Assembly (NCBI GenBank): GCA_045627385.1
Contig: JAZQNO010000025.1
Location: forward strand, 5,147-69,146
Direction of reading: 5' to 3'
DNA from: Bacteroidales bacterium
GTDB lineage: Bacteria > Bacteroidota > Bacteroidia > Bacteroidales > UBA1402
Length of the DNA stretch: 64,000 bases
The position numbers and the translations under genes were made by a program. The notes below the pieces were generated by a model. That model ran no database searches and was not told where the DNA came from. It saw only the letters and a program-made list of their open reading frames with translations. Positions 1 to 64,000 of this stretch are shown here, piece by piece (the first letter of the stretch is position 1; the number at the start of each line of letters is the position of its first letter).

Positions 1-2
1 GT

Positions 3-917
3 GCCCATTGGGCCGATTTTCCATGGCGTTCGGCCAACAACGTGAACGAGACCGGATTTCCCGAACCGGTTCCCTATGTGTCGGACAAACGAATCTATAT
101 GGCCGACCTGTTCTACGATGTCAGCAACAAACACCGGGCCGAACTTCACCGCAATTACATCCGCAAGTGTCTGGACAATTTCGCCGACAACGGTTCGGTC
201 ATCCAGTTTATCAGTGAAGAATTCACTGGCCCGCTGCATTTCGTGCAGTTTTGGCTCGACGTCATCGCCGAATGGGAGGCTGAAACAGGTCTTCATCCGC
301 TCATTGCCTTGAGTGCTACCAAGGATGTGCAGGATGCCATTCTGGCCGATCCGAAGCGGGCCAGGGTGGTGGATATCATCGATATGAAATACTGGAGCCC
401 TTCCATGAACGGTTTCAATGCGCCGGCAGGGGGGCAGTCTCTGGCTCCCCGTCAGTCGCGCAGAGGAGGACCGACTCCTGTGGCCGATGTTCGCAAGATC
501 AAGGCCAAAACGATGGATGAACGCTCTTACGAAACGGTGGCGGATTATCGTACCCGTTTCCCCGAAAAAGCCTTTATCTGCTCTTCGGGTGCCGACGGAT
601 GGTCGGCTTTTATGGGTGGCGCATCGCTTTGTTCTCTGCCGGCCGGCCTGCCCGAGGCTTTCCTCAAACTGGCGGCTTCCTGCCAGCCTCTGACTGCAGA
701 AGAACCCAATGGCTGCTGGCTGCTTGGCAATCCCGAAAAGGGTTACATCGCCTATGCCCGTGGGCTGGCCCGCGTGGATCTTTCCCGCGACAGGAATACC
801 TACAGCGCCCAATGGCTCGATCCGCAGACAGGTGAAACCCGTGGCGAATCCTTCCGTATCAAGGGCGGAAGCGTTTATGAATCTGAAGGCGACGGCGTAC
901 TTTGGCTCAGCCGGTAA
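3..917 (+). CDS. 5'-truncated DUF6298-type protein, C-terminal part (paralog copy 1)
   Basis: Frame open from base 3 (AHWADFPWRSANNVNETGF...). Colinear with the C-terminal part of 11587..14604 (HRNYIRKCLDNFADNGSVIQF, EEFTGPLHFVQFWLDVIAEWE, AQWLD). Confidence 0.8.
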   Translation, partial: AHWADFPWRSANNVNETGFPEPVPYVSDKRIYMADLFYDVSNKHRAELHRNYIRKCLDNFADNGSVIQFISEEFTGPLHFVQFWLDVIAEWEAETGLHPLIALSATKDVQDAILADPKRARVVDIIDMKYWSPSMNGFNAPAGGQSLAPRQSRRGGPTPVADVRKIKAKTMDERSYETVADYRTRFPEKAFICSSGADGWSAFMGGASLCSLPAGLPEAFLKLAASCQPLTAEEPNGCWLLGNPEKGYIAYARGLARVDLSRDRNTYSAQWLDPQTGETRGESFRIKGGSVYESEGDGVLWLSR

Positions 918-928
918 ATAAACAAGCT

Positions 929-3925
929 ATGAAGATGATGAAAAAACAAGTTGGGGCTTTGGCCCTCGGCATATGCCTTGCAGCCGCTTTGCAGGCTCAG
1001 GAAGTGGAACTTCCCGATTATTCCTATTGCGGTTATCGAAATTCCAACGAAACGATTCCGGCGGTAGCCGTCAAAGCAGTGGTGCCGGTGAAAACCGGCC
1101 AAGACCGCACGGCCGACATTCAGGCTGCCATCGATTATGTATCGTCGCTGCCGCTCGACAAAAATGGTTTCCGAGGGGCCGTATTGCTTGAAGATGGCCA
1201 GTATGAGGTGTCTTCCACGCTGTGGTTCAAGGCATCCGGCGTGGTGTTGCGCGGCAGTGGCCACCGTCAGGGGAGCGGTACGGAAATTTTGGCCACCGCC
1301 ACGGACAAGACGACACTTATACGCGTCAAAGGTGTGGACGACCGTCAGTACGGCAATCCCATCGCCGTCAATGATACGGCTCTTGCAATGGACAATTGTC
1401 AGATTCATCTGGCAGCATCGGCTCTCCGTGCCGGTGACAAGGTGAAAGTACAGCGCAGAACTCAGGCGGCCGCTTTCGGCGCCGCTCCCCGAACAGGGGC
1501 TTCCGGACGGTCTTTCGGATCTTTCGTGGCTTCTTGGGAGCGCGAAATCGTATCGGTCAGGGGCAATGTCTATGAGCTGGACGCTCCGCTTTCCGACCGT
1601 CTGCGCATGGCAGAGGTCGTCCCCATGACCTGGGAGGGCTGCCTGTCGAATGTCGGTATCGAGAATGTCAGTCTGACCAGTATCTACGACAAAACCAATG
1701 AGAAGGACGAAAACCACTGCTGGATTGCCGTTTCTCTGGAAAATGTCTGCGATGCCTGGGTGCGCCGCGTCGAATTCCGCCATTTTGCCGGCTCGGCTGT
1801 GTTCATCGCTGAAACGGCTTCTCGCGTCACTGTGGAGGACTGCAAGAGCCTTGAACCGGTTTCGGAAATCGGCGGTCAGCGCCGGTACACGTTCTATGTC
1901 AAGGGCAGCCGTTGTCTTCTGCAGCGCATTCAGGCCGAAGAAGGCTACCACGATTTTGCTGTGGCGGGTGTGTCCGGTCCCAATGCTTTTGTGCAGTGCT
2001 GGAGTCTGAGCCCGTACAGTTACAGCGGCACCGTCGAAGCCCAGTCGACCGGTGTCTTGTTCGACATTTGCGCGGTCGACGGCAACTCTCTTCGCTTCGG
2101 CCAGCCCAATAGGGCCAACGCTTTCGACGGTTGCACTACCAGCCAGTCAACGATGTGGAATTCACAGGCTTCCATCATTTCCTGCGACAAGCCGATGAGC
2201 GGACAGAACTGGGCCTTCGGCGCCTGGGGAGGATTCAACGGCAAAGGCTATTGGAACGGCGCCAATACGCACGTATTCCCCTGGAGCCTCTATTACAGCC
2301 AGTTGGAAGCTCGTAAGGCTGCCACTGCCGCCGATGTCGACAAACTCATCACCGTGTCGCGCGAAAGCGCCACCAATGCCCAAATTGCCCGCCGGTATGC
2401 CGATCAGTCTCACGAACCGCTCGTCATGTTGGCTGAATGGATTGACCGGCTTTGCGAAGATGATCCGCTGGATCTTGCATATGAAGCCTCGATGAAGACT
2501 GTCTGGCAGAAATTTGTAAAAGAAAAGGATATTCCCGAGTCGCATCCGATGGTGCTTGAACGCGGTGTGCTGGTGCGTGACGGAAAGATTCTGACCGGTT
2601 CCCGCCGCAATCCGTCATGGTGGAGGGGCGACGCTTCGGCTCCTGCAACGGCGGATCCCCATCTGGTACGTTATGCCCTCGGTCCCGAAGGATATGGCAT
2701 TGTGGATGACTTGGATGAAATGACCGACAATATGAAGCGGCGACACGAACTCGTGACCGACTTCAACTATGCCCTCTGGTACGAGCGCCGCCGCGACGAT
2801 CACGAGCGCATTGCCCGTATCGACGGCGATGTGCGCCCTCCGCTCTACGAACTGCCTTTCGGCCGCAGCGGAGAAGGACGTGCCTATGACGGTCTCTCGA
2901 AATACGATCTGACCAAGTGGAACAACTGGTATTGGAATCGACTGAACACTTACGCTCATCTGGCCGATCAGAAGAATCTGGTGCTGTTCTACCAGCAGTA
3001 TTTCCAGCACAACATTCTGGAAGCCGGCGCACATTGGGCCGATTTCCCCTGGCGTCCGACCAACAACGTCAATGAAACGGATTTTCCCAATCCGACGCCT
3101 TACGCCGGCAACAAGCGTGTCTTCATGGCCGAGCATTTCTATGACGAGACGCATCCCGTGCGCCGCGAACTGCACCGCAACTATATCCGCAAGTGTCTGG
3201 AGAGTTTCTCCGACTGCGGCAGCGTGATCCATTTCCAGAGCGCCGAACTTTCCGGCCCGCTCCATTTCACTCAGTTCTGGGTGGATGTCATCGCCGAGTG
3301 GGAACGGGAAACCGGACGTCAGGCCTTGGTGGGACTGAGCGCACCCAAGAATGTGCAGGATTCCATTCTGATGGATCCTGGACGCAGTTCCACCATCAAT
3401 GTCATAGACATCCGCTACTGGTATCAGGCCGGAAACGGGCGTGAATTCGCTCCCGACGGCGGCCTCAACCTCACGCCCCGTCAGTTCGAACGTTTCGGCA
3501 AGCCTGGATCGGCCAGCGACGAATCGGTCTACTCGATGGTCAGCCGCTACCGTCAGGCATATCCCGACAAGGCGGTAATCTATTCGGCCGAAAATTACCC
3601 CGAACGCGGCTGGGCCGCTCTGATGGCCGGCGCTTCGCTGTGTCCGCTCCCCGAGGGCCTGCCCGAGGATTTTCTCAGAGACGCTGCGCGCGCTTCCGCT
3701 GTCTACGGTCTGGACAACTGGATGTTGGCGGCTCCCGGCGAGTGCTATATGGTCTATCCGTCTTCCGACGGAAAAGTGCGTGTCGACCTGTCTGCTGAAA
3801 ACGGCTCTTTCCACGCTGTATGGGTGGACCTGTCGACGGGCGAGCCTCAAGGAAGTCCCTTTACCGTCAAAGGCGGGCAGACTTGGGAAGCCGAGAGCGG
3901 CCGCCTGCTTTGGCTGAGACGATGA
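929..3925 (+). CDS. Secreted pectin-lyase-fold beta-helix + DUF6298-type domain protein (copy 2)
   Basis: Signal peptide (KKQVGALALGICLAAALQA). LPDYSYCGY / DIQAAIDYVS / GAVLL / SGVVLRGSG beta-helix start. WYERRRDDHER and YFQHNILEAGAHWADFPWR motifs. Start moved to ATG at 929. Confidence 0.75.
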   Translation: MKMMKKQVGALALGICLAAALQAQEVELPDYSYCGYRNSNETIPAVAVKAVVPVKTGQDRTADIQAAIDYVSSLPLDKNGFRGAVLLEDGQYEVSSTLWFKASGVVLRGSGHRQGSGTEILATATDKTTLIRVKGVDDRQYGNPIAVNDTALAMDNCQIHLAASALRAGDKVKVQRRTQAAAFGAAPRTGASGRSFGSFVASWEREIVSVRGNVYELDAPLSDRLRMAEVVPMTWEGCLSNVGIENVSLTSIYDKTNEKDENHCWIAVSLENVCDAWVRRVEFRHFAGSAVFIAETASRVTVEDCKSLEPVSEIGGQRRYTFYVKGSRCLLQRIQAEEGYHDFAVAGVSGPNAFVQCWSLSPYSYSGTVEAQSTGVLFDICAVDGNSLRFGQPNRANAFDGCTTSQSTMWNSQASIISCDKPMSGQNWAFGAWGGFNGKGYWNGANTHVFPWSLYYSQLEARKAATAADVDKLITVSRESATNAQIARRYADQSHEPLVMLAEWIDRLCEDDPLDLAYEASMKTVWQKFVKEKDIPESHPMVLERGVLVRDGKILTGSRRNPSWWRGDASAPATADPHLVRYALGPEGYGIVDDLDEMTDNMKRRHELVTDFNYALWYERRRDDHERIARIDGDVRPPLYELPFGRSGEGRAYDGLSKYDLTKWNNWYWNRLNTYAHLADQKNLVLFYQQYFQHNILEAGAHWADFPWRPTNNVNETDFPNPTPYAGNKRVFMAEHFYDETHPVRRELHRNYIRKCLESFSDCGSVIHFQSAELSGPLHFTQFWVDVIAEWERETGRQALVGLSAPKNVQDSILMDPGRSSTINVIDIRYWYQAGNGREFAPDGGLNLTPRQFERFGKPGSASDESVYSMVSRYRQAYPDKAVIYSAENYPERGWAALMAGASLCPLPEGLPEDFLRDAARASAVYGLDNWMLAAPGECYMVYPSSDGKVRVDLSAENGSFHAVWVDLSTGEPQGSPFTVKGGQTWEAESGRLLWLRR

Positions 3926-3998
3926 ACGCTTGTCTTTCAGGAATTTGACCCTTGAAAGTTTTTTGAGCTCTGAATGGCTTTTTGTGGAGAATAGTTTC

Positions 3999-4006
3999 TA
4001 TCTTTG
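3999..4006 (+). promoter_or_regulatory. Bacteroidetes -7 promoter element (TATCTTTG) upstream of PL11 gene
   Basis: Matches TAnnTTTG about 30 nt upstream of ATG 4037. No well-spaced -33 TTTG. Confidence 0.5.
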
Positions 4007-4036
4007 AAACTCAACCGCAAAAAGCCATTCTTTCTT

Positions 4037-7000
4037 ATGAAACATTGCAGCAACTTCTTAAGTATCTTCCTTGCATCGATTTTCTGCCTGTTCCTGACTC
4101 CGGTCCGGGCCCAGCGCATCCAACAGGATCTCGGCCGAGGCGTATCGGTCGTCCGCGGTGCTTCCCAGTCTTTCATTTCCTGGCGCCGTCTGGCCCAGGA
4201 AGACGAGCAGGCCACCTATAACGTGTATGTCAGGACCGACGGCGATTTCGCCCTTCTCAACCAGCAGCCGCTCTCTCTGACCGGCATGGCATGTGCCGAC
4301 GACCTTTTGCCTGTCGGCTGCCAGGTGGCCGTCACCGCCATCCAGAACGGTGTCGAAGGTGCGATGAGCGTTCCCTTCACGCTCAAAAGCTACGATATCC
4401 GGAACATCTTCGTTGAAATCCGTTACAACGGCTCGCCTCTGAACAAGGCGGATTACAGCACCAAATACGTCTGGCCCTGCGATCTCGACGGCGACGGCGA
4501 AATGGATTACGTGGTGGACCGCAATCCGCTCAACGGCGGCACCCAGAAAGTCGAGGCCTATCTGCGTGACGGCACTTTCCTCTGGTGCGTGGATATGGGC
4601 CCCAACGAATCCATCAGCAACGGACAGGACGACCAGGTGCTGGCCTATGACATCGACTGTGACGGTCTGGGCGAGGTGGTTGTCCAGACTTCCGACGGCA
4701 CCCGTTTCTGGGATAAGGGAAACAAGACCTGGGGCAAGTATGTCAATGGCGGCGATTCGCCCGACACCGATGGCGACGGCATTGTCGACTATGGCACCCA
4801 GTCGGTGAAAAACGCTCCCCGTTACATGACGGTCATCGACGGACTGAGCGGCGCCGAGCAGACCAGCGTCGAACAGATTTACAACAGCGCTTACAACCGT
4901 ACAAACAAGGCCTCCCTGATGGGCGACGAGTACAATCTGCACGTCGGCAAGGTCTGCGTGACCTATTTCGACGGCATCCATCCCGGAGTGAGCATGGAAT
5001 GGCACACCCGCTCCTCGGGAGGTACGCACTATTACTATAGCGAGGGTTTCAGCTATGACTTCAATCAGGGTGTGGCCGAAAACTGGCACGTCGTTTTCCA
5101 GGAACCTTGCGGCAACGGCTCGTTCCACTCCATCCGTGTGGCCGACGTCGATTACGACGGCAAAGACGAGATGCTGGAAGGCGGCTGGACGATGGACCAT
5201 ACGGGCAAAGTCCTTTTCAACGCAGGCATCTCTCACGGCGACCGTTTCCGCACGACGGACATCGATCCCGAGCGTCCGGGAATGGAGACTTTCGCCATCC
5301 AGCAGAATGCCCCCGACATGCTGGGTCAGATCCTCTATCAGGCCGAAGACGGAAAAGCCATCAAGAAATGGTATCTTTCCGGTGTGGGCGATGTGGGCCG
5401 CGGTGACTGTTACGACATGGATCCCAATCATCTGGGTTGGGAAATGTTTTCCACGATGGACGGCTATGCCATTTATGACGCTCAGGGAAACGCTTTGGGC
5501 AAAACGGCCTATTTTCCAACGGAAGCGCTTTGGTGGGATGGCGATCTGGGCCGTGAATATGCCGCTTCTCCCGACGGAAATGGCTACAACTGCGATATCC
5601 GCAAATGGCAGGCCGGCAGTGTGACCCGCCTGTACGAAATGGCCAAAGCCAGCAATTACACGGTCAAGAGTTCTTATGGTGTGCGTGCCCTGTTCTGGGG
5701 CGACATCATCGGCGACTGGCGCGAGGAAATCATCCTGCGCCGCGACGACAGCAACGGAGTCTGTCAGGGCATCGTCGGATTCTCAACCGATTATACGACT
5801 GCGGTCAACGATATCTACTGCCTTCAGGAAGATCCGGCCTATCGCTTGCAATGCACCTCGAAAGGCTATTATCAGACGCCGGCCCCGAGCTTTTATCTGG
5901 GTTATGACATGCCGCGTCCGCCGCTTCCTCCCGTCATGAAGACCGATCTGGTCTGGAACGGCGGTTACAGCGATTACCGGCGCGCCGACCTGGAGCTGGG
6001 CCTCTATGCCGTCGAAGGTAAAAGTGTCCTGTTTGATCTGGCGGGTCCGGATGAAGTCGTACTCGATGAGGTTTATCAGCCTAAGACGATGTATGTGATG
6101 CCTCCCAAAGGCAAATCCTATCATTTTTCCGGTGCCGGCTATACGGCGGGTGACATGGAACTCTGGAAAAGCCAGGCAGGCGTGATGGTTTCCGACATCG
6201 ATTTCCGCCATACGGGCCGTACCGTGATCAGTGAAGGCGAACTGAAAATGAACGCTTCCATCTCCGGTCCGGTGGAGCTCCGTGCCCGTGGCACCTTGTC
6301 CGGAAAGGCTGTCCTCCTCGACACGCTGGTGCTGGAAGGCGCCCTCAATTATGAAGGCTGCCGGCTGTTGCCGGGCGAAATCGGACAGATGGACACCATT
6401 GAACTGAAAAAATCCTTGAATGTCAGCAAGCGCCTTTTTGTGGAAGCGGACATCTGCCAGACCGACAGTCTCTGTCAGTCAGACCTCATCCTCGTTGGGG
6501 GCGACCTGGCGCTCAATGCTCCGGTCATTTTCAGCATCAGTCCCATAGGCGAGGCCAAGCCCGGCCGTTACAAACTGATGGAATATGCCGGCCGGTGCAG
6601 CGGAAAAGGCGAGCTGAGCTACACGGGCCTGACGGGCCTCTACTGCACGATCGTCAGGGAAGACAAGGCCATCTGGCTGGTTATCAACGAACAACGTCCT
6701 GCCATGTCGCAAGTGTTCTGGACGGGAGCTGCCGGCAATGTCTGGGATTACCAGTCGGCCAATTTCCGTATCGGAACCACCGCTACGGAGTTCGTGTCGG
6801 GAGACAGCCTGGTCTTCGGTGACGAGGCGGTCCTGACCAGCTTCAGGGTCGACCAGCCGATGCCTGTCGGAAGTGTCGTCTTTGCCAACGATTCGAAAGA
6901 CTATACCATAGAGGGTGACGGAGGCTTTTCCGGTTCGGGAAGTCTGACATTCCAAGGTAACGGCCGTGTGACGATGAAGACCCGCAAGAACAGCTATACC

Positions 7001-8533
7001 GGTCCGACGAACCTGACTTCCGGAACGCTGGTGGTCAGCGACCTGATGGACAACGGAATGGAAAGTTCCATCGGCTCGGGCAGCCGACTCAATATCGGCA
7101 AGGCCACACTGGTGGTCAACAACAGCAGTGCCAGCACCAACCGAACGGTGGTTCTGAGCGACACGGCCACCATTCAAGTGCCTTCGGGAACCGTTTCCCT
7201 GAAAGGCCAGGTGAGCGGCACGGGAATGCTGGTGAAGACGGGTGGGGGACAGCTCAACCTCACCTATTCGGCGGCGAACTCGTATCGCGGCGGCACGGTG
7301 ATCAAGGGCGGCACGCTGGCTATGGGAACCAGCAAGGCCACTTTCGGCGCTACAGGTTCGAATGTGTACATTCAGGACAATTCCACTATTGTGCTGTTCA
7401 ATAACAACTCCACGTCGGATGTGCCCAACCTCAACCACAAATTCATCCTGTCCCAGGGCAAGAGCCTGACCGTCAAGATGGGACAGCGCTGTCAGCTGAA
7501 CGGCAGTCTGTCGGGACAGGGCAATGTGACGGTCAACTTCCCTTATGTGCGCGGTGAGTTCCGGCTCGATATGTCGGGATTCAAAGGCAAGCTGACGGCT
7601 ACCGGCAACCAATTCCGTCTGAATCAGTCGACTCAGATGAAGAATGTCGAAGTGGTGCTTTCGGACGATGTCTATCTGGCTCACTTCACAGCAGGCAGCG
7701 GCACCGAAAACAATCAGACTTCCTATCTGGGTGCGCTTTCGTCGAGTGTCGGCACCAGCAGTCTGGGAACCGGCACCTGGAACATCGGTTATCTCAACTC
7801 CGATTTCCGTTTCGACGGCACCTTCTCCTCAAAGGCTACCGTGCACAAATACGGATCGGGCACGATGAAACTGACCGGAGCCAGTGCGGCGCCCATCACC
7901 ATACACGAAGGAACGGTGGAGGCCAACTGCAGTTCTGCAGCCACCACCAGCCGGCGGATCACCGTTCAGTCGGGGGCGACCTTGCGCGGATCGGGCAAGA
8001 CTTCTTCGGTGAATGTGGAGAGCGGCGGCACTTTGGCCTTCGGAAGCCTCATCAATACGGGCACGCTGAACCTAACCGGCGAGCTGAATGTGTCCGAAGG
8101 CGGACGTATCGAGTTGCGTTTGTCAAAAGTCCTCAGCGACAAGTTGGAAAGCAATGCCGCCGTCAACCTGACTTCTCCGGTCTTCGTGCTGACGCGTACC
8201 GGTTCGGCCGAAGCCTGGACCGAAGGCACCCGGATTCAGTTGATTTCGGGCAATCCGACCATTCAGCTGACAGGTACGCCGTCCGTCGAGCCGGAAGTGC
8301 CTTGCGAGGGCTGTGTCTGGGACTGGTCGGAACTGGCTTCCGCCGGCGTTCTGAAGGTGGTCAAGGCCACTGCCGTTTTCACCGTGAAGACGGACGACGT
8401 TCTGGAAAATGTCTACGATATGCTCGGGCGCAAGGTGGCCGTATACAATCGGACTCGAGAGCGTTTCGAAGGTGAGACTCCCGCCGCCGGCGTCTATCTG
8501 GTCGGCCAAAGGAAAATGAGGATTGCCTATTAA
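4037..8533 (+). CDS. Rhamnogalacturonan lyase (PL11-like) with autotransporter-associated beta-strand repeats and T9SS-like C-terminus
   Basis: Signal peptide. DLGRGV..SFISWRRL, Ca-binding DLDGDGEMDY / DIDCDGLGE / DVDYDGKDE, HGD, GDIIGDWREEII, YYQTPAPSFYLG. Repeats of the LVKTGGGQLNL..NSYRGGTVIKGGTL type. Ends VYDMLGRKV...GVYLVGQRKMRI. Confidence 0.8.
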   Translation: MKHCSNFLSIFLASIFCLFLTPVRAQRIQQDLGRGVSVVRGASQSFISWRRLAQEDEQATYNVYVRTDGDFALLNQQPLSLTGMACADDLLPVGCQVAVTAIQNGVEGAMSVPFTLKSYDIRNIFVEIRYNGSPLNKADYSTKYVWPCDLDGDGEMDYVVDRNPLNGGTQKVEAYLRDGTFLWCVDMGPNESISNGQDDQVLAYDIDCDGLGEVVVQTSDGTRFWDKGNKTWGKYVNGGDSPDTDGDGIVDYGTQSVKNAPRYMTVIDGLSGAEQTSVEQIYNSAYNRTNKASLMGDEYNLHVGKVCVTYFDGIHPGVSMEWHTRSSGGTHYYYSEGFSYDFNQGVAENWHVVFQEPCGNGSFHSIRVADVDYDGKDEMLEGGWTMDHTGKVLFNAGISHGDRFRTTDIDPERPGMETFAIQQNAPDMLGQILYQAEDGKAIKKWYLSGVGDVGRGDCYDMDPNHLGWEMFSTMDGYAIYDAQGNALGKTAYFPTEALWWDGDLGREYAASPDGNGYNCDIRKWQAGSVTRLYEMAKASNYTVKSSYGVRALFWGDIIGDWREEIILRRDDSNGVCQGIVGFSTDYTTAVNDIYCLQEDPAYRLQCTSKGYYQTPAPSFYLGYDMPRPPLPPVMKTDLVWNGGYSDYRRADLELGLYAVEGKSVLFDLAGPDEVVLDEVYQPKTMYVMPPKGKSYHFSGAGYTAGDMELWKSQAGVMVSDIDFRHTGRTVISEGELKMNASISGPVELRARGTLSGKAVLLDTLVLEGALNYEGCRLLPGEIGQMDTIELKKSLNVSKRLFVEADICQTDSLCQSDLILVGGDLALNAPVIFSISPIGEAKPGRYKLMEYAGRCSGKGELSYTGLTGLYCTIVREDKAIWLVINEQRPAMSQVFWTGAAGNVWDYQSANFRIGTTATEFVSGDSLVFGDEAVLTSFRVDQPMPVGSVVFANDSKDYTIEGDGGFSGSGSLTFQGNGRVTMKTRKNSYTGPTNLTSGTLVVSDLMDNGMESSIGSGSRLNIGKATLVVNNSSASTNRTVVLSDTATIQVPSGTVSLKGQVSGTGMLVKTGGGQLNLTYSAANSYRGGTVIKGGTLAMGTSKATFGATGSNVYIQDNSTIVLFNNNSTSDVPNLNHKFILSQGKSLTVKMGQRCQLNGSLSGQGNVTVNFPYVRGEFRLDMSGFKGKLTATGNQFRLNQSTQMKNVEVVLSDDVYLAHFTAGSGTENNQTSYLGALSSSVGTSSLGTGTWNIGYLNSDFRFDGTFSSKATVHKYGSGTMKLTGASAAPITIHEGTVEANCSSAATTSRRITVQSGATLRGSGKTSSVNVESGGTLAFGSLINTGTLNLTGELNVSEGGRIELRLSKVLSDKLESNAAVNLTSPVFVLTRTGSAEAWTEGTRIQLISGNPTIQLTGTPSVEPEVPCEGCVWDWSELASAGVLKVVKATAVFTVKTDDVLENVYDMLGRKVAVYNRTRERFEGETPAAGVYLVGQRKMRIAY

Positions 8534-8583
8534 ACGATACGCGTCCGCTTGCGTCAAAAGAACTGCTTATATACTACTATAGA

Positions 8584-9504
8584 ATGGAAAGAAAAGAGTT
8601 TAAAGGCATCATCCCCCCGATGATTACCCCTTTGAAAGATGTGGATACGCTCGACCTTGCCGGTCTGGAGCGTCTGGTCGAACATATTCTGGCCGGCGGT
8701 GTGCACGGACTGTTCATTCTGGGCACCACCGGTGAGGCTCAGAGCCTCAGTTATGCGCTCCGTTACGAACTCATCGAGCGTGTCTGCCGTCAGGTAGGCG
8801 ACCGTGTTCCCGTGCTGGTGGGCATTACGGATACCTCCCTCACCGAAAGCTTGAAGATGGCCGAAAAGGCTGCTGTCTGCGGTGCCTCTGCCGTGGTTTC
8901 AGCCGCTCCCTACTACTATGCTCCGGCTCAGCCCGAACTGGTCGATTTCTATCAGGCTTTGGCCGACCGTCTTCCTTTGCCTATGTTCCTCTACAATATG
9001 CCTTCACACGTGAAGGTATTCATGGAACCGGCCACGGTCAAGGCCATTGCCGAGCATCCCAACGTCATCGGTCTGAAGGACAGTTCGGCCAATGTGGTCT
9101 ATTTCCACACGCTCATCCAGATGATGAAGGACCGTCCCGATTTCTCGCTTCTGATGGGTCCGGAAGAATTGACCGGCGAAGTGGTCATGATGGGCGGACA
9201 CGGCGGTGTGAACGGCGGTGCCAACATTTTCCCGAAACTGTATGTGGATATGTATGAGGCTGCCGCCAGACGCGACGTCGAGGCGCTCAACAAGTTGCAG
9301 GAGACCATCATGTACATCAGCAACACCATCTACAAGGTCGGCCGCTACGGTTCGAGCTATCTGAAAGGAGTCAAGTGCAGCTGCTCTCTGCTGGGCATCT
9401 GCAGCGACTATATGGCGGTGCCTTATCACCATTTCAATGCTCCCGAACGCAAGAAGGTGCAGGAATATCTCGAGACGCTCGGAGCAAAGATTGTCAACCC
9501 ATAA
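8584..9504 (+). CDS. DHDPS/N-acetylneuraminate-lyase family pyruvate aldolase 1 (candidate Kdo aldolase)
   Basis: GTTGE, PYY, YNMP and Schiff-base GLKDSS motifs. Lacks the DapA YNxPxR arginine. Confidence 0.85.
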   Translation: MERKEFKGIIPPMITPLKDVDTLDLAGLERLVEHILAGGVHGLFILGTTGEAQSLSYALRYELIERVCRQVGDRVPVLVGITDTSLTESLKMAEKAAVCGASAVVSAAPYYYAPAQPELVDFYQALADRLPLPMFLYNMPSHVKVFMEPATVKAIAEHPNVIGLKDSSANVVYFHTLIQMMKDRPDFSLLMGPEELTGEVVMMGGHGGVNGGANIFPKLYVDMYEAAARRDVEALNKLQETIMYISNTIYKVGRYGSSYLKGVKCSCSLLGICSDYMAVPYHHFNAPERKKVQEYLETLGAKIVNP

Positions 9505-9513
9505 GCGACTGCC

Positions 9514-11016
9514 ATGACGACAGACATCACCGTACTGGATTACATCATCTTTCTGGCTTTCCTCGTCGGCATTGTGCTGTTCGGCTGTTCATTCTATTTC
9601 CGTGAGCGGAAGGCCAAATCGCAGAGCACCGGACAGTTCACCCGAGCCAACGGCAGCATGCCTTCCTGGGTGGTCGGCATGAGCATTTTCGCCACCTTTG
9701 TCAGCAGCATCAGTTTCCTTGGTTATCCGGGCGAAGCCTTCAGCAACAACTGGAATCCTTTTGTTTTCAGCATCTGCATTCCGCTGGCTGCCTGGCTGGC
9801 CGCCAAACTGTTCGTGCCGCTCTACCGCAGTATGAACAGCGTGTCAGCCTACCATTATCTCGAGGTCCGCTTCGGTTACTGGTCACGCGCCTATGTGGCC
9901 GTGTGCTACCTGCTGACCCAGCTGGCCCGTATGGGCTCCATCCTTTTCCTGCTGGCGCTTCCGCTCAATTTCATGCTCGGTTGGAGTGTTCCCACCATTA
10001 TCGTCATTACCGGTGTGGCCGTGCTCATTTTCTCGTCGATGGGCGGTATCAAGGCTGTTGTCTGGACCGATGCCATCCAAGGTATCCTTCTCATTGTCGG
10101 GGCTTTGGCTTGCGCCATTCTGCTCACTTGCATGATCCCGGGCGGTCTGGGCGAACTGATTTCGGTAGGTAAGGAATACGACAAGTTCAGTATGGGAAGC
10201 CTGTCGGGAAGCCTTACGGACAAGACCTTCTGGGTGCTGCTCATTTACGGCCTGTTCACCAATCTGCAGAACTACGGCATCGACCAGAACTACATCCAAC
10301 GCTACATGACGGCCAAAGACGACAAGGCGGCCAAGAATTCGACGCTTTTCGGCGGTCTGCTCTATGTGCCTGTGTCGCTGCTGTTCGTCTATATCGGAAC
10401 GGCTCTGTTCGTCTATTACAAAACCAGCGGCAGCCTGCCGGCCGACGTGGCCGGAGACCAGGTGTTCCCGTATTTCATCGTGAACAGCCTGCCGACGGGT
10501 GTCACCGGTTTGCTGATCGCCTCCATTCTGGCGGCTGGCATGAGTACGGTCTCGACTAGCCTCAACTCGGCCTCCACCATCATTCTGACCGATTTTGTCA
10601 AACACTTCAAACCCGACCTCAGCGAGAAGAAGGGAATGGCCGTCCTTTACGGAACCAGTGTCATCCTCGGCGTGCTTGGTGTAATCGTGGCGCTCCTGAT
10701 GATGGGTGTGGACGGCGTGCTCGACACTTGGTGGAAACTGGCTTCCATCTTCAGCGGCGGCATGCTCGGCCTTTTCCTGCTGGGTTTCATCTGTCGCCGG
10801 GCTACCAAACCAGCCGCCATTGCCGGTGTGCTTGTCGGTCTGTTGGTCATCGCCTGGATGAGTCTGAGCCAATACTTGTTTACGGGTGCCTTGCAGCCCT
10901 ATGCCTGCCGTCTCAACGGCAACCTGACCATCGTGCTGGGAACGATGGCCATCTTCCTCGTCGGTTTTTTCGTGACTATTTTAATCAACCCCAATAAAAG
11001 ACAAAACAATGCGTAA
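9514..11016 (+). CDS. Sodium:solute symporter 1 (SiaT-like)
   Basis: Many TM helices. SIFATFVSSISF, YLEVRFG, GGIKAVVWTDAIQ, DQNYIQRY, AAGMSTVSTSLNS. Confidence 0.9.
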   Translation: MTTDITVLDYIIFLAFLVGIVLFGCSFYFRERKAKSQSTGQFTRANGSMPSWVVGMSIFATFVSSISFLGYPGEAFSNNWNPFVFSICIPLAAWLAAKLFVPLYRSMNSVSAYHYLEVRFGYWSRAYVAVCYLLTQLARMGSILFLLALPLNFMLGWSVPTIIVITGVAVLIFSSMGGIKAVVWTDAIQGILLIVGALACAILLTCMIPGGLGELISVGKEYDKFSMGSLSGSLTDKTFWVLLIYGLFTNLQNYGIDQNYIQRYMTAKDDKAAKNSTLFGGLLYVPVSLLFVYIGTALFVYYKTSGSLPADVAGDQVFPYFIVNSLPTGVTGLLIASILAAGMSTVSTSLNSASTIILTDFVKHFKPDLSEKKGMAVLYGTSVILGVLGVIVALLMMGVDGVLDTWWKLASIFSGGMLGLFLLGFICRRATKPAAIAGVLVGLLVIAWMSLSQYLFTGALQPYACRLNGNLTIVLGTMAIFLVGFFVTILINPNKRQNNA

Positions 11017-11590
11017 ACTGTTCTCCTTTTCCCTCATGTTGCTGCTGGCCGGTTCTCTGGTGGCCCAGCAGTCTGAAGAGTATCTCAAAGTCATCAACAA
11101 TCGCGCCGACGGCATCGTCAAGACGCTCGACATCGCCGACGAGGTATTGGCCGCTTCCGCTCAGAAACTGATTGCCCAGCAGTATATCGACCTGGGTGTC
11201 ATCAACGACAACAAGGAACTGGCCGCTACAGACCGCGACGCCCAGCTTCGCGCCAGACATTATTATTTCATCGCCAATCTTGAGGCGATTCTCACACCCG
11301 AGCAGATTGAAAAAGTGAAGGACGGCATGACGATGGGTGTCTATCCCAAGACGCTTCAAGCCCATTACGACATGATACCCTCTCTGACGGAAGAAGAGAA
11401 AGCCTATATCCGCGCCGCTCTCAAAGAAGCCCGCGAATATGCCATGGACTGCTCCGACAGTCAGGCCAAGCACGCCTGGTTCGGCAAATACAAAGGCCGT
11501 ATCAACAATTATCTGGCCGCCCGTGGCTACGATCTGAAAAAAGAGCGTGAAGGCTGGTATCAACGTATTGAAGCAGAAAAGAACAAATGA
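11009..11590 (+). CDS. DUF3826-like secreted protein
   Basis: Signal peptide. LTPEQIEKVKDGMTMG, AREYAMD, KHAWFGKYKGRINNYL..GYD. Confidence 0.7.
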   Translation: MRKLFSFSLMLLLAGSLVAQQSEEYLKVINNRADGIVKTLDIADEVLAASAQKLIAQQYIDLGVINDNKELAATDRDAQLRARHYYFIANLEAILTPEQIEKVKDGMTMGVYPKTLQAHYDMIPSLTEEEKAYIRAALKEAREYAMDCSDSQAKHAWFGKYKGRINNYLAARGYDLKKEREGWYQRIEAEKNK

Positions 11591-14500
11591 AACATACGGC
11601 ATTGATCCTTACCTTGTTGGCATCGACTGCCATGGCGTGGGCATCGCCCGTCGTCAAACTGCAGTCCTTGGACCGACAGTCGGAGAACACTCCTTCGCCG
11701 GATTTTCCCGACTATTCCTATGTGGGCTATCGCGCCGGTCAGGAGGCAGTGCCTGTGGCCGAAGTGAAGGCTTTTGTCCCTGCCCGCGAGGGCGATATGA
11801 CGGTCGACATTCAGGCTGCCATCGACTATGTGAGCTCGCTTCCGCTCGATGAGAACGGACTTCGTGGCGCTGTGCTGCTCGATGCCGCCACCTATCGTCT
11901 GGAAGGCGGTCTCCGCCTGGCTGCCAGCGGTGTTGTCCTCAGGGGCAGCGGTAGCGGCAAACAGATGACGCATCTGCTCGGATTGGGGCAGGACCGTACC
12001 ACCGTTTTGCGTATCGCAGGCAAGTCCGACCGCAGGGAATCGCGTCCTATGGCCATTTCCGCAGAAGTGGCTGTCGGTTCTATGGAAGTGACGGTCGCCG
12101 GACATGCGTTCCAAGCGGGCGATCAGCTCCGCGTCAACCGCCGCTGTCTTCAGGAATGGATTGATGAGATGGATATGAACAGTTTCGGCGGCGAATCCAG
12201 TTATATCGGTTGGAAACCGGGTGATGACAGAGGCCGTCCAGGTGATGTCGATATCCATTGGGACCGCGTCGTCAAGGCTGTCAAGGGTGATGTCCTCGTT
12301 TTGGATGCACCCATCACCTGTGCCATCTCCTTGGGAGAGGGTAACGTGACTTCTTACGAATGGCCCGGCCGCATTGAAAACTGCGGTGTCGAGAATATCA
12401 GTTTCGAATCGGAAAACTTCAGCTATCAGCAGGATGGCGAAACATACGGCGAGGACACCCATCGTTGGATTGCCGTTGAAATGGACCATCTTCGCGATGC
12501 CTGGGTGCGTCAGTGCCGTTTCGAAGGATTCGTCATGTCGAGCGTTTTCGTGGCTCCCGGTGCCAACCGCGTCACGGTGGCCAACTGCGAAAGCCTTGTC
12601 GATGACAGGGACGGACAGATTGACAAGACCTACCTCACCATGGGCGGACAAAGCCTGTTCATCCATCTGAAAGCCAGCGGCGACGCCCGCCATTTCCTGG
12701 CCGTGGGCCGTTGTGTTCCGGGTCCTGTCGCTTTTGTGGACTGTCAGCTGTCGGGCAATGCCGATTCCTACAGCGGCACCATCGACGCATGGTCGACGGG
12801 TGTCCTTCTTGACCGTATCGTCACCGATGGTACGCTGGCCATGGCCAACCGCGCTCAAGACAATATGGGCGCTGGCTGGACTACCGGAAACTCCATGATG
12901 TGGAACTGCCAGGCTGCACAGATTCTGGCTGTCACTCCTCCCACTGCCGACAACTGGGTATACGGTTGCTTGAGTGAGACCCGGCGCGACAAGGTGGACG
13001 AATGCGTTTTCGGAAACGCGACTTGGGTGAAATTGGGTGAGAAAACCGAACCCAAAAGCCTGTACGAAGACCAGCTGGCCAAACGTCAGCTAAAGGGTCA
13101 GGAGTCGGATCCTGTCAGTTTCGACAATCGTACAACTCAGGAAATGAGCACTGTATGGCAGTCGTTCCGTCAGGAAAAGAAAGCCTACGATGGCCCGAAA
13201 ATGGGTCTGACACCGGCTGGTGTGCTGGCTCGTGACGGCAAGATTCTGAGAGGTTATTCTCAAGGCGTCGTCTGGTGGAACGGTTCTTTGAAAGACCGCT
13301 ACACCTACAATGCCGGCATTGGCCTGACACGTTACGCTCCGGGTCTTGTCGGCAATGCCTTCACCGATGATTTGGACGAGCTCACCGACCGCATGGCCGC
13401 ATCCGGTCGGCTGATTACCGACCATCACTACGGTCTCTGGTATGACCGCCGCCGCGACGACCACGAACGTATCGCCCGTATGGACAACTGCGTATGGCCG
13501 CCTTTCTACGAGCAGCCTTTCGCCCGCAGCGGACAGGGTTACGCTTGGGACGGTCTCACCAAATACGATCTGACCAAATGGAATGTCTGGTATTGGAACC
13601 GTCTGAAGAAATACGCCGACCTGGCCGATGAAAAAGGCCTGATTCTGTTCCATCAGAACTATTTCCAGCACAATATTATCGAGGCCGGTGCCCATTGGGC
13701 CGACTGCCCTTGGCGTGCTGCCAACAACATCAACGGAACGGGTTTTGCCGAGCCGGTTCCCTATGCCAGCGACAAGCGCGTCTATATGGCCGAACAGTTC
13801 TACAATATCAACGACGAACACCTTGCCTCACTGCACCGCAACTATATCCGCAAATGTCTGGACAACTTCGCCGACAACGGCTCGGTCATCCAGTTCATCG
13901 GCGAAGAATTCACAGGCCCGCTGCATTTCGTGCAGTTCTGGCTGGATGTCATCGCCGAATGGGAGGCCGAAACCGGACTGCACCCCTTGATTGGATTGAG
14001 CGTGACCAAAGACGTTCAGGATGCCATCCTGGCCGATTCCAAGCGTGCGGCAGTCGTCGATGTGATTGATATCAAGTATTGGCGTCCCACCATGACTGGT
14101 TTCTATGCGCCGCAGGGAGGCCTTTCTCTGGCTCCCCGCCAGTTTGACCGTCTCAGAGGCGACCAGTTCTCGGTACAGGCCGAAGTCAAAGCCACCACCA
14201 TGGAAGAACGTACCTACGAAGTGGTATCGGATTATCGCAGCCGCTTCCCCGACAAGGCTGTCATCTGCTCCTCACAAGGCAGTTCTTGGGCGGCTTTTAT
14301 GGGCGGTGCCTCTCTGACTACCGTTCGTGGAGATTTTCCTGAAGAGTTTCTGAAGATGGCCACCCGACTGCAGCCGCTGACAGCAGCCGATCCCACCGGA
14401 TGCTGGGTGCTGGGCGCTCCGAAGATTGGCTACATCGCTTACGGACGCAATGGAACACGCATTGATCTCAAGTCGGACCGCAAGTCTTACAAAGCCCAAT

Positions 14501-14604
14501 GGCTCGATCAGAGAACGGGCCAGCCAAAGGGCGAACCCTTCAAAGTCAAGGGCAAACGTGTCTTTGAAACAGAAGAAAGCGGTCTCCTGTGGCTTTATCG
14601 TTAA
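11587..14604 (+). CDS. Secreted beta-helix + DUF6298-type domain protein (copy 3)
   Basis: Same architecture and motifs as 929..3925. ATGA overlap with the upstream gene. Confidence 0.75.
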   Translation: MKHTALILTLLASTAMAWASPVVKLQSLDRQSENTPSPDFPDYSYVGYRAGQEAVPVAEVKAFVPAREGDMTVDIQAAIDYVSSLPLDENGLRGAVLLDAATYRLEGGLRLAASGVVLRGSGSGKQMTHLLGLGQDRTTVLRIAGKSDRRESRPMAISAEVAVGSMEVTVAGHAFQAGDQLRVNRRCLQEWIDEMDMNSFGGESSYIGWKPGDDRGRPGDVDIHWDRVVKAVKGDVLVLDAPITCAISLGEGNVTSYEWPGRIENCGVENISFESENFSYQQDGETYGEDTHRWIAVEMDHLRDAWVRQCRFEGFVMSSVFVAPGANRVTVANCESLVDDRDGQIDKTYLTMGGQSLFIHLKASGDARHFLAVGRCVPGPVAFVDCQLSGNADSYSGTIDAWSTGVLLDRIVTDGTLAMANRAQDNMGAGWTTGNSMMWNCQAAQILAVTPPTADNWVYGCLSETRRDKVDECVFGNATWVKLGEKTEPKSLYEDQLAKRQLKGQESDPVSFDNRTTQEMSTVWQSFRQEKKAYDGPKMGLTPAGVLARDGKILRGYSQGVVWWNGSLKDRYTYNAGIGLTRYAPGLVGNAFTDDLDELTDRMAASGRLITDHHYGLWYDRRRDDHERIARMDNCVWPPFYEQPFARSGQGYAWDGLTKYDLTKWNVWYWNRLKKYADLADEKGLILFHQNYFQHNIIEAGAHWADCPWRAANNINGTGFAEPVPYASDKRVYMAEQFYNINDEHLASLHRNYIRKCLDNFADNGSVIQFIGEEFTGPLHFVQFWLDVIAEWEAETGLHPLIGLSVTKDVQDAILADSKRAAVVDVIDIKYWRPTMTGFYAPQGGLSLAPRQFDRLRGDQFSVQAEVKATTMEERTYEVVSDYRSRFPDKAVICSSQGSSWAAFMGGASLTTVRGDFPEEFLKMATRLQPLTAADPTGCWVLGAPKIGYIAYGRNGTRIDLKSDRKSYKAQWLDQRTGQPKGEPFKVKGKRVFETEESGLLWLYR

Positions 14605-14625
14605 CATCCTCATCTACCGGTACGT

Positions 14626-16230
14626 ATGAAACGAATCCTTATATGTTTGGCAATTGCCGTTATCAGCCTGTCCCTTTTCGCCCAGGAAGGGCGCCGTATG
14701 GGACAGGACATTGATTTTTCCTATTGCGGATACCAGTACTCCGAACAGGCCGTTCCCACCTTGCCTGTCAAAGCTGTCGTGCCTGTTCACAAGGGAGACA
14801 TGTCAGCCGACATTCAGGCTGCCATCGATTATGTTTCCGCTCTGCCTGCCGATGAAAACGGCTGGCGCGGAGCTGTGCTGCTTGAAAAAGGCGAATACCG
14901 TCTCGACAAGTCGCTCAGCATTCTCGCTTCGGGTGTGGTGCTTCGCGGCAGCGGTATGGACGACGCCCAGACGGGTACGCTGCTCAAGTCAGAGCAGGAG
15001 ATAGCCTTGGTGTGCATCGGCAAGGAAGAAACTGCCGCTTCCTTCGGCGCTTTCAGGGATGTGCAGGGTGAACTCCCTGTCGGGACTTCTCAGATAGAGG
15101 TGTTGAAGCATGGCTGCAAGGTCGGTGACGAAATCTGTATCCGTCAGAAGGCGCTGCTGGTTCCAGTGACCGACGGACGTCCGGGAAGCAAGGGAACCCG
15201 TGTGGAATCGCCTGTCGTATGGCGTCGTTGGGTGACGGCCGTCCAGGGCAATACGCTCACTTTGGACGCTCCTCTCACTTTCAGCTTGCCGCAGGACGGC
15301 CGCTCGGCCGAAATGTGCCGGGTGACCAAGTCTGTCTATATGGAAGAGACCGGTGTGGAGAATCTCTGCATGGAAAGCGCAGGCAAGGCCATCACGGTCT
15401 GCCAGCTGCACAACGGTTGGATCCGCCGTGTTCAGTTCGACACGAACGACAACGGAATCGAACTGGCCGCTTCGGTATCCAATATGACGGTAGAGGACTG
15501 CTTGAGTCAGAATCGGTCAAAGACTGCATTCCTTCTGGCAGGCAGCCGCTGCCTGCTGCAGCGGCTGCAGGTCCGGCACGGACAGCAGAGTTTCCGCGTG
15601 GCTCAAGGAACTGAAGGCCCCAATGCCTGGGTTCAGTGCTGGTCGATCGACCCCGCTTCCTGGAGCGGTCTCGAAGGCCCGATTCTCGAAGCCGGACATC
15701 CGACGACCGGCTGCAATCTCGACCTTTCGAGCGGTGTCCTCTTCGACATCTGTTCGGTCCACCGCCAAGCTTTGCGTTTGGACAATCCCAATCCGGCCAA
15801 TCCTTTCGAATCGTGCTGCGGTACCAATTGTACCTTTTGGAATTCTCAGGCGGCTATGCTTTCCTGCACGAAACCCGATTGGGACAACAACTATGCTTTC
15901 GGCGCCTGGGGCCAGTTCAACGGCCGCGGCTACTGGAACGGAGCCAACAACCATTCTTCGCCCTGGAGCCTGTTCTACAGCCAGCTTCAGCATCGCGCTT
16001 CCCGAATGGAAGGAGCAGCGGCTGAGGCCTGTCAGTCCAATGCCCGGACCAACAGCTCACGTCTGATCACGCTGAGCGGAGGCGGTACCTCTACGGTGGA
16101 AGACGCCCGTTACCAGACGGAGCGTTCCCGCAAGGGCGAGACGATGATTTCCGAGCGGATCGCTCAGACCGTCGTTTCCGACCCGATTGATACGAGTTTT
16201 GAAGAATCTATGAAAACTATTTGGAAATGA
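14626..16230 (+). CDS. Secreted beta-helix-only paralog (copy 4, lacks DUF6298-type half)
   Basis: Signal peptide, DFSYCGY, DIQAAIDYVS. AFGAWGQFNGRGYWNGAN..PWSLFYSQL matches copy 2. Ends at EESMKTIWK. Confidence 0.7.
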   Translation: MKRILICLAIAVISLSLFAQEGRRMGQDIDFSYCGYQYSEQAVPTLPVKAVVPVHKGDMSADIQAAIDYVSALPADENGWRGAVLLEKGEYRLDKSLSILASGVVLRGSGMDDAQTGTLLKSEQEIALVCIGKEETAASFGAFRDVQGELPVGTSQIEVLKHGCKVGDEICIRQKALLVPVTDGRPGSKGTRVESPVVWRRWVTAVQGNTLTLDAPLTFSLPQDGRSAEMCRVTKSVYMEETGVENLCMESAGKAITVCQLHNGWIRRVQFDTNDNGIELAASVSNMTVEDCLSQNRSKTAFLLAGSRCLLQRLQVRHGQQSFRVAQGTEGPNAWVQCWSIDPASWSGLEGPILEAGHPTTGCNLDLSSGVLFDICSVHRQALRLDNPNPANPFESCCGTNCTFWNSQAAMLSCTKPDWDNNYAFGAWGQFNGRGYWNGANNHSSPWSLFYSQLQHRASRMEGAAAEACQSNARTNSSRLITLSGGGTSTVEDARYQTERSRKGETMISERIAQTVVSDPIDTSFEESMKTIWK

Positions 16231-18155
16231 AACAGCTGAATGTCATCCTCGCGCTTGCGGCCCTTTGGGCGGTTCTTCCCATGAGCGCGCAGACCCTCGA
16301 TCCTACCCGTGACCTGGTGCATTATTCCGGCACGGTAATGTCGAATGTCGACTATCATCATGGCCAGCTGCAGCCGGCCATCGGCGTGCACTGTCAGCAG
16401 ATCATGCGCGCCAACCGCGAAATGCCCGAGGAATCCGACGGTTTCGGATGGACCTACAATCATGCTCCGATGATTGCCTACTGGCAGGGACGCTATTATG
16501 TGGAATACCTCAGCGATCCTGTCAGCGAGCACGTCGCTCCCGGCCAGACATTGGTCATGAGTTCGGCCGACGGGCAGAACTGGAGTCGGCCAGAGGTCAT
16601 CTTCCCGGAATATCTCATTCCCGAGGGTTTCCAAAAAACGCCTGAAAGCCCCAAGGCCGACGGAAAGACCGCCGCGGTGATGCATCAGCGGGTCGGCTTC
16701 TATGTGTCCCCCAAATCGGGAAAACTGCTTGCGCTCGGATTCTATGGCGTGTCGCTGGTCTACAAAGACGATCCCAACGATGGAAACGGCATCGGACGTG
16801 TCGTGCGTGAAATCAAGTCCGACGGAAGTTTTGGCCCCATCTACTTTCTCCATTACAACCATCTGTTCAATCCGGAGAATGCCAAGGACAAACAGGCGCC
16901 CGTGCTGACTGCCGACGGCAAGAAGTTCTATCCAACGGCCTATCCTTTTTATAAGAAGTCGAAGGACAAAAAGTTTGTGGCCGCATGCGACGAAATCCTC
17001 TCCAACCCGCTGTATACGATGCAGATGGTGGAGGAATCGGACCGCAACGATCCGATGATTCCGCTTCATAAGGAATACAAGGCCTTCTCCTATTATCATC
17101 TCGACAACGGCGATGTGGTGGCTCTGTGGAAACACGCTCTCACTTCCATCAGCCATGACGAAGGGCAGACTTGGTATCAGCCCGTGGGCCGTTCTTTCGG
17201 ATTTGTCAACAGCAATGCCAAAATTTGGGGACAGCGCACTTCCGACGGACGTTTCGCCACGGTCTACAATCCTTCTGAATACCGTTGGCCGCTGGCTATT
17301 TCAACTTCCGACGATGGTTTGGAATATAAAGATCTGATGCTGGTTCACGGCGAAATCAGCCCGATGCGTTACGGCGGACAGTACAAGAGTTTCGGTCCGC
17401 AGTATGTGCGTGGTATTCAGGAAGGCAACGGACAGCCCGAAGACGGCAAGATTTGGCTCACCTACAGTATGAACAAGGAAGACATCTGGGTGGCTTCCGT
17501 GCCTGTTCCCGTGGTCTGTCAGGCTGCCGCCCACGAATCGGACGTGTTCGCCGAAATGCCCGACGGACACGAACTGGACCGCTGGAACACCTATGACATG
17601 GTCTGGGCTTCTGCCCGCATCGAAAAGAACGGACAGGGCAATAAGGCCTTGTTCCTCAGAGATAAGGATCCTTTCGACTATGCTTGCGTCCAGAAGATCA
17701 TTCCTTCCTCGGCCGCCACTCGCGTCGAACTGGAGGTAACTCCTCATCAGAACGATTTCGGAACGCTCCATATAGAAATGCAGGATGCGAAAGGCTTGCC
17801 TTCGTTGCGTATCAGTTTCAACCCCGACGGACGCATCTACACCAAATCAGGTGCCCGCTACAGCAGCATCGGCTCTTACGTGGCCGGACAGACGTACCGT
17901 CTGGTCATTGAAACCGACTGCCTGCATCGCGCCTACACGGTCAGCGTCAACGGCGGCCGTCCGGTGACCAAGATTTTCTATGCTCCTTCGGCTGCTTTGG
18001 AACGTGTGATGTTCCGCACGGGTGAACCTCGTGTCGAACCTACCCCTGAAACGCCGGCCGACCGGTACACGGATATGGAAAACGCTTCCTCTGTCGATCC
18101 CAAGGAAGCCGTCTTCGAGATTCACTCGCTCAAGACATCTGCCAGACAGTTGTAG
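16227..18155 (+). CDS. GH143-like Dha (3-deoxy-D-lyxo-heptulosaric acid) hydrolase, resembling the N-terminal module of B. thetaiotaomicron BT1020
   Basis: Signal peptide. DYHHGQL.PAIGVH..QIMRANRE, GWTYNHAPMIAYW, Asp-box-like SADGQNW / SHDEGQTW / SDDGLEY, GPQYVRGI, YSMNKEDIWV. Recalled similarity only. Confidence 0.75.
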   Translation: MKQLNVILALAALWAVLPMSAQTLDPTRDLVHYSGTVMSNVDYHHGQLQPAIGVHCQQIMRANREMPEESDGFGWTYNHAPMIAYWQGRYYVEYLSDPVSEHVAPGQTLVMSSADGQNWSRPEVIFPEYLIPEGFQKTPESPKADGKTAAVMHQRVGFYVSPKSGKLLALGFYGVSLVYKDDPNDGNGIGRVVREIKSDGSFGPIYFLHYNHLFNPENAKDKQAPVLTADGKKFYPTAYPFYKKSKDKKFVAACDEILSNPLYTMQMVEESDRNDPMIPLHKEYKAFSYYHLDNGDVVALWKHALTSISHDEGQTWYQPVGRSFGFVNSNAKIWGQRTSDGRFATVYNPSEYRWPLAISTSDDGLEYKDLMLVHGEISPMRYGGQYKSFGPQYVRGIQEGNGQPEDGKIWLTYSMNKEDIWVASVPVPVVCQAAAHESDVFAEMPDGHELDRWNTYDMVWASARIEKNGQGNKALFLRDKDPFDYACVQKIIPSSAATRVELEVTPHQNDFGTLHIEMQDAKGLPSLRISFNPDGRIYTKSGARYSSIGSYVAGQTYRLVIETDCLHRAYTVSVNGGRPVTKIFYAPSAALERVMFRTGEPRVEPTPETPADRYTDMENASSVDPKEAVFEIHSLKTSARQL

Positions 18156-18826
18156 ACGATTGTCCAAGCGGAACATTCGACTTCGAACGAATCTCCGACT
18201 GTCTCATTCAAGGTGGCTTGCCACCAGCGCCTGAGCACCTGTGCGTGCAAAGGCCATCGAAGGCCCTCCAACGTGAGGGCTTCGTTGTCTGTAGGAAAAA
18301 TGGAAACCTCCCGTCCCGGACGGCAGGCAAATCGGGCTCTGCCGCGGATGGCCGTCATCCAGCCGTAGTCGCTCAGCATCCTGATTTCGGCCCGAGTGCC
18401 GTCTGACACCGATTCCAGCGATTCGCAGAAGTCGGCCAGATGGCTGATGTTGCCCAAAGTGTGGTCTTCGCGCTTGCCCGTGGCGCCTAGAATCAGCATC
18501 CGGCGAAAGCCTTGAGCGCAGGCATATCTGAACGCTTTGCAAAGGTCGTTGGTTTCCTGTTCGTCAATCCGGACAAGAGGACTCCCTGTCTCATGAAGGC
18601 GCTCAATCGTTTCGGACGAGAGCGAATCGCAGTCTCCGACGGTGGCCAATGGCCTCATTCCCATGTGGATAAGACTTTCTGCGGCGCTGTCACAGCAGAT
18701 GACACGTTCTGAAAAACGGTGGAGAAAACTCAGGGCAAGTGCGGAGCGCGGTTCTTCGCCGGCGGCCAGAATGACCGCCTCAGGTTCGAAATGTTCGATG
18801 GAAGGGTAAAATCGGGTTTCGTCCAT
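18122..18826 (-). CDS. thiN: Thiamine diphosphokinase
   Basis: ICCDSAA, VGDCDSL, EQETNDLCKA, LGATGKREDHTLGNI, TLNE motifs. Start moved to ATG 18826. Confidence 0.9.
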   Translation of the reverse strand: MDETRFYPSIEHFEPEAVILAAGEEPRSALALSFLHRFSERVICCDSAAESLIHMGMRPLATVGDCDSLSSETIERLHETGSPLVRIDEQETNDLCKAFRYACAQGFRRMLILGATGKREDHTLGNISHLADFCESLESVSDGTRAEIRMLSDYGWMTAIRGRARFACRPGREVSIFPTDNEALTLEGLRWPLHAQVLRRWWQATLNETVGDSFEVECSAWTIVYNCLADVLSE

Positions 18827-18827
18827 A

Positions 18828-19421
18828 TCAGATGTGGGTTTGCGTTTGCTTGGAAAGTCTTGTCCAATGGATGAATCCACAGGCGCTGACGATGGTGTAA
18901 ATGCCGTAATACACCGAGGAAGGGTAGAGGCCCTGATGGTAGAACACCAGACACTGCATTCCGTTGACGACGAGCCAGACAATCCACTGGTCGATGCGCT
19001 TGCAGGCCAGCATCCAGGTGGCCAGCAGACTGAGCGCCGTCATCAGGCTGTCTGCCAGAGGCACGGAACTGCCCGATTTTTCCAGAAAAAGATAAAACAG
19101 AAAGCTCATCAGAGCTGTCGCGGGAAGGTAGACCAGCCAGTCTTTCCAGGAACTGAACCGCAGGTGGCTGTCGCTTCGCTTTTTCCCCCATCGCCACCAA
19201 CCGTAGATGCCGGCCAGCACATAATAGAGATTGACGAGCATCAGGCCGTAGATGCGGTTGTGCCAGAAAATGAGGATATAGGCGCCCGACATCAGAATGT
19301 AGAGTGGCCACATCCGGACATCGGCCTTGTATTCCAAAACGATGTACGCCAAACCAATGAGGCAGGCGATCAGTTCCAATCCGTTGAAACCGGCGAAGTT
19401 GAAGGAAAGCAACGTGTCCAT
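18828..19421 (-). CDS. pnuC: PnuC-family transporter (probable thiamine transporter, PnuT-type)
   Basis: LELIACLIGLAY, IYGWWRW, DSLMTALSLLATWMLA.K..QWIVW motifs. Lies in a TPP-riboswitch operon. Confidence 0.85.
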   Translation of the reverse strand: MDTLLSFNFAGFNGLELIACLIGLAYIVLEYKADVRMWPLYILMSGAYILIFWHNRIYGLMLVNLYYVLAGIYGWWRWGKKRSDSHLRFSSWKDWLVYLPATALMSFLFYLFLEKSGSSVPLADSLMTALSLLATWMLACKRIDQWIVWLVVNGMQCLVFYHQGLYPSSVYYGIYTIVSACGFIHWTRLSKQTQTHI

Positions 19422-19427
19422 AGGCAA

Positions 19428-21737
19428 TCAGAATCTGAGCGTGAGCCTGCCCGTCAGGTGGGTTCCGGCCTGGGTGAAATAGCCGGCCTCCTGGCGGCGC
19501 TGTCCGTCGAGGAAATAGCTCCAGACCCAGCCGCTCGACTCGTATGACTCGTTGAAAAGGTTGTAAACGAAGATGTCAAGCCTGACTTGCGGCTTTATCT
19601 GGCATCCGGCTTGAAGTTGTGAAATGAAATAGGGATCCAGGCTGCGTTGTAGGCAGGAAGTGTTGTCGAGGTACTGACGTCCGACGTAGGAACTGCCCAG
19701 CCGGGCCGACCAGATGCCTTGCCCGATGACAAGCGATTGGTTGGCCACCAGAGCGGGGGAGAAGGAAATGTCGGTCGATTCGTGGTAAATCTGCGTTTGC
19801 GGCAGCTCGTTCCAAGCCGCGTCGTAGGTGTCGACATATTCGGTGAAACCTTGGATGCGGTTCCGGCTCAGACAGGCATTGGCTTCCCAGTTCAGCCAGG
19901 AGGCCAGACGGACGCCGGCCTGCAGTTCCAGCCCGAGCCGATAGCTGTCGGGCGTATTGACGGTCAGAGGCTCTCCGACGATGCTGATCTGTCCGTTCTG
20001 CACCAGCTGGTCGCGGTATTTCATATAATAGACGCCAGCTTGTACGCTCCAACTGTCAGACTGGAAGGCGTAGCCGGCTTCCCAGTCGAAAAGCGTTTCG
20101 GCCTGGGCGCTGGCCCCATCGCTGATGCTGTAGAGAATCAGGTCGCGGTTGGGTTCGTGCCGGGCTACGGCAAAGGAAGCGTAGGCGCTGTGTCTGCCGC
20201 TGCGGTAGTGCAGCCCGGCTTTCGGGTTGAAGAAGGGAAACAGGCGGCGACGGTCGAAGCGCTCGGCTATTCCGACGACATCGTCGTTTCCTTTCAGCCG
20301 GTAATCGATGAAACGGTATTGCAGGTCGGCGTAGGCGCTCCATCGGGCAGACAGTTGACATTCGCCCTGGGCATAGAGGTTGAAATCGCGCTTGTCGCCG
20401 GTGTTGAAATAATAGCGGTAGCCGTACGCTTCGTCGCGGAGGCTCTGCGGGCTCTGCGCGGCAGAGCCCGCAGGAAACGTTTCCTGATAGGGAAGAAGGT
20501 CCCGGAGGCTCGGGTCCGCCGCCTGAACGACGCGTCCGAAGTGCCTGCCGATGAAGCGGTTGGCGCTGGCTCCCAGATGCACTTTCATACGCTCGCTTTG
20601 GTAATTGGTTCGCAGCATGATTCCGTAGAAATCTTCCGACAGCCATTTGCGTCTGACCAGATCGGTGCGGCTGTCGGGACTTCCGGCCAGCCGGTCGAGG
20701 GCGTAATCCCCATACAGGGCGTCTTCGACATATTCTTCGTAATGTCCTTTGCCGTCGGTGTAATGGAGCGTCGCGTGCAGGCTCCATCGTGCATCCAGCA
20801 CTTGAGAATAAAGCAGATGATAATGATGTTGCCAGAAATTGTCGGTCTGGTTGTCGTAGAAACGCTCCGCTCCGCTGTCGTCGTGATACAGACCGCAACT
20901 GTTGTAGCGGCGGTTGAGAGCGAGCATGTCCGATGGGACTCCGTTCCATGACTGATAAGTCTTTTCGGCATTGCCGAAGGTGCGCAACTTTATCTGCGCG
21001 TTCCCAAAATAGGCTGTCGCCGTGAAATGGTAGGCGTCCATTCTGACGGCGGCACGCTCGATGAACCCGTCGCTGCGGACATCGGAGAGACGCCCGTCCA
21101 GGACGAAACGGTCTTTCAACAGCCCGGTGCTGCCTTTCAGCGTGTTGGTGTAGGAGTTGAAACTGCCCGCAGACGACTGCCATTCCAAAAATGGTTCCAT
21201 GGAGGGCTTTTCGCTGACCATCATCACGCTGGCGCCGAAAGCGGAGGCCCCGTTGGTGGAAGTGCCGGCTCCGCGCTGAATTTGCAGGTCGGAAAGCCCC
21301 GTGCCGATGTCGGGCATATTGACCCAGAACAGAATCTGGTCTTCAGCTCCGTTCAGGGGAATGCCGTCGAGAGTGAAATTGATGCGAGTGGCGTCGGTCC
21401 CACGGATGCGCAGGCTGCTGTAGCCGGTCCCGGACCCTCCGTCGGAAGTGAGCGTGAGCGCAGGCGTTCCGGCCAGCAGATAGGGGAGCGACTGTCCCGA
21501 ACTCTGTTGTTGGAGCTGTTCGCCGTCGATGTCGTTGTGGGCGATAGGAGTGGTGGAACCGGCCTGAGTGGCCATTACGGAAACCTCGTGAAGTTCGAGC
21601 ATCCGCAGCGAGTCGGCTCCTGTTTCGCCTGTCATGCCGACGGTGCCGTCAGAAAAGATTCCGCCTGCTTCTGCGGAAAGGCCGGCCAGCAGAAAACCGG
21701 CCGCGACTAAAATCTCTTTTTTCATAAACAATGCCAT
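19428..21737 (-). CDS. TonB-dependent outer-membrane receptor, probable thiamine uptake
   Basis: Signal peptide, plug SDGGSGTGYSSLRIRGTDATRIN..DGIPLN, QIQRGAGTSTNG, NLFNESY, C-terminal F. Directly downstream of a TPP riboswitch. Alternative ATG at 21725. Confidence 0.85.
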   Translation of the reverse strand: MALFMKKEILVAAGFLLAGLSAEAGGIFSDGTVGMTGETGADSLRMLELHEVSVMATQAGSTTPIAHNDIDGEQLQQQSSGQSLPYLLAGTPALTLTSDGGSGTGYSSLRIRGTDATRINFTLDGIPLNGAEDQILFWVNMPDIGTGLSDLQIQRGAGTSTNGASAFGASVMMVSEKPSMEPFLEWQSSAGSFNSYTNTLKGSTGLLKDRFVLDGRLSDVRSDGFIERAAVRMDAYHFTATAYFGNAQIKLRTFGNAEKTYQSWNGVPSDMLALNRRYNSCGLYHDDSGAERFYDNQTDNFWQHHYHLLYSQVLDARWSLHATLHYTDGKGHYEEYVEDALYGDYALDRLAGSPDSRTDLVRRKWLSEDFYGIMLRTNYQSERMKVHLGASANRFIGRHFGRVVQAADPSLRDLLPYQETFPAGSAAQSPQSLRDEAYGYRYYFNTGDKRDFNLYAQGECQLSARWSAYADLQYRFIDYRLKGNDDVVGIAERFDRRRLFPFFNPKAGLHYRSGRHSAYASFAVARHEPNRDLILYSISDGASAQAETLFDWEAGYAFQSDSWSVQAGVYYMKYRDQLVQNGQISIVGEPLTVNTPDSYRLGLELQAGVRLASWLNWEANACLSRNRIQGFTEYVDTYDAAWNELPQTQIYHESTDISFSPALVANQSLVIGQGIWSARLGSSYVGRQYLDNTSCLQRSLDPYFISQLQAGCQIKPQVRLDIFVYNLFNESYESSGWVWSYFLDGQRRQEAGYFTQAGTHLTGRLTLRF

Positions 21738-21796
21738 TGATCCCTACTGTCAAGGGAACGGACCATAAAAAAAGAGGGGATGGTTTGATGCAGTGT

Positions 21797-21880
21797 CTTA
21801 TTTTTCCTACGCCGGCATTACCCGGATCAGGTTCATAAGGGTATGATCTCAGCCTTACAGTTTGGCACCCCTGAAATATC
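21797..21880 (-). ncRNA. TPP (thiamine pyrophosphate) riboswitch
   Basis: Minus strand reads AGGGGTGCC..GGCTGAGATCATACCCTTATGAACCTGATCCGGGTAATGCCGGCGTAGGAA, the canonical THI-box, upstream of TBDR-pnuC-thiN. Confidence 0.95.
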
Positions 21881-21884
21881 GCCG

Positions 21885-21916
21885 CAAAGTTAGCGGCTTT
21901 TTGCAAATCCGGCAAA
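21885..21916 (-). promoter_or_regulatory. Bacteroidetes primary-sigma promoter for the thiamine operon
   Basis: TTTG-N20-TAACTTTG on the minus strand immediately upstream of the riboswitch. Confidence 0.8.
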
Positions 21917-21930
21917 GCCGAACGGATTTT

Positions 21931-22962
21931 TTAAAGTTTCGCCAGCCGTTTTTTCCAAGCTTCGCGGGCCAGCTGCTGCATGTCGCGCACCGTGTCCTGC
22001 TCGTCGACGATTTCACTGCCGAGCAAGGTCTCGATGACGTCCTCCAGCGTGATGATGCCCTGGAAACTGCCGTATTCGTTGATGACGGCGGCAATCTGTT
22101 CGTCGTGTCCCAGCATTTCGTCCCAAATCTGGTCGAGCGGCGTGTCTTCCGCAAAACTGGCGATGTCGCGGCGCAGCGAGCCCAGCGTGACGTCGAAACG
22201 GTCTTCGGCCAGCATCTGCAGCGCATCCATGCGCAGAATGTATCCGGTGATGTATTCGTCGTTGTCCGCATACACGGGAATGCGGCTGTGGTGATGGTAG
22301 TTCTTGTCCTGATAGAACTGCTTGAGCGTCATCGATTCGGGTGCGATGGCGGCCACCACGCGCGGCGTCATCACGTCGCCGGCGGTCACTTCGTCCATGT
22401 TGATGAGGTTCTGGATGATGGTGTTCTCGTCTTCCTCCAGGTCGCCTTCTTCCTCAGCCACATTGGCCATGGCGCTGACTTCTTCGCGCGAAACGGCGGT
22501 CTCTTTTTCGTCGGGAGTGATGAGACGGGTGACATATTCGATGAGAGCCACAAAGGGATACATCAAATAAATGAGCCCTTGAATGGTGATTGCGGCGAAT
22601 CCGGTAAGCGATTTCCATCGGGTGGTGCCGATGGTCTTGGGAATGATTTCAGAAAAGATCAGTATGAGAATGGTGGTGACGGCGCTGACCAGACCGAACC
22701 ATTCGGAACCGAAAACCAGGGTGGCCTGACGGCCGACGCCGGCGGCACCGATGGTGTTGGCAATGGTGTTGAGACTCAAAATGGCGGCGATGGGCCGAGA
22801 GGATTCCTGTTTGAACTTTTTGAAACGGCCGGCCTGCCGGTGACCCTCGTCTTCAATCATGGTGATGTAGGAGATAGGGGTGGACATCAGGGTCGCTTCC
22901 AGTATCGAACAGAGGAAGGAGATGGCCATGGCGCCGAACAGAAATATGAAGAGGAGTCCCAT
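21931..22962 (-). CDS. CNNM/DUF21-CBS (hemolysin-family/CorB-like) membrane protein
   Basis: SFLCSILEATLMS, ILSLNTIANTIGA, FSEIIPKTIG, VMTPR, HSRIPVY, NEYGSFQGIITLEDVIETLLGSEIVDEQD. Start at ATG 22962. Confidence 0.9.
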   Translation of the reverse strand: MGLLFIFLFGAMAISFLCSILEATLMSTPISYITMIEDEGHRQAGRFKKFKQESSRPIAAILSLNTIANTIGAAGVGRQATLVFGSEWFGLVSAVTTILILIFSEIIPKTIGTTRWKSLTGFAAITIQGLIYLMYPFVALIEYVTRLITPDEKETAVSREEVSAMANVAEEEGDLEEDENTIIQNLINMDEVTAGDVMTPRVVAAIAPESMTLKQFYQDKNYHHHSRIPVYADNDEYITGYILRMDALQMLAEDRFDVTLGSLRRDIASFAEDTPLDQIWDEMLGHDEQIAAVINEYGSFQGIITLEDVIETLLGSEIVDEQDTVRDMQQLAREAWKKRLAKL

Positions 22963-22989
22963 ATAGGAAAAGAATTGATTTGTCGGGCA

Positions 22990-23021
22990 CAAAGGTAAAT
23001 CAATGGCGGCAAATTCCCAAA
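22990..23021 (-). promoter_or_regulatory. Bacteroidetes promoter for the CNNM gene
   Basis: TTTG-N20-TACCTTTG on the minus strand. Confidence 0.75.
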
Positions 23022-23120
23022 TGACGCCCTGAGACTGCCTTCCCGGAAAAAAGATTAGATTCCGAAGGAAAATTGCAACATTTCCGCTTGAACGAAACCG
23101 ATTCTCAGCAGTCAAAGAAG

Positions 23121-23128
23121 TATATTTG
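23121..23128 (+). promoter_or_regulatory. -7 promoter element (TATATTTG) upstream of GH142-like gene
   Basis: TAnnTTTG match in the divergent intergenic region. -33 element not evident. Confidence 0.5.
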
Positions 23129-23186
23129 CGGAGCGCTCGGAAACGAACGCGTCACGACAACGGACAACAAACCAAAACAATTCGAT

Positions 23187-24824
23187 ATGAGGAAAATCAT
23201 GCTTATGGTGTGCATCGGCCTGATGGCCTTTGCCAACCCGGTATCCGTGCAGGCCGGCAAAAAAGCCCGCCGCGCATCGGACAAACAGACATCCCTGTCA
23301 CAGGCTCAAGTGCTGAAAGCCGACGACTACAGGCACTATGCCGAGTATTTCAACCGCATGGAGCCGGAAAACATCGTCCAGGCCATTCCCAATGCCGATG
23401 CCTGGCAGTGGATGGAAAAGAACATTCCGCTTTTCGCCTGCCCGCAGGACAACTTCGAGGAAATCTGGTATTTCCGCTGGTGGTCCTACCGCAAGGGCAT
23501 CCGCGAGACACCGCTGGGATACGCTTTCAACGAATTTCTCGTACAGCGCAGCTATTCGGACAAATACAACATCATCGCCTGCGCCATCGGCCATCAGCTG
23601 ATGGAAGGCCGCTGGCTGCACACCAGCCAATACATGGACGATTATCTCCACATCTGGTATCGCGGCAACGACGGCAAGCCGATGTCGAAACTCGGCAAGT
23701 TCAGTTCCTGGACCCCCTACGCCGTCTGGGAACGCTATCTGGTCAACCAGGACGCCGATTGGATGCTGGACATGCTGCCCGACCTGGATGCCGATTATGA
23801 AGTGTGGATGCAGTATCATCCCTGGCCCGAAGGGCTTTATGGCCAGCGTGACGTGTCGGACGGTATGGAAGAGTCCATCAGTGGAGGCCGCCGCGTCTAC
23901 AATGCCCGTCCGACCATCAACAGCTATATGTACGGAAACGCCGTCGTTCTGGCTCGGATGTACGATCTGCAGGCTGCCCGTCTGCAGGCTGCCGGACAGG
24001 ATGCCGCCAAGGCTTTGGAACGCAAGGCCCTTTACGAAGAACGTGCCGCCAAGATGCGCCAGTCTGTTCAGGAATACCTTTGGAACGACGAACAGCAGTT
24101 CTTTGAAACCCGTCAGGAGCAGGACCGTCAGCTGGCCAATGTGCGTGAAGCCATCGGCTTCATTCCCTGGTATTTCAATCTGCCAGAGCAGGGCGCAGGC
24201 AAGCCGGACTATCAGGCCGCCTGGAAACAGGTGACCGACCCCAAGGGCTTTCTCGCTCCTTACGGACTCACTACAGCTGAACGCCGTCATCCGGCCTTCC
24301 GCACGCACGGAGTGGGCAGCTGTGAATGGGACGGCGCCGTTTGGCCTTTTGCCACTTCGCAGACGATGACGGCCATGGCCAACGTGCTCAACGACTATTC
24401 TCAGAACTATGTCAACGACAGTGTTTATTTCAAGCTGATGGAACTCTATGTGGAGTCGCAGTACAAGCGCGGCCGTCCCTATGTGGGCGAGTATCTCGAC
24501 GAGACCACGGGCTACTGGCTCAAGGGCGATCAGGAACGCAGCTACTACTACAACCATTCCACTTTCGCCGACCTGATGATCACCGGTCTGATGGGTCTGC
24601 GTCCCAGAACCGACAACGTGCTGGAAGTGCATCCTCTGATTCCTGAAAAGAACTGGGACTGGTTCTGTCTCGACAATATCCTGTACCACGGCCGTATCAT
24701 CACCATCCTCTGGGACAAGGACGGAAGCCGCTTCGGACGTGGCGCCGGTTTCCAGCTGCTGGTCGACGGCAAGAAACTCGTCTCTTCGCCCCGTCTTGAA
24801 CCGCTTCAGGCCGAAATGAAATGA
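23187..24824 (+). CDS. GH142-like beta-L-arabinofuranosidase, resembling the C-terminal module of BT1020
   Basis: Own signal peptide. DDYRHYAEYFNRMEPENIVQAIPN, NIPLFACPQDNFEEIWYFRWW, DGMEESISG, RPTINSYMYGNA, CEWDGAVWPFAT, YNHSTFAD. Recalled similarity. Confidence 0.75.
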   Translation: MRKIMLMVCIGLMAFANPVSVQAGKKARRASDKQTSLSQAQVLKADDYRHYAEYFNRMEPENIVQAIPNADAWQWMEKNIPLFACPQDNFEEIWYFRWWSYRKGIRETPLGYAFNEFLVQRSYSDKYNIIACAIGHQLMEGRWLHTSQYMDDYLHIWYRGNDGKPMSKLGKFSSWTPYAVWERYLVNQDADWMLDMLPDLDADYEVWMQYHPWPEGLYGQRDVSDGMEESISGGRRVYNARPTINSYMYGNAVVLARMYDLQAARLQAAGQDAAKALERKALYEERAAKMRQSVQEYLWNDEQQFFETRQEQDRQLANVREAIGFIPWYFNLPEQGAGKPDYQAAWKQVTDPKGFLAPYGLTTAERRHPAFRTHGVGSCEWDGAVWPFATSQTMTAMANVLNDYSQNYVNDSVYFKLMELYVESQYKRGRPYVGEYLDETTGYWLKGDQERSYYYNHSTFADLMITGLMGLRPRTDNVLEVHPLIPEKNWDWFCLDNILYHGRIITILWDKDGSRFGRGAGFQLLVDGKKLVSSPRLEPLQAEMK

Positions 24825-24849
24825 CAATCAACCATCAAACCATTATAAG

Positions 24850-26526
24850 ATGAAAATCATCAAAACTTTTTGTCTGACGATCTGTCTGATTTCTGCTGTT
24901 ACAATCAGTGCGCAGTATCCGAGAATTCCTAATGAACTTCAGGATTCGGCCAATGTTGCAGCCTTCCAAAAGAGTCAAGCCTACCAGCCGCTTCGCGCCG
25001 AAGCTATGCAAACCGTTCAGCAGGAGGCAGAACAGGGACGCCCCTACATTCCATGGGCATCCCGCCCCGAAGATCTTCCTCAGGCATCCATTCCCGCATT
25101 TCCCGGTGCTGAAGGTGCTGGCGCCTACACATTTGGAGGACGTGGTGGCAAGGTCTTGGTAGTGACCAATCTCAACGATAGCGGTGAAGGCTCTCTGCGC
25201 TGGGCCTGCGAGCAGGGCGGTGCCCGAATCGTGGTATTCAACGTAGCAGGTATCATCCGTCTGGAAGCGCCTATCGAGATTTCGGCTCCCTATATCACCA
25301 TAGCCGGCCAGTCGGCTCCTGGTGACGGTGTTTGCATTGCCGGTGCCACCGTCAGCATCAACACGCACGATGTCGTTCTCCGTCATCTGCGTTTCCGTCG
25401 TGGAGCTATGGAAGTGACCAGTCGTGACGACGCCGTGGGCGGCAATCCGGTTGGCAACATCATGATTGACCATTGTTCAGCATCGTGGGGACTCGACGAG
25501 AATATCTCCTTCTATCGCCACATGTATCGCGGACGCAAGCTGCCGACCGTGAACGTGACCATTCAGAATACCATTTCAAGCGAGGCCTTGGATACTTACA
25601 ATCATGCCTTTGGAAGCACCATTGGCGGTGAAAACTGTACTTTCATCCGCAATCTCTGGGCTTGCAATATCTCCCGCAATCCATCTGTCGGAATGGGCGG
25701 CGATTTCAATCTCATCAACTGCGTTCTCTTCAACTGGTGGAACCGAACTATGGACGGCGGTGACAATAGCAGTCGCTGGAACGTGCTGGGCAACTACTAC
25801 AAACCCGGCCCGATGACACCTGCTGATGACCCCGTTTCCTATCGCATTTCCAAGCCTGAAACCGGTAGAGACCAGTCACATAAGGAAGTATACGGACAGA
25901 TTTTCGCCAAAGGCAATGTGGTGGAAGGAAACAAGGCCGTCTCCCGCGACAACTGGAACGGAGGCATCCAGCCAGCCGGTGTCGCCGGTCCCGATTCTCT
26001 GCTCAAGGCCATCCGCTCCGACAAGCCTTTCCCGATGCAGTTTCCGATGAAGAAAGTGATGAAGGCCAAAAAAGCCTACAAGTTCGTCGTGAAGAACGCT
26101 GGTGCCACATGGCCCCGCCGCGATGCCGTAGACAGCCGCGTCATTGAATTCGTCCAAACCGGAAATCCCTATTATGTGGAAGGCGAATACGAACAGACGC
26201 CCTACGTGAAGCGTCGTCTTGCCCCGGATTCCTACAAGCAGGGCATCATCTACCATCCCAATCAGGTGGGTGGCTATCCCGAATATAAGGGTGTGGCCTA
26301 CAAGGATAGCGATATGGATGGTATGCCCGACGCCTGGGAGATTAAGTACGGACTGAATCCGAATGATCCGTCCGATGCTGTGAAAGACTGCAATGGCGAC
26401 GGCTACACGAACATTGAGAAATTCATCAACGGTATGAATCCGAAGAAGAAAATCGACTGGACAAATCCCAAAAACAATCACGATACCTTGGCCAAATGCA
26501 AGGCTCCTTTGTACGGAACCGAGTGA
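24850..26526 (+). CDS. Pectate lyase, PL1 family (BT1023-like)
   Basis: PAFPGAEGAG..TFGGRGG, VTNLNDSGEGSLR, TIAGQSAPGDG, IDHCSASWGLDE, RNP, C-terminal DSDMDGMPDAWE..GYTNIE. Confidence 0.9.
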   Translation: MKIIKTFCLTICLISAVTISAQYPRIPNELQDSANVAAFQKSQAYQPLRAEAMQTVQQEAEQGRPYIPWASRPEDLPQASIPAFPGAEGAGAYTFGGRGGKVLVVTNLNDSGEGSLRWACEQGGARIVVFNVAGIIRLEAPIEISAPYITIAGQSAPGDGVCIAGATVSINTHDVVLRHLRFRRGAMEVTSRDDAVGGNPVGNIMIDHCSASWGLDENISFYRHMYRGRKLPTVNVTIQNTISSEALDTYNHAFGSTIGGENCTFIRNLWACNISRNPSVGMGGDFNLINCVLFNWWNRTMDGGDNSSRWNVLGNYYKPGPMTPADDPVSYRISKPETGRDQSHKEVYGQIFAKGNVVEGNKAVSRDNWNGGIQPAGVAGPDSLLKAIRSDKPFPMQFPMKKVMKAKKAYKFVVKNAGATWPRRDAVDSRVIEFVQTGNPYYVEGEYEQTPYVKRRLAPDSYKQGIIYHPNQVGGYPEYKGVAYKDSDMDGMPDAWEIKYGLNPNDPSDAVKDCNGDGYTNIEKFINGMNPKKKIDWTNPKNNHDTLAKCKAPLYGTE

Positions 26527-26604
26527 GTTTTGTCCAAGTTGGCAATTTTTGTCAGTAAATAATCAAAAAAGGTATTTCCCCTGTCGAGGATAGGACGTAC
26601 TTTT

Positions 26605-26643
26605 GTTTTCCGATGCCGTCAAGGCACCGGAAAACTTTTTTTT
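26605..26643 (+). terminator. Intrinsic terminator after the GH142-PL1 genes
   Basis: GTTTTCCGATGCC-GTCAA-GGCACCGGAAAAC hairpin followed by a T-run. Confidence 0.7.
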
Positions 26644-26695
26644 CTGTCCTTTCGCAGGGTTCGCGTGAAGGCGTTTATTAAAAAACACTTTGGAA

Positions 26696-27592
26696 ATGAA
26701 GAAAAAATTTCAAGGAGTAGTGGTCCCTATGGCCACACCGCTGAAGGCGGATCTGACGATTGATACCGATGCGGTTGTCCGCATCATGCGGCGATTTGCC
26801 GAAAACAGCATTTCGCCTCTCGTGTTGGGCACGACTGGCGAGTCGGCTTCGGTGGGAGAGACTGAAAGCCTCCGTTTTGTCCGTGCCGCTGTCGCAGCCA
26901 GAGCTGCCGGCCAGCAAGTCTATGCCGGACTGGTGGGCAACGATGTCCGTCAGCTGGTCCGTCTGGGCAACCTCTATGCCGAAGCCGGCGCCGATGCCGT
27001 CGTTTCGACTTTGCCATCGTATTACATCCTCACTCCGGAGCAGATGAAAGCTTTCTATCTGACCCTGGCCGAGGAGGTGAAGGCACCCATTTTCATGTAC
27101 AACATCAAAGCGACCACCCAGATGTCCATTCCTCTCGAAGTGGCCGAAGAACTGAGCCGTCATCCCAATATCGCCGGTCTGAAGGATTCGGAACGCGATG
27201 AGGAAAAGATGAAGGCCAGCATCGCCGCTTTCAAGGACCGTGCCGATTTCTCCTTCTTCTGCGGATGGGGAGCCCAAGGCGGCAACAGCCTGAAACTCGG
27301 AGCGGACGGCATTGTGCCCAGCACGGGCAACATCGTGCCTGAACTTTACGGAAAACTCTACAAGGCTTTCGTCGCCGGCGATTTCGCCGCCGTCGACCGT
27401 TGCCAGGCCCTGACCGACCAGGTCGGCGCCGTCTATCAGAAGGGCCGCACGCTGGGCCAGTCGCTGGCTGCTCTCAAGGCTATCATGCAGAGCCAAGGTC
27501 TGTGCGGAACCACCATGATGCCGCCGCTCACGGCTTACGATGAGAAAGAAAACCAACAGATTGTCAACCAATTCAATTTATTGTCATTATGA
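26696..27592 (+). CDS. DHDPS-family pyruvate aldolase 2 (candidate Dha aldolase)
   Basis: LGTTGE, PSYY, YNIKATT, GLKDSE (Schiff-base Lys), GADGIVPSTGN. Confidence 0.85.
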   Translation: MKKKFQGVVVPMATPLKADLTIDTDAVVRIMRRFAENSISPLVLGTTGESASVGETESLRFVRAAVAARAAGQQVYAGLVGNDVRQLVRLGNLYAEAGADAVVSTLPSYYILTPEQMKAFYLTLAEEVKAPIFMYNIKATTQMSIPLEVAEELSRHPNIAGLKDSERDEEKMKASIAAFKDRADFSFFCGWGAQGGNSLKLGADGIVPSTGNIVPELYGKLYKAFVAGDFAAVDRCQALTDQVGAVYQKGRTLGQSLAALKAIMQSQGLCGTTMMPPLTAYDEKENQQIVNQFNLLSL

Positions 27593-29157
27593 CTGAAGCT
27601 ACCATCCATTGGATAGACATCGCCATCATACTGGTGACTTTGGTGTTCACCATCGGCGTAGGCATTTATGTCGCACATCGCAACAAAAACAGCGAAACTT
27701 ATTTCGTCGGCAGCAAGAAGGCTCCTTCATGGGCCATCGGTCTGTCCATCTTCGCCACACTCATCAGTTCGGTCACCTTCCTTTCCTATCCGGCTGCCGC
27801 CTTCAAAGGCAACTGGATTCTGCTGGTGCAGGGCCTGATGGTGCCTGTGGTGCTCGTTTTCCTCATCTGGGCCATCGTGCCGCTGTTCCGCAAGATGATC
27901 CGTCTGAGCACATACGAGTATTTCGAAAGACGTTTCGGCTTGCCGGCCCGCATCTATTCCTCTCTGGCCTTCCTGCTGACCCATTTTTCGAAAATGGGTA
28001 CGGTGTTGTATCTCATTTCATTGGCTTTGAGCAGCATGATGGGCGTTGATGCCTTCTGGATTATCATCGTGTTGGGTCTGGTCATCGTGGCCATCACCTA
28101 TGTCGGCGGTATGGAAGGCGTTATCTGGATGGATGTGGTCCAGGGTCTTCTGCTGATTTTAGGCGGCATTCTCTGTGTGGTGGTGCTTCTGGCACGTCCC
28201 GAGCAGGGAGCCATGCAGGTATTCCACGATGCCATCGCTGCGAAGAAAATCGGTTTCGGCCCCTACAACTTCAGTTTTGCTGAACTTACCTTCTGGGTAA
28301 TGGTCATCAACGGCGCTTTCTACGCATTGCAGAAATATGGCACCGACCAAACCATCGTCCAGCGTTATCTCACAGCCCGTAATGACCGTGAAGCCAAGAA
28401 GGCCGCTTATATCGGCGTCGGCCTGAGTGTACCCATCTGGGCTATGTTCATGCTGATCGGTTCGCTGCTGTTTATCTATTATCAGTCGGGTACGGCCGTG
28501 CTGCCTGAAGGAATGAAGGCCGAATCGGTCTTCCCGTACTTCATGGTGAACGAACTTCCCATTGGGGTGGCCGGTCTGGTCATTGCGGCCCTGCTGGCTG
28601 CGGCCATCTCCAGCCTGGATGCCGATATGAACTGTCTGTCGGCCATCATTGTGGAAGACTATTACGCCCGTTTCAAGAAAGACTGCACCGATCGCCAGCG
28701 CCTCAACATGGGCCGCGCCATGGTGGCCGTTTCGGGCTTGCTGACTGTTGGCGTCGCGGCTCTCTACTACGCATGGGACGGAGAGGGCGTGCTCGGTGTC
28801 ATCTTCGAACTCTACGCCATATTTTCGGCCGGTATCGTGGGTATCTTTCTGCTGGGTCTTTTCAGCCGCCGTGCCAACAAACAGGGCCTCTACATCGGCC
28901 TGCTGGTCTGCGTGCTTTTCACGGCCTATGCTGTGTTGACAACGACCAAAATCGAAGTGGAAGGCGGCAAGCAGCTGATTCTCGACTTGGGAAAATGGAA
29001 CTTCCCGCACCACAAATACATGTTGGGCGTCTACAGCCATCTGATCGTCCTGGTGGTCGGTTATGTGGCCAGTCTGTTCTTCCCCAAGCCCAGCCTCGAA
29101 AAAGGACTTACCATTTATGATTATAAAAAGTCAGATTTGACTGATTCAAACAATTGA
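27589..29157 (+). CDS. Sodium:solute symporter 2 (SiaT-like)
   Basis: SIFATLISSVTF, YEYFERRFG, GGMEGVIWMDVVQG, DQTIVQRY, AAAISSLDADMN. ATGA overlap with the aldolase gene. Confidence 0.9.
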   Translation: MTEATIHWIDIAIILVTLVFTIGVGIYVAHRNKNSETYFVGSKKAPSWAIGLSIFATLISSVTFLSYPAAAFKGNWILLVQGLMVPVVLVFLIWAIVPLFRKMIRLSTYEYFERRFGLPARIYSSLAFLLTHFSKMGTVLYLISLALSSMMGVDAFWIIIVLGLVIVAITYVGGMEGVIWMDVVQGLLLILGGILCVVVLLARPEQGAMQVFHDAIAAKKIGFGPYNFSFAELTFWVMVINGAFYALQKYGTDQTIVQRYLTARNDREAKKAAYIGVGLSVPIWAMFMLIGSLLFIYYQSGTAVLPEGMKAESVFPYFMVNELPIGVAGLVIAALLAAAISSLDADMNCLSAIIVEDYYARFKKDCTDRQRLNMGRAMVAVSGLLTVGVAALYYAWDGEGVLGVIFELYAIFSAGIVGIFLLGLFSRRANKQGLYIGLLVCVLFTAYAVLTTTKIEVEGGKQLILDLGKWNFPHHKYMLGVYSHLIVLVVGYVASLFFPKPSLEKGLTIYDYKKSDLTDSNN

Positions 29158-29163
29158 TTAGTA

Positions 29164-30312
29164 ATGAGACAAGTGCAACTGATGACCCCAAGAAAGGTCA
29201 TCGTGGGGACAGGCTGTTCCCTAAACTGGATTGAAGATTCGCTCAGCGAAGGTTACACAAAGGTGATTCTGCTTTCGACCCGTCCCATTTGGGACATGTT
29301 GGACGGAATGCTGCTCGAAGCTGCCGCCAAGGGCTTGAAGGTGGTGAAGATCGATTATGATCTGTCTGGCGAACCTACTTCTGATTATTTCGAAAAGTTA
29401 CGTAAAACCGCATCCGCCGCTTCCGCCGATGCCATAGTTGGCATCGGCGGAGGCTCGGTCCTCGATATCGCCAAGTTGCTGGCCGCACTGGCCGACCGGA
29501 AGACGCCGGTGAGCAAGTGTTTCGGCAAAAATATGCTGGAGCCCAGACGCATAGGTTTGTACTGTCTGCCCACAACTTCGGGAACCGGCAGTGAAGTGTC
29601 GCCCAACGCCATTCTGCTCGATTCGGCCGACGGCGAGAAAAAAGGCGTCATCAGTCCCTACCTTTTGCCCGACTGCACTATCATCGACCCTGAACTGACG
29701 CTGAGCCTGCCTCCCAAACAGACCGCTGAGACGGGCATGGATGCCTTGTGCCACTGTGTCGAAGCCTATATGAACAAAAATGCGCATACGGTGGTCGATG
29801 CCTATGCGATGAAAGGTGTGCAGCTGGTCTACAAAAACCTTTTGAAAGCCGTTCTTGACGGCCGAAACCGTCCGGCCCGCGAAGGTATGGCCATCGCCTC
29901 CATGATGGGCGGCCTCTGCCTGGGACCGGTCAACACCTGCGGTGTCCACGCCCTTTCCTACGGCCTTGCCGGCAAGTATCATCTGTCTCACGGTCTGGCC
30001 AACGCGCTGCTGTTGCCCGAAGTGATGAGTTTCAACATCCCCGGCTGTCAGGCCCGCATTTCCGACCTGGGCAAGGTGCTTGGCGTACAGATGACACGCG
30101 ACACCGGACGCAATGCCAAAGCCGTGGTGGAGGTCATCCGCACGCTTTCGGCCAAATGCGGCATTCCCCAGCATCTTTCCGAACTGGGTGTCAAGGCGGA
30201 AGACATTCCCGAAATGGCCGACATGGCGATGAACGTCACCCGTCTGCTCGAAAACAATCCGCGCGAAATCACGCGTGAAGACGCCATTCAGATATACACT
30301 AACATATTGTAA
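29164..30312 (+). CDS. Iron-containing alcohol dehydrogenase family oxidoreductase
   Basis: GGGSVLDIAK, PTTSGTGSEV, metal ligands in DALCH..E, GVHAL, SHG, and NNPR. Confidence 0.9.
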   Translation: MRQVQLMTPRKVIVGTGCSLNWIEDSLSEGYTKVILLSTRPIWDMLDGMLLEAAAKGLKVVKIDYDLSGEPTSDYFEKLRKTASAASADAIVGIGGGSVLDIAKLLAALADRKTPVSKCFGKNMLEPRRIGLYCLPTTSGTGSEVSPNAILLDSADGEKKGVISPYLLPDCTIIDPELTLSLPPKQTAETGMDALCHCVEAYMNKNAHTVVDAYAMKGVQLVYKNLLKAVLDGRNRPAREGMAIASMMGGLCLGPVNTCGVHALSYGLAGKYHLSHGLANALLLPEVMSFNIPGCQARISDLGKVLGVQMTRDTGRNAKAVVEVIRTLSAKCGIPQHLSELGVKAEDIPEMADMAMNVTRLLENNPREITREDAIQIYTNIL

Positions 30313-30315
30313 TTC

Positions 30316-31341
30316 ATGGAAAAACCTATTGTCAGCATCAGTATGGGCGATCCGGCCGGCATCGGTCCCGAGATTACCGTCAAAGCTCTTCAGAACGAAT
30401 CTGTCTATGAGCGTTGCCGCCCGATGGTGGTGGGTGACGCCAAAGTAATGAGCGATGCGGTCGCTTTTTTGAATACTCATCTGCAGATCCATCCTATCCA
30501 CGACGTTTCGGAGGCCCTGTTCCAATTCGGCACCATTGATGTCTATGACCTTGACAATGTGGACATGCCTTGTCTGCAGTATGGCGTGGTCAGCCCGATG
30601 TGCGGTCATGCGGCTTTTGAAGCGGTCCGTACCAATATAGAACTGGCCATGGCCCATAAGGTCGACGCCACGGTGACGGCTCCTATCAACAAGGAAGCCA
30701 TTCACGCGGCCGGTCACGACTTCTCGGGCCATACCGAAATATATGCCCATTACACTCAGACGAAGAACTACGCCATGCTGTTGGCAGACGATTCCCTGCG
30801 TGTCATTCACGTGAGCACACACGTGTCTCTTCGCGAGGCTTGTGACCGCGCCAAGAAGGCCCGTGTGCTGGATGTGATCGGTCTGCTTCACGACGCCTGC
30901 CGTCGTTTCGGCATCGAGAAACCTCATCTGGCCGTGGCCGGTCTAAACCCGCATTGCGGTGAAAACGGCCTCTTCGGTCAGGAAGAAATCGAGGAGATCA
31001 TTCCTGCCGTTCAGGAAGCCCGCACCCGTGGCTACGATGTGGAAGGCCCCGTGCCCCCGGATACCGTTTTCGCCAAAGCCGTTCAGGGAAAGTTCGACGG
31101 AGTGGTGGCCATGTATCACGACCAAGGGCACATCCCGTTCAAACTGGTTGGATTCCGCTGGAACAACGAAACTCAGAAGATGGACAGCGTCAAGGGTGTG
31201 AACATCACGCTCGGACTGCCCATCATCCGCACTTCCGTCGATCATGGCACGGCCTTTGAAATCGCCGGTCAGGGTATCGCCTGTGAAGATGCCATGCTCA
31301 TTTCCATCGACTATGCCCTGAAAATGGCGCAAAACAGCTGA
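30316..31341 (+). CDS. pdxA2: PdxA-family dehydrogenase (PdxA2, D-threonate/erythronate-4-phosphate dehydrogenase type)
   Basis: MGDPAGIGPEI, GHTE, STHVSL, GLNPHCGE, MYHDQGHIPFK, RTSVDHGTAF. Adjacent to a DUF1537 kinase. Confidence 0.85.
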   Translation: MEKPIVSISMGDPAGIGPEITVKALQNESVYERCRPMVVGDAKVMSDAVAFLNTHLQIHPIHDVSEALFQFGTIDVYDLDNVDMPCLQYGVVSPMCGHAAFEAVRTNIELAMAHKVDATVTAPINKEAIHAAGHDFSGHTEIYAHYTQTKNYAMLLADDSLRVIHVSTHVSLREACDRAKKARVLDVIGLLHDACRRFGIEKPHLAVAGLNPHCGENGLFGQEEIEEIIPAVQEARTRGYDVEGPVPPDTVFAKAVQGKFDGVVAMYHDQGHIPFKLVGFRWNNETQKMDSVKGVNITLGLPIIRTSVDHGTAFEIAGQGIACEDAMLISIDYALKMAQNS

Positions 31342-31342
31342 T

Positions 31343-32491
31343 ATGATCGCACTTGTCGCAGATGATTTCACCGGCGCGGCCGAAGTGGCCGGCATTTGCA
31401 TGCGTCGTGGCGTGAGCGTGAGTTTCCTGACGGGCATTCCCGATCCGGAAATCATATCCGCCCTTACGACCGATGTGGCGGTGATTGCCGAAGACACCCG
31501 CTCTTTTTCCAAAGAGGGTGCTGAGAAAATCAGCCGCTTGCTGGCCGAAAACCTGAAAGCAGCCGGCGTTACCCAGATTGTCAAGAAAATCGATTCCGTG
31601 ATGCGCGGCTGGGTGCTGCCCGAAATGAATGCCATCGCATCGGTGATGGGCTATGAAAGCCTTCTCATCCAGCCGGCCAATACCGAAACGGGCCGCAGTG
31701 TCCGCAACGGCATGTATTTCATTGGAGAACAACTGCTGTCGGAAACGGCTTTCGCACAGGATCCCGACTTCCCTGCACCTACCTCGTCGGTGGAGAAACT
31801 ATTGGAACTGAGAGGCGGTGTCAGTGTGGTTCCCTATCTGGTGCCCGATGCCGAGAACGACGAGGACCTGCTGCACAGTGTCCGTCTGAGCAACGGCAAT
31901 GTACTGGCAGGAGGCAGTGCCGCCTTCTGGCGTGTCTATCTTGAAAATCAGATTCGTCTGGGTCGTGTGAAATCCAACCCGGTGGAGCGGGACGTCATCG
32001 GCCGCTTTCTGCTCCGCGATTGCCTGATGGTCTGCGGAAGCGCCCATCAGAACAGCATGGATTTTTCTTCCCGTCTGGCCAACAGCGGTTTCCCGGTCCT
32101 GGCCATGCCTGAGACGATGTGCCTGGAGGAAAAACCCTCCGAAGAAGAATACGAACGTTGGGTCGGCCTCTGCGAATCGGTCTGGAAAAAGGAAAGACGC
32201 CTTCTGGTGCGTCTGGCTTCCCGTCCCGGATTCCCGCAGGCGGCCGAAACTTTGCTGTTCCGCTTTTCCGAAGCGGTCGGCATGCTGCTTGACCGCATCG
32301 ATCCCTCCCAACTGCTGGTCGAGGGTGGCGCGACCGCCTACAGTCTGCTGTTCCAGCGTCAGGGGTGGACTTCGTTCATTCCCGAAAAGGAATGGCTGCC
32401 CGGTGTCGTCCAGCTGAAATTGGCCACTCCTCCCGGCATCAGCATCACGCTCAAGCCCGGCAGTTATGCCTGGCCCGCTTTCGAATATTGA
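31343..32491 (+). CDS. Four-carbon acid sugar kinase (DUF1537; DtnK/DenK type)
   Basis: ADDFTGA, DTRS, KKIDSVMRG, EGGATA, KPGSY. Confidence 0.85.
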   Translation: MIALVADDFTGAAEVAGICMRRGVSVSFLTGIPDPEIISALTTDVAVIAEDTRSFSKEGAEKISRLLAENLKAAGVTQIVKKIDSVMRGWVLPEMNAIASVMGYESLLIQPANTETGRSVRNGMYFIGEQLLSETAFAQDPDFPAPTSSVEKLLELRGGVSVVPYLVPDAENDEDLLHSVRLSNGNVLAGGSAAFWRVYLENQIRLGRVKSNPVERDVIGRFLLRDCLMVCGSAHQNSMDFSSRLANSGFPVLAMPETMCLEEKPSEEEYERWVGLCESVWKKERRLLVRLASRPGFPQAAETLLFRFSEAVGMLLDRIDPSQLLVEGGATAYSLLFQRQGWTSFIPEKEWLPGVVQLKLATPPGISITLKPGSYAWPAFEY

Positions 32492-32505
32492 AAAAACCGA
32501 CAGCA

Positions 32506-34083
32506 ATGAAACACTTTTCATCCATCGCTCTTTTTTGTCTGGCCATGCTTTCAAGTCTGAACTTGAGAGCGAAAACCGTCAACATTCTCGAAGCCGGCGG
32601 TTCCAACGACGGAAAAAAGCTCAATACCGCAGTCATCGAAAAAACCGTCAGCCGCCTGGCAGAGCAGGGTGGGGGAACACTTTATTTCCCTGCCGGCACC
32701 TATCTGACCGGTCCGATTACCCTTCGGAGCAATATCACGCTCGATATCGAATCGGGGGCCGTGCTGTCGTTCACGGATGACTTCGACGCGTACATGCCCT
32801 TTGTGGAGATGCGTTACGAAGGCGTGGTGATGAAAAGTTTCCATCCGCTCATCTACGCCTATGAGGCCGAAAACATCACCATCAAGGGTCGTGGGACGCT
32901 CGAAGGCAACGGAAGCGCCTGGTGGACGGAAAACTGGCGTATCGAAGGAGCCCTCAAAGACGGGGAGAAAATCGAGAAAACCAAGTATCAGAAAGCTTTC
33001 CTTGAAGCCAATCCCGATCTCGTTCTCGAGCCTCAAAGCGATTGGAAAGGTACGCTTGCCCGCGAATTCTTCCGCCCGCCTTTCATTCAGCTCTACCGCT
33101 GCAAGAACATCCTCATCGAAGGCCTCCATATTCAGAATTCTCCTTTCTGGACCGTCAATCCGGAATTCTGCGACAACCTCAACATCACCGGACTGACCAT
33201 CGTCAACCCGCCCTCGCCCAACACCGACGGCATCAATCCCTCGTCCTGCAGCAACGTGCATATTTCCAACTGTCACATCAGCGTGGGAGACGACTGCATC
33301 ACCATCAAGAGCGGACGCGACCTGCAGGGCCGCCAATACGGCGTTCCCTGTCAGAACGTCACCATCACCAACTGCACCATGCTTTCCGGTCACGGCGGTG
33401 TCGTCATCGGCAGCGAGATGTCGGGCGACGTGCGCAAGGTGAGCATCAGCAACTGTGTCTTCGACGGCACCGACCGAGGTATCCGCATCAAGAGCAGCCG
33501 CGGCCGCGGGGGAATCGTCGAGGAGATCCGCGTGGACAACATCGTGATGAAGAATATCCGCAAGGAAGCCATCATTCTGACACTTTTCTACGGGCGCTCT
33601 TTTCCGGAACCGGTTTCCGACCGTACGCCTGTCTTCCGCAACATCCACATTTCCAATATGACCGGCACGCAGATCAATTCGGTCGGCGAAATCCACGGCA
33701 TCGAAGAAATGCCCGTTTCCAACGTCAGCATCTGCAATGTCAATATGGAAGCCCAAAGCGGCTTGCGTGTCATCGATGCACGCGACATCACTCTGCGCGA
33801 CTTTACCGTCGACACACAGAGGGGCCCGGCCGTCTCGGCCAGCAAGGCCAGCGACCTTTATTTCTCCAATGTCCGTACGAACAGCCCGACAGCCGATGCG
33901 CCCGTCATTCTGCTGAATCAGGTCAAACGCACCTGGGTGTCCGACTGTTTTCCCAAGCCTGGCAGTTCATGTCTGGTCGAGGTGAGAGGAACCGATTCGG
34001 AAGACATTGTCCTGATGAACAATTACTGCAAAGGTCTGGATGCCGTCAAGGCGGAAGAGCCCATTACCATCGTTCAAAAATAA
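32506..34083 (+). CDS. GH28 (poly)galacturonase
   Basis: Signal peptide. NTDG, GDD, GHGG..IGSE, RIKS catalytic motifs. Start at ATG 32506. Confidence 0.92.
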   Translation: MKHFSSIALFCLAMLSSLNLRAKTVNILEAGGSNDGKKLNTAVIEKTVSRLAEQGGGTLYFPAGTYLTGPITLRSNITLDIESGAVLSFTDDFDAYMPFVEMRYEGVVMKSFHPLIYAYEAENITIKGRGTLEGNGSAWWTENWRIEGALKDGEKIEKTKYQKAFLEANPDLVLEPQSDWKGTLAREFFRPPFIQLYRCKNILIEGLHIQNSPFWTVNPEFCDNLNITGLTIVNPPSPNTDGINPSSCSNVHISNCHISVGDDCITIKSGRDLQGRQYGVPCQNVTITNCTMLSGHGGVVIGSEMSGDVRKVSISNCVFDGTDRGIRIKSSRGRGGIVEEIRVDNIVMKNIRKEAIILTLFYGRSFPEPVSDRTPVFRNIHISNMTGTQINSVGEIHGIEEMPVSNVSICNVNMEAQSGLRVIDARDITLRDFTVDTQRGPAVSASKASDLYFSNVRTNSPTADAPVILLNQVKRTWVSDCFPKPGSSCLVEVRGTDSEDIVLMNNYCKGLDAVKAEEPITIVQK

Positions 34084-34098
34084 ATTTCCTTACCGATT

Positions 34099-35460
34099 AT
34101 GGCACAAAAGAAAAGAGATGAATTCAAGAGCAAGTTCGGCGTTCTGCTGGCAATGGTCGGATCCGCGGTCGGCCTGGGCAATCTGTGGCGTTTCCCGTAT
34201 CTGATGGGCACCAATGGGGGCTCGGCCTTCATCATTGTCTATCTGGGCTTTGTCATCGTTCTCTGTCTGCCTGTGCTTTTTTCCGAATTCATTGTCGGCA
34301 AAGCGAGCCACTCCAATGCCTGCGGGGCCTTCAAGACGCTGGCTCCTGGTTCGAAATGGTATCTCTACGGCTTGCTGTCGGTGTGCTGCTGCTTCATGAT
34401 CCTGTCGTTCTACAACGTGGTCGGCGGCTGGACGCTGAATTATCTTATCCGCTCGTTCACGGTCGATTTTTCCACTTTGGACAACGAAGTGCTGGTCGAC
34501 ACGTTCCAGTCGGCTTCCGGTTCAGTGGGCTGGTGGCTTCCGCTTCTCTGCTTCTGGCTGTTCATGCTGTTCAATGCCGGTATCCTCACGGGCGGCATCC
34601 AGGCCGGCATCGAGAAGTTCACCAAAATCATGACTCCGGCTCTGTTTCTGCTGGTAGCCATCATCGCCAGCTATTCGTTGAGTCTGAACGGCTCCATGGA
34701 AGGCTTGCGTTTCATGTTCGCTCCCGATTTTTCCAAACTGAGCCTGAAGACGCTCCAGTCGGCGATGGGACAGGCCTTCCTTTCGCTGAGCATCGGTTGC
34801 GGCTGCATTCTCACCTACGCTTCTTATGTGAAAGACGATCACCGCATCATGAAGACGTCGCTCTCTACGGCTTTGGCAGATACCTTTTTTGCCCTGCTGG
34901 CCGGCTGCGCCATCATGCCTGCCGTGTTCAGTTTCGGCATATCGCCCAGTCAGGGCCCCGGTCTGGTGTTCGTGACGCTGCCCGGCATTTTCGCACAGCT
35001 TCCCGTCGGCCGTCTCATTGCCATTCTGTTCTTCTTCGTACTGTTTCTGGCGGCTCTCACCTCGTCCATCTCAATGTTCGAAGTGGCCGTGGCCTATGTG
35101 GGCGAGGAATACAAGCTGAAACGCAAGTCGTCAGTACTCGTCTGTATGGGCATTACGGTTATTTTCGGCTCGCTTTGTTCGTTGTCGATGGGGCCTTTGG
35201 CCGATTTCCACATTTTTGGAAAGACCGTGTTTGACTTTTTCGATTCAACCACATCTAACATACTGATGCCTCTCGGCGGACTCATCATTGTCCTGTTTGT
35301 GGGATGGCGTATGAAAAAATCTCAGGTTATGGCCGAATTGACCAATGGCGGCAGCCTGAAAATGAAGCCTTGGCTGCTGAATGCGGTCTGGTTCCTGATC
35401 CGTTTCGTCGCCCCGCTGATTTTGATTGTCTTGCTGACGAGTACCATCTTTATCAAATGA
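34099..35460 (+). CDS. Sodium-dependent transporter, NSS/SNF family
   Basis: GSAVGLGNLWRFPY, GGSAF, QAFLSLSIG, GPGLVFVTLP, AALTSSIS. Confidence 0.9.
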   Translation: MAQKKRDEFKSKFGVLLAMVGSAVGLGNLWRFPYLMGTNGGSAFIIVYLGFVIVLCLPVLFSEFIVGKASHSNACGAFKTLAPGSKWYLYGLLSVCCCFMILSFYNVVGGWTLNYLIRSFTVDFSTLDNEVLVDTFQSASGSVGWWLPLLCFWLFMLFNAGILTGGIQAGIEKFTKIMTPALFLLVAIIASYSLSLNGSMEGLRFMFAPDFSKLSLKTLQSAMGQAFLSLSIGCGCILTYASYVKDDHRIMKTSLSTALADTFFALLAGCAIMPAVFSFGISPSQGPGLVFVTLPGIFAQLPVGRLIAILFFFVLFLAALTSSISMFEVAVAYVGEEYKLKRKSSVLVCMGITVIFGSLCSLSMGPLADFHIFGKTVFDFFDSTTSNILMPLGGLIIVLFVGWRMKKSQVMAELTNGGSLKMKPWLLNAVWFLIRFVAPLILIVLLTSTIFIK

Positions 35461-35475
35461 TTAAACTTTTGCCCG

Positions 35476-36915
35476 ATGAAGAATAAACTTATTGCAACAG
35501 TCGTATTGCTGGTCTTCGTGCTGATGCCGGCTCTCGCACAGTTTTCACAGCTGTCGCAGGTGACTTTCGACCGTCCGACGGCCGACACCCAGTTCGCCCG
35601 TCCGCTCAAGGACGTGCTCGACGACATCGAAGCCCGTTTCCAAATCAAGCTCAACCGTCCGAAGGAACTCGACCAGACCCAGATGGTGCCCTATGCCGAT
35701 TACCGCATCGCTCCCTGGAGTGTGGAGGAAAGTCTGAACAATGTGCTGGCCATGTTCGATTTCAAGGCCGTTCTCAACGGAGCTCCCGGCCGTTACAAGA
35801 TCAGTCAGTACGAATATATGCGCCATACGCCCGAATACGGCGAGAAATTCATAGCCTATCTCAATACGCTGTACGACGACAAGGAAAGTTTTGAAGCCCG
35901 TCGGGCTGAGCTGCAGGGACAGCTGCGCCATCTGGCCGGTCTCGACAGCCTGCCCGAGCGTCCGAATTCGAAGCCTTATCTCACACCGAAACGCGTCTAT
36001 GGCGACTACTATGTGCAGAACATCGGTCTGGAAATCCTGCCGGGTGTCTATTGCACCGGTTCCATCTACCATCCGACCAAGTTCAAGAAGGGCTCTTGCC
36101 CGGTCATTCTCAATCCCAACGGCCATTTCGGCGACGGACGTTACCGCAAGGACGAACAGTTGCGTTGTGCCATGCAGGCCCGTATGGGCTGCATCGCCGT
36201 CAGCTACGACCTTTTCGCCTGGGATGAGCAACTGCTGCAGTTCGAATCGCGCTCTCACCGCACGGCTATGGCTCATACCATACAGAACCTCAACGCCATC
36301 CGCCTGCTTGACTATCTTCTCACACTAAAGGAAGCCGACAAGACTCGTGTCGGCATCACCGGCGGCAGCGGCGGCGGCAGCGCCACGATGTTCCTCACAG
36401 CCATTGACGACCGCATTACGCTGAGCATGCCGGTTGTGATGACCACGTCCTATTTCCTGGGCGGATGTCCCTGCGAAAGCGGCAATCCGGTGCATCTGGC
36501 CGGCGGCGGCACCAACAATTCGGAACTGACGGCTCTCTGCGCTCCGCGTCCTCTGCTGGTGGTCAGCGATGGGGGAGACTGGACTGCGACCGTTCCTCAG
36601 ATCACCTTCCCGTATCTGCAGCGCGTCTATGGTTTCTACGGCGCAGAGGACAAATTGGAGAATGCCCATTTCCCGCGCGAGGGCCACGATTATGGATGGT
36701 CCAAGCGTGAAGCCACCTACAAGTTCCTCGAAAAGCATTGGAAATTGGATACTTCCAAGGTGAAGGACTCCGAAGGCAAGTTCGACGAGTCGGCTTGCAC
36801 CGTCGAAGAGTACAAACTCCTCAAAGTCTGGGGAGAAAACGGTGAAAATCTGCCCGCCAATGCAGTCAAGGGCATCGAAAACCTCTACCGGATGTTCAAG
36901 GAATACGGCAAGTGA
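35476..36915 (+). CDS. Alpha/beta-hydrolase carbohydrate esterase, BT1017/CE19-like pectin methylesterase
   Basis: Signal peptide. NPNGHF, nucleophile elbow TGGSGGG, GGCPCESG, SDGGDWT, EGHDYG. RG-II-type neighbourhood. Confidence 0.7.
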   Translation: MKNKLIATVVLLVFVLMPALAQFSQLSQVTFDRPTADTQFARPLKDVLDDIEARFQIKLNRPKELDQTQMVPYADYRIAPWSVEESLNNVLAMFDFKAVLNGAPGRYKISQYEYMRHTPEYGEKFIAYLNTLYDDKESFEARRAELQGQLRHLAGLDSLPERPNSKPYLTPKRVYGDYYVQNIGLEILPGVYCTGSIYHPTKFKKGSCPVILNPNGHFGDGRYRKDEQLRCAMQARMGCIAVSYDLFAWDEQLLQFESRSHRTAMAHTIQNLNAIRLLDYLLTLKEADKTRVGITGGSGGGSATMFLTAIDDRITLSMPVVMTTSYFLGGCPCESGNPVHLAGGGTNNSELTALCAPRPLLVVSDGGDWTATVPQITFPYLQRVYGFYGAEDKLENAHFPREGHDYGWSKREATYKFLEKHWKLDTSKVKDSEGKFDESACTVEEYKLLKVWGENGENLPANAVKGIENLYRMFKEYGK

Positions 36916-36948
36916 AAATTTATATAAACATTATAACATCAAACAATT

Positions 36949-39003
36949 ATGAAACGTTCATTGCTCATCTCGGCGCTGATGACGGTCTTCCTGGCCGCAT
37001 CGTCCCTGTCGGCACAGGCTGCTCCCAATGCCAAACCTTGGGACAACGGAAAACTTCAGGTTTCTGAAAACGGCCGTTATTTGGTCCATGAAAACGGCGA
37101 ACCTTTCTTCTGGCTCGGCGAAACGGCATGGCTGGTGACCTCGCGTTTGCAGCGCGAAGAAGTCGATTTCTATCTCAACAACCGCGCACGCAAAGGTTTC
37201 AATGTGATTCAGGCTTCCGTATTCCATTACGCTCCCCAATACAATGTCTATGGCGAATGCGCCACTCCCAACGGCTTCGATTTCAAGAAGATCGACCAGC
37301 CTGGCCGTTACGGCTACTGGGATCATGTGGATTATGTGGTCGATGCGGCCGCTCAGCGCGGCATGTATGTGGCCATCGTCTGCTGCTGGGGCTCCATCAT
37401 TGTCCGCGGCGGTCACATGACGGTGGACGATGCCAAGAAATACGGCAAGTTCCTGGGCGAACGCTACAAAGACAAACCCAACATCATCTGGGTCATCGGC
37501 GGTGATGTCGAGCCCGACCGCATGCCCGGCAACCTGGATGTCTGGAACGCCCTCGCTACCAGCATCAAGGCTGTCGACAAGAATCACCTGATGACCTACC
37601 ATCCCGGTGGACGCGAGAGCAGCGCAGACAAACTGAACGATGCACAGTGGCTGGATTTCAACATGTTCCAGTCGGGTCACCGCCGCTATGGCCAGAATTT
37701 CGGCCAATTGTGGGGCTATCCCATCGAACAGGGTACAGAAGAAGACAACTGGCGATATGTGGAAAAAGCTTACAAGATGGATCCCGTGAAGCCTATTCTC
37801 GATGGTGAACCCAGCTATGAAGGCATACCTCAAGGACTTCGCAGCCCGAATGAGCCTTACTGGCAGCCCTCCGATATCCGCCGTTATGCCTATTGGTCGG
37901 TCTTCGCAGGCAGCTGCGGACACACCTATGGCGACAATGCCGTGATGCAGTTCTACATCCCGTCTATCGTACCTTCGTTCTATCCGCTTCTGCCCTGGTA
38001 TGAAGCTGTGGACGAACCGGCAAGCTTCCAGATGATTCATCTGAAGAACCTGATGACCTCCTTCCCCTTCACGACAGGCGTGCCCGCTCAAAATGTCATC
38101 AAGAGCGAACAGGGTGAAAAGTATGAGCGTCTGATCGCCACCAAGGGTGAAGATTATCTGATGGTCTACGACTATACCGGTCGTGAAATCACCGTCGACC
38201 TGTCGGCCATCGCCGGCAAGAACAAGAAGGTCTTCTGGTTCAATCCTGAAGACGGTGCCGTCACTTTCATCGGCCAGTTCAACGGCGAACAGAGTTTCAA
38301 ACCCGAAGGTGTGCACGCCCCTGGCAACGACAAGGTGCTGGTGGCATATGACAATGCCAAATCTTATCTCGAATGCGATGCCGCCGTGGCCGCTCAGGTG
38401 ACGGAAGTCAAAGCTGCTGCCGCTGCTGTCGTGTCTGACAATGCCAATATCAAGAAGGCTACCGAATGGGTTAGCAGCCTCGAACTGAAAGATCCAGCCA
38501 AGGAAGCCCGTCTGGTCAGAGTCATTTCCACTCATCTCAATGCCGTGCGCGATTATCACAACGAGCATGCCGGTGACATCCCCGACGGCGCCATCGATCC
38601 CCGCACGGGCCGCAAACTCTCGGGCATCGAACGTCAGGTGCTGGCTGATTCCGGCATTCCTTCCAGCGTTCGCCAGAATCTGCTGGACGGTCTGAACGCC
38701 GATCTGACTCCCGAACAGGTGGAAGCGATTTTGGACAAATACACCGCCGGAAAGGTGGCTTTCACCTTCAAGGCTTACAGCGAGATGTTCCCGGAAATGA
38801 GTGTCGAGGACTCCACTGTAGTCATGAACAATCTCAAAGAGGCTCGTCTGAATGCCATCGATTTCAAGAATATGAAGGAAATCTCCCAGATCTTTGAAAT
38901 CTACAAAACCAAGAACGAACAGTATTTCACTGAAACCGGCCGCGACTGGAAGACCTATTACAAAGCCTATGTGGCGCGTTTGAATGCCGCCAAAGGAAAA
39001 TAA
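36949..39003 (+). CDS. GH140-like apiosidase (DUF4038 + beta-sandwich) fused to C-terminal DUF3826-like domain
   Basis: PFFWLGETAW, KGFNVIQ, NIIWVIGGD, WLDFNMFQSGH, KPILDGEPSYE, GHTYG. Ala-rich linker then LTPEQVEAILDKYT..KVAFT..ISQIFEIYKTKNEQY. Confidence 0.8.
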   Translation: MKRSLLISALMTVFLAASSLSAQAAPNAKPWDNGKLQVSENGRYLVHENGEPFFWLGETAWLVTSRLQREEVDFYLNNRARKGFNVIQASVFHYAPQYNVYGECATPNGFDFKKIDQPGRYGYWDHVDYVVDAAAQRGMYVAIVCCWGSIIVRGGHMTVDDAKKYGKFLGERYKDKPNIIWVIGGDVEPDRMPGNLDVWNALATSIKAVDKNHLMTYHPGGRESSADKLNDAQWLDFNMFQSGHRRYGQNFGQLWGYPIEQGTEEDNWRYVEKAYKMDPVKPILDGEPSYEGIPQGLRSPNEPYWQPSDIRRYAYWSVFAGSCGHTYGDNAVMQFYIPSIVPSFYPLLPWYEAVDEPASFQMIHLKNLMTSFPFTTGVPAQNVIKSEQGEKYERLIATKGEDYLMVYDYTGREITVDLSAIAGKNKKVFWFNPEDGAVTFIGQFNGEQSFKPEGVHAPGNDKVLVAYDNAKSYLECDAAVAAQVTEVKAAAAAVVSDNANIKKATEWVSSLELKDPAKEARLVRVISTHLNAVRDYHNEHAGDIPDGAIDPRTGRKLSGIERQVLADSGIPSSVRQNLLDGLNADLTPEQVEAILDKYTAGKVAFTFKAYSEMFPEMSVEDSTVVMNNLKEARLNAIDFKNMKEISQIFEIYKTKNEQYFTETGRDWKTYYKAYVARLNAAKGK

Positions 39004-39038
39004 TCCGTCAGTCTGTCAACATATACACTTTTATACAA

Positions 39039-41072
39039 ATGAAAAGAATGAAATTTGTCGCAAGCCTGTGCGCACTTGCTCTTTTGTCGCCGGCTCTGTC
39101 TGCTGAAGCAAAGCAGAAAACATACGATTGGAAGAAGGGCATTGTGGAAGAACAGTTTGTCTACACAAAGGCACCTTTTGCAGAGTGCCATTCGGCTTCC
39201 ATAGCCGAAACACCCGAAGGCCTCATCTGCACCTTCTTCGGCGGAACTAAGGAACGTCATCCGGATGTCTGCATCTGGGTAAGCCGCAAGCCTAATGGCA
39301 GTGACGAATGGACGGCTCCCGAAAAGGTGGCCGATGGTATCCTGCCCAACGATCCTGGCAAGTGGTCTTATGAAGATATGCAGGCCTGTGCCGAGTCGGC
39401 CAAGAAATATGGTGTCAGCACCGTTACCCGTGGCGCTTTTGATCCTCAGAAGGTTTCCTGGCCTTGCTGGAATCCTGTTCTGTATCAGGTGCCCGGGGGC
39501 GAACTGCTGCTCTTCTACAAAATGGGTCCGAGCCCCTCGCAGTGGCTTGGCCGAATGAAACGCTCCACCGACAATGGCCATGCTTGGTCGGAGGCTGAAG
39601 CGCTTCCCGACGGTATTCTCGGTCCTGTCAAGAACAAACCCGTAGAGGTGGACGGCAAACTCTTCTGCCCTTCAAGCAAAGAAGGTGATGGATGGCGTCT
39701 TTTCATTGACGTTACCCCCGACTGTGGCAAGACTTGGACTCAGATTGGTCCGCTCAACGAAAAGGCTCCCTGGCTGGCTATCCAACCCAGTATCCTTTTC
39801 CACAAGAACGGCGATCTTCAGATGCTTTTCCGCACCCGCAACCGTCGCGTAGGTACCACTTGGTCGCATGACGGTGGCAAGACCTGGACCCCCATCGACA
39901 GCACCAGCCTGCCTCAGAACAACAGCGGTACGGATGCCGTCACTCTCAAGGACGGCCGTCAGCTGATTGTCTACAACCACGTGCTCGACCGCAATGGGCA
40001 GCCCAAAGGCCCGCGCACTCCGCTCAACGTCTCTTTGTCGAAAGATGGCAAAAAGTGGTTCGCTTCGCTCGTTTTGGAAGATTCTCCCATCAGCCAGTAT
40101 TCCTATCCGGCTGTCATTCAGTCTTCCGACGGTTATGTGCATATTGTTTATACCTGGCGTCGCCAGCGTATCAAATATGTGAAGATTGATCCGAAACAAC
40201 TGCAGATGGTGAAGATGAAAGGTGAAGTCTGGCCTGGTATGGAGAACGCATACGGTCCGGAAAAGCCCAAGAGTTCTTTCCAGATTTCTGTCTGTGACTG
40301 GATGATGCTGAAACGTCAGACCGACGGCGCCATCAGTCTTGCCCGCGAGATCGGCTGCGACGGTGTGGAGGTCGATATGAACAGCCTGAGTAAGAATCCT
40401 ACTTTTGCCAGTCGTTTCAAGAACAATCCTGCCGAACTGCAGCATTACCGCAGTCTGGCTGCCAATACGGGCGTCAAGGTGTCGTCTGTAGCGATGTCGG
40501 GTTTCTATGCCCAGTCGTTTGCCACTCGCGAGAGCTACATCGAGCCTATCACCGACTGCATCGATGTGTGCAAGGGTTTGGGTGTGAAAGTCTGTTTCCT
40601 CCCGCTCGGTGTCACTTCCGATTTGGCCAAGAATCCTGAACTCCGTCCGCAGGTGGTCAAGCGTCTGAAAGAGGTGGCCCCCTATGCTGAAAAGGCAGGT
40701 GTGATTATCGGTATCGAAACCACTCTTGATGCCGCCGGCGAAAAAGCGCTTCTCCGTGAGGTTGGAAGTCCGGCAGTGAAGAGCTATTTCAATTTCCAGA
40801 ATCCCATTCAGGGTGAAGGCCGCGATATCTACGAGGAAATCCGCCTGTTGGGTGATGATATCTGTCAGATTCATTGCACCAACAAAGATGGTGTATGGCT
40901 CGAGAATGACCCCGAGGTGGATATGCCGAAGATTAAGGAAGTTCTTGAGGAAATCGGTTATTCGGGCTGGCTGGTGATGGAACGTTCGCGCGACGCACGT
41001 GACAGCCGCAATGTCCGCAAGAACTATGGTGCCAACTGTGCCTACCTCAAGAGCGTCTTCCAGCCGGAATAA
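39039..41072 (+). CDS. GH33/BNR sialidase-like (candidate Kdo hydrolase) fused to a sugar isomerase/epimerase-type TIM barrel
   Basis: Signal peptide. ECHSASIAE, FGGTKE, WNPVL, Asp-boxes STDNGHAW / TPDCGKTW / SHDGGKTW / SKDGKKW, GPVKNKP, YSYPAVI. Then VCDWMMLKRQ..GIETT..QIH..LVMER. Confidence 0.75.
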   Translation: MKRMKFVASLCALALLSPALSAEAKQKTYDWKKGIVEEQFVYTKAPFAECHSASIAETPEGLICTFFGGTKERHPDVCIWVSRKPNGSDEWTAPEKVADGILPNDPGKWSYEDMQACAESAKKYGVSTVTRGAFDPQKVSWPCWNPVLYQVPGGELLLFYKMGPSPSQWLGRMKRSTDNGHAWSEAEALPDGILGPVKNKPVEVDGKLFCPSSKEGDGWRLFIDVTPDCGKTWTQIGPLNEKAPWLAIQPSILFHKNGDLQMLFRTRNRRVGTTWSHDGGKTWTPIDSTSLPQNNSGTDAVTLKDGRQLIVYNHVLDRNGQPKGPRTPLNVSLSKDGKKWFASLVLEDSPISQYSYPAVIQSSDGYVHIVYTWRRQRIKYVKIDPKQLQMVKMKGEVWPGMENAYGPEKPKSSFQISVCDWMMLKRQTDGAISLAREIGCDGVEVDMNSLSKNPTFASRFKNNPAELQHYRSLAANTGVKVSSVAMSGFYAQSFATRESYIEPITDCIDVCKGLGVKVCFLPLGVTSDLAKNPELRPQVVKRLKEVAPYAEKAGVIIGIETTLDAAGEKALLREVGSPAVKSYFNFQNPIQGEGRDIYEEIRLLGDDICQIHCTNKDGVWLENDPEVDMPKIKEVLEEIGYSGWLVMERSRDARDSRNVRKNYGANCAYLKSVFQPE

Positions 41073-41115
41073 TTCTGTGTGGAGTTTGATTCGTGACTCC
41101 AGTTCAAAATCGGAT

Positions 41116-41146
41116 AAAAGGAGAGGGGTGTCCCTCTCCTTTTTTT
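41116..41146 (+). terminator. Intrinsic (possibly bidirectional) terminator closing the pectin cluster
   Basis: AAAAGGAGAGGG-GTGT-CCCTCTCCTTTTTTT. Confidence 0.9.
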
Positions 41147-41250
41147 ATGACATTCCGGCTTTGGCTCGGATAGCAGAATCGTTATGAATTCGATCTATTC
41201 CAGCCGATAGTCGACCATAGATCGATCATCTGCCCGTGACAGGTAGTAAG

Positions 41251-41289
41251 TCCGTTGTTCCTTCGTTGTTCCTCCGTTGTACCTCCGCT
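41251..41289. repeat. 11-bp tandem repeat, about 3.5 units
   Basis: TCCGTTGTTCC TTCGTTGTTCC TCCGTTGTACC TCCGCT. Confidence 0.75.
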
Positions 41290-41461
41290 TTTTTAACAGA
41301 CAAAAAATCGGAACACATCGAAATCACTTTTGAAACGCTTCAGACAGTAAACTGCGATGTTTGCCATTGTATGAATAATGAATATTTACTACATATATTT
41401 CCATGTAGATGTTAAATCTTTTACGAAATGTGTGTATAGAAGAGATTTTTTTGCATTTTTT

Positions 41462-41492
41462 TTTGTTTCCGAGAAATATTAGCATAATTTTG
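41462..41492 (+). promoter_or_regulatory. Bacteroidetes promoter for susC/susD operon
   Basis: TTTG-N19-TAATTTTG in an AT-rich intergenic region. Confidence 0.75.
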
Positions 41493-41674
41493 CCTTTTTA
41501 AAAAGGAAAATCTGTATAGATTACGTATAAATATGGAGTAGAAAAGCTGTGAATCGCACTGGGTCTATGCTTCGGCATCTTTGAGACCGAAACGTTCCAA
41601 GGAGCTTGAAAATATGCCCTTATGTAGCTTTCAGAGTGACACTATATCAAGTTTTATCAATAAATTCAATCACA

Positions 41675-44600
41675 ATGAGAAGAAAACGTATGTTTTTGCT
41701 GACTTGTCTTCTCGCAATGACAAGTCTGGTGTTTGCCCAGTCTCAGAAGATCACAGGTACTGTGGTTTCAGCTGATGACGGACAAGCAGTGATCGGTGCC
41801 TATGTCATGATTGCCGGCACCAGTCAGGGAACCGTCACCGATGTTGACGGCCAGTTTTCATTGAATGCTGCCCCCGGCACCAACCTCCAGGTATCCTTCA
41901 TGGGTATGGAGACCGTTCAGGTTGCAGCTTCCAATGGTATGAAAGTTACCCTTCAGCCCAGCACCAAGAATCTGGACGAGATCGTGATGGTCGCTTACGG
42001 TACCGCCAAGAGACAGTCTCTGACCGGTTCTGTGGCATCTGTCAACACCGAAACTCTCGAAAAGATCGTCTCCACCAGCGTTACCGGCGCCTTGGAAGGT
42101 GCCGCTCCCGGTGTGCAGGTCAACAACACTTATGGTGAGCCCGGTACCGATCCTACCATCCGTATCCGTGGTTTCGCTTCCATCAATGGTAGCAACGCTC
42201 CCCTGTATGTGTTGGACGGTGTGCCCTACGACGGCAACATTTCCGACCTCAACTCCAGCGATATCGAGTCCATCTCCGTGCTGAAGGACGCTTCCTCCGC
42301 AGCCCTTTACGGTAACCGCGCCGCCAACGGTGTCGTGCTGATCAGCACCAAAAAGGCCAAAATGAACGTGAAGCCTGTTGTCGCCCTCATGACCAACCAG
42401 GGTGGTTACACCCGCGGTATCAAGGAGTACGAGCGTCTTGCAGCTGATCCTTGGATGGAACTCCAGTGGACCGGTCTGAAGAACTATGCCATGACCTTGC
42501 CTTCACTGTCGATGGATGCCGCCAGCGCCGCCAGCTACGCTACCGCCCATCTGGTAAGCGATGTGCTTCAGAACAACATCTACGACGCAGCCGACGACGC
42601 TCTGTTCGATGCCAACGGCAAGCTCACCGCCAAGATGTTGCCCGGTTATGACGACCTCGATTGGGAAGAAGCCCTTGAAAGAGTCGGCCGCCGTCAGGAA
42701 TACACCGCTTCCTACACCGCCAGCTCGGAACTCTACAACGTTTACGCTTCTGTCGGTTATCTGAACGAGGAAGGTTACGTAATCAACACCAACTTCGAAC
42801 GCTACTCGGGACGTGTCAACACCACCTTCACCCCGACCAAGTGGTTCAAGGGCGGTGTCAACCTCGGTGTATCCCAGCAGAACCAGAACTACAACTCGAA
42901 TGCCAACGGTACGTACTTCGCCAACCCGTTCTATTTTACGCGTTACACCTCTCCCATCTTCCCCGTCTATCTGCACAATGCTGATGGTACCTATATCTAT
43001 GATGCTGACGGCAACAAGCAGTTCGATACCACTTCTCCTTATCTTGGCAACCGCCACATCGTCTTCGAACGTCTGACCGACGTCGAGAACAATTCGCGTC
43101 TCACTTTGGACGCCACGGCCTTCGCCACCATCACCCTTCCCGCCAACATCCAGTTGACCGTCAAGGGAAACAAGTATCTGAAGACCCTCCACTATTCGGA
43201 GTACAACAACCCCGAAATCGGTGACGGCGCCGCCAACAACGGCCGTTTCACCGATGCCAACTACCACTACGAGACCATCAACTTCCAGCAGCAGCTCTAC
43301 TGGGAGAAGGATTTCGAAGACCACCACATCGATGTGCTGGCCGCTCACGAAAGTTACTCCTACGATATGATCTATTCCAGAACCATGAACACCAACATGG
43401 CTCTTGGCGGCATCTACACGATGGGTAACTTCACCTCTCCTTCCAGCCAGAGTGGCGCTGCCGATGCCGACGCATCCGAATCCTATCTCGGACGTATCCG
43501 CTACAACATGGCTGAGAAATACTTCTTCGACGCTTCTTTCCGTCGTGACGGTTCTTCCCGTTTCCACAAGGACAACCGCTGGGGTGACTTCTATTCCTTC
43601 GGTGCCGCTTGGGACATCGCCAAGGAAGACTTCATGGCCGACGTTGACTGGACCGACTATCTGAAGCTTCGCGCTTCCTACGGTGAAGTGGGCAACAACT
43701 ACAACGACCTCTACGCCTATCAGGCTCTGTACGAACTCGACAAGAACGGCGGCAGCGGTGCCCTCTACAAACAGGCTCTGTCGGCTACCGAACTGCAGTG
43801 GGAAACCACCAAGACCATCGACGTCGCATTGGAAGGCCGCTTCTTCAACCGCCTCAACGCCAGCATCGGATACTTCGACAAGATTTCCGACGGTTTGATT
43901 TTCGCCGTCAAACTGCCTGCATCTGCCGGTGCCTACATCTGGGGCGACTCCGGCTCCTATAACCTCGAGCAGCTCGCCAACATCGGTTGCGTCGCCAACA
44001 GAGGTCTTGAAATCGCCGCCGACGTGGATCTCGTCAAGACCCGCAACTTCAAGTGGAACCTGGGTGCCGATGCCACCATCATGAAGAATGTCATCGAAAC
44101 CCTGCCTGACCACGAAGACATCGTCAACGGTTCTATCCGCCGTCTCACCGAAGGCCGCTCCATCTACGAGTTCTACACCTACCACTTTGAAGGTGTCGAC
44201 CAGCTGACCGGTAACTCTCTCTACACCATCGATCCCGCCAAGGCCGATGCAGCCGCACAGGCCGGCAACCTTGTCAACATCAACGGTAAGGCCTACACCG
44301 ACAAGACCGACTTCGCCATCAAGGGCTGGAACGGTTCCGCTCTGCCCAAGGCCTATGGCTCCATCCATACCGATTTCACCTACAAGGGTCTGTCTCTGAA
44401 TGTCCTGACGACCTACTCTCTGGGTGGCCTCGTATATGACAGCAGCTACCAGACGCTGATGCAGACCTCTTCTCAGAGCGCCGATGCCCAGCACGTCGAC
44501 CTGCTGAACTCTTGGACCGCAGCCCCCGACGGTATGACAGAAACTTCCGCCAACCGTATCGATCCCAACGGAATTCCCGTTCTCAACGACTATCTCTCTC

Positions 44601-44863
44601 CGTACAACAACGCCACCAGCGACCGTTGGCTGACAGATGCTTCCTACCTTGTTCTGAAGAACATCTCGTTGTCTTACCAACTGCCCGCCAAGATCGTCCG
44701 CAAGCTCGACCTGAGCAGCATCCAGCTGAATGCCGGCATCGAGAACGCTCTCACTCTGACTGCCCGTCAGGGTCTGAACCCGCAGTACGGCTTCAGCGGT
44801 GGCGATGACAACACCTACACCACGGCCCGCATCTTCTCCGTTGGCGCAACTGTGAAATTCTAA
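41675..44863 (+). CDS. SusC/RagA-family TonB-linked outer membrane protein
   Basis: GTVTDVDGQFSL N-terminal extension, VAYGT, PLYVLDGVP, DIESISVLKDASSAALYGNRAANGVVLISTK, RRDGSSRF, C-terminal F. Start at ATG 41675. Confidence 0.95.
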   Translation: MRRKRMFLLTCLLAMTSLVFAQSQKITGTVVSADDGQAVIGAYVMIAGTSQGTVTDVDGQFSLNAAPGTNLQVSFMGMETVQVAASNGMKVTLQPSTKNLDEIVMVAYGTAKRQSLTGSVASVNTETLEKIVSTSVTGALEGAAPGVQVNNTYGEPGTDPTIRIRGFASINGSNAPLYVLDGVPYDGNISDLNSSDIESISVLKDASSAALYGNRAANGVVLISTKKAKMNVKPVVALMTNQGGYTRGIKEYERLAADPWMELQWTGLKNYAMTLPSLSMDAASAASYATAHLVSDVLQNNIYDAADDALFDANGKLTAKMLPGYDDLDWEEALERVGRRQEYTASYTASSELYNVYASVGYLNEEGYVINTNFERYSGRVNTTFTPTKWFKGGVNLGVSQQNQNYNSNANGTYFANPFYFTRYTSPIFPVYLHNADGTYIYDADGNKQFDTTSPYLGNRHIVFERLTDVENNSRLTLDATAFATITLPANIQLTVKGNKYLKTLHYSEYNNPEIGDGAANNGRFTDANYHYETINFQQQLYWEKDFEDHHIDVLAAHESYSYDMIYSRTMNTNMALGGIYTMGNFTSPSSQSGAADADASESYLGRIRYNMAEKYFFDASFRRDGSSRFHKDNRWGDFYSFGAAWDIAKEDFMADVDWTDYLKLRASYGEVGNNYNDLYAYQALYELDKNGGSGALYKQALSATELQWETTKTIDVALEGRFFNRLNASIGYFDKISDGLIFAVKLPASAGAYIWGDSGSYNLEQLANIGCVANRGLEIAADVDLVKTRNFKWNLGADATIMKNVIETLPDHEDIVNGSIRRLTEGRSIYEFYTYHFEGVDQLTGNSLYTIDPAKADAAAQAGNLVNINGKAYTDKTDFAIKGWNGSALPKAYGSIHTDFTYKGLSLNVLTTYSLGGLVYDSSYQTLMQTSSQSADAQHVDLLNSWTAAPDGMTETSANRIDPNGIPVLNDYLSPYNNATSDRWLTDASYLVLKNISLSYQLPAKIVRKLDLSSIQLNAGIENALTLTARQGLNPQYGFSGGDDNTYTTARIFSVGATVKF

Positions 44864-44882
44864 GATCGGCAAACCACATTAA

Positions 44883-46526
44883 ATGAACATTATTATGAAA
44901 CATATCAATAAGATTTTTCTGGGAGCCCTGGCAAGTCTGACGATGTTCGCCTGCTCCGATGATTTTCTTGAGACAAGCCCGACGTCTTCGGTTGCGACCG
45001 GTGTCACCTTCTCGACCACCGAAAACGTGAAACTGGCCGTCAACGGTCTGGCTTATCTGCTCACCACCCAGCACAGCGCTTACAGCCAGGGTTGCTGCGG
45101 TGAGAACTATGTCCGCTCCATCTATCAGGAATATCCTTCTCAGGAATATCGTTACAACCGTATGTCTGCCGGTTGGGCCGACGTCATGAACGGCGGTTCT
45201 TATTTTTCCGTTTCCACGACACGTTATTCGAGATATGCCTGGAACGTGTATTATGAAATCATCTCCGGTGCCAATTCCATCATCTGCAATGTAGATGGCG
45301 CAACCGGAAGCGATGCCGAGAAAAAGTTCTATAAGGCTCAGGCGCTGGCCTTCCGTGCCTACTGTTACGAGAAACTGCTCCAGTACTACAGCGTCCGTTG
45401 GAAAGATTCCGACAACGGTGCCGCTGACGGTGTGGTCATGCGTATCGACGAATCTACCGGCGACCAGGCCGTCTCCAGCATGAAAGCCTGCTACGACCAG
45501 ATTTACGCCGACCTCGATCAGGCCATCCAGTGCTTCACCGAAAGCGGTCTCGACCGTGCTGCCACCGATGTATGGCTTCCCAACCTGGCTACCGCTTATG
45601 CCGTCTATGCCCGTGCCGCTCTGGCCCGCGAAGACTATGCCAAGGCTCTGGATATGGCCACCAAGGCCCGCGCTGGATTTCCTCTGATGAGCAATGCCGA
45701 CTACCTCTCCGGTTTCTGCAATCCCACTTCGGAATGGATTTTCGGATGCTATGCCGGTACTGACGAGAACAACTGGTACTGGACCTTCGGTACCCAGTTT
45801 GCCTGCAACGGATACTATTCTCAGAAGACTCACTATGTTCCCTGCATCGAAAAGGAACTCACCGACCGCATGCCGACTGCCGACATCCGTATGTCGCAGT
45901 TCATCACCGTGGACAAGTTCTCCACTCCTTATGTGCCCGATGGCTCACAGGTTGAACAAACCTATGGTGACATTAAGGATCCCACTTGGAATGCCGAAGC
46001 TGTGGCTTATGTAGCCGCCTATCAGAGCACCAATGTGCCTAGCCTCGCTGCCACGCTGCCTGCATACACCTATGTCGATGATGGCGGTATGCCTGTCATC
46101 AGCCTGGGCGCTCAGCTCAAGTTCTGGGTGTTCGATCTGCCCGGTGTCTCCTACATCTGCAACATCCGTTCTTCCGAAATGGTGCTCATCCAGGCTGAAG
46201 CCAGCTATTTCCTCGGTGAGGAAACCGACGCCCAGAACTATCTGGTCGAGCTGAACGCCACTTCCGGACGTAACGCCGCCTACACCTGCTCCAAGACCGG
46301 TACCGCTCTGTTCGACGAAATCCGTGATTACCGCGAACTCGAACTCTGGGGCGAAGGCTTCAACTGGTTCGATATGAAGCGCTGGAAACTGGATATCGTC
46401 CGCAAGAGCTTTGCCGAGGGTGGCAACAGCCACGCTGCCACGGCTACGACCGTCGGTGCCACTTCTTACGATTGGAAATGGGCTATCCCCGACATCGAGT
46501 ACGAATACAACGGCGCCATCAAATAA
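44883..46526 (+). CDS. SusD/RagB-family outer membrane lipoprotein
   Basis: Lipobox MFAC-SDDFL, ALAFRAYCY, IYADLDQA, RSSEMVLIQAEA, RELELWGEGFNWFDMKRW. Alternative ATG at 44895. Confidence 0.93.
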   Translation: MNIIMKHINKIFLGALASLTMFACSDDFLETSPTSSVATGVTFSTTENVKLAVNGLAYLLTTQHSAYSQGCCGENYVRSIYQEYPSQEYRYNRMSAGWADVMNGGSYFSVSTTRYSRYAWNVYYEIISGANSIICNVDGATGSDAEKKFYKAQALAFRAYCYEKLLQYYSVRWKDSDNGAADGVVMRIDESTGDQAVSSMKACYDQIYADLDQAIQCFTESGLDRAATDVWLPNLATAYAVYARAALAREDYAKALDMATKARAGFPLMSNADYLSGFCNPTSEWIFGCYAGTDENNWYWTFGTQFACNGYYSQKTHYVPCIEKELTDRMPTADIRMSQFITVDKFSTPYVPDGSQVEQTYGDIKDPTWNAEAVAYVAAYQSTNVPSLAATLPAYTYVDDGGMPVISLGAQLKFWVFDLPGVSYICNIRSSEMVLIQAEASYFLGEETDAQNYLVELNATSGRNAAYTCSKTGTALFDEIRDYRELELWGEGFNWFDMKRWKLDIVRKSFAEGGNSHAATATTVGATSYDWKWAIPDIEYEYNGAIK

Positions 46527-46556
46527 TGTAGAACAAACCGAATAATTCAGATGATT

Positions 46557-47420
46557 ATGAAAAAAATACAATTCAGTCTTATGGCCCTGGCCGCTGTCGC
46601 AATGGGATTTGTGGCATGCGATACCAAGGAATGGACCCTCCCCGAAGGTGAGGAGACCGAACCTGAAGTGGTTTACGCCGGCATCACGCTGAGCATTCCC
46701 GAAGTGTCCGACATCAGTGTGGGAAGCGCCTCTTTCGCATCTGTCATCACCGGTACCTATACCGATAATGATTCTGTCAGCGCCTGCTTCGAATACGCCT
46801 ATTCTCAGGATATGACCGCTGCCATCGAAGTGCCCGCCGAAATCATCGACGATACGCTTATGTATGCCGACTGCTCGACTCTCTACAAGAAGAACGTCTA
46901 TTATGTAAGAGCCAAGTTCGTCCACAAGAACGGCGAAGTTGCCAAGAGCGAAGTGGCTACTTTTACCACACTCGAGCCGCAGCCTATCACCCGCGAGAAC
47001 CTCGACGGTGCCGTTTATAAGGCAAAAGGTGTGGCCGACTACTGGGGTGACGTTTTTGATTTCGCCATTACCCTCCGTATGGGTGAAGGCGACACCGTTT
47101 ATGTCTGTGACTGCGATCCTTATTTCGTTAGAAGCGGTTGGGTTTGGAAGAATGGTGTCAACTATATGACCGGCATCCTGACTATCTCTGACGATCAGAA
47201 GTCTGCTACTATCGCCGTTGAAAACTATCAGATGCTTGGCAGTGGCGATTTTATGTACATCTTGATGGATGACGAAATGGAAGACCTTACAGAACCCGTC
47301 ATAGAACTGAGCAGCATGGCATACACCATGACTCTCAATTTCGGCTTGTTCGGCGTATACACCGAAGAAGGCGGCGGTTGGTACGAACTCTTCGAGGGTC
47401 CGCTGGAACTTGCCAGATAA
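46557..47420 (+). CDS. Acidic surface lipoprotein of unknown function (SusE position)
   Basis: Lipobox GFVAC-D. FN3-like segment YYVRAK..SEVATFTT. Confidence 0.7.
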   Translation: MKKIQFSLMALAAVAMGFVACDTKEWTLPEGEETEPEVVYAGITLSIPEVSDISVGSASFASVITGTYTDNDSVSACFEYAYSQDMTAAIEVPAEIIDDTLMYADCSTLYKKNVYYVRAKFVHKNGEVAKSEVATFTTLEPQPITRENLDGAVYKAKGVADYWGDVFDFAITLRMGEGDTVYVCDCDPYFVRSGWVWKNGVNYMTGILTISDDQKSATIAVENYQMLGSGDFMYILMDDEMEDLTEPVIELSSMAYTMTLNFGLFGVYTEEGGGWYELFEGPLELAR

Positions 47421-47443
47421 GGATACTTTCCTTCATTCATAGG

Positions 47444-47477
47444 AAGAAGGGCGGCTTCGGCTGCCCTTCTTTTTTTT
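47444..47477 (+). terminator. Intrinsic terminator
   Basis: AAGAAGGGCGGC-TTCG-GCTGCCCTTCTT followed by a T-run. Confidence 0.9.
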
Positions 47478-47510
47478 GTGTTTTGGGTTGCAGGGCTTGG
47501 GGCAATCGTG

Positions 47511-47518
47511 TATCTTTG
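47511..47518 (+). promoter_or_regulatory. -7 promoter element (TATCTTTG) for the M6 protease gene
   Basis: TAnnTTTG, with GTTG 20 nt upstream. Confidence 0.6.
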
Positions 47519-47538
47519 TAAGATATATATTCATTCAG

Positions 47539-50500
47539 ATGACTCATCAGAAACATCTTTTCAACTTCGTTGTTCTTTTGGCCATTCTGGTTCTGTGTCT
47601 GCTGCCTTTTACGCCTGTCAGAGCTGTTGTGGCCTATCCCCAACCGATCCGTGTCACACAACCCGACGGCAGTGTCATCACCATTCGGCGTCACGGTGAC
47701 GAACATTTCCATTTCACGACAGACGCTGCCGGCTATCTGGTCGGTCAGCGCGAAGACGGCACCTATTGCTACGGCCGCTATGACCGGAACAATCACTTTG
47801 AATTGTCCGAGCGCGTGGTCGGCAAATCGTCCAAAGGTCTGGCAAAGTCATCATCCATTCCTCAAGCGCAAGTCAGCCGTGCTGTCGCTCAGCGGGCTTC
47901 ACTGTCCGCCTCTGCGGACGGGCTTAGCAGAACCGTTGCCCATCCAGTGCGCCAACTGGTGCTGCTGGTCGCTTTTTCCGACTGCGATTTCGTCACGGAA
48001 GACCCCTATCAGGCATTTTTCGATATGCTCAATGAGGAGGGCTACAGCAGCAACAACGGTACCGGCTCGGTCAAAGATTACTACAAGGACAATTCCATGG
48101 GACGGTATGTGCCCGAATTTGTGGTTTTCGGCCCGGTCACGCTACCCAATGCGATGAAGTCGTATGGCGAAAACGACAAACAAGGCAACGATGTGAATCC
48201 TCAGAAAATGGCTATAGACGCCGTTCGTACAGCGTACGGTAAGGGGTTGAACATCAGTCAGTTCGATGCCGATGAAGATGGAGAGCTCGACAATGTGTTC
48301 ATCTATTATGCCGGATACAACGAGGCCGAAGGCGGAGCGGAGAACACCATCTGGCCGCATTCGTCGTCAATGTCCTATACCGGAGAGAGCGTGGCCGGTC
48401 TCAAACTCGGCAGTTACGCCTGCTCCAGCGAATTGCGAGGCGCCAACGGCAAGGTGATGGCCTCCATCGGCACTTTCTGCCATGAATTCGGCCACACACT
48501 CGGTCTGCAGGATGTGTATGACGTGGATTACAGTGAAAACGGTGGCGAAACCGCCACTTTGGGCAGTTTGTCTCTGATGTGCAGTGGCAACTACAATAAT
48601 TCCGGACGCACCCCACCATATCTCACATCGGAAGAACGCAACATGCTCGGCTGGCTGGAGTTCAAAGAGTTCGAGCTCGGTACGGAAGTGCAGTTGCGTC
48701 CCATTTACGACAACGAGGCCTATGTATGCCAGACTCAGAACAAAGGCGAATACTATTTGTTTGAAAACCGGCAGAAGACGGGTTGGGATTCATACATCAA
48801 CGGCCAAGGCATGGTCGTCTACCATGTCGACAAGTCGGGCAATATGATTGACGGCGTTTCTGCCGCTGCCAAATGGCAGACCAACAAAATCAACACCCAT
48901 CCCTCGCATCCCTGTTTCGATGTGCTGTGGGTGGATGCATCCGGCAAGACGCGTTATCCTTATTTCCCCGGTCTTGACCGCTCACACACGACTTTGACGT
49001 CGAAGACATATCCGGCCCTAAAGACCTGGGGCAATCTTCCCTTGGGAATCGCTCTTTCGGACATCGCCATAAAGGATGACATGGTCAGTTTCAAGGTGGA
49101 TGCCGAAAATGTGGATGTCTATCTGGTCGGTTATGTCAAGAACCGTGAGAACAATCTGTTGCCCAACTCTGTGGTGACGCTGATTCCGGTTCCGGAAGTG
49201 AAGGAGTTGCCGCAGCGCAAGGCTGGCGGTTTCAGCCGACTGTACGATGTCCGTCACAGCATGCAGTCGTCTGAAACGCGTATCTGCACGACACCGGCTT
49301 CCGGATTGTACCGCTTCGACGACCTCCAGCCCGGAAAATATCTGTTACGCTGTCAGGCCGAAGGCTATGTCGCCCACGAGGAAGAAATCACCATTGCCGA
49401 CCAATGTGTCGAACATGATATTATCATGCTGAAACGTGGCGAGGACAACTACTTGGGCTCACTCACTTGGAGCCAAAGCGGACCGATGATGCAGATTGGC
49501 ATGCCAAGCGGCAGTTTTGCTGTCGGCGCCAAATGGACGGCCGCCGAACTGAGCGATTATGTGGGCTGTTATCCCAGCGAGGTGAGCATCAACATTTCGC
49601 AGGCCTTGTCGGCTATGACGGCCAAACTGTATCACAACAGCCGTCTGGTTTCCTCCAAACGGGTGGCTTCGCCGTCGACGGGCAGCATCACGGTGAAAAT
49701 GGACAATGACACGCTTCCGCTGGCGTCCGGTACGGACATCTTGCTGGAGTTTGTGTTCGATGACGGTGCATACGTGGGCATGGATGGAGGTCCGGCTGTG
49801 GTGGGCAAGGGCGACCTTGTGCGTGAAGGTGACGGCAGATGGGAAAACCTGTCTGAAGGCAGTGATTTCAATGCAAACTGGGTCATCGGCATAGAATGGT
49901 ACAGACCGGAAAATCTGATTCCGGTCGAGTCTTTCTCGCTGCAGACCCGCCAACTCGATTTGAGAGTGGGTGAGAAGGAGTATGTCTTTGCCGATGTTGT
50001 GCCTATCAACGCTACGTATGGTTCTGTCACCTGGACTTCTTCGGACCGAACGGTGGCCACAGTGAGCGGTACGGGTCTGGTGACGGCCAACAGAGCGGGT
50101 AAAACCACCCTTTATGCCACCTGCGACAACGGCACCCGGACAGATTCCTGTCTGGTGACTGTGTGGCCGACTCTGTCGTCTGCAGTGGTGCCTTATGTGG
50201 CTGAACACGTGGCGCACATCAAATGGCCCGGAGTGATGGCCGGCCAGTTCGTACTGTCTGTGATGACAACAGATTCCACGGAAGTCTATCGTTATAAAGG
50301 GAAGGAACCATCCGTCACATTCGACGGTCTGAAAAGCAAGACCAGATACATGGTTGTACTTTCGTCATATGAGACCGACGGGCTGCTGGCTGATGCCGAG
50401 GCCGATGAGGAAACCCATTTTGAGATTCAGACGCAGTCGTCCGACATCAGTATGCTGGCGCTCAATGTGAATTTGTCTACCTACAAGTCCGATTCCATCA

Positions 50501-50679
50501 TCCTGCTGGATGTGCTGAATCTGAACGAACAGGCCGATGTGGTCTGGATGTGGGACGGAAAACCTCTCGAGGGCCTGCTGCTGCATCGTGAAGACAGCGA
50601 CGTGCACTGGTTGGAGGCGCGTGTAACCCGTCCGCAGAAGGGAACCGAAATCATCAGACGTAAAATCTTCATTAAATAA
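47539..50679 (+). CDS. M6 (immune inhibitor A-like) metalloprotease domain protein with Ig-like (Big_2) domain
   Basis: Signal peptide, QPDGS..GDE propeptide, GSVKDYY.DNS, TIWPH, HEFGHTLGLQDVYD, LMCSGNY, ENRQKTGWD, VTWTSSDRTVATV. Confidence 0.85.
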   Translation: MTHQKHLFNFVVLLAILVLCLLPFTPVRAVVAYPQPIRVTQPDGSVITIRRHGDEHFHFTTDAAGYLVGQREDGTYCYGRYDRNNHFELSERVVGKSSKGLAKSSSIPQAQVSRAVAQRASLSASADGLSRTVAHPVRQLVLLVAFSDCDFVTEDPYQAFFDMLNEEGYSSNNGTGSVKDYYKDNSMGRYVPEFVVFGPVTLPNAMKSYGENDKQGNDVNPQKMAIDAVRTAYGKGLNISQFDADEDGELDNVFIYYAGYNEAEGGAENTIWPHSSSMSYTGESVAGLKLGSYACSSELRGANGKVMASIGTFCHEFGHTLGLQDVYDVDYSENGGETATLGSLSLMCSGNYNNSGRTPPYLTSEERNMLGWLEFKEFELGTEVQLRPIYDNEAYVCQTQNKGEYYLFENRQKTGWDSYINGQGMVVYHVDKSGNMIDGVSAAAKWQTNKINTHPSHPCFDVLWVDASGKTRYPYFPGLDRSHTTLTSKTYPALKTWGNLPLGIALSDIAIKDDMVSFKVDAENVDVYLVGYVKNRENNLLPNSVVTLIPVPEVKELPQRKAGGFSRLYDVRHSMQSSETRICTTPASGLYRFDDLQPGKYLLRCQAEGYVAHEEEITIADQCVEHDIIMLKRGEDNYLGSLTWSQSGPMMQIGMPSGSFAVGAKWTAAELSDYVGCYPSEVSINISQALSAMTAKLYHNSRLVSSKRVASPSTGSITVKMDNDTLPLASGTDILLEFVFDDGAYVGMDGGPAVVGKGDLVREGDGRWENLSEGSDFNANWVIGIEWYRPENLIPVESFSLQTRQLDLRVGEKEYVFADVVPINATYGSVTWTSSDRTVATVSGTGLVTANRAGKTTLYATCDNGTRTDSCLVTVWPTLSSAVVPYVAEHVAHIKWPGVMAGQFVLSVMTTDSTEVYRYKGKEPSVTFDGLKSKTRYMVVLSSYETDGLLADAEADEETHFEIQTQSSDISMLALNVNLSTYKSDSIILLDVLNLNEQADVVWMWDGKPLEGLLLHREDSDVHWLEARVTRPQKGTEIIRRKIFIK

Positions 50680-50683
50680 GGTA

Positions 50684-51106
50684 ATGAAAACAGTCAGATA
50701 TATATTGGCTTTGGCATTGCTGGCCATGTTCAGTCTTTCCTGCAAGGAAAAGGAAGATCCCGCCGTCACGGCGGCGAAGGAATATCTGTCGGCCAAGCAG
50801 TATCCCGGTGTGTACAGCGAGCAGGGAACGGAGTTTTTCTACAGCGAGGCCGACCATCAGCTGGCTTGGAATCCGAGCCTGCAGCTGACGCGCATCCAGA
50901 CCGACAACATGTCGAAGGTCCTGCAGCTGACCGTTGTCGGGGAAATGTCCGATGGGGCCAAAGTCGAACTGAAGACTTATTCAAAGAATGTGTCCGGCTT
51001 GGAGTCGTCGTATGAAGTGAAGGTGCTGAAAACCGATCCGGAGCAACAGCTGGCTTGGCTGTTCAATCAGACCTCTTTGCTGGGATTCGTAGTCTGTTAT
51101 CAGTAA
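50684..51106 (+). CDS. Small lipoprotein, unknown function
   Basis: Lipobox FSLSC-KEKE. 4 bp after the protease gene. Confidence 0.7.
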   Translation: MKTVRYILALALLAMFSLSCKEKEDPAVTAAKEYLSAKQYPGVYSEQGTEFFYSEADHQLAWNPSLQLTRIQTDNMSKVLQLTVVGEMSDGAKVELKTYSKNVSGLESSYEVKVLKTDPEQQLAWLFNQTSLLGFVVCYQ

Positions 51107-51117
51107 TTCGTCCGTTC

Positions 51118-52617
51118 ATGCCCACCGCCGTCAGACACTTGATAGTTCTGCTCTGTGTATGGCTGTCGGCTGCACAGGGCTTTTCCGTGTCGGCCGGTGT
51201 CTATCCCGGTGTTTCTGCCGGTACGGACTGTTCGAAACTGGAGTCGGCTGCCGATTCGGTTTTCGCACAGCCGCGCTATCGCAGGGCGTCTTATTCCTTT
51301 GTCATTTATGATGAAACGGTCGATCGGACAGTCCTCTCCGTACATCCCGACTTGGCTCTGACCCAGGCTTCGGTGACCAAACTGCTTACCACGGCCGCCG
51401 TGTTGGACAAATTGGGTGCGGATGCGGTCTTCGAAACCGGATTGGCCATTGACGCTCCTGTTGAAAATTTCTGTCTGAAAGGCAACCTTTGGGTGGTGGC
51501 CGGCGGTGACCCTTCCCTTGGATCCGAATATGTGTCCGGGGTCGGCAGGTCTTTCCTGAATATATGGGTCCAAAAGGTCAAATCGATGGGAATCAGGAAA
51601 ATAGACGGCCGTGTCTGTCTCGACGGTGGCTTGTATGATGAGCCTCTTTCTTCGCATTGGCTTTGGGAGGACATTGGCAATTACTATGCGGCCGGCATTT
51701 ACGATGTGGCTGTTTTTGACAATATGTACCGAGTCAGTCTCAAGGCGGGTCCTCATGGGGCGGAAGTGATAGGTACTGAACCGGAAATGCCGGGCTTAGC
51801 CTTTGACAATCGTGTCCGGCTGGATAACCGTCTGAAAGACAGCGTCAATATCTATGGGCAGGACCGTCAGTGGGTCCAGCAGTTGGTAGGAAGCATACCG
51901 AGTGCAATTTCAGCGCCGGCCAGTGTGGTGAAAGGTGCCATTCCCGATCCTGAACGCTATTTGCTCTATCTGCTTGCCTCTCAGTTGCAACAGGCCGGCA
52001 TCGAACTGGCCGGACCTTCGCCCGAGGAATATCTGAGCCTGCCGCTCCGGCCCGACGGTGTCGAGCACTGTGAGGGCAGGGTGGTGTCGGTTTATCCTTC
52101 GCCGCCGATGTCACAGTTGGTGCGCGTCACGAATGTGCGCAGCAACAATACATACGCCGAGTATCTTTTGCGCAGGTTGGCGTGGCCGACCGGAGGGAGG
52201 CCACAGGCTGTGTCGCAAGAGGACGGTCTCGAAGCGCTCTCCCGGCACTGGCAGTCGAAAGGTTTCGACACGAACGATTGGTTGCTGGCCGACGGATGCG
52301 GGCTTTCGCCTCAGACGGCCTTTCCGGCCGCCGCGCTCGTTCCCGTGTTGTTGTATATGGACCGTCAGTCTGCGGCTGGAAAGGCCTTCGTCAACTCGCT
52401 GCCCATAGCCGGAAAGGAAGGAACGGTCGCCGGTTTCTGCCGCAGTCTGCCCGGTGTTTTCCGGGTCAAGAGCGGATCGATGAGCGGCGTACGATCGTAT
52501 GCCGGTTATTACGATTGGCAAGGTCACCGCTATGTGGTTTCGGTCTGCATCAACCGCGCCGATGCTGCTTCGGCAGAACTGATGAAAGATGTGGAAACAA
52601 TTATGAAACAATTATAA
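51118..52617 (+). CDS. dacB: D-alanyl-D-alanine carboxypeptidase/endopeptidase (PBP4, S13)
   Basis: ASVTK (SxxK), GGDPSLGS, SNN, DGCGLS, KSG motifs. Confidence 0.9.
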   Translation: MPTAVRHLIVLLCVWLSAAQGFSVSAGVYPGVSAGTDCSKLESAADSVFAQPRYRRASYSFVIYDETVDRTVLSVHPDLALTQASVTKLLTTAAVLDKLGADAVFETGLAIDAPVENFCLKGNLWVVAGGDPSLGSEYVSGVGRSFLNIWVQKVKSMGIRKIDGRVCLDGGLYDEPLSSHWLWEDIGNYYAAGIYDVAVFDNMYRVSLKAGPHGAEVIGTEPEMPGLAFDNRVRLDNRLKDSVNIYGQDRQWVQQLVGSIPSAISAPASVVKGAIPDPERYLLYLLASQLQQAGIELAGPSPEEYLSLPLRPDGVEHCEGRVVSVYPSPPMSQLVRVTNVRSNNTYAEYLLRRLAWPTGGRPQAVSQEDGLEALSRHWQSKGFDTNDWLLADGCGLSPQTAFPAAALVPVLLYMDRQSAAGKAFVNSLPIAGKEGTVAGFCRSLPGVFRVKSGSMSGVRSYAGYYDWQGHRYVVSVCINRADAASAELMKDVETIMKQL

Positions 52618-52618
52618 G

Positions 52619-53413
52619 ATGGATAAGAAACTGGACAACCCCTCCCTGGGGGATATGCTGAACTCATTGAGAGAACTGTCGATGGATCTTCTGCGTCTGC
52701 AGGAACGGGTAGACTCTCTTCGTCTTGGCCTGACGGATTACATGCTTTCGGCCGTCTCTGCCGAGGATGTCTTGAAGCCGGAACCACAGCTAGAGCCGGC
52801 TGTCGTCGTGCTAGAGCCGGAACAGGAACTGGAGATCGTCGTGACTGAGATGGAACCGGAAATGGGGTCGGAAACCATTGAACCTGAGGCTGTTGAACCC
52901 GAGGTCGTTGAAACGGAGGTTGTTGGACCCGAACCGGAATCCGAAGTCCTGGAACCGGAGACCCTTGAACCCGAGCCGGATGCGGAGATGCTTGAGCCAG
53001 ATGCGGTGGAAACCGAAGCCGTCTCGGAAACCCCGGAACCGCTTGCGGAAATCCTCGAGCCCGAACAGGAGCCCGAGCCGGAACCTGAGTCTGAGCCGGA
53101 ACCTGGCCCAGAGGAGCCCCTTACTTTGGGCGACCGTTACAAACGGGAGAGGGCGGAGAAACCCCTGTGCGAGACAATCGAAATCCATCATTCGGCCGAC
53201 ATGTCACAGTCGATGAGCCTCAACGACCGCTTCCTCTATCAGCGCGAACTCTTCGGCGGAGATGCCGCCCGTTTCTACGAAGTGATGGCCGCCATCGACA
53301 CCTTCTGCACCTACGAAGAAGCCGCCGATTATGTGAGGTCCGCCGAAGACTGGGACGAAGAATCCTCCGCCGCCCAGGATTTCCTCGACATGCTGCAGCG
53401 CCATTTTTCCTGA
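52619..53413 (+). CDS. Hypothetical protein with Glu/Pro-rich linker and conserved-looking C-terminal domain
   Basis: N-terminal coiled-coil-like segment, (EP)n tract, SLNDRFLYQRELFGGD C-terminus. Confidence 0.7.
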   Translation: MDKKLDNPSLGDMLNSLRELSMDLLRLQERVDSLRLGLTDYMLSAVSAEDVLKPEPQLEPAVVVLEPEQELEIVVTEMEPEMGSETIEPEAVEPEVVETEVVGPEPESEVLEPETLEPEPDAEMLEPDAVETEAVSETPEPLAEILEPEQEPEPEPESEPEPGPEEPLTLGDRYKRERAEKPLCETIEIHHSADMSQSMSLNDRFLYQRELFGGDAARFYEVMAAIDTFCTYEEAADYVRSAEDWDEESSAAQDFLDMLQRHFS

Positions 53414-53437
53414 CGACCTTTTTCCCGACAACAGGCT

Positions 53438-54109
53438 ATGGCAAAACTGACCTTGGTCCCCACACCCGTCGGCAATATGGAAGACATGAGCTTCCGTGCC
53501 GTACGCACTCTGAAAGAAGCCGATCTGATTCTGGCTGAAGACACCCGCACCAGTGCCCGTCTTCTCCAACATTTCGACATTCACACGCCGATGATGTCTC
53601 ATCACAAGTTCAATGAGCATCAGACAGTCGAACAGTTCGCACAGCGCATCCTGTCGGGACAGAACATCGCACTCATCACCGATGCCGGTACGCCAGGCAT
53701 ATCCGATCCCGGATTCCTGCTGGTGCGCCATTGTGCCGCCAAAGGCATAGACATCGAATGCCTCCCCGGCGCCACAGCCTTCGTTCCGGCCGTAGTCGTT
53801 TCCGGACTGCCCAACGACCGTTTCCACTTCGAAGGATTCCTGCCTCAGAAGAAAGGCCGTCAGACCCGGATGAAAGAACTCTCGGAACTGCCCTATACGT
53901 TCATCATATACGAATCGCCTTTCCGGGTTCAGAAAACGCTGGCTTCATTGTCCGAACTCTGCGGCCCCGAGCGTCAGGCTTCTGTCAGCCGTGAAATCAG
54001 CAAGTTGCATGAGGAGACCTGTCGCGGTACCTTGCAGGAACTGACCGCTCATTTTACCGAGCAGGAAGCCCGTGGAGAATTTGTGATATGTGTGGCTGGA
54101 AAAGATTAA
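53438..54109 (+). CDS. rsmI: 16S rRNA (cytidine1402-2'-O)-methyltransferase
   Basis: VPTPVGNMED, AEDTR, TDAGTPGISDPG, YESP, REISKLHEE. Confidence 0.95.
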   Translation: MAKLTLVPTPVGNMEDMSFRAVRTLKEADLILAEDTRTSARLLQHFDIHTPMMSHHKFNEHQTVEQFAQRILSGQNIALITDAGTPGISDPGFLLVRHCAAKGIDIECLPGATAFVPAVVVSGLPNDRFHFEGFLPQKKGRQTRMKELSELPYTFIIYESPFRVQKTLASLSELCGPERQASVSREISKLHEETCRGTLQELTAHFTEQEARGEFVICVAGKD

Positions 54110-54121
54110 CTTTGTCCTCCG

Positions 54122-55414
54122 ATGATTGAAGCACAGAAACCGATAGAAGAAGGTCAGGAAAGGACTCTGCTGGTGGGACTTGTCACACCTCAGCAAGACG
54201 AGCGCAAGTCGATGGAATACCTCGACGAACTGGCTTTTCTGGCCGAAACGGCCGGAGCGATGCCCGTGAAAAGGATAGTCCAGCGCTTGGAATATCCCAA
54301 TGCCCGCACGATGGTAGGCCCCGGCAAACTGCAGGAAATCAAGGACTACGTCGACAATAACGACATTTCTTTGGTCATCTTTGACGATGACCTGACGGCC
54401 GCACAGCATAAAAATGTGGATGATGTCCTGAAAGTGAAAGTTTTGGACCGCACCACGCTCATCCTCACCATTTTCGCTGACCGCGCCAAAACAGCGCATG
54501 CCAAGACACAAGTGGAACTGGCCCAATACCAGTATTTCCTTCCCCGTCTGACCCGACTCTGGACCCATTTGGAACGTCAGCGCGGCGGTGGTGGCGTCAA
54601 TTTGCGCGGTCCCGGTGAAACTCAGATCGAGACCGACCGTCGAATCATCCTGGACAAGATTTCCAATCTGAAGAAGGAACTCCAGCGTATCGACCGTCAG
54701 AAGACCGTCCAGCGCAGCAACCGCGGCAAAATGGTGCGCGTGGCGCTTGTAGGCTATACTAATGTCGGCAAGTCCACCCTGATGAACGTCCTCAGCAAGT
54801 CGGACGTGTTTGCCGAAAACAAACTTTTCGCCACGCTCGATACCACTGTCCGAAAGGTCATTATCGACAATCTGCCTTTCCTGCTCACCGATACGGTCGG
54901 ATTCATCCGAAAATTGCCCCACGACCTGGTCGAGTCGTTCAAATCGACGCTGGACGAAGTGCGCGAAGCCGACCTGCTCTTGCACATTGTGGACATTTCG
55001 CATCCCTGCTTCGAGGAACAGATTGAAGTGGTCAATCGGACACTGGAGGAACTGAAGGCTCAAGATAAGCCCATCATCTTGGTATTCAACAAGATTGATG
55101 CATTCACCTATACACCGAAGGATCCCGACGACCTCACGCCTGTCCAACGCGAAAACCTTTCGCTCGAAGACCTCAAGCGCACTTGGATGTCGAAAATGGC
55201 AGACAACTGCATTTTCATTTCCGCCAAAGAACGCGACGGCCTGGAAGAATTCAAGCAGATGGTCTACGACCGTGTCCGCGAAATCCATATCACCCGCTTC
55301 CCTTACAACGATTTCCTTTTCCAGAAATATGATCTCAGCGAGGGAGCGCTCGAAGAGCTCGGCATGGCTCCCGAACTTCAGAATCAGGACGAAACGCCCG
55401 ATGCCGACATGTAG
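54122..55414 (+). CDS. hflX: GTPase HflX
   Basis: GPGETQIETDRR, GYTNVGKST, LFATLDTT, DTVGFI, NKID. Confidence 0.97.
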   Translation: MIEAQKPIEEGQERTLLVGLVTPQQDERKSMEYLDELAFLAETAGAMPVKRIVQRLEYPNARTMVGPGKLQEIKDYVDNNDISLVIFDDDLTAAQHKNVDDVLKVKVLDRTTLILTIFADRAKTAHAKTQVELAQYQYFLPRLTRLWTHLERQRGGGGVNLRGPGETQIETDRRIILDKISNLKKELQRIDRQKTVQRSNRGKMVRVALVGYTNVGKSTLMNVLSKSDVFAENKLFATLDTTVRKVIIDNLPFLLTDTVGFIRKLPHDLVESFKSTLDEVREADLLLHIVDISHPCFEEQIEVVNRTLEELKAQDKPIILVFNKIDAFTYTPKDPDDLTPVQRENLSLEDLKRTWMSKMADNCIFISAKERDGLEEFKQMVYDRVREIHITRFPYNDFLFQKYDLSEGALEELGMAPELQNQDETPDADM

Positions 55415-55446
55415 AAACAAATCAGTAACAATTAAAATAGAAAATT

Positions 55447-57093
55447 ATGGCAACTGTTGATTTCAAGTACGCTCCCATGTTTCAATTGGGAGAAGATACG
55501 ACCGAGTATTACAAACTTACCGACCAATATGTCAGTGTCGGCGAATTCGAAGGTCATCCCATTCTGAAAATCGAGAAAGAAGGTCTGACCGCCATGGCTC
55601 ACGCCGCTTTCCGCGATGTCAGTTTCCTGCTTCGCCGCAGCCACAACCTTCAGGTGGCCAAGATTTTGAGCGATCCGGAAGCTTCTGAAAACGACAAGTA
55701 TGTGGCTCTGACTTTCCTGCGCAATGCCGAAGTTTCCGCCAAGGGCAAACTGCCTCTGTGTCAGGATACCGGCACGGCCATCATCCACGGCGAGAAAGGT
55801 CAGCAGGTCTGGACCGGATTCAGCGATGAGGAAGCTTTGTCGAAGGGCGTTTTCCAAACTTATACGGAAGAAAACCTCCGGTACAGTCAGAATGCTCCAC
55901 TGTCGATGTACGAGGAGGTCAACACCAAGTGCAACCTTCCCGCCCAGATCGATATCGAAGCCGCCGAAGGAATGGAATACCGCTTCCTCTGTGTCACCAA
56001 AGGCGGCGGATCGGCCAACAAGACTTATCTCTATCAGGAGACCAAGGCCCGTATCCAGAATCCCGGCACACTGATTCCTTTCCTGGTGGAAAAGATGAAG
56101 AGCCTCGGAACGGCCGCCTGCCCGCCTTACCATATCGCCATCGTCATCGGCGGTACCAGCGCTGAAAAGAATCTTCTGACGGTCAAATTGGCTTCGACCC
56201 ATTATTACGACAGCCTGCCCACCACGGGCGACGCCACAGGCCGTGCCTTCCGCGATCTGGAACTCGAAAAGCTCCTACTGGACGAAGCCCACAAAATCGG
56301 TCTGGGCGCCCAGTTCGGCGGCAAATATATGGCTCACGACGTGCGTGTCGTACGTCTGCCGCGTCACGGCGCCAGTTGCCCGATCGGCTTGGGTGTGAGC
56401 TGTTCGGCCGACCGCAACATCAAGTGCAAAATCAACCGCGAAGGCATCTGGATTGAAAAGATGGACGACAAGCCCTACGAACTCATTCCCGCCGAACTGC
56501 GCAATGCCGGCGAAGGCGATGCGGTGAAAATCAATCTGAACCAGCCGATGAAGGACGTCTGTGCCATCCTTTCGCAATATCCCATCGGCACCCGTCTGAG
56601 TCTGAACGGCACCATCATCGTGGGCCGCGACATCGCGCATGCTAAGCTGAAAGCCCGTCTGGACGCCGGTGAGGGCATGCCGCAGTATATGAAGGACCAT
56701 CCCATCTATTATGCCGGTCCGGCCAAGACGCCCGCCGGAATGGCTTGCGGTTCCATGGGCCCGACGACTGCCGGACGCATGGATCCTTACGTGGACGAGT
56801 TCCAGGACAATGGCGGCAGCCTCATCATGCTGGCCAAGGGCAACCGCGCCCAGTGTGTGACCGACGCCTGCCAGAAACACGGCGGCTTCTATCTGGGCAG
56901 CATCGGCGGTCCCGCCGCCATCTTGGCTCAGAACAACATCAAGAGCATCGAATGTGTGGAATATCCCGAACTGGGCATGGAAGCCATCTGGAAAATCGAA
57001 GTGGAAGATTTCCCGGCCTTCATTCTGGTCGACGACAAGGGAAATGATTTCTTCAAACAGCTGAAACCTTGGCCTTGCGCTTGTGGCAAATGA
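55447..57093 (+). CDS. fumA: Fumarate hydratase class I (Fe-S)
   Basis: [41 protein letters not shown]. Confidence 0.92.
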
Positions 57094-57103
57094 AGAAATG
57101 GTT

Positions 57104-57111
57104 TATATTTG
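57104..57111 (+). promoter_or_regulatory. -7 promoter element (TATATTTG) for pyrH-frr
   Basis: TAnnTTTG, with CTTG 20 nt upstream. Confidence 0.6.
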
Positions 57112-57141
57112 TCAAACGGCAAGTCAAAAGCATTTTCAGAT

Positions 57142-57849
57142 ATGAAATATAAGAGAATTCTCCTCAAACTCAGCGGTGAATCCCTGATGGGAAAGGCCCA
57201 GTACGGCATCGATCCCGAACGTTTGGCCGAGTATGCCGTCCAAATCAAGGAAATCGCCGATATGGGCGTGCAGATCGGCATCGTCATCGGCGGAGGCAAC
57301 ATTTTCCGCGGTCTGGCGGGTGCGGCCAAGGGATACGAACGCGTCAAGGGCGATCAGATGGGCATGCTGGCTACGGTCATCAATAGTCTGGCCCTCTGTT
57401 CGGCACTGGAAAGCATCGGCGCCAAAGCGCGCGTGCTGACGGCCGTGAGAATGGAACCCATCGGCGAATTTTACAGCAAACGCTATGCGCTCGAATGTAT
57501 GGAAAAAGGCGAAATCTGCATTTTCTCCTGCGGAACGGGCTCGCCTTATTTCACCACCGATACGGGATCTTCGCTCCGCGGCATCGAAATCGAAGCCGAT
57601 GTGATGCTCAAAGGCACCCGTGTCGACGGCATCTACACCGCCGATCCTGAAAAAGATCCGAAGGCTGTCAAGTTCGACGACATCACATATGACGAGATTT
57701 ACCTCCGCGGACTGAAGGTGATGGACCTCACGGCTACGACCATGTGCAAGGAAAACAATCTGCCCATCATCGTATTCAATATGGACAAGCCCGGCAATCT
57801 GAAAAAGGTCATGACCGATGGCAACATCGGCACATTGGTACACAATTGA
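57142..57849 (+). CDS. pyrH: UMP kinase
   Basis: [34 protein letters not shown]. Confidence 0.97.
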
Positions 57850-57872
57850 AACAACATCAAACAACAGACCCT

Positions 57873-58436
57873 ATGAACGAAGAAGCGGATCTTTATCTGA
57901 GCATGGCCGAAGATGCCATGTCGCAGACCATCAATTATCTGGACAAGAGTTTGTCGCGCATCCGCGCCGGCAAGGCCAGTGTGAACATCTTGGACGGCAT
58001 CCGGGTGGATTACTATGGCACGATGACGGCTTTGAACGGTGTGGCCACTCTCTCGACTCCCGATGCCAAGACCATCGCCATCCAGCCTTGGGAAAAGAAG
58101 ATGCTCCCCACCATCGAAAAAGCCATTATGGCTTCTCCGGTCGGCATCAATCCCGTCAACAACGGCGAAGTCATCATCCTGAGCATTCCGCCGCTTACCG
58201 AAGAGCGCCGTCGTGCCTTGGGCAAGCAGGTCCGTCAGGAAGCCGAAGACGCAAAGGTGGCTGTGCGCAACACTCGTCGCGACTGCATCGATTCGATGAA
58301 GAAACTCGTCAAGGACGGCATGTCTGAGGATTTGGGCAAGGACTACGAAGCCCGTGTCCAGCAGATTCACGACAAGTACATCAAGAAGGTCGACGAGATT
58401 GCCGCCGCCAAGGATAAGGAAATCATGACCGTCTGA
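57873..58436 (+). CDS. frr: Ribosome recycling factor
   Basis: [32 protein letters not shown]. Start at ATG 57873. Confidence 0.96.
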
Positions 58437-58441
58437 CAGGC

Positions 58442-59386
58442 TTGAAAGGACTGGTTGTCAAAAATACGGGAAGCGATCTGCGTGTGCGCGGCGACGATGC
58501 GCAGATGTACGATTGCAAGATCAAGGGAAATCTGCGGATCAAAGGTATCCGCAGCACCAACCCTGTCGCCATCGGCGATTGGGTGAAGGTGGAAGGCGAG
58601 TCGGGCAACTTCTTTGTGAGTGAAGTGCTCGACCGTCGCAATTATCTGGTACGCAAGCCGGCCAACCTGTCCAAGCAACTGCACATCATCGCCGCCAATA
58701 TCGATCTGGCCCTTCTGGTGGTCACTTTGCGCCATCCGGAAACGAATCTGGTTTTTGTGGACCGTTTTCTGGCCACCGCGGAGGCGTACAATATCCCTTC
58801 TTGTCTGGTTTTCAATAAAACGGATCTTTACGAAGATGAGGATAAGGAATATGCGCAGGCTTTGAACCGCCTGTATACCCAGATCGGATATACTTGTTTC
58901 AATGTGTCTGCGCTCCATTCGGAAGGCATCGAAGAACTGCGCTCCTTCATCCGCGGAACGGCGGAACAACCGAAGGTATGCCTGCTGTCGGGCAATTCGG
59001 GTGTGGGCAAATCCTCGCTGATGAATGCGCTGAATCCGCAGCTGCACGCCAAAGTCGGCCGCATTTCGGAGGTGCATGACAAGGGCATGCATACGACCTC
59101 CTATTCGGAGATGTTTCCGCTGGACGAACACACTTATGTCATTGACACACCGGGAATCAAAGGTTTCAATACGGTCGATATGAAACCCGAGCAGGTGGGC
59201 CATTATTTTCCCGAAATCTTCCGCATTTCGCAGGACTGCCGTTACGGCAACTGCACGCACCGACACGAACCTGGATGCGCCGTGCTGGACGCGCTCGACA
59301 AACACCTTATCAGCGAATCGCGCTACAACAGCTATCTGAGCATCATCGACGATTTCAGCGAAGGCAAATACCGTTCGGGCGATTGA
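58442..59386 (+). CDS. rsgA: Ribosome small subunit-dependent GTPase A
   Basis: NKTD, GNSGVGKSS, GMHTT, DTPGIK, CRYGNCTHRHEPGC zinc finger. TTG start. Confidence 0.95.
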   Translation: MKGLVVKNTGSDLRVRGDDAQMYDCKIKGNLRIKGIRSTNPVAIGDWVKVEGESGNFFVSEVLDRRNYLVRKPANLSKQLHIIAANIDLALLVVTLRHPETNLVFVDRFLATAEAYNIPSCLVFNKTDLYEDEDKEYAQALNRLYTQIGYTCFNVSALHSEGIEELRSFIRGTAEQPKVCLLSGNSGVGKSSLMNALNPQLHAKVGRISEVHDKGMHTTSYSEMFPLDEHTYVIDTPGIKGFNTVDMKPEQVGHYFPEIFRISQDCRYGNCTHRHEPGCAVLDALDKHLISESRYNSYLSIIDDFSEGKYRSGD

Positions 59387-59394
59387 TGTCGTCG

Positions 59395-60117
59395 TCAGAC
59401 AATGAAGGAAACTTCCTTGAAAGCGTACCAGCGTTTTTCTCCCGTCTTTTCGTCTTGCAGACACAGTCTTCCCATCGCATCGATACCGACGATACGGGCA
59501 TCGAAACGGCCGTTTTCCTGGTCTTGATAGGGAAAGACACCATCGCGCCGGTACAGATTTTCCCAAAACAGGCTCTCTAGCCGTTTCGGATCGGTTTCGG
59601 CCATTTCCAACTGAGTCTTCAGCTGGTCCATCAGACACTCGAGAACTTCGTCCAGGGGATGATCCGTCCCGCTCAATTGTTTCATTGAAACAGGGTTGGG
59701 TGCGTCGCTGAGAAAGACTTCCTGATTGACGTTCAGCCCGATGCCCGCGATGCTGTGGCTGATGCGCATCCCTTCCAGCCGGTTTTCGATGAGAATGCCG
59801 CAAATCTTGCTGTCGCCTACGTAAATGTCATTGGGCCATTTGATGCGGATGTCATCGCGCTTGAGGAATTTCTGAAGGCATAGGCAGACAGCGGTGGCTA
59901 CCGCTTCGGAAAGGCGGAAATAATCGCTTGCCAGAATGCGTACCGGCTTGTACAGCAGGCTCATGCATATGTTTTTCCCATCTTCCGATTCCCAATGGTT
60001 GCCCCTTTGTCCGCGTCCGGCCGTCTGTCGGCTGCAGACCACGGCATCCAGGCTGTCACCCAGGTGGGCGGCCATCCAGGAATTGGTCGATTCGGTTTCT
60101 TCAATCCGGTATATCAT
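59395..60117 (-). CDS. birA: Biotin--[acetyl-CoA-carboxylase] ligase (no N-terminal HTH)
   Basis: ESTN, QTAGRGQRGNHW, KWPNDI, KICGILIE, GIGLNVNQ. Confidence 0.93.
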   Translation of the reverse strand: MIYRIEETESTNSWMAAHLGDSLDAVVCSRQTAGRGQRGNHWESEDGKNICMSLLYKPVRILASDYFRLSEAVATAVCLCLQKFLKRDDIRIKWPNDIYVGDSKICGILIENRLEGMRISHSIAGIGLNVNQEVFLSDAPNPVSMKQLSGTDHPLDEVLECLMDQLKTQLEMAETDPKRLESLFWENLYRRDGVFPYQDQENGRFDARIVGIDAMGRLCLQDEKTGEKRWYAFKEVSFIV

Positions 60118-60131
60118 ATGGAAAATCAGTT

Positions 60132-60494
60132 TCAGTAAGGAGCGCAAAATGCGTCTTCGATATGTTCGATCTGCCATTCGCCTCCCTCGCAGACGATGGA
60201 CAGGATGTCAAACCGCACCGGCAGGTCGATGCCTTTGAGCCGGACATAATGGTTGGCAGAAGACACGATGCGTCTGATTTTCTGCGGTGTGACCGATTGC
60301 CAGGGTTCTTCCCACTGGCGGCTGCTGCGTGTCTTGACCTCGACGACCACGAGATATTCCCCGTCTGAGGCGATGATGTCGAGTTCTTTGTGGCTGGAAT
60401 GCCAATTCTGTTCGATGATGTCATATCCCTTCTCTCGAAGATATCCGACGGCAGCCTGTTCTCCATGGATTCCTAAAAGGTTGTGTGTTGCCAT
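60132..60494 (-). CDS. yraN: YraN family protein
   Basis: GEQAAVGYL..GY.I, ELDII, VEVKTR, RFDI. Confidence 0.9.
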   Translation of the reverse strand: MATHNLLGIHGEQAAVGYLREKGYDIIEQNWHSSHKELDIIASDGEYLVVVEVKTRSSRQWEEPWQSVTPQKIRRIVSSANHYVRLKGIDLPVRFDILSIVCEGGEWQIEHIEDAFCAPY

Positions 60495-60947
60495 TTATCG
60501 TTTTTTCTTGAAAAATTCACTCATAAGCGAGGCGCATTCGTCGGCAAGGATTCCCTTGCTGACCTGCGTTTTGGGATGGAGCGCCTGAGGCGCGAAGCGG
60601 CTGTAACCGCGTTTCTCGTCGTCGGCACCGTAGACCAGCCGTCCCAACTGCGCCCATCCGAGGGCGCCTGCGCACATCACGCATGGTTCCAATGTGACAT
60701 ACAAGGTGCATTCCTGCAGATATTTGCCACCCAAAGCAGAGGCTGCCGAGGTGATGGCCTGCATCTCGGCGTGTGCGGTGACATCGTTGAGAGTTTCCGT
60801 CAAATTGTGACCGCGTGCAATGATGCGGTCCCGACACACGACGACCGTCCCCACCGGAATCTCTCCTTTTTCGGCGCTTGCCTGCGCTTCGGCCAGCGCC
60901 AGCCTCATATATCGCTCGTCTGTTTCAGAAGAGGGTAGGGTATTCAT
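60495..60947 (-). CDS. tadA: Nucleoside deaminase (tRNA adenosine deaminase TadA-like)
   Basis: GEIPVG, HAE, TLEPCVMC. Confidence 0.88.
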   Translation of the reverse strand: MNTLPSSETDERYMRLALAEAQASAEKGEIPVGTVVVCRDRIIARGHNLTETLNDVTAHAEMQAITSAASALGGKYLQECTLYVTLEPCVMCAGALGWAQLGRLVYGADDEKRGYSRFAPQALHPKTQVSKGILADECASLMSEFFKKKR

Positions 60948-61131
60948 CGTTGAATCGGTTGGAGATGGATGTGAGAACGCATTTCCGGATGAAGTTGGAA
61001 CGGTTCTTCACATGATACTGCTTGCAGTAGGCGGCCAAAGCGTCGGCTTCGACTTCATTCAGCTGAAAGACAATCCGCCGGTCGCGTTTGAGCGATTTCG
61101 GAGCCATTGGCGTTTTTTTCTTTCTCTTCAT
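60925..61131 (-). CDS. Small basic hypothetical protein
   Basis: 68 aa ORF filling the gap between pssA and tadA in the same orientation. Ends YPTLF. Confidence 0.6.
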   Translation of the reverse strand: MKRKKKTPMAPKSLKRDRRIVFQLNEVEADALAAYCKQYHVKNRSNFIRKCVLTSISNRFNDEYPTLF

Positions 61132-61143
61132 CTTGTCGGCGTT

Positions 61144-61839
61144 TTATGATTGACGGGAAAACACGAGGCAAAGCAGGAGATACCATAGTATGCAGAGAGC
61201 CAGTCCGCCCAGATGGAAGATGGCCAGCAGGACAAGGCAACCCAGCAGGAAAATGTAGCGCAGGGCGTTGTCTTTCCACTTCAGATTCTTGAATTTGAGC
61301 GAAAACATAGGAATTTCCGATACCAGCAGCCAACAGCAGACCAGCAGCAGGCCGATAAGGAACAAGGGCTCGATGCCCTCTTGGAAGCGCTCTTCGAGAA
61401 ACAGGATGCCGAACGCCCAGAAAAAAGCGTTGGCTGGAGTGGGCAGACCGAGAAAGGAGGTGCTCTGACGGTTGTCCAGATTGAAATGCGCCAACCGTAC
61501 GGCAGAGAAGGCCACCATCAGAAAGGCCAGATAGCTCAGGTAGGTGCAGATGCCGGCGGGAAGGAATCCTGCCGCGGCGTTTTCCTGAAGATATCTGAAA
61601 AGGATAGCCGAAGGAGCCACACCGAAACTGATGACATCCGACAGGGAATCGAGCTCTTTTCCGATGGGGGAGACCACCTTGAGCAGGCGGGCGCAGAAGC
61701 CGTCGAAGAAATCGAAAACGGCAGCCAGAGCAATCAGACAGGCCGAAAGTCTGTAGTCGCCGCCAAAGGCGTAAACGACGGCCAGGCATCCCGAAAGGGC
61801 ATTCAGGCAGGTGATGATATTGGGAATGTGTCTCTTCAT
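61144..61839 (-). CDS. pssA: CDP-diacylglycerol--serine O-phosphatidyltransferase
   Basis: IPNIITCLN, DFFDGFCAR..GKELDSLSD, RLAHFN, FLGLPTP. Next to psd. Confidence 0.92.
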   Translation of the reverse strand: MKRHIPNIITCLNALSGCLAVVYAFGGDYRLSACLIALAAVFDFFDGFCARLLKVVSPIGKELDSLSDVISFGVAPSAILFRYLQENAAAGFLPAGICTYLSYLAFLMVAFSAVRLAHFNLDNRQSTSFLGLPTPANAFFWAFGILFLEERFQEGIEPLFLIGLLLVCCWLLVSEIPMFSLKFKNLKWKDNALRYIFLLGCLVLLAIFHLGGLALCILWYLLLCLVFSRQS

Positions 61840-62528
61840 AAGGAAGCGGTTTTGAATGTGGCCAGCACCGTCTTGCCGCCGGTGACGTGGTCGCCGATAT
61901 GCACTTGCACCTCGGTTTCGCCTACGGGCAGGAAAATGTCGGTGCGCGAGCCGAAGCGGATGAAACCCAACTGGTCATTGCGTTGGAGCCGGTCGCCCGG
62001 ACGGGCGTAATTGCAGATGCGGCGCGCAACGGCTCCGGCAATCATGCGGGTCATCATGGGCTTTGAACTGAACTCAGTGAGAATGACCACGTTGCTGTGC
62101 TCGTTCTCCTGGCTCGATTTGGGCAGATAGGCCGACCAGAAACGCCCGTTGCGATGGCTGACGTGCTGCACGTGGCCGGCTATGGGCGTCCAGATGGTGT
62201 GGGCGTCGAACATCGTCATGAAGACGGAAATCTGCAGATAATTATCCTTGAGGACTTCTCCTTCGAAACAGGGTTCGATGGCCACGACCGTGCCGTCGGC
62301 GGGCGCCACGATGTCGTTGGGGCGGTCGGGAAGGGGTTGCCAGCGCGATACCCGGAAGAAATTCAGAAACAGGGCCATCACGAAAAGGGAGACGACCAGC
62401 AGACACCAGAACCAGGCCCCACCCAGAAGATGGTAGCAGCAGAAGTTGAGAATCAGCAGAATGACCGTGATGACGGTCAGCACCACTTTACCTTCCCGGT
62501 GAATCGTTATGTTCGGACCCTTTTTCAT
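61836..62528 (-). CDS. psd: Phosphatidylserine decarboxylase proenzyme
   Basis: FFR, APADG, ISVFM, ENEH, IAGAVARRI, FGSR self-cleavage site. Confidence 0.92.
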   Translation of the reverse strand: MKKGPNITIHREGKVVLTVITVILLILNFCCYHLLGGAWFWCLLVVSLFVMALFLNFFRVSRWQPLPDRPNDIVAPADGTVVAIEPCFEGEVLKDNYLQISVFMTMFDAHTIWTPIAGHVQHVSHRNGRFWSAYLPKSSQENEHSNVVILTEFSSKPMMTRMIAGAVARRICNYARPGDRLQRNDQLGFIRFGSRTDIFLPVGETEVQVHIGDHVTGGKTVLATFKTASL

Positions 62529-62549
62529 TCTGTTCTCCAGACTCAACTA

Positions 62550-62557
62550 CAAATGTA
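62550..62557 (-). promoter_or_regulatory. -7 promoter element (TACATTTG) for the psd operon
   Basis: TAnnTTTG on the minus strand about 20 nt upstream of the psd ATG. Confidence 0.55.
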
Positions 62558-62668
62558 CACATTTATTTGATATAAATAAGACAAAAAAATCATACCCGTT
62601 TTCTTGAAATGAGCGCTATTTATGCCTACCTTTAAAGCCTCAGTAATCATCCTGTTATCCTATTGAAT

Positions 62669-64000
62669 ATGAGTAAATTCGTACATCTGCATGTACATTC
62701 CCAGTATTCCGTTCTCGATGGACAGGCTTCGGTGGGCGGCCTCATCGACAAGGCCATTTCCGACGGCATGCCGGCCATTGCGCTGACCGATCACGGCAAT
62801 ATGTTCGGCATCAAGGAGTTTGTCGATACCATTGCCAAGAAGAACAAAGACGAAGTGGTCTTGAAGCCGATCATAGGCTGTGAGGTCTATGTGGCACGCA
62901 ACGGAAAAGAGAACAAACGTCGCGAGGTGAGGGATGACGCCCGCGGCTGGCATCTGATTCTCCTGGCCAAGAATTACAACGGATACAAGAATCTCATCAA
63001 AATCGTGTCGCGCGCCTGGGTGGACGGCTACTACTATACGCCCCGAACCGACCACGCCGATCTGGAAAAATATCACGAGGACATCATCTGCTGCTCGGCT
63101 TGTCTGGGCGGCGAGATTCCGCAATATATATTAAAAGGAGAACTCGACAAGGCTGAGGAGTCGCTGCTCTGGTTCAAGAATCTGTTCGGCGATGACTTCT
63201 ATCTGGAGTTGCAGCGCCACAAGCCGACCGTCCCCAACGCAGCTCAGGATACATATCCCAAACAGGTGGAAGTCAATAAGGTGCTCTTGGAGTGGGCTGC
63301 CAAACATCAGGTCAAATACATCTGCACCAACGATGTGCATTTCATCAACGAGGACGATGCGGAGGCTCATCACCGCCTGCTTTGCGTGAACACGGGAAAC
63401 GATGTGGACGACTACACCAAAATGGCCTACACCAAGCAGGAATGGTTCAAGACGACGGCGGAAATGGCCGAGGTCTTTTCGGACCTGCCCGAGGCGCTGG
63501 AAACGACTTTGGAAATCGCCGACAAGGTGGAGATCTATTCCATCGACCACAAGCCGGTGATGCCGAATTTCGAAATTCCCCCGGAGTTTCCCGACCAGGA
63601 TGCCTATCTGCGCCATCTGACCTACGAAGGTGCCAAGCGGCTCTATCCGGATATCACCGACGAGGTGCGTGAACGCATCGATTTCGAATTGGAGACCATT
63701 AAGAACATGGGATTCCCCGGCTATTTCCTCATTGTGCAGGACTTTATCGCCGGAGCCCGCTCCATAGGCGTTTCCGTCGGCCCTGGCCGTGGCTCGGCTG
63801 CGGGTTCCGTGGTCGCTTACTGTTTGGGAATCACCAAGGTGGATCCCATCAAATACGACTTGCTGTTCGAACGTTTCCTGAATCCAGACCGTATCTCATT
63901 GCCTGATATCGACACCGATTTCGATGATGACGGACGTGGCGAAGTGCTGAGATGGGTGGAAAACAAATACGGCAAGGAAAAGGTGTCGCACATCATCACC
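62669..64000 (+). CDS. dnaE: DNA polymerase III alpha subunit (3'-truncated by window; absent from ORF track)
   Basis: Manual translation: MSKFVHLHVHSQYSVLDG, ALTDHGNMFG, PIIGCEVYVA, HLILLAKN, GPGRGSAAGS, LLFERFLNPDR..PDIDTDF. Confidence 0.97.
   Translation, partial: MSKFVHLHVHSQYSVLDGQASVGGLIDKAISDGMPAIALTDHGNMFGIKEFVDTIAKKNKDEVVLKPIIGCEVYVARNGKENKRREVRDDARGWHLILLAKNYNGYKNLIKIVSRAWVDGYYYTPRTDHADLEKYHEDIICCSACLGGEIPQYILKGELDKAEESLLWFKNLFGDDFYLELQRHKPTVPNAAQDTYPKQVEVNKVLLEWAAKHQVKYICTNDVHFINEDDAEAHHRLLCVNTGNDVDDYTKMAYTKQEWFKTTAEMAEVFSDLPEALETTLEIADKVEIYSIDHKPVMPNFEIPPEFPDQDAYLRHLTYEGAKRLYPDITDEVRERIDFELETIKNMGFPGYFLIVQDFIAGARSIGVSVGPGRGSAAGSVVAYCLGITKVDPIKYDLLFERFLNPDRISLPDIDTDFDDDGRGEVLRWVENKYGKEKVSHIIT

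Follow-up and report, generated by a model that had tools for sequence, protein, structure and literature searches.

The region analysed here is a 64-kb window, i.e. the whole stretch of DNA under analysis, from an uncultured Bacteroidales bacterium. It includes a module of five co-directional open reading frames (ORFs) on the + strand, all with ATG starts, at positions 26696–32491. The first two, ALD (26696–27592) and SSS2 (27589–29157), share a 4-bp ATGA overlap, and spacers of 6, 3 and 1 bp precede, in order, the genes for an iron-type alcohol dehydrogenase (Fe-ADH; 29164–30312), a PdxA2-like dehydrogenase (30316–31341) and a divergent acid-sugar kinase of the DUF1537 family, KIN (31343–32491). 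The tight coupling pointed out in the initial annotation was thus borne out. A gene for a GH28 galacturonidase-like protein (32506–34083, + strand; PF00295, 153 bits) likely starts at 32506, 14 bp past the kinase stop codon, hence it is possibly co-transcribed and the transcription unit may extend beyond the five genes. The KIN-GH28 adjacency recurs in genomes G011 and G010 and in six metagenome loci.

The surrounding cluster has genes for several further enzymes of glycan breakdown, those with coordinates given here all lying on the + strand. A GH143-like β-propeller protein with a sialidase-like CBM (16221–18155; PF24067, 361 bits) is encoded 8.5 kb upstream of the module and matches residues 24–611 of BT1020 (PDB 5mqr; E 1.4e-216). 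As a candidate Dha hydrolase, it would set the substrate free. The GH142-like protein encoded 1.9 kb upstream (23073–24824) matches residues 614–1095 of 5mqr (E 1.4e-208) and is a candidate β-L-arabinofuranosidase that would uncap Dha in side chain D of RG-II. Directly upstream of the module is a gene for a PelZ-like pectate lyase (24850–26526; NF041900, 144.8 bits, under the cut-off), which has homologs close to the module in several further loci. Downstream are genes for a GH140 apiosidase with a DUF3826 domain (36949–39003; PF13204, 373 bits; PF12875, 182 bits) and for a fusion of a BNR_2 sialidase-like domain with a xylose isomerase-like TIM barrel (39039–41072; PF13088, 278 bits; PF01261, 96 bits), which is a possible Kdo hydrolase; in G666 and a number of metagenome loci, each half is encoded by a gene of its own and the two genes flank the module. 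The cluster further includes genes for a PL11 lyase and SusC/SusD. According to the portion of PMC13501991 available, the sole characterised activity of GH143 is hydrolysis of Dha. Given that GH140, GH28 and the BNR_2 protein are also among the neighbours, the sugar cannot be named from adjacency alone.

ALD belongs to the DHDPS/NAL superfamily of class I pyruvate-dependent aldolases (PF00701, 136 bits) and passed none of the NCBIfam equivalog cut-offs (dapA 136.8 against 206, nanA 69.9 against 382). The GTTGE motif, the YN tyrosine and the GLKDSE lysine are matched in an alignment with E. coli DapA and NanA, in which Thr stands in place of the DapA arginine in 17/17 module aldolases. The ALD orthologs form a clade of their own (support 98/98), separate from DapA, NanA and DHDPS1, the product of the other DHDPS gene in the window, and a true DapA is encoded elsewhere in the same genome. 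A DHDPS1 ortholog was missing from four (G160, G028, G520 and G602) of the ten module genomes tested, which suggests that ALD alone supplies the aldolase of the module.

SSS2 is a sodium:solute symporter (PF00474, 143 bits) that scored above the TIGR00813 cut-off (214.8 against 184). The solved structure closest to it is 5nv9 (E 1.3e-82, 282 bits; PDB title 'putative sodium:solute symporter'), which we take to be Proteus SiaT. Fe-ADH is a group III alcohol dehydrogenase (PF25137, 184.5 bits; PF00465, 115.4 bits), and its top NCBIfam models, ErcA, lactaldehyde reductase and 4-hydroxybutyrate dehydrogenase (242, 228 and 223 bits, respectively), were all under the cut-off.

The PdxA2-like protein (PF04166, 363 bits) matched the solved structures 2hi1 ('dehydrogenase 2', 308 bits) and 6e85 ('D-threonate 4-phosphate dehydrogenase', 300 bits), with a lower score of 207 bits for E. 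coli PdxA (1ps6). By sequence comparison, it is nearer to solved PdxA2 and D-threonate-4-phosphate dehydrogenase than to E. coli PdxA. It fell under the NCBIfam cut-off for D-threonate-4-phosphate dehydrogenase (350 against 583) and passed that of the generic pdxA model TIGR00557 (354 against 290). Contig C13 carries a second PdxA gene, in housekeeping surroundings. In KIN, the N-domain scored 109.6 bits (PF07005) and the C-domain 27.1, just short of the cut-off of 28.3 (PF17042). A profile of the 17 kinase orthologs aligned with HI1011 (1yzy) over positions 1–372 of 376 (E 9e-33). KIN scored 85 against the cut-off of 450 of the curated D-threonate kinase model NF047819, which matched 17/17 orthologs (best E 5e-41), as did the 3-oxo-tetronate kinase model (best E 2e-25), in both cases under the cut-off throughout. 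The module kinase is distant from every characterised DUF1537 member. For none of the five module proteins was the NCBIfam cut-off for the specific activity proposed below passed. At the family level, Pfam, NCBIfam and solved-structure matches agree with the initial annotation, which had listed a pyruvate aldolase that lacks the DapA arginine, a SiaT-like symporter, an Fe-ADH, PdxA2 and a DUF1537 kinase in a cluster encoding GH143- and GH142-like enzymes.

The five module genes are conserved together. They are clustered in 15 of the 16 other kinase-positive Bacteroidota genomes, the cluster in the 16th (G102) being interrupted by a contig end, and they occur in two orders, ALD-SSS-FeADH-PdxA-KIN and FeADH-ALD-PdxA-KIN-SSS. 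Fe-ADH lies within the module in 15/16 of these genomes. Among 44 metagenome loci of at least 9 kb each, KIN was present in 43, ALD and PdxA2 in 40 each, SSS2 in 37 and FeADH in 32, and every other neighbour gene in seven or fewer. Twelve of these 44 long loci yielded no Fe-ADH gene, and the module is seemingly intact without it in at least L083, L090, L098, L100, L102, L110 and L118.

Co-occurrence with GH143 was surveyed in 401 genomes of the order, with a strong PF24067 match taken as GH143-positive. The kinase was found in 13 genomes, spanning nine genera and seven families: 13 of the 24 GH143-positive genomes and none of the 377 without a strong GH143 match, a contrast for which Fisher values overstate independence because the 13 genomes are related. 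An ALD ortholog was absent from all 11 GH143-positive, kinase-negative genomes (best identity 24–29%), indicating that the module is present or absent as a whole. GH140 was found in 62/401 genomes, and the module in 13/22 genomes positive for both GH140 and GH143 as against 0/40 with GH140 and without GH143. Across all module genomes, GH143 is present in 16/17, and in 9/17 it lies on the same contig as the kinase, 7–26 kb away. The link to GH143 and the conservation of the five genes over Bacteroidota, both raised in the initial annotation, were thus found. However, the module is missing from 11/24 GH143-positive Bacteroidales and from the B. thetaiotaomicron control, in which no PF07005 (DUF1537) gene was found; hence, it is not required for RG-II use. 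The 99% complete genome G602 carries the module without any PF24067 match. In G520, which belongs to another class, the module was present and GH140 and GH142 were not found; one co-directional cluster there has the order sulfatase-[module]-...-BNR_2-GH143-like and provides a non-RG-II context for the module. According to the accessible text of PMC10762512, Dha is also among the main sugars in the scales of prasinophytes and in the theca of Tetraselmis.

From these data, we infer five activities that would make up a route from Dha to central metabolites. The GH142-like and the nearby GH143-like enzymes would free Dha in the periplasm, and the SiaT-like symporter would bring it into the cell. 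The NAL-like class I aldolase is predicted to split Dha between C-3 and C-4 to give pyruvate and D-threuronate, a C4 aldehyde-acid, whose aldehyde Fe-ADH would reduce with NAD(P)H to give D-threonate. The DUF1537 kinase would then form 4-phospho-D-threonate, and the PdxA2-like enzyme would convert this to DHAP and CO2 by oxidative decarboxylation. The net reaction would be Dha + ATP → pyruvate + DHAP + CO2, redox-neutral overall, with one NAD(P)H consumed and one NADH produced. This order of steps is expected because Dha has no phosphorylatable primary hydroxyl group before cleavage and reduction. The stereochemistry, derived by hand, is consistent with the retro-aldol cleavage and reduction to D-threonate suggested initially: the D-lyxo configuration yields a threo C4 fragment, and, as the threo tetraric skeleton is C2-symmetric, reduction of D-threuronate yields D-threonate. 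By our own reasoning, Dha is the only one of the RG-II sugars considered that gives a C4 aldehyde-acid on cleavage by a pyruvate aldolase. Comparative genomics and chemical logic support, short of proof, the reading that the module imports Dha and breaks it down to pyruvate, DHAP and CO2, and we give this reading a probability of about 60%. If true, it would provide a complete route, from import through central metabolites, for a rare plant and algal acid sugar. No published catabolic route for Dha was found in the literature searched, in line with the initial annotation, which knew of none, and neither threuronate nor threuronic occurred in the searchable papers.

The substrate could instead be another ulosonic or ulosaric acid, perhaps one yet to be described, that is freed by sialidase-like enzymes and likewise gives a C4 or comparable acid; examples are a stereoisomer of Dha or a modified Dha yielding D-erythronate rather than D-threonate. 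The remoteness of the kinase from all characterised DUF1537 members would fit such a substrate, as would G602, where the module adjoins an FGE-sulfatase/BNR_2 protein and a sulfatase without GH143. The part of PMC13753588 available also reports PdxA2/DUF1537 pairs for D-erythronate besides D-threonate. The near-constant presence of GH143 in module genomes, with Dha hydrolysis as its only characterised activity in the available portion of PMC13501991, makes another acid unlikely. Nor are we aware of a further natural 2-keto-3-deoxy-aldaric sugar. Slightly less likely is that two unrelated functions share one operon, namely a keto-deoxy-acid importer, aldolase and aldehyde reductase, and a general salvage pair for D-threonate or D-erythronate from other sources, e.g. 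plant ascorbate breakdown. PdxA and KIN are always adjacent while ALD, SSS and FeADH shift between the two gene orders, and in L095 and L107, on contigs of 11–12.6 kb, FeADH-PdxA2-KIN was found and neither ALD nor SSS2 was detected. Yet the five genes are kept together despite a rearrangement and in different classes of the phylum, the GH143 genomes without the module lack both ALD and the kinase, and a second conserved transporter was not found.

Another RG-II sugar is a distinctly poorer candidate. Aceric acid would undergo reduction, phosphorylation and PdxA-type decarboxylation, and apiose or apionate would be processed by an ApnO/OiaK-like pair. ApnO (PdxA family) and OiaK (DUF1537) do function in apionate catabolism, as the available text of PMC13753588 has it, and GH140 often neighbours the module (11/80 metagenome loci). 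Nevertheless, neither route has a role for a pyruvate-type class I aldolase, the 40 GH140-positive genomes without GH143 in the order sample lack the module, and G520 and G602 have it without GH140 or GH142. Kdo, which the aldolase would cleave to D-arabinose and pyruvate with the remaining enzymes acting further downstream, is marginally less probable again. A BNR_2 protein beside a GH78 rhamnosidase flanks the module in several loci, a pairing that resembles BT1013, a GH78-Kdo hydrolase fusion in the excerpt of PMC13501991. D-Arabinose is, however, not an acid sugar and would leave PdxA2 and DUF1537 without a substrate; BNR orthologs occur in 8/11 module-negative GH143 genomes as well as in 12/12 module-positive ones, and DHDPS1 and DHDPS-x are alternative candidates for a Kdo aldolase. 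A role in vitamin B6 metabolism, with the DUF1537 protein as 4-hydroxythreonine kinase acting with PdxA, is highly improbable. Some DUF1537 members can phosphorylate 4-hydroxythreonine (PMC7954711, as far as the accessible text goes) and the generic pdxA cut-off was passed, but a separate PdxA already exists in a housekeeping context, the pair lies inside a glycan-utilisation cluster, and the kinase is confined to GH143-positive genomes in the order sample.

Several known systems resemble parts of the proposed Dha route. D-Threonate is reportedly catabolised by DtnK, a DUF1537 kinase, and PdxA2, as described by Zhang et al. in 2016. The adjacent kinase and PdxA2-type dehydrogenase and the expected conversion of D-threonate via 4-phospho-D-threonate to DHAP and CO2 are alike, to the extent covered by the sources available. 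However, both module proteins are under the equivalog cut-offs, the kinase, at 382 aa, is shorter and strongly divergent, and the module adds a symporter, an aldolase and a reductase, so that D-threonate would be formed intracellularly from a C7 sugar instead of being imported. With SiaT and NanA, the module shares a 5nv9-like SSS symporter that would import a 3-deoxy-2-ulosonic acid, a DHDPS/NAL Schiff-base aldolase giving pyruvate and an aldehyde, and release of the substrate by a sialidase-fold glycosidase. ALD scored under the NanA equivalog cut-off. Unlike NanA, most module aldolases have G-W-(G/A)-A in place of the G-Y-D-E stretch, as well as a conserved K-D-S-E-R motif of their own after the Schiff-base lysine, and the proposed substrate differs from that of the sialic acid system in being a dicarboxylic C7 sugar.

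The E. coli glucarate/galactarate route, with GarL aldolase, GarR tartronate-semialdehyde reductase and GarK glycerate kinase, follows the same logic one carbon shorter: a 2-keto-3-deoxy-aldaric acid is cleaved to pyruvate and an aldehyde-acid, and reduction of the latter gives an aldonic acid that is then phosphorylated. Its families differ (class II HpcH aldolase, β-hydroxyacid dehydrogenase and glycerate kinase), and, as its product is C3, a decarboxylation step is unneeded. The window encodes close homologs of the GH143 and GH142 halves of BT1020 of B. thetaiotaomicron, which are fused in that protein and are two genes about 5 kb apart here; that model RG-II degrader, being without a DUF1537 gene, is without the downstream module. 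In the D-apionate pathway, PdxA and DUF1537 families likewise act as a pair in breaking down an RG-II sugar, as far as the available text shows. In contrast to the module, that route depends on RuBisCO-like or other decarboxylases and lacks both a pyruvate aldolase and an Fe-ADH, and the distribution of the module tracks GH143, not GH140.

The five genes at 26696-32491 of the window (C25:5147-69146 in a 2.13-Mb, 98%-complete assembly; window G+C ~55%) all lie on the + strand and start with ATG. In order, they encode a DHDPS-family aldolase (ALD, 26696-27592), a sodium:solute symporter (SSS2, 27589-29157), an iron-type alcohol dehydrogenase (Fe-ADH, 29164-30312), a PdxA-family dehydrogenase (PdxA2-like, 30316-31341) and a DUF1537 protein (KIN, 31343-32491). 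The identities given to all five products in the initial annotation were borne out by Pfam and NCBIfam matches, as was their tight coupling, with an ATGA overlap between ALD and SSS2 followed by gaps of 6, 3 and 1 bp. A scan of 24800-36000 for sigma-70 promoters and terminators returned nothing usable for a Bacteroidota operon.

The GH143-like (16221-18155) and GH142-like (23073-24824) genes that had been recognised nearby matched separately the two halves of BT1020, the GH143-GH142 fusion protein of B. thetaiotaomicron (structure 5mqr; residues 24-611, E 1.4e-216, and residues 614-1095, E 1.4e-208, respectively). Also found around the module were genes for a PelZ-like lyase, GH28, a glucuronoyl-esterase-like protein, a GH140 apiosidase, a PL11 lyase, a BNR_2 sialidase-like/TIM barrel fusion, a SusC/SusD pair and several DUF6298 proteins. 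One cluster thus unites the side chain D families GH143 and GH142 with GH140, GH28 and SusC/SusD, in line with an RG-II utilisation locus. A 1509-aa PL11 rhamnogalacturonan lyase (4004-8533) carries a passenger-associated-transport repeat (PATR), and a sodium:neurotransmitter-symporter-family (SNF) transporter gene, unusual for a PUL, is located at 34099-35460 between the GH28 and esterase-like genes.

Paralogs are present elsewhere in the genome: a second PdxA in a housekeeping setting (contig C13, beside DUF4837 and a sigma-54 activator), a DHDPS-family gene on contig C20 that is likely the true DapA, having the strongest PF00701 score (284.5 bits), and a second, canonical DUF1537. Hence, the PdxA and DHDPS genes of the module are not the biosynthetic copies. 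The canonical DUF1537 gene (C10:248-2548, locus L053), in which both domains are strong, lies beside a BKACE (PF05853) gene at a contig end.

The kinase probe found matches in 13 of 401 genomes of the order sample (E <= 1e-20) and in 5 of 401 genomes of the phylum sample (E <= 1e-15); as one of these five is the window's own genome, the phylum sample adds only four. When the window proteins were mapped by tblastn onto a region of ~40 kb surrounding each foreign kinase match (16 in all), all five genes were clustered in 15, the exception being genome G102, where the contig terminates within the symporter gene and Fe-ADH was not detected. Gene order takes two forms: ALD-SSS-FeADH-PdxA-KIN (the window plus seven further genomes) and FeADH-ALD-PdxA-KIN-SSS (the other nine, among them all four from outside the order). 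A metagenome scan with the 17-sequence kinase alignment gave 80 loci, the best 80 of 535 confirmed stretches. Among the 44 of these that are at least 9 kb long, blastp clustering placed KIN in 43, ALD and PdxA2 in 40 each, SSS2 in 37 and Fe-ADH in 32, and the next commonest neighbour occurred in 7. The gene set is real, and it is kept as a unit in the foreign genomes and in most of the long metagenome loci.

The GH143 family (PF24067) was detected in 26 of the 401 order genomes, strongly in 24; weak matches were seen in G030 (~28 bits) and G257 (~21 bits). The kinase was present in 13 of the 24 genomes with strong GH143 and in 0 of the 377 others (one-sided Fisher 3e-18, a value that overstates independence because the 13 genomes fall in only 9 genera and 7 families), so that the co-occurrence with GH143 anticipated in the initial annotation was seen in every kinase genome of the order sample. 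The 11 GH143-positive genomes without the kinase also lack an ALD ortholog (best identity 24-29%); hence the module is all-or-nothing. In G000 (the genome of the window), G011, G010, G194, G231, G259, G363, G520 and G666, a single contig has the kinase and GH143 genes at a distance of 7-26 kb from each other; in G483 the distance on the shared contig is ~645 kb, and in the other genomes the two are on different contigs. GH140 (PF13204) occurs in 62 of the 401 genomes, and the module in 13 of 22 that have both GH140 and GH143 and in 0 of 40 with GH140 but not GH143. The link of the module is therefore to GH143-type enzymes specifically. It is lacking in about half of the GH143 genomes and in the B. 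thetaiotaomicron control, which has no PF07005, and is thus optional. Its absence there is compatible with the secretion of rare RG-II sugars, e.g. apiose and Kdo, described for Flavobacterium 'as with Bacteroides' in a 2026 preprint (10.64898/2026.03.13.711244).

ALD matched PF00701 with 136.3 bits (cut-off 22.1) over profile positions 1-284 of 289, and is a member of the superfamily. On alignment with E. coli DapA and NanA, the GTTGE motif, the Tyr of YN and the Lys of GLKDSE are retained in all 17 module aldolases; we take GxTGE to be the carboxylate-binding motif, and the aligned Tyr and Lys to be the catalytic and Schiff-base residues, respectively. The Arg of DapA that binds aspartate semialdehyde (R138 in E. 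coli) is missing, as had been noted, and Thr occupies its position in 17 of 17. Scores fell below the DapA equivalog TIGR00674 (136.8 vs 206.15) and the NanA equivalogs NF003164 (81 vs 281) and TIGR00683 (69.9 vs 382). In a 37-row tree comprising all 17 genome aldolases, 12 of 40 metagenome aldolases picked by hand for spread, and outgroups, the module aldolases formed one clade (98/98 support), separate from E. coli DapA, the genome's own DapA, NanA, DHDPS1 (the other DHDPS-family aldolase of the window) and a fourth DHDPS type. ALD is proposed as a candidate Dha aldolase, its specificity residues being read off the alignment; the Arg conserved in K-D-S-E-R and the Arg/Lys conserved in the Y-Q-x-x-R loop are candidate contacts for the distal carboxylate. 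A homolog of ALD with 61% identity is listed for Microbacter margulisiae.

SSS2 passes TIGR00813 (214.8 vs 184). Among solved structures, 5nv9 ranks first (E 1.3e-82, against 1e-45 for the runner-up), and we take it to be the Proteus SiaT sialic-acid transporter. The family match and the closest structure both place SSS2 among the SiaT-like SSS symporters, as first annotated. Fe-ADH passes both Pfam domains (PF00465, 115.4 vs 31.3; PF25137, 184.5 vs 27) and no NCBIfam equivalog, the top one being ErcA (242 vs 550). Lactaldehyde reductase (228 bits) and 4-hydroxybutyrate dehydrogenase (223 bits) are near models that the scores do not discriminate; the substrate reduced by the latter enzyme is a C4 omega-aldehyde acid. 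Seven metagenome loci have no Fe-ADH in a module that appears intact in other respects; thus another reductase, or none, must serve those organisms.

The PdxA2-like protein scores below the D-threonate-4-P dehydrogenase equivalog NF002891 (349.7 vs 583) and passes the generic pdxA model TIGR00557 (354 vs 290). Against structures it matched 2hi1 ('dehydrogenase 2') with 308 bits, 6e85 ('D-threonate 4-phosphate dehydrogenase') with 300 and E. coli PdxA (1ps6) with 207. By these scores it resembles characterised PdxA2 more than biosynthetic PdxA, and a role on 4-phospho-D-threonate is predicted. The single KIN sequence matched PF07005 with 109.6 bits and PF17042 with 27.1 bits, under the 28.3 cut-off; searched against genome contigs, it found one true relative, on a 3-kb contig of a Bacteroidales MAG. 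A profile of the 17 kinase orthologs aligned over positions 1-372 of 376 with residues 1-398 of 413 of 1yzy (E 9e-33), and at profile level the clade is a full-length two-domain DUF1537 family. KIN is below the equivalogs for DtnK (NF047819, 85.1 vs 450) and OtnK (NF043035, 75.9 vs 350). All 17 orthologs match both models, with best E values of 5e-41 and 2e-25, respectively; the clade thus leans towards the D-threonate kinase model rather than that for 3-oxo-tetronate kinase, while being far under both cut-offs. No module protein reaches the NCBIfam cut-off for its proposed specific activity, the sole pass in that comparison being to the generic TIGR00557. A PfkB-family sugar kinase (cluster c11) recurs near KIN in five metagenome loci, including L095, L107 and L111; in L095 and L107, it is immediately downstream of the module kinase on the opposite strand.

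Dha has the structure HOOC-CO-CH2-(CHOH)3-COOH. A pyruvate-type class I aldolase would cut it between C-3 and C-4 to give pyruvate and 2,3-dihydroxy-4-oxobutanoate. As the D-lyxo configuration makes C-5 and C-6 threo, the C4 fragment would be D-threuronate, and because the threo tetraric skeleton is C2-symmetric, reduction of the aldehyde would yield D-threonate. A DUF1537-type kinase would act only after cleavage and reduction, since Dha is without a primary hydroxyl, and a PdxA-type enzyme would then oxidise C-3 of the phosphorylated product and decarboxylate it to DHAP. Each of the five genes would have one role, in a sequence that is redox-neutral overall. On chemical reasoning, Dha alone among the RG-II sugars considered gives a C4 aldehyde-acid. 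The conversion of Dha via D-threonate to DHAP, with the enzyme activities predicted, is the sole reading constructed that employs all five genes, and we assign it a probability of about 0.6.

The remainder is shared by three alternatives. The module may act on a related but different ulosaric acid, for which its presence in genome G602 without GH143 speaks, the association with GH143 in all 13 kinase genomes of the order sample speaking against it; or it may be a composite operon, against which stands the retention of the same five genes in both gene orders. Were the substrate another RG-II sugar, Kdo would leave the kinase and dehydrogenase without a substrate, as its aldolase product is D-arabinose, and the routes for aceric acid and apionate have no use for a pyruvate aldolase. 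Two further schemes were rejected for chemical reasons: a KdgD-type dehydratase/decarboxylase step on Dha, since the eliminating centre and the distal carboxylate are not in conjugation, and a 5-keto-4-deoxyglucarate substrate, whose C3 product gives the PdxA2 step no role.

GH143 is present in three of the four carriers outside the order, G602 being the one without it. G520 and G602 are members of another class; both lack GH140 and GH142, and their module loci have ~35% G+C. In G520, a co-directional cluster comprises genes for LacI, a T9SS protein, a TonB receptor, a sulfatase, the five module proteins, a phosphoesterase, two LamG proteins, BNR_2, a GH143-like protein and a sulfatase. G602, a relative of G520, shows this arrangement too, with an FGE-sulfatase/BNR_2 fusion and GH143 missing. 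These sulfatase-rich, T9SS-linked surroundings of the module are loci L045 and L046 (G520) and L049 and L050 (G602). Dha, together with 5-O-methyl-Kdo, is given in PMC10762512 as the characteristic sugar of prasinophyte scales and the Tetraselmis theca; therefore, a non-pectin source of Dha exists for loci of this type, which may be aimed at green-algal scales or theca that contain Dha.

RG-II, said to be the most complex glycan of plants, is eaten regularly in the human diet, and the glycosidases that dismantle it are known. None of the papers found describes what becomes of its rare acid sugars in the cytoplasm. Among the matches listed for the full-text literature, as far as its searchable part extends, there was no catabolic route for Dha (heptulosaric acid), in keeping with the initial annotation, which named no characterised fate of released Dha; most subscription journals and supplements fall outside this scope, so that a route may be published. 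Within the same searchable text, the words threuronate and threuronic were absent, matches to tartrate semialdehyde were unrelated, 'four-carbon acid sugar kinase' combined with rhamnogalacturonan gave nothing relevant, and no catabolic route was identified for a Kdo aldolase; nor did any paper in the full-text literature searched join rhamnogalacturonan, threonate and aldolase. A 2026 review (PMC13501991) names GH143 as the Dha hydrolase and does not use the word threonate.

The odds are slightly in favour of the wider claim that the module constitutes the first Dha catabolic pathway, a redox-neutral route to pyruvate, DHAP and CO2 via D-threuronate and D-threonate, maintained as a unit across Bacteroidota of the gut, rumen, soil and probably marine habitats, alongside GH143-like enzymes, both in RG-II loci and in loci rich in sulfatases, the latter possibly directed at green-algal scales rich in Dha. 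The module combines known enzyme families in a new way and is not a new kind of system. If true, the Dha route would fill one named gap in RG-II metabolism and give a function to a large clade annotated only as 'dihydrodipicolinate synthase family' and to a divergent clade of DUF1537 kinases. It would also provide a biological source of D-threonate, i.e. a natural substrate supply for the DtnK/PdxA2 route, and a genomic marker of Dha consumers in gut, rumen, soil and algal-bloom communities. The patchy distribution, with about half of the GH143-bearing genomes and B. thetaiotaomicron lacking the module, would then mean that many RG-II degraders leave Dha to cross-feeders. The pathway is open to direct test, as it comprises five soluble or membrane proteins and a substrate releasable by BT1020-type enzymes.

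The window further includes DHDPS1 (8584-9504; PF00701, 201 bits) and a second SSS symporter (9514-11016), flanked by DUF6298 proteins. This pair (8584-11016) is a lineage separate from the module pair. An ortholog of DHDPS1 (51-72% identity) is present in all 5 of the module-negative GH143 genomes tested and in 6 of the 10 module-positive genomes tested; the four without one are G160, G028, G520 and G602, and the module is thus independent of DHDPS1. In genome G181, 7-12 kb separate the ortholog from GH140 and a BNR fusion gene. It may be speculated that the DHDPS1 pair is a candidate aldolase and importer for the other RG-II ulosonic acid, Kdo.

The gene at 39039-41072 encodes a BNR_2 propeller fused to a xylose-isomerase-like TIM barrel (PF01261). 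Its matches to solved structures were marginal (E ~3e-4), and its context makes it a possible candidate for a Kdo hydrolase. A BNR ortholog was found in 12 of 12 GH143 genomes with the module and in 8 of 11 without it, which does not separate the groups, and a link of this neighbour to Kdo is neither backed nor excluded. The BNR and TIM halves are separate genes flanking the module in G666 and in metagenome loci L077, L087, L098, L102 and L134. In L077, L098, L102 and L134, the four of these loci in which individual genes were mapped, a GH78 rhamnosidase gene precedes the BNR gene, an order that recalls BT1013, a fusion of GH78 and a Kdo hydrolase. In several Bacteroidales genomes, the BNR domain is within ORFs of 1260-1560 aa. 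Between the BNR gene and the module, L077 has a very divergent DHDPS-family gene (L077:5954-6937; 108 bits to PF00701; a branch of length 7 in the tree), and L098, L102 and L134 have one at the same position.

DUF6298 (PF19815) is represented at 3-917, 902-3925, 11587-14604 and 14626-16230 by three large paralogs and a 534-aa ORF resembling the N-terminal part, and a fourth copy begins just upstream of the window. For the protein at 902-3925, no solved relative by sequence and no NCBIfam match was found. The family also occurs in the B. thetaiotaomicron control, and homologs adjoin GH140/GH143 in genomes G231, G259, G363 and G011 and in locus L136; from this gene context, DUF6298 looks like an RG-II-associated family.
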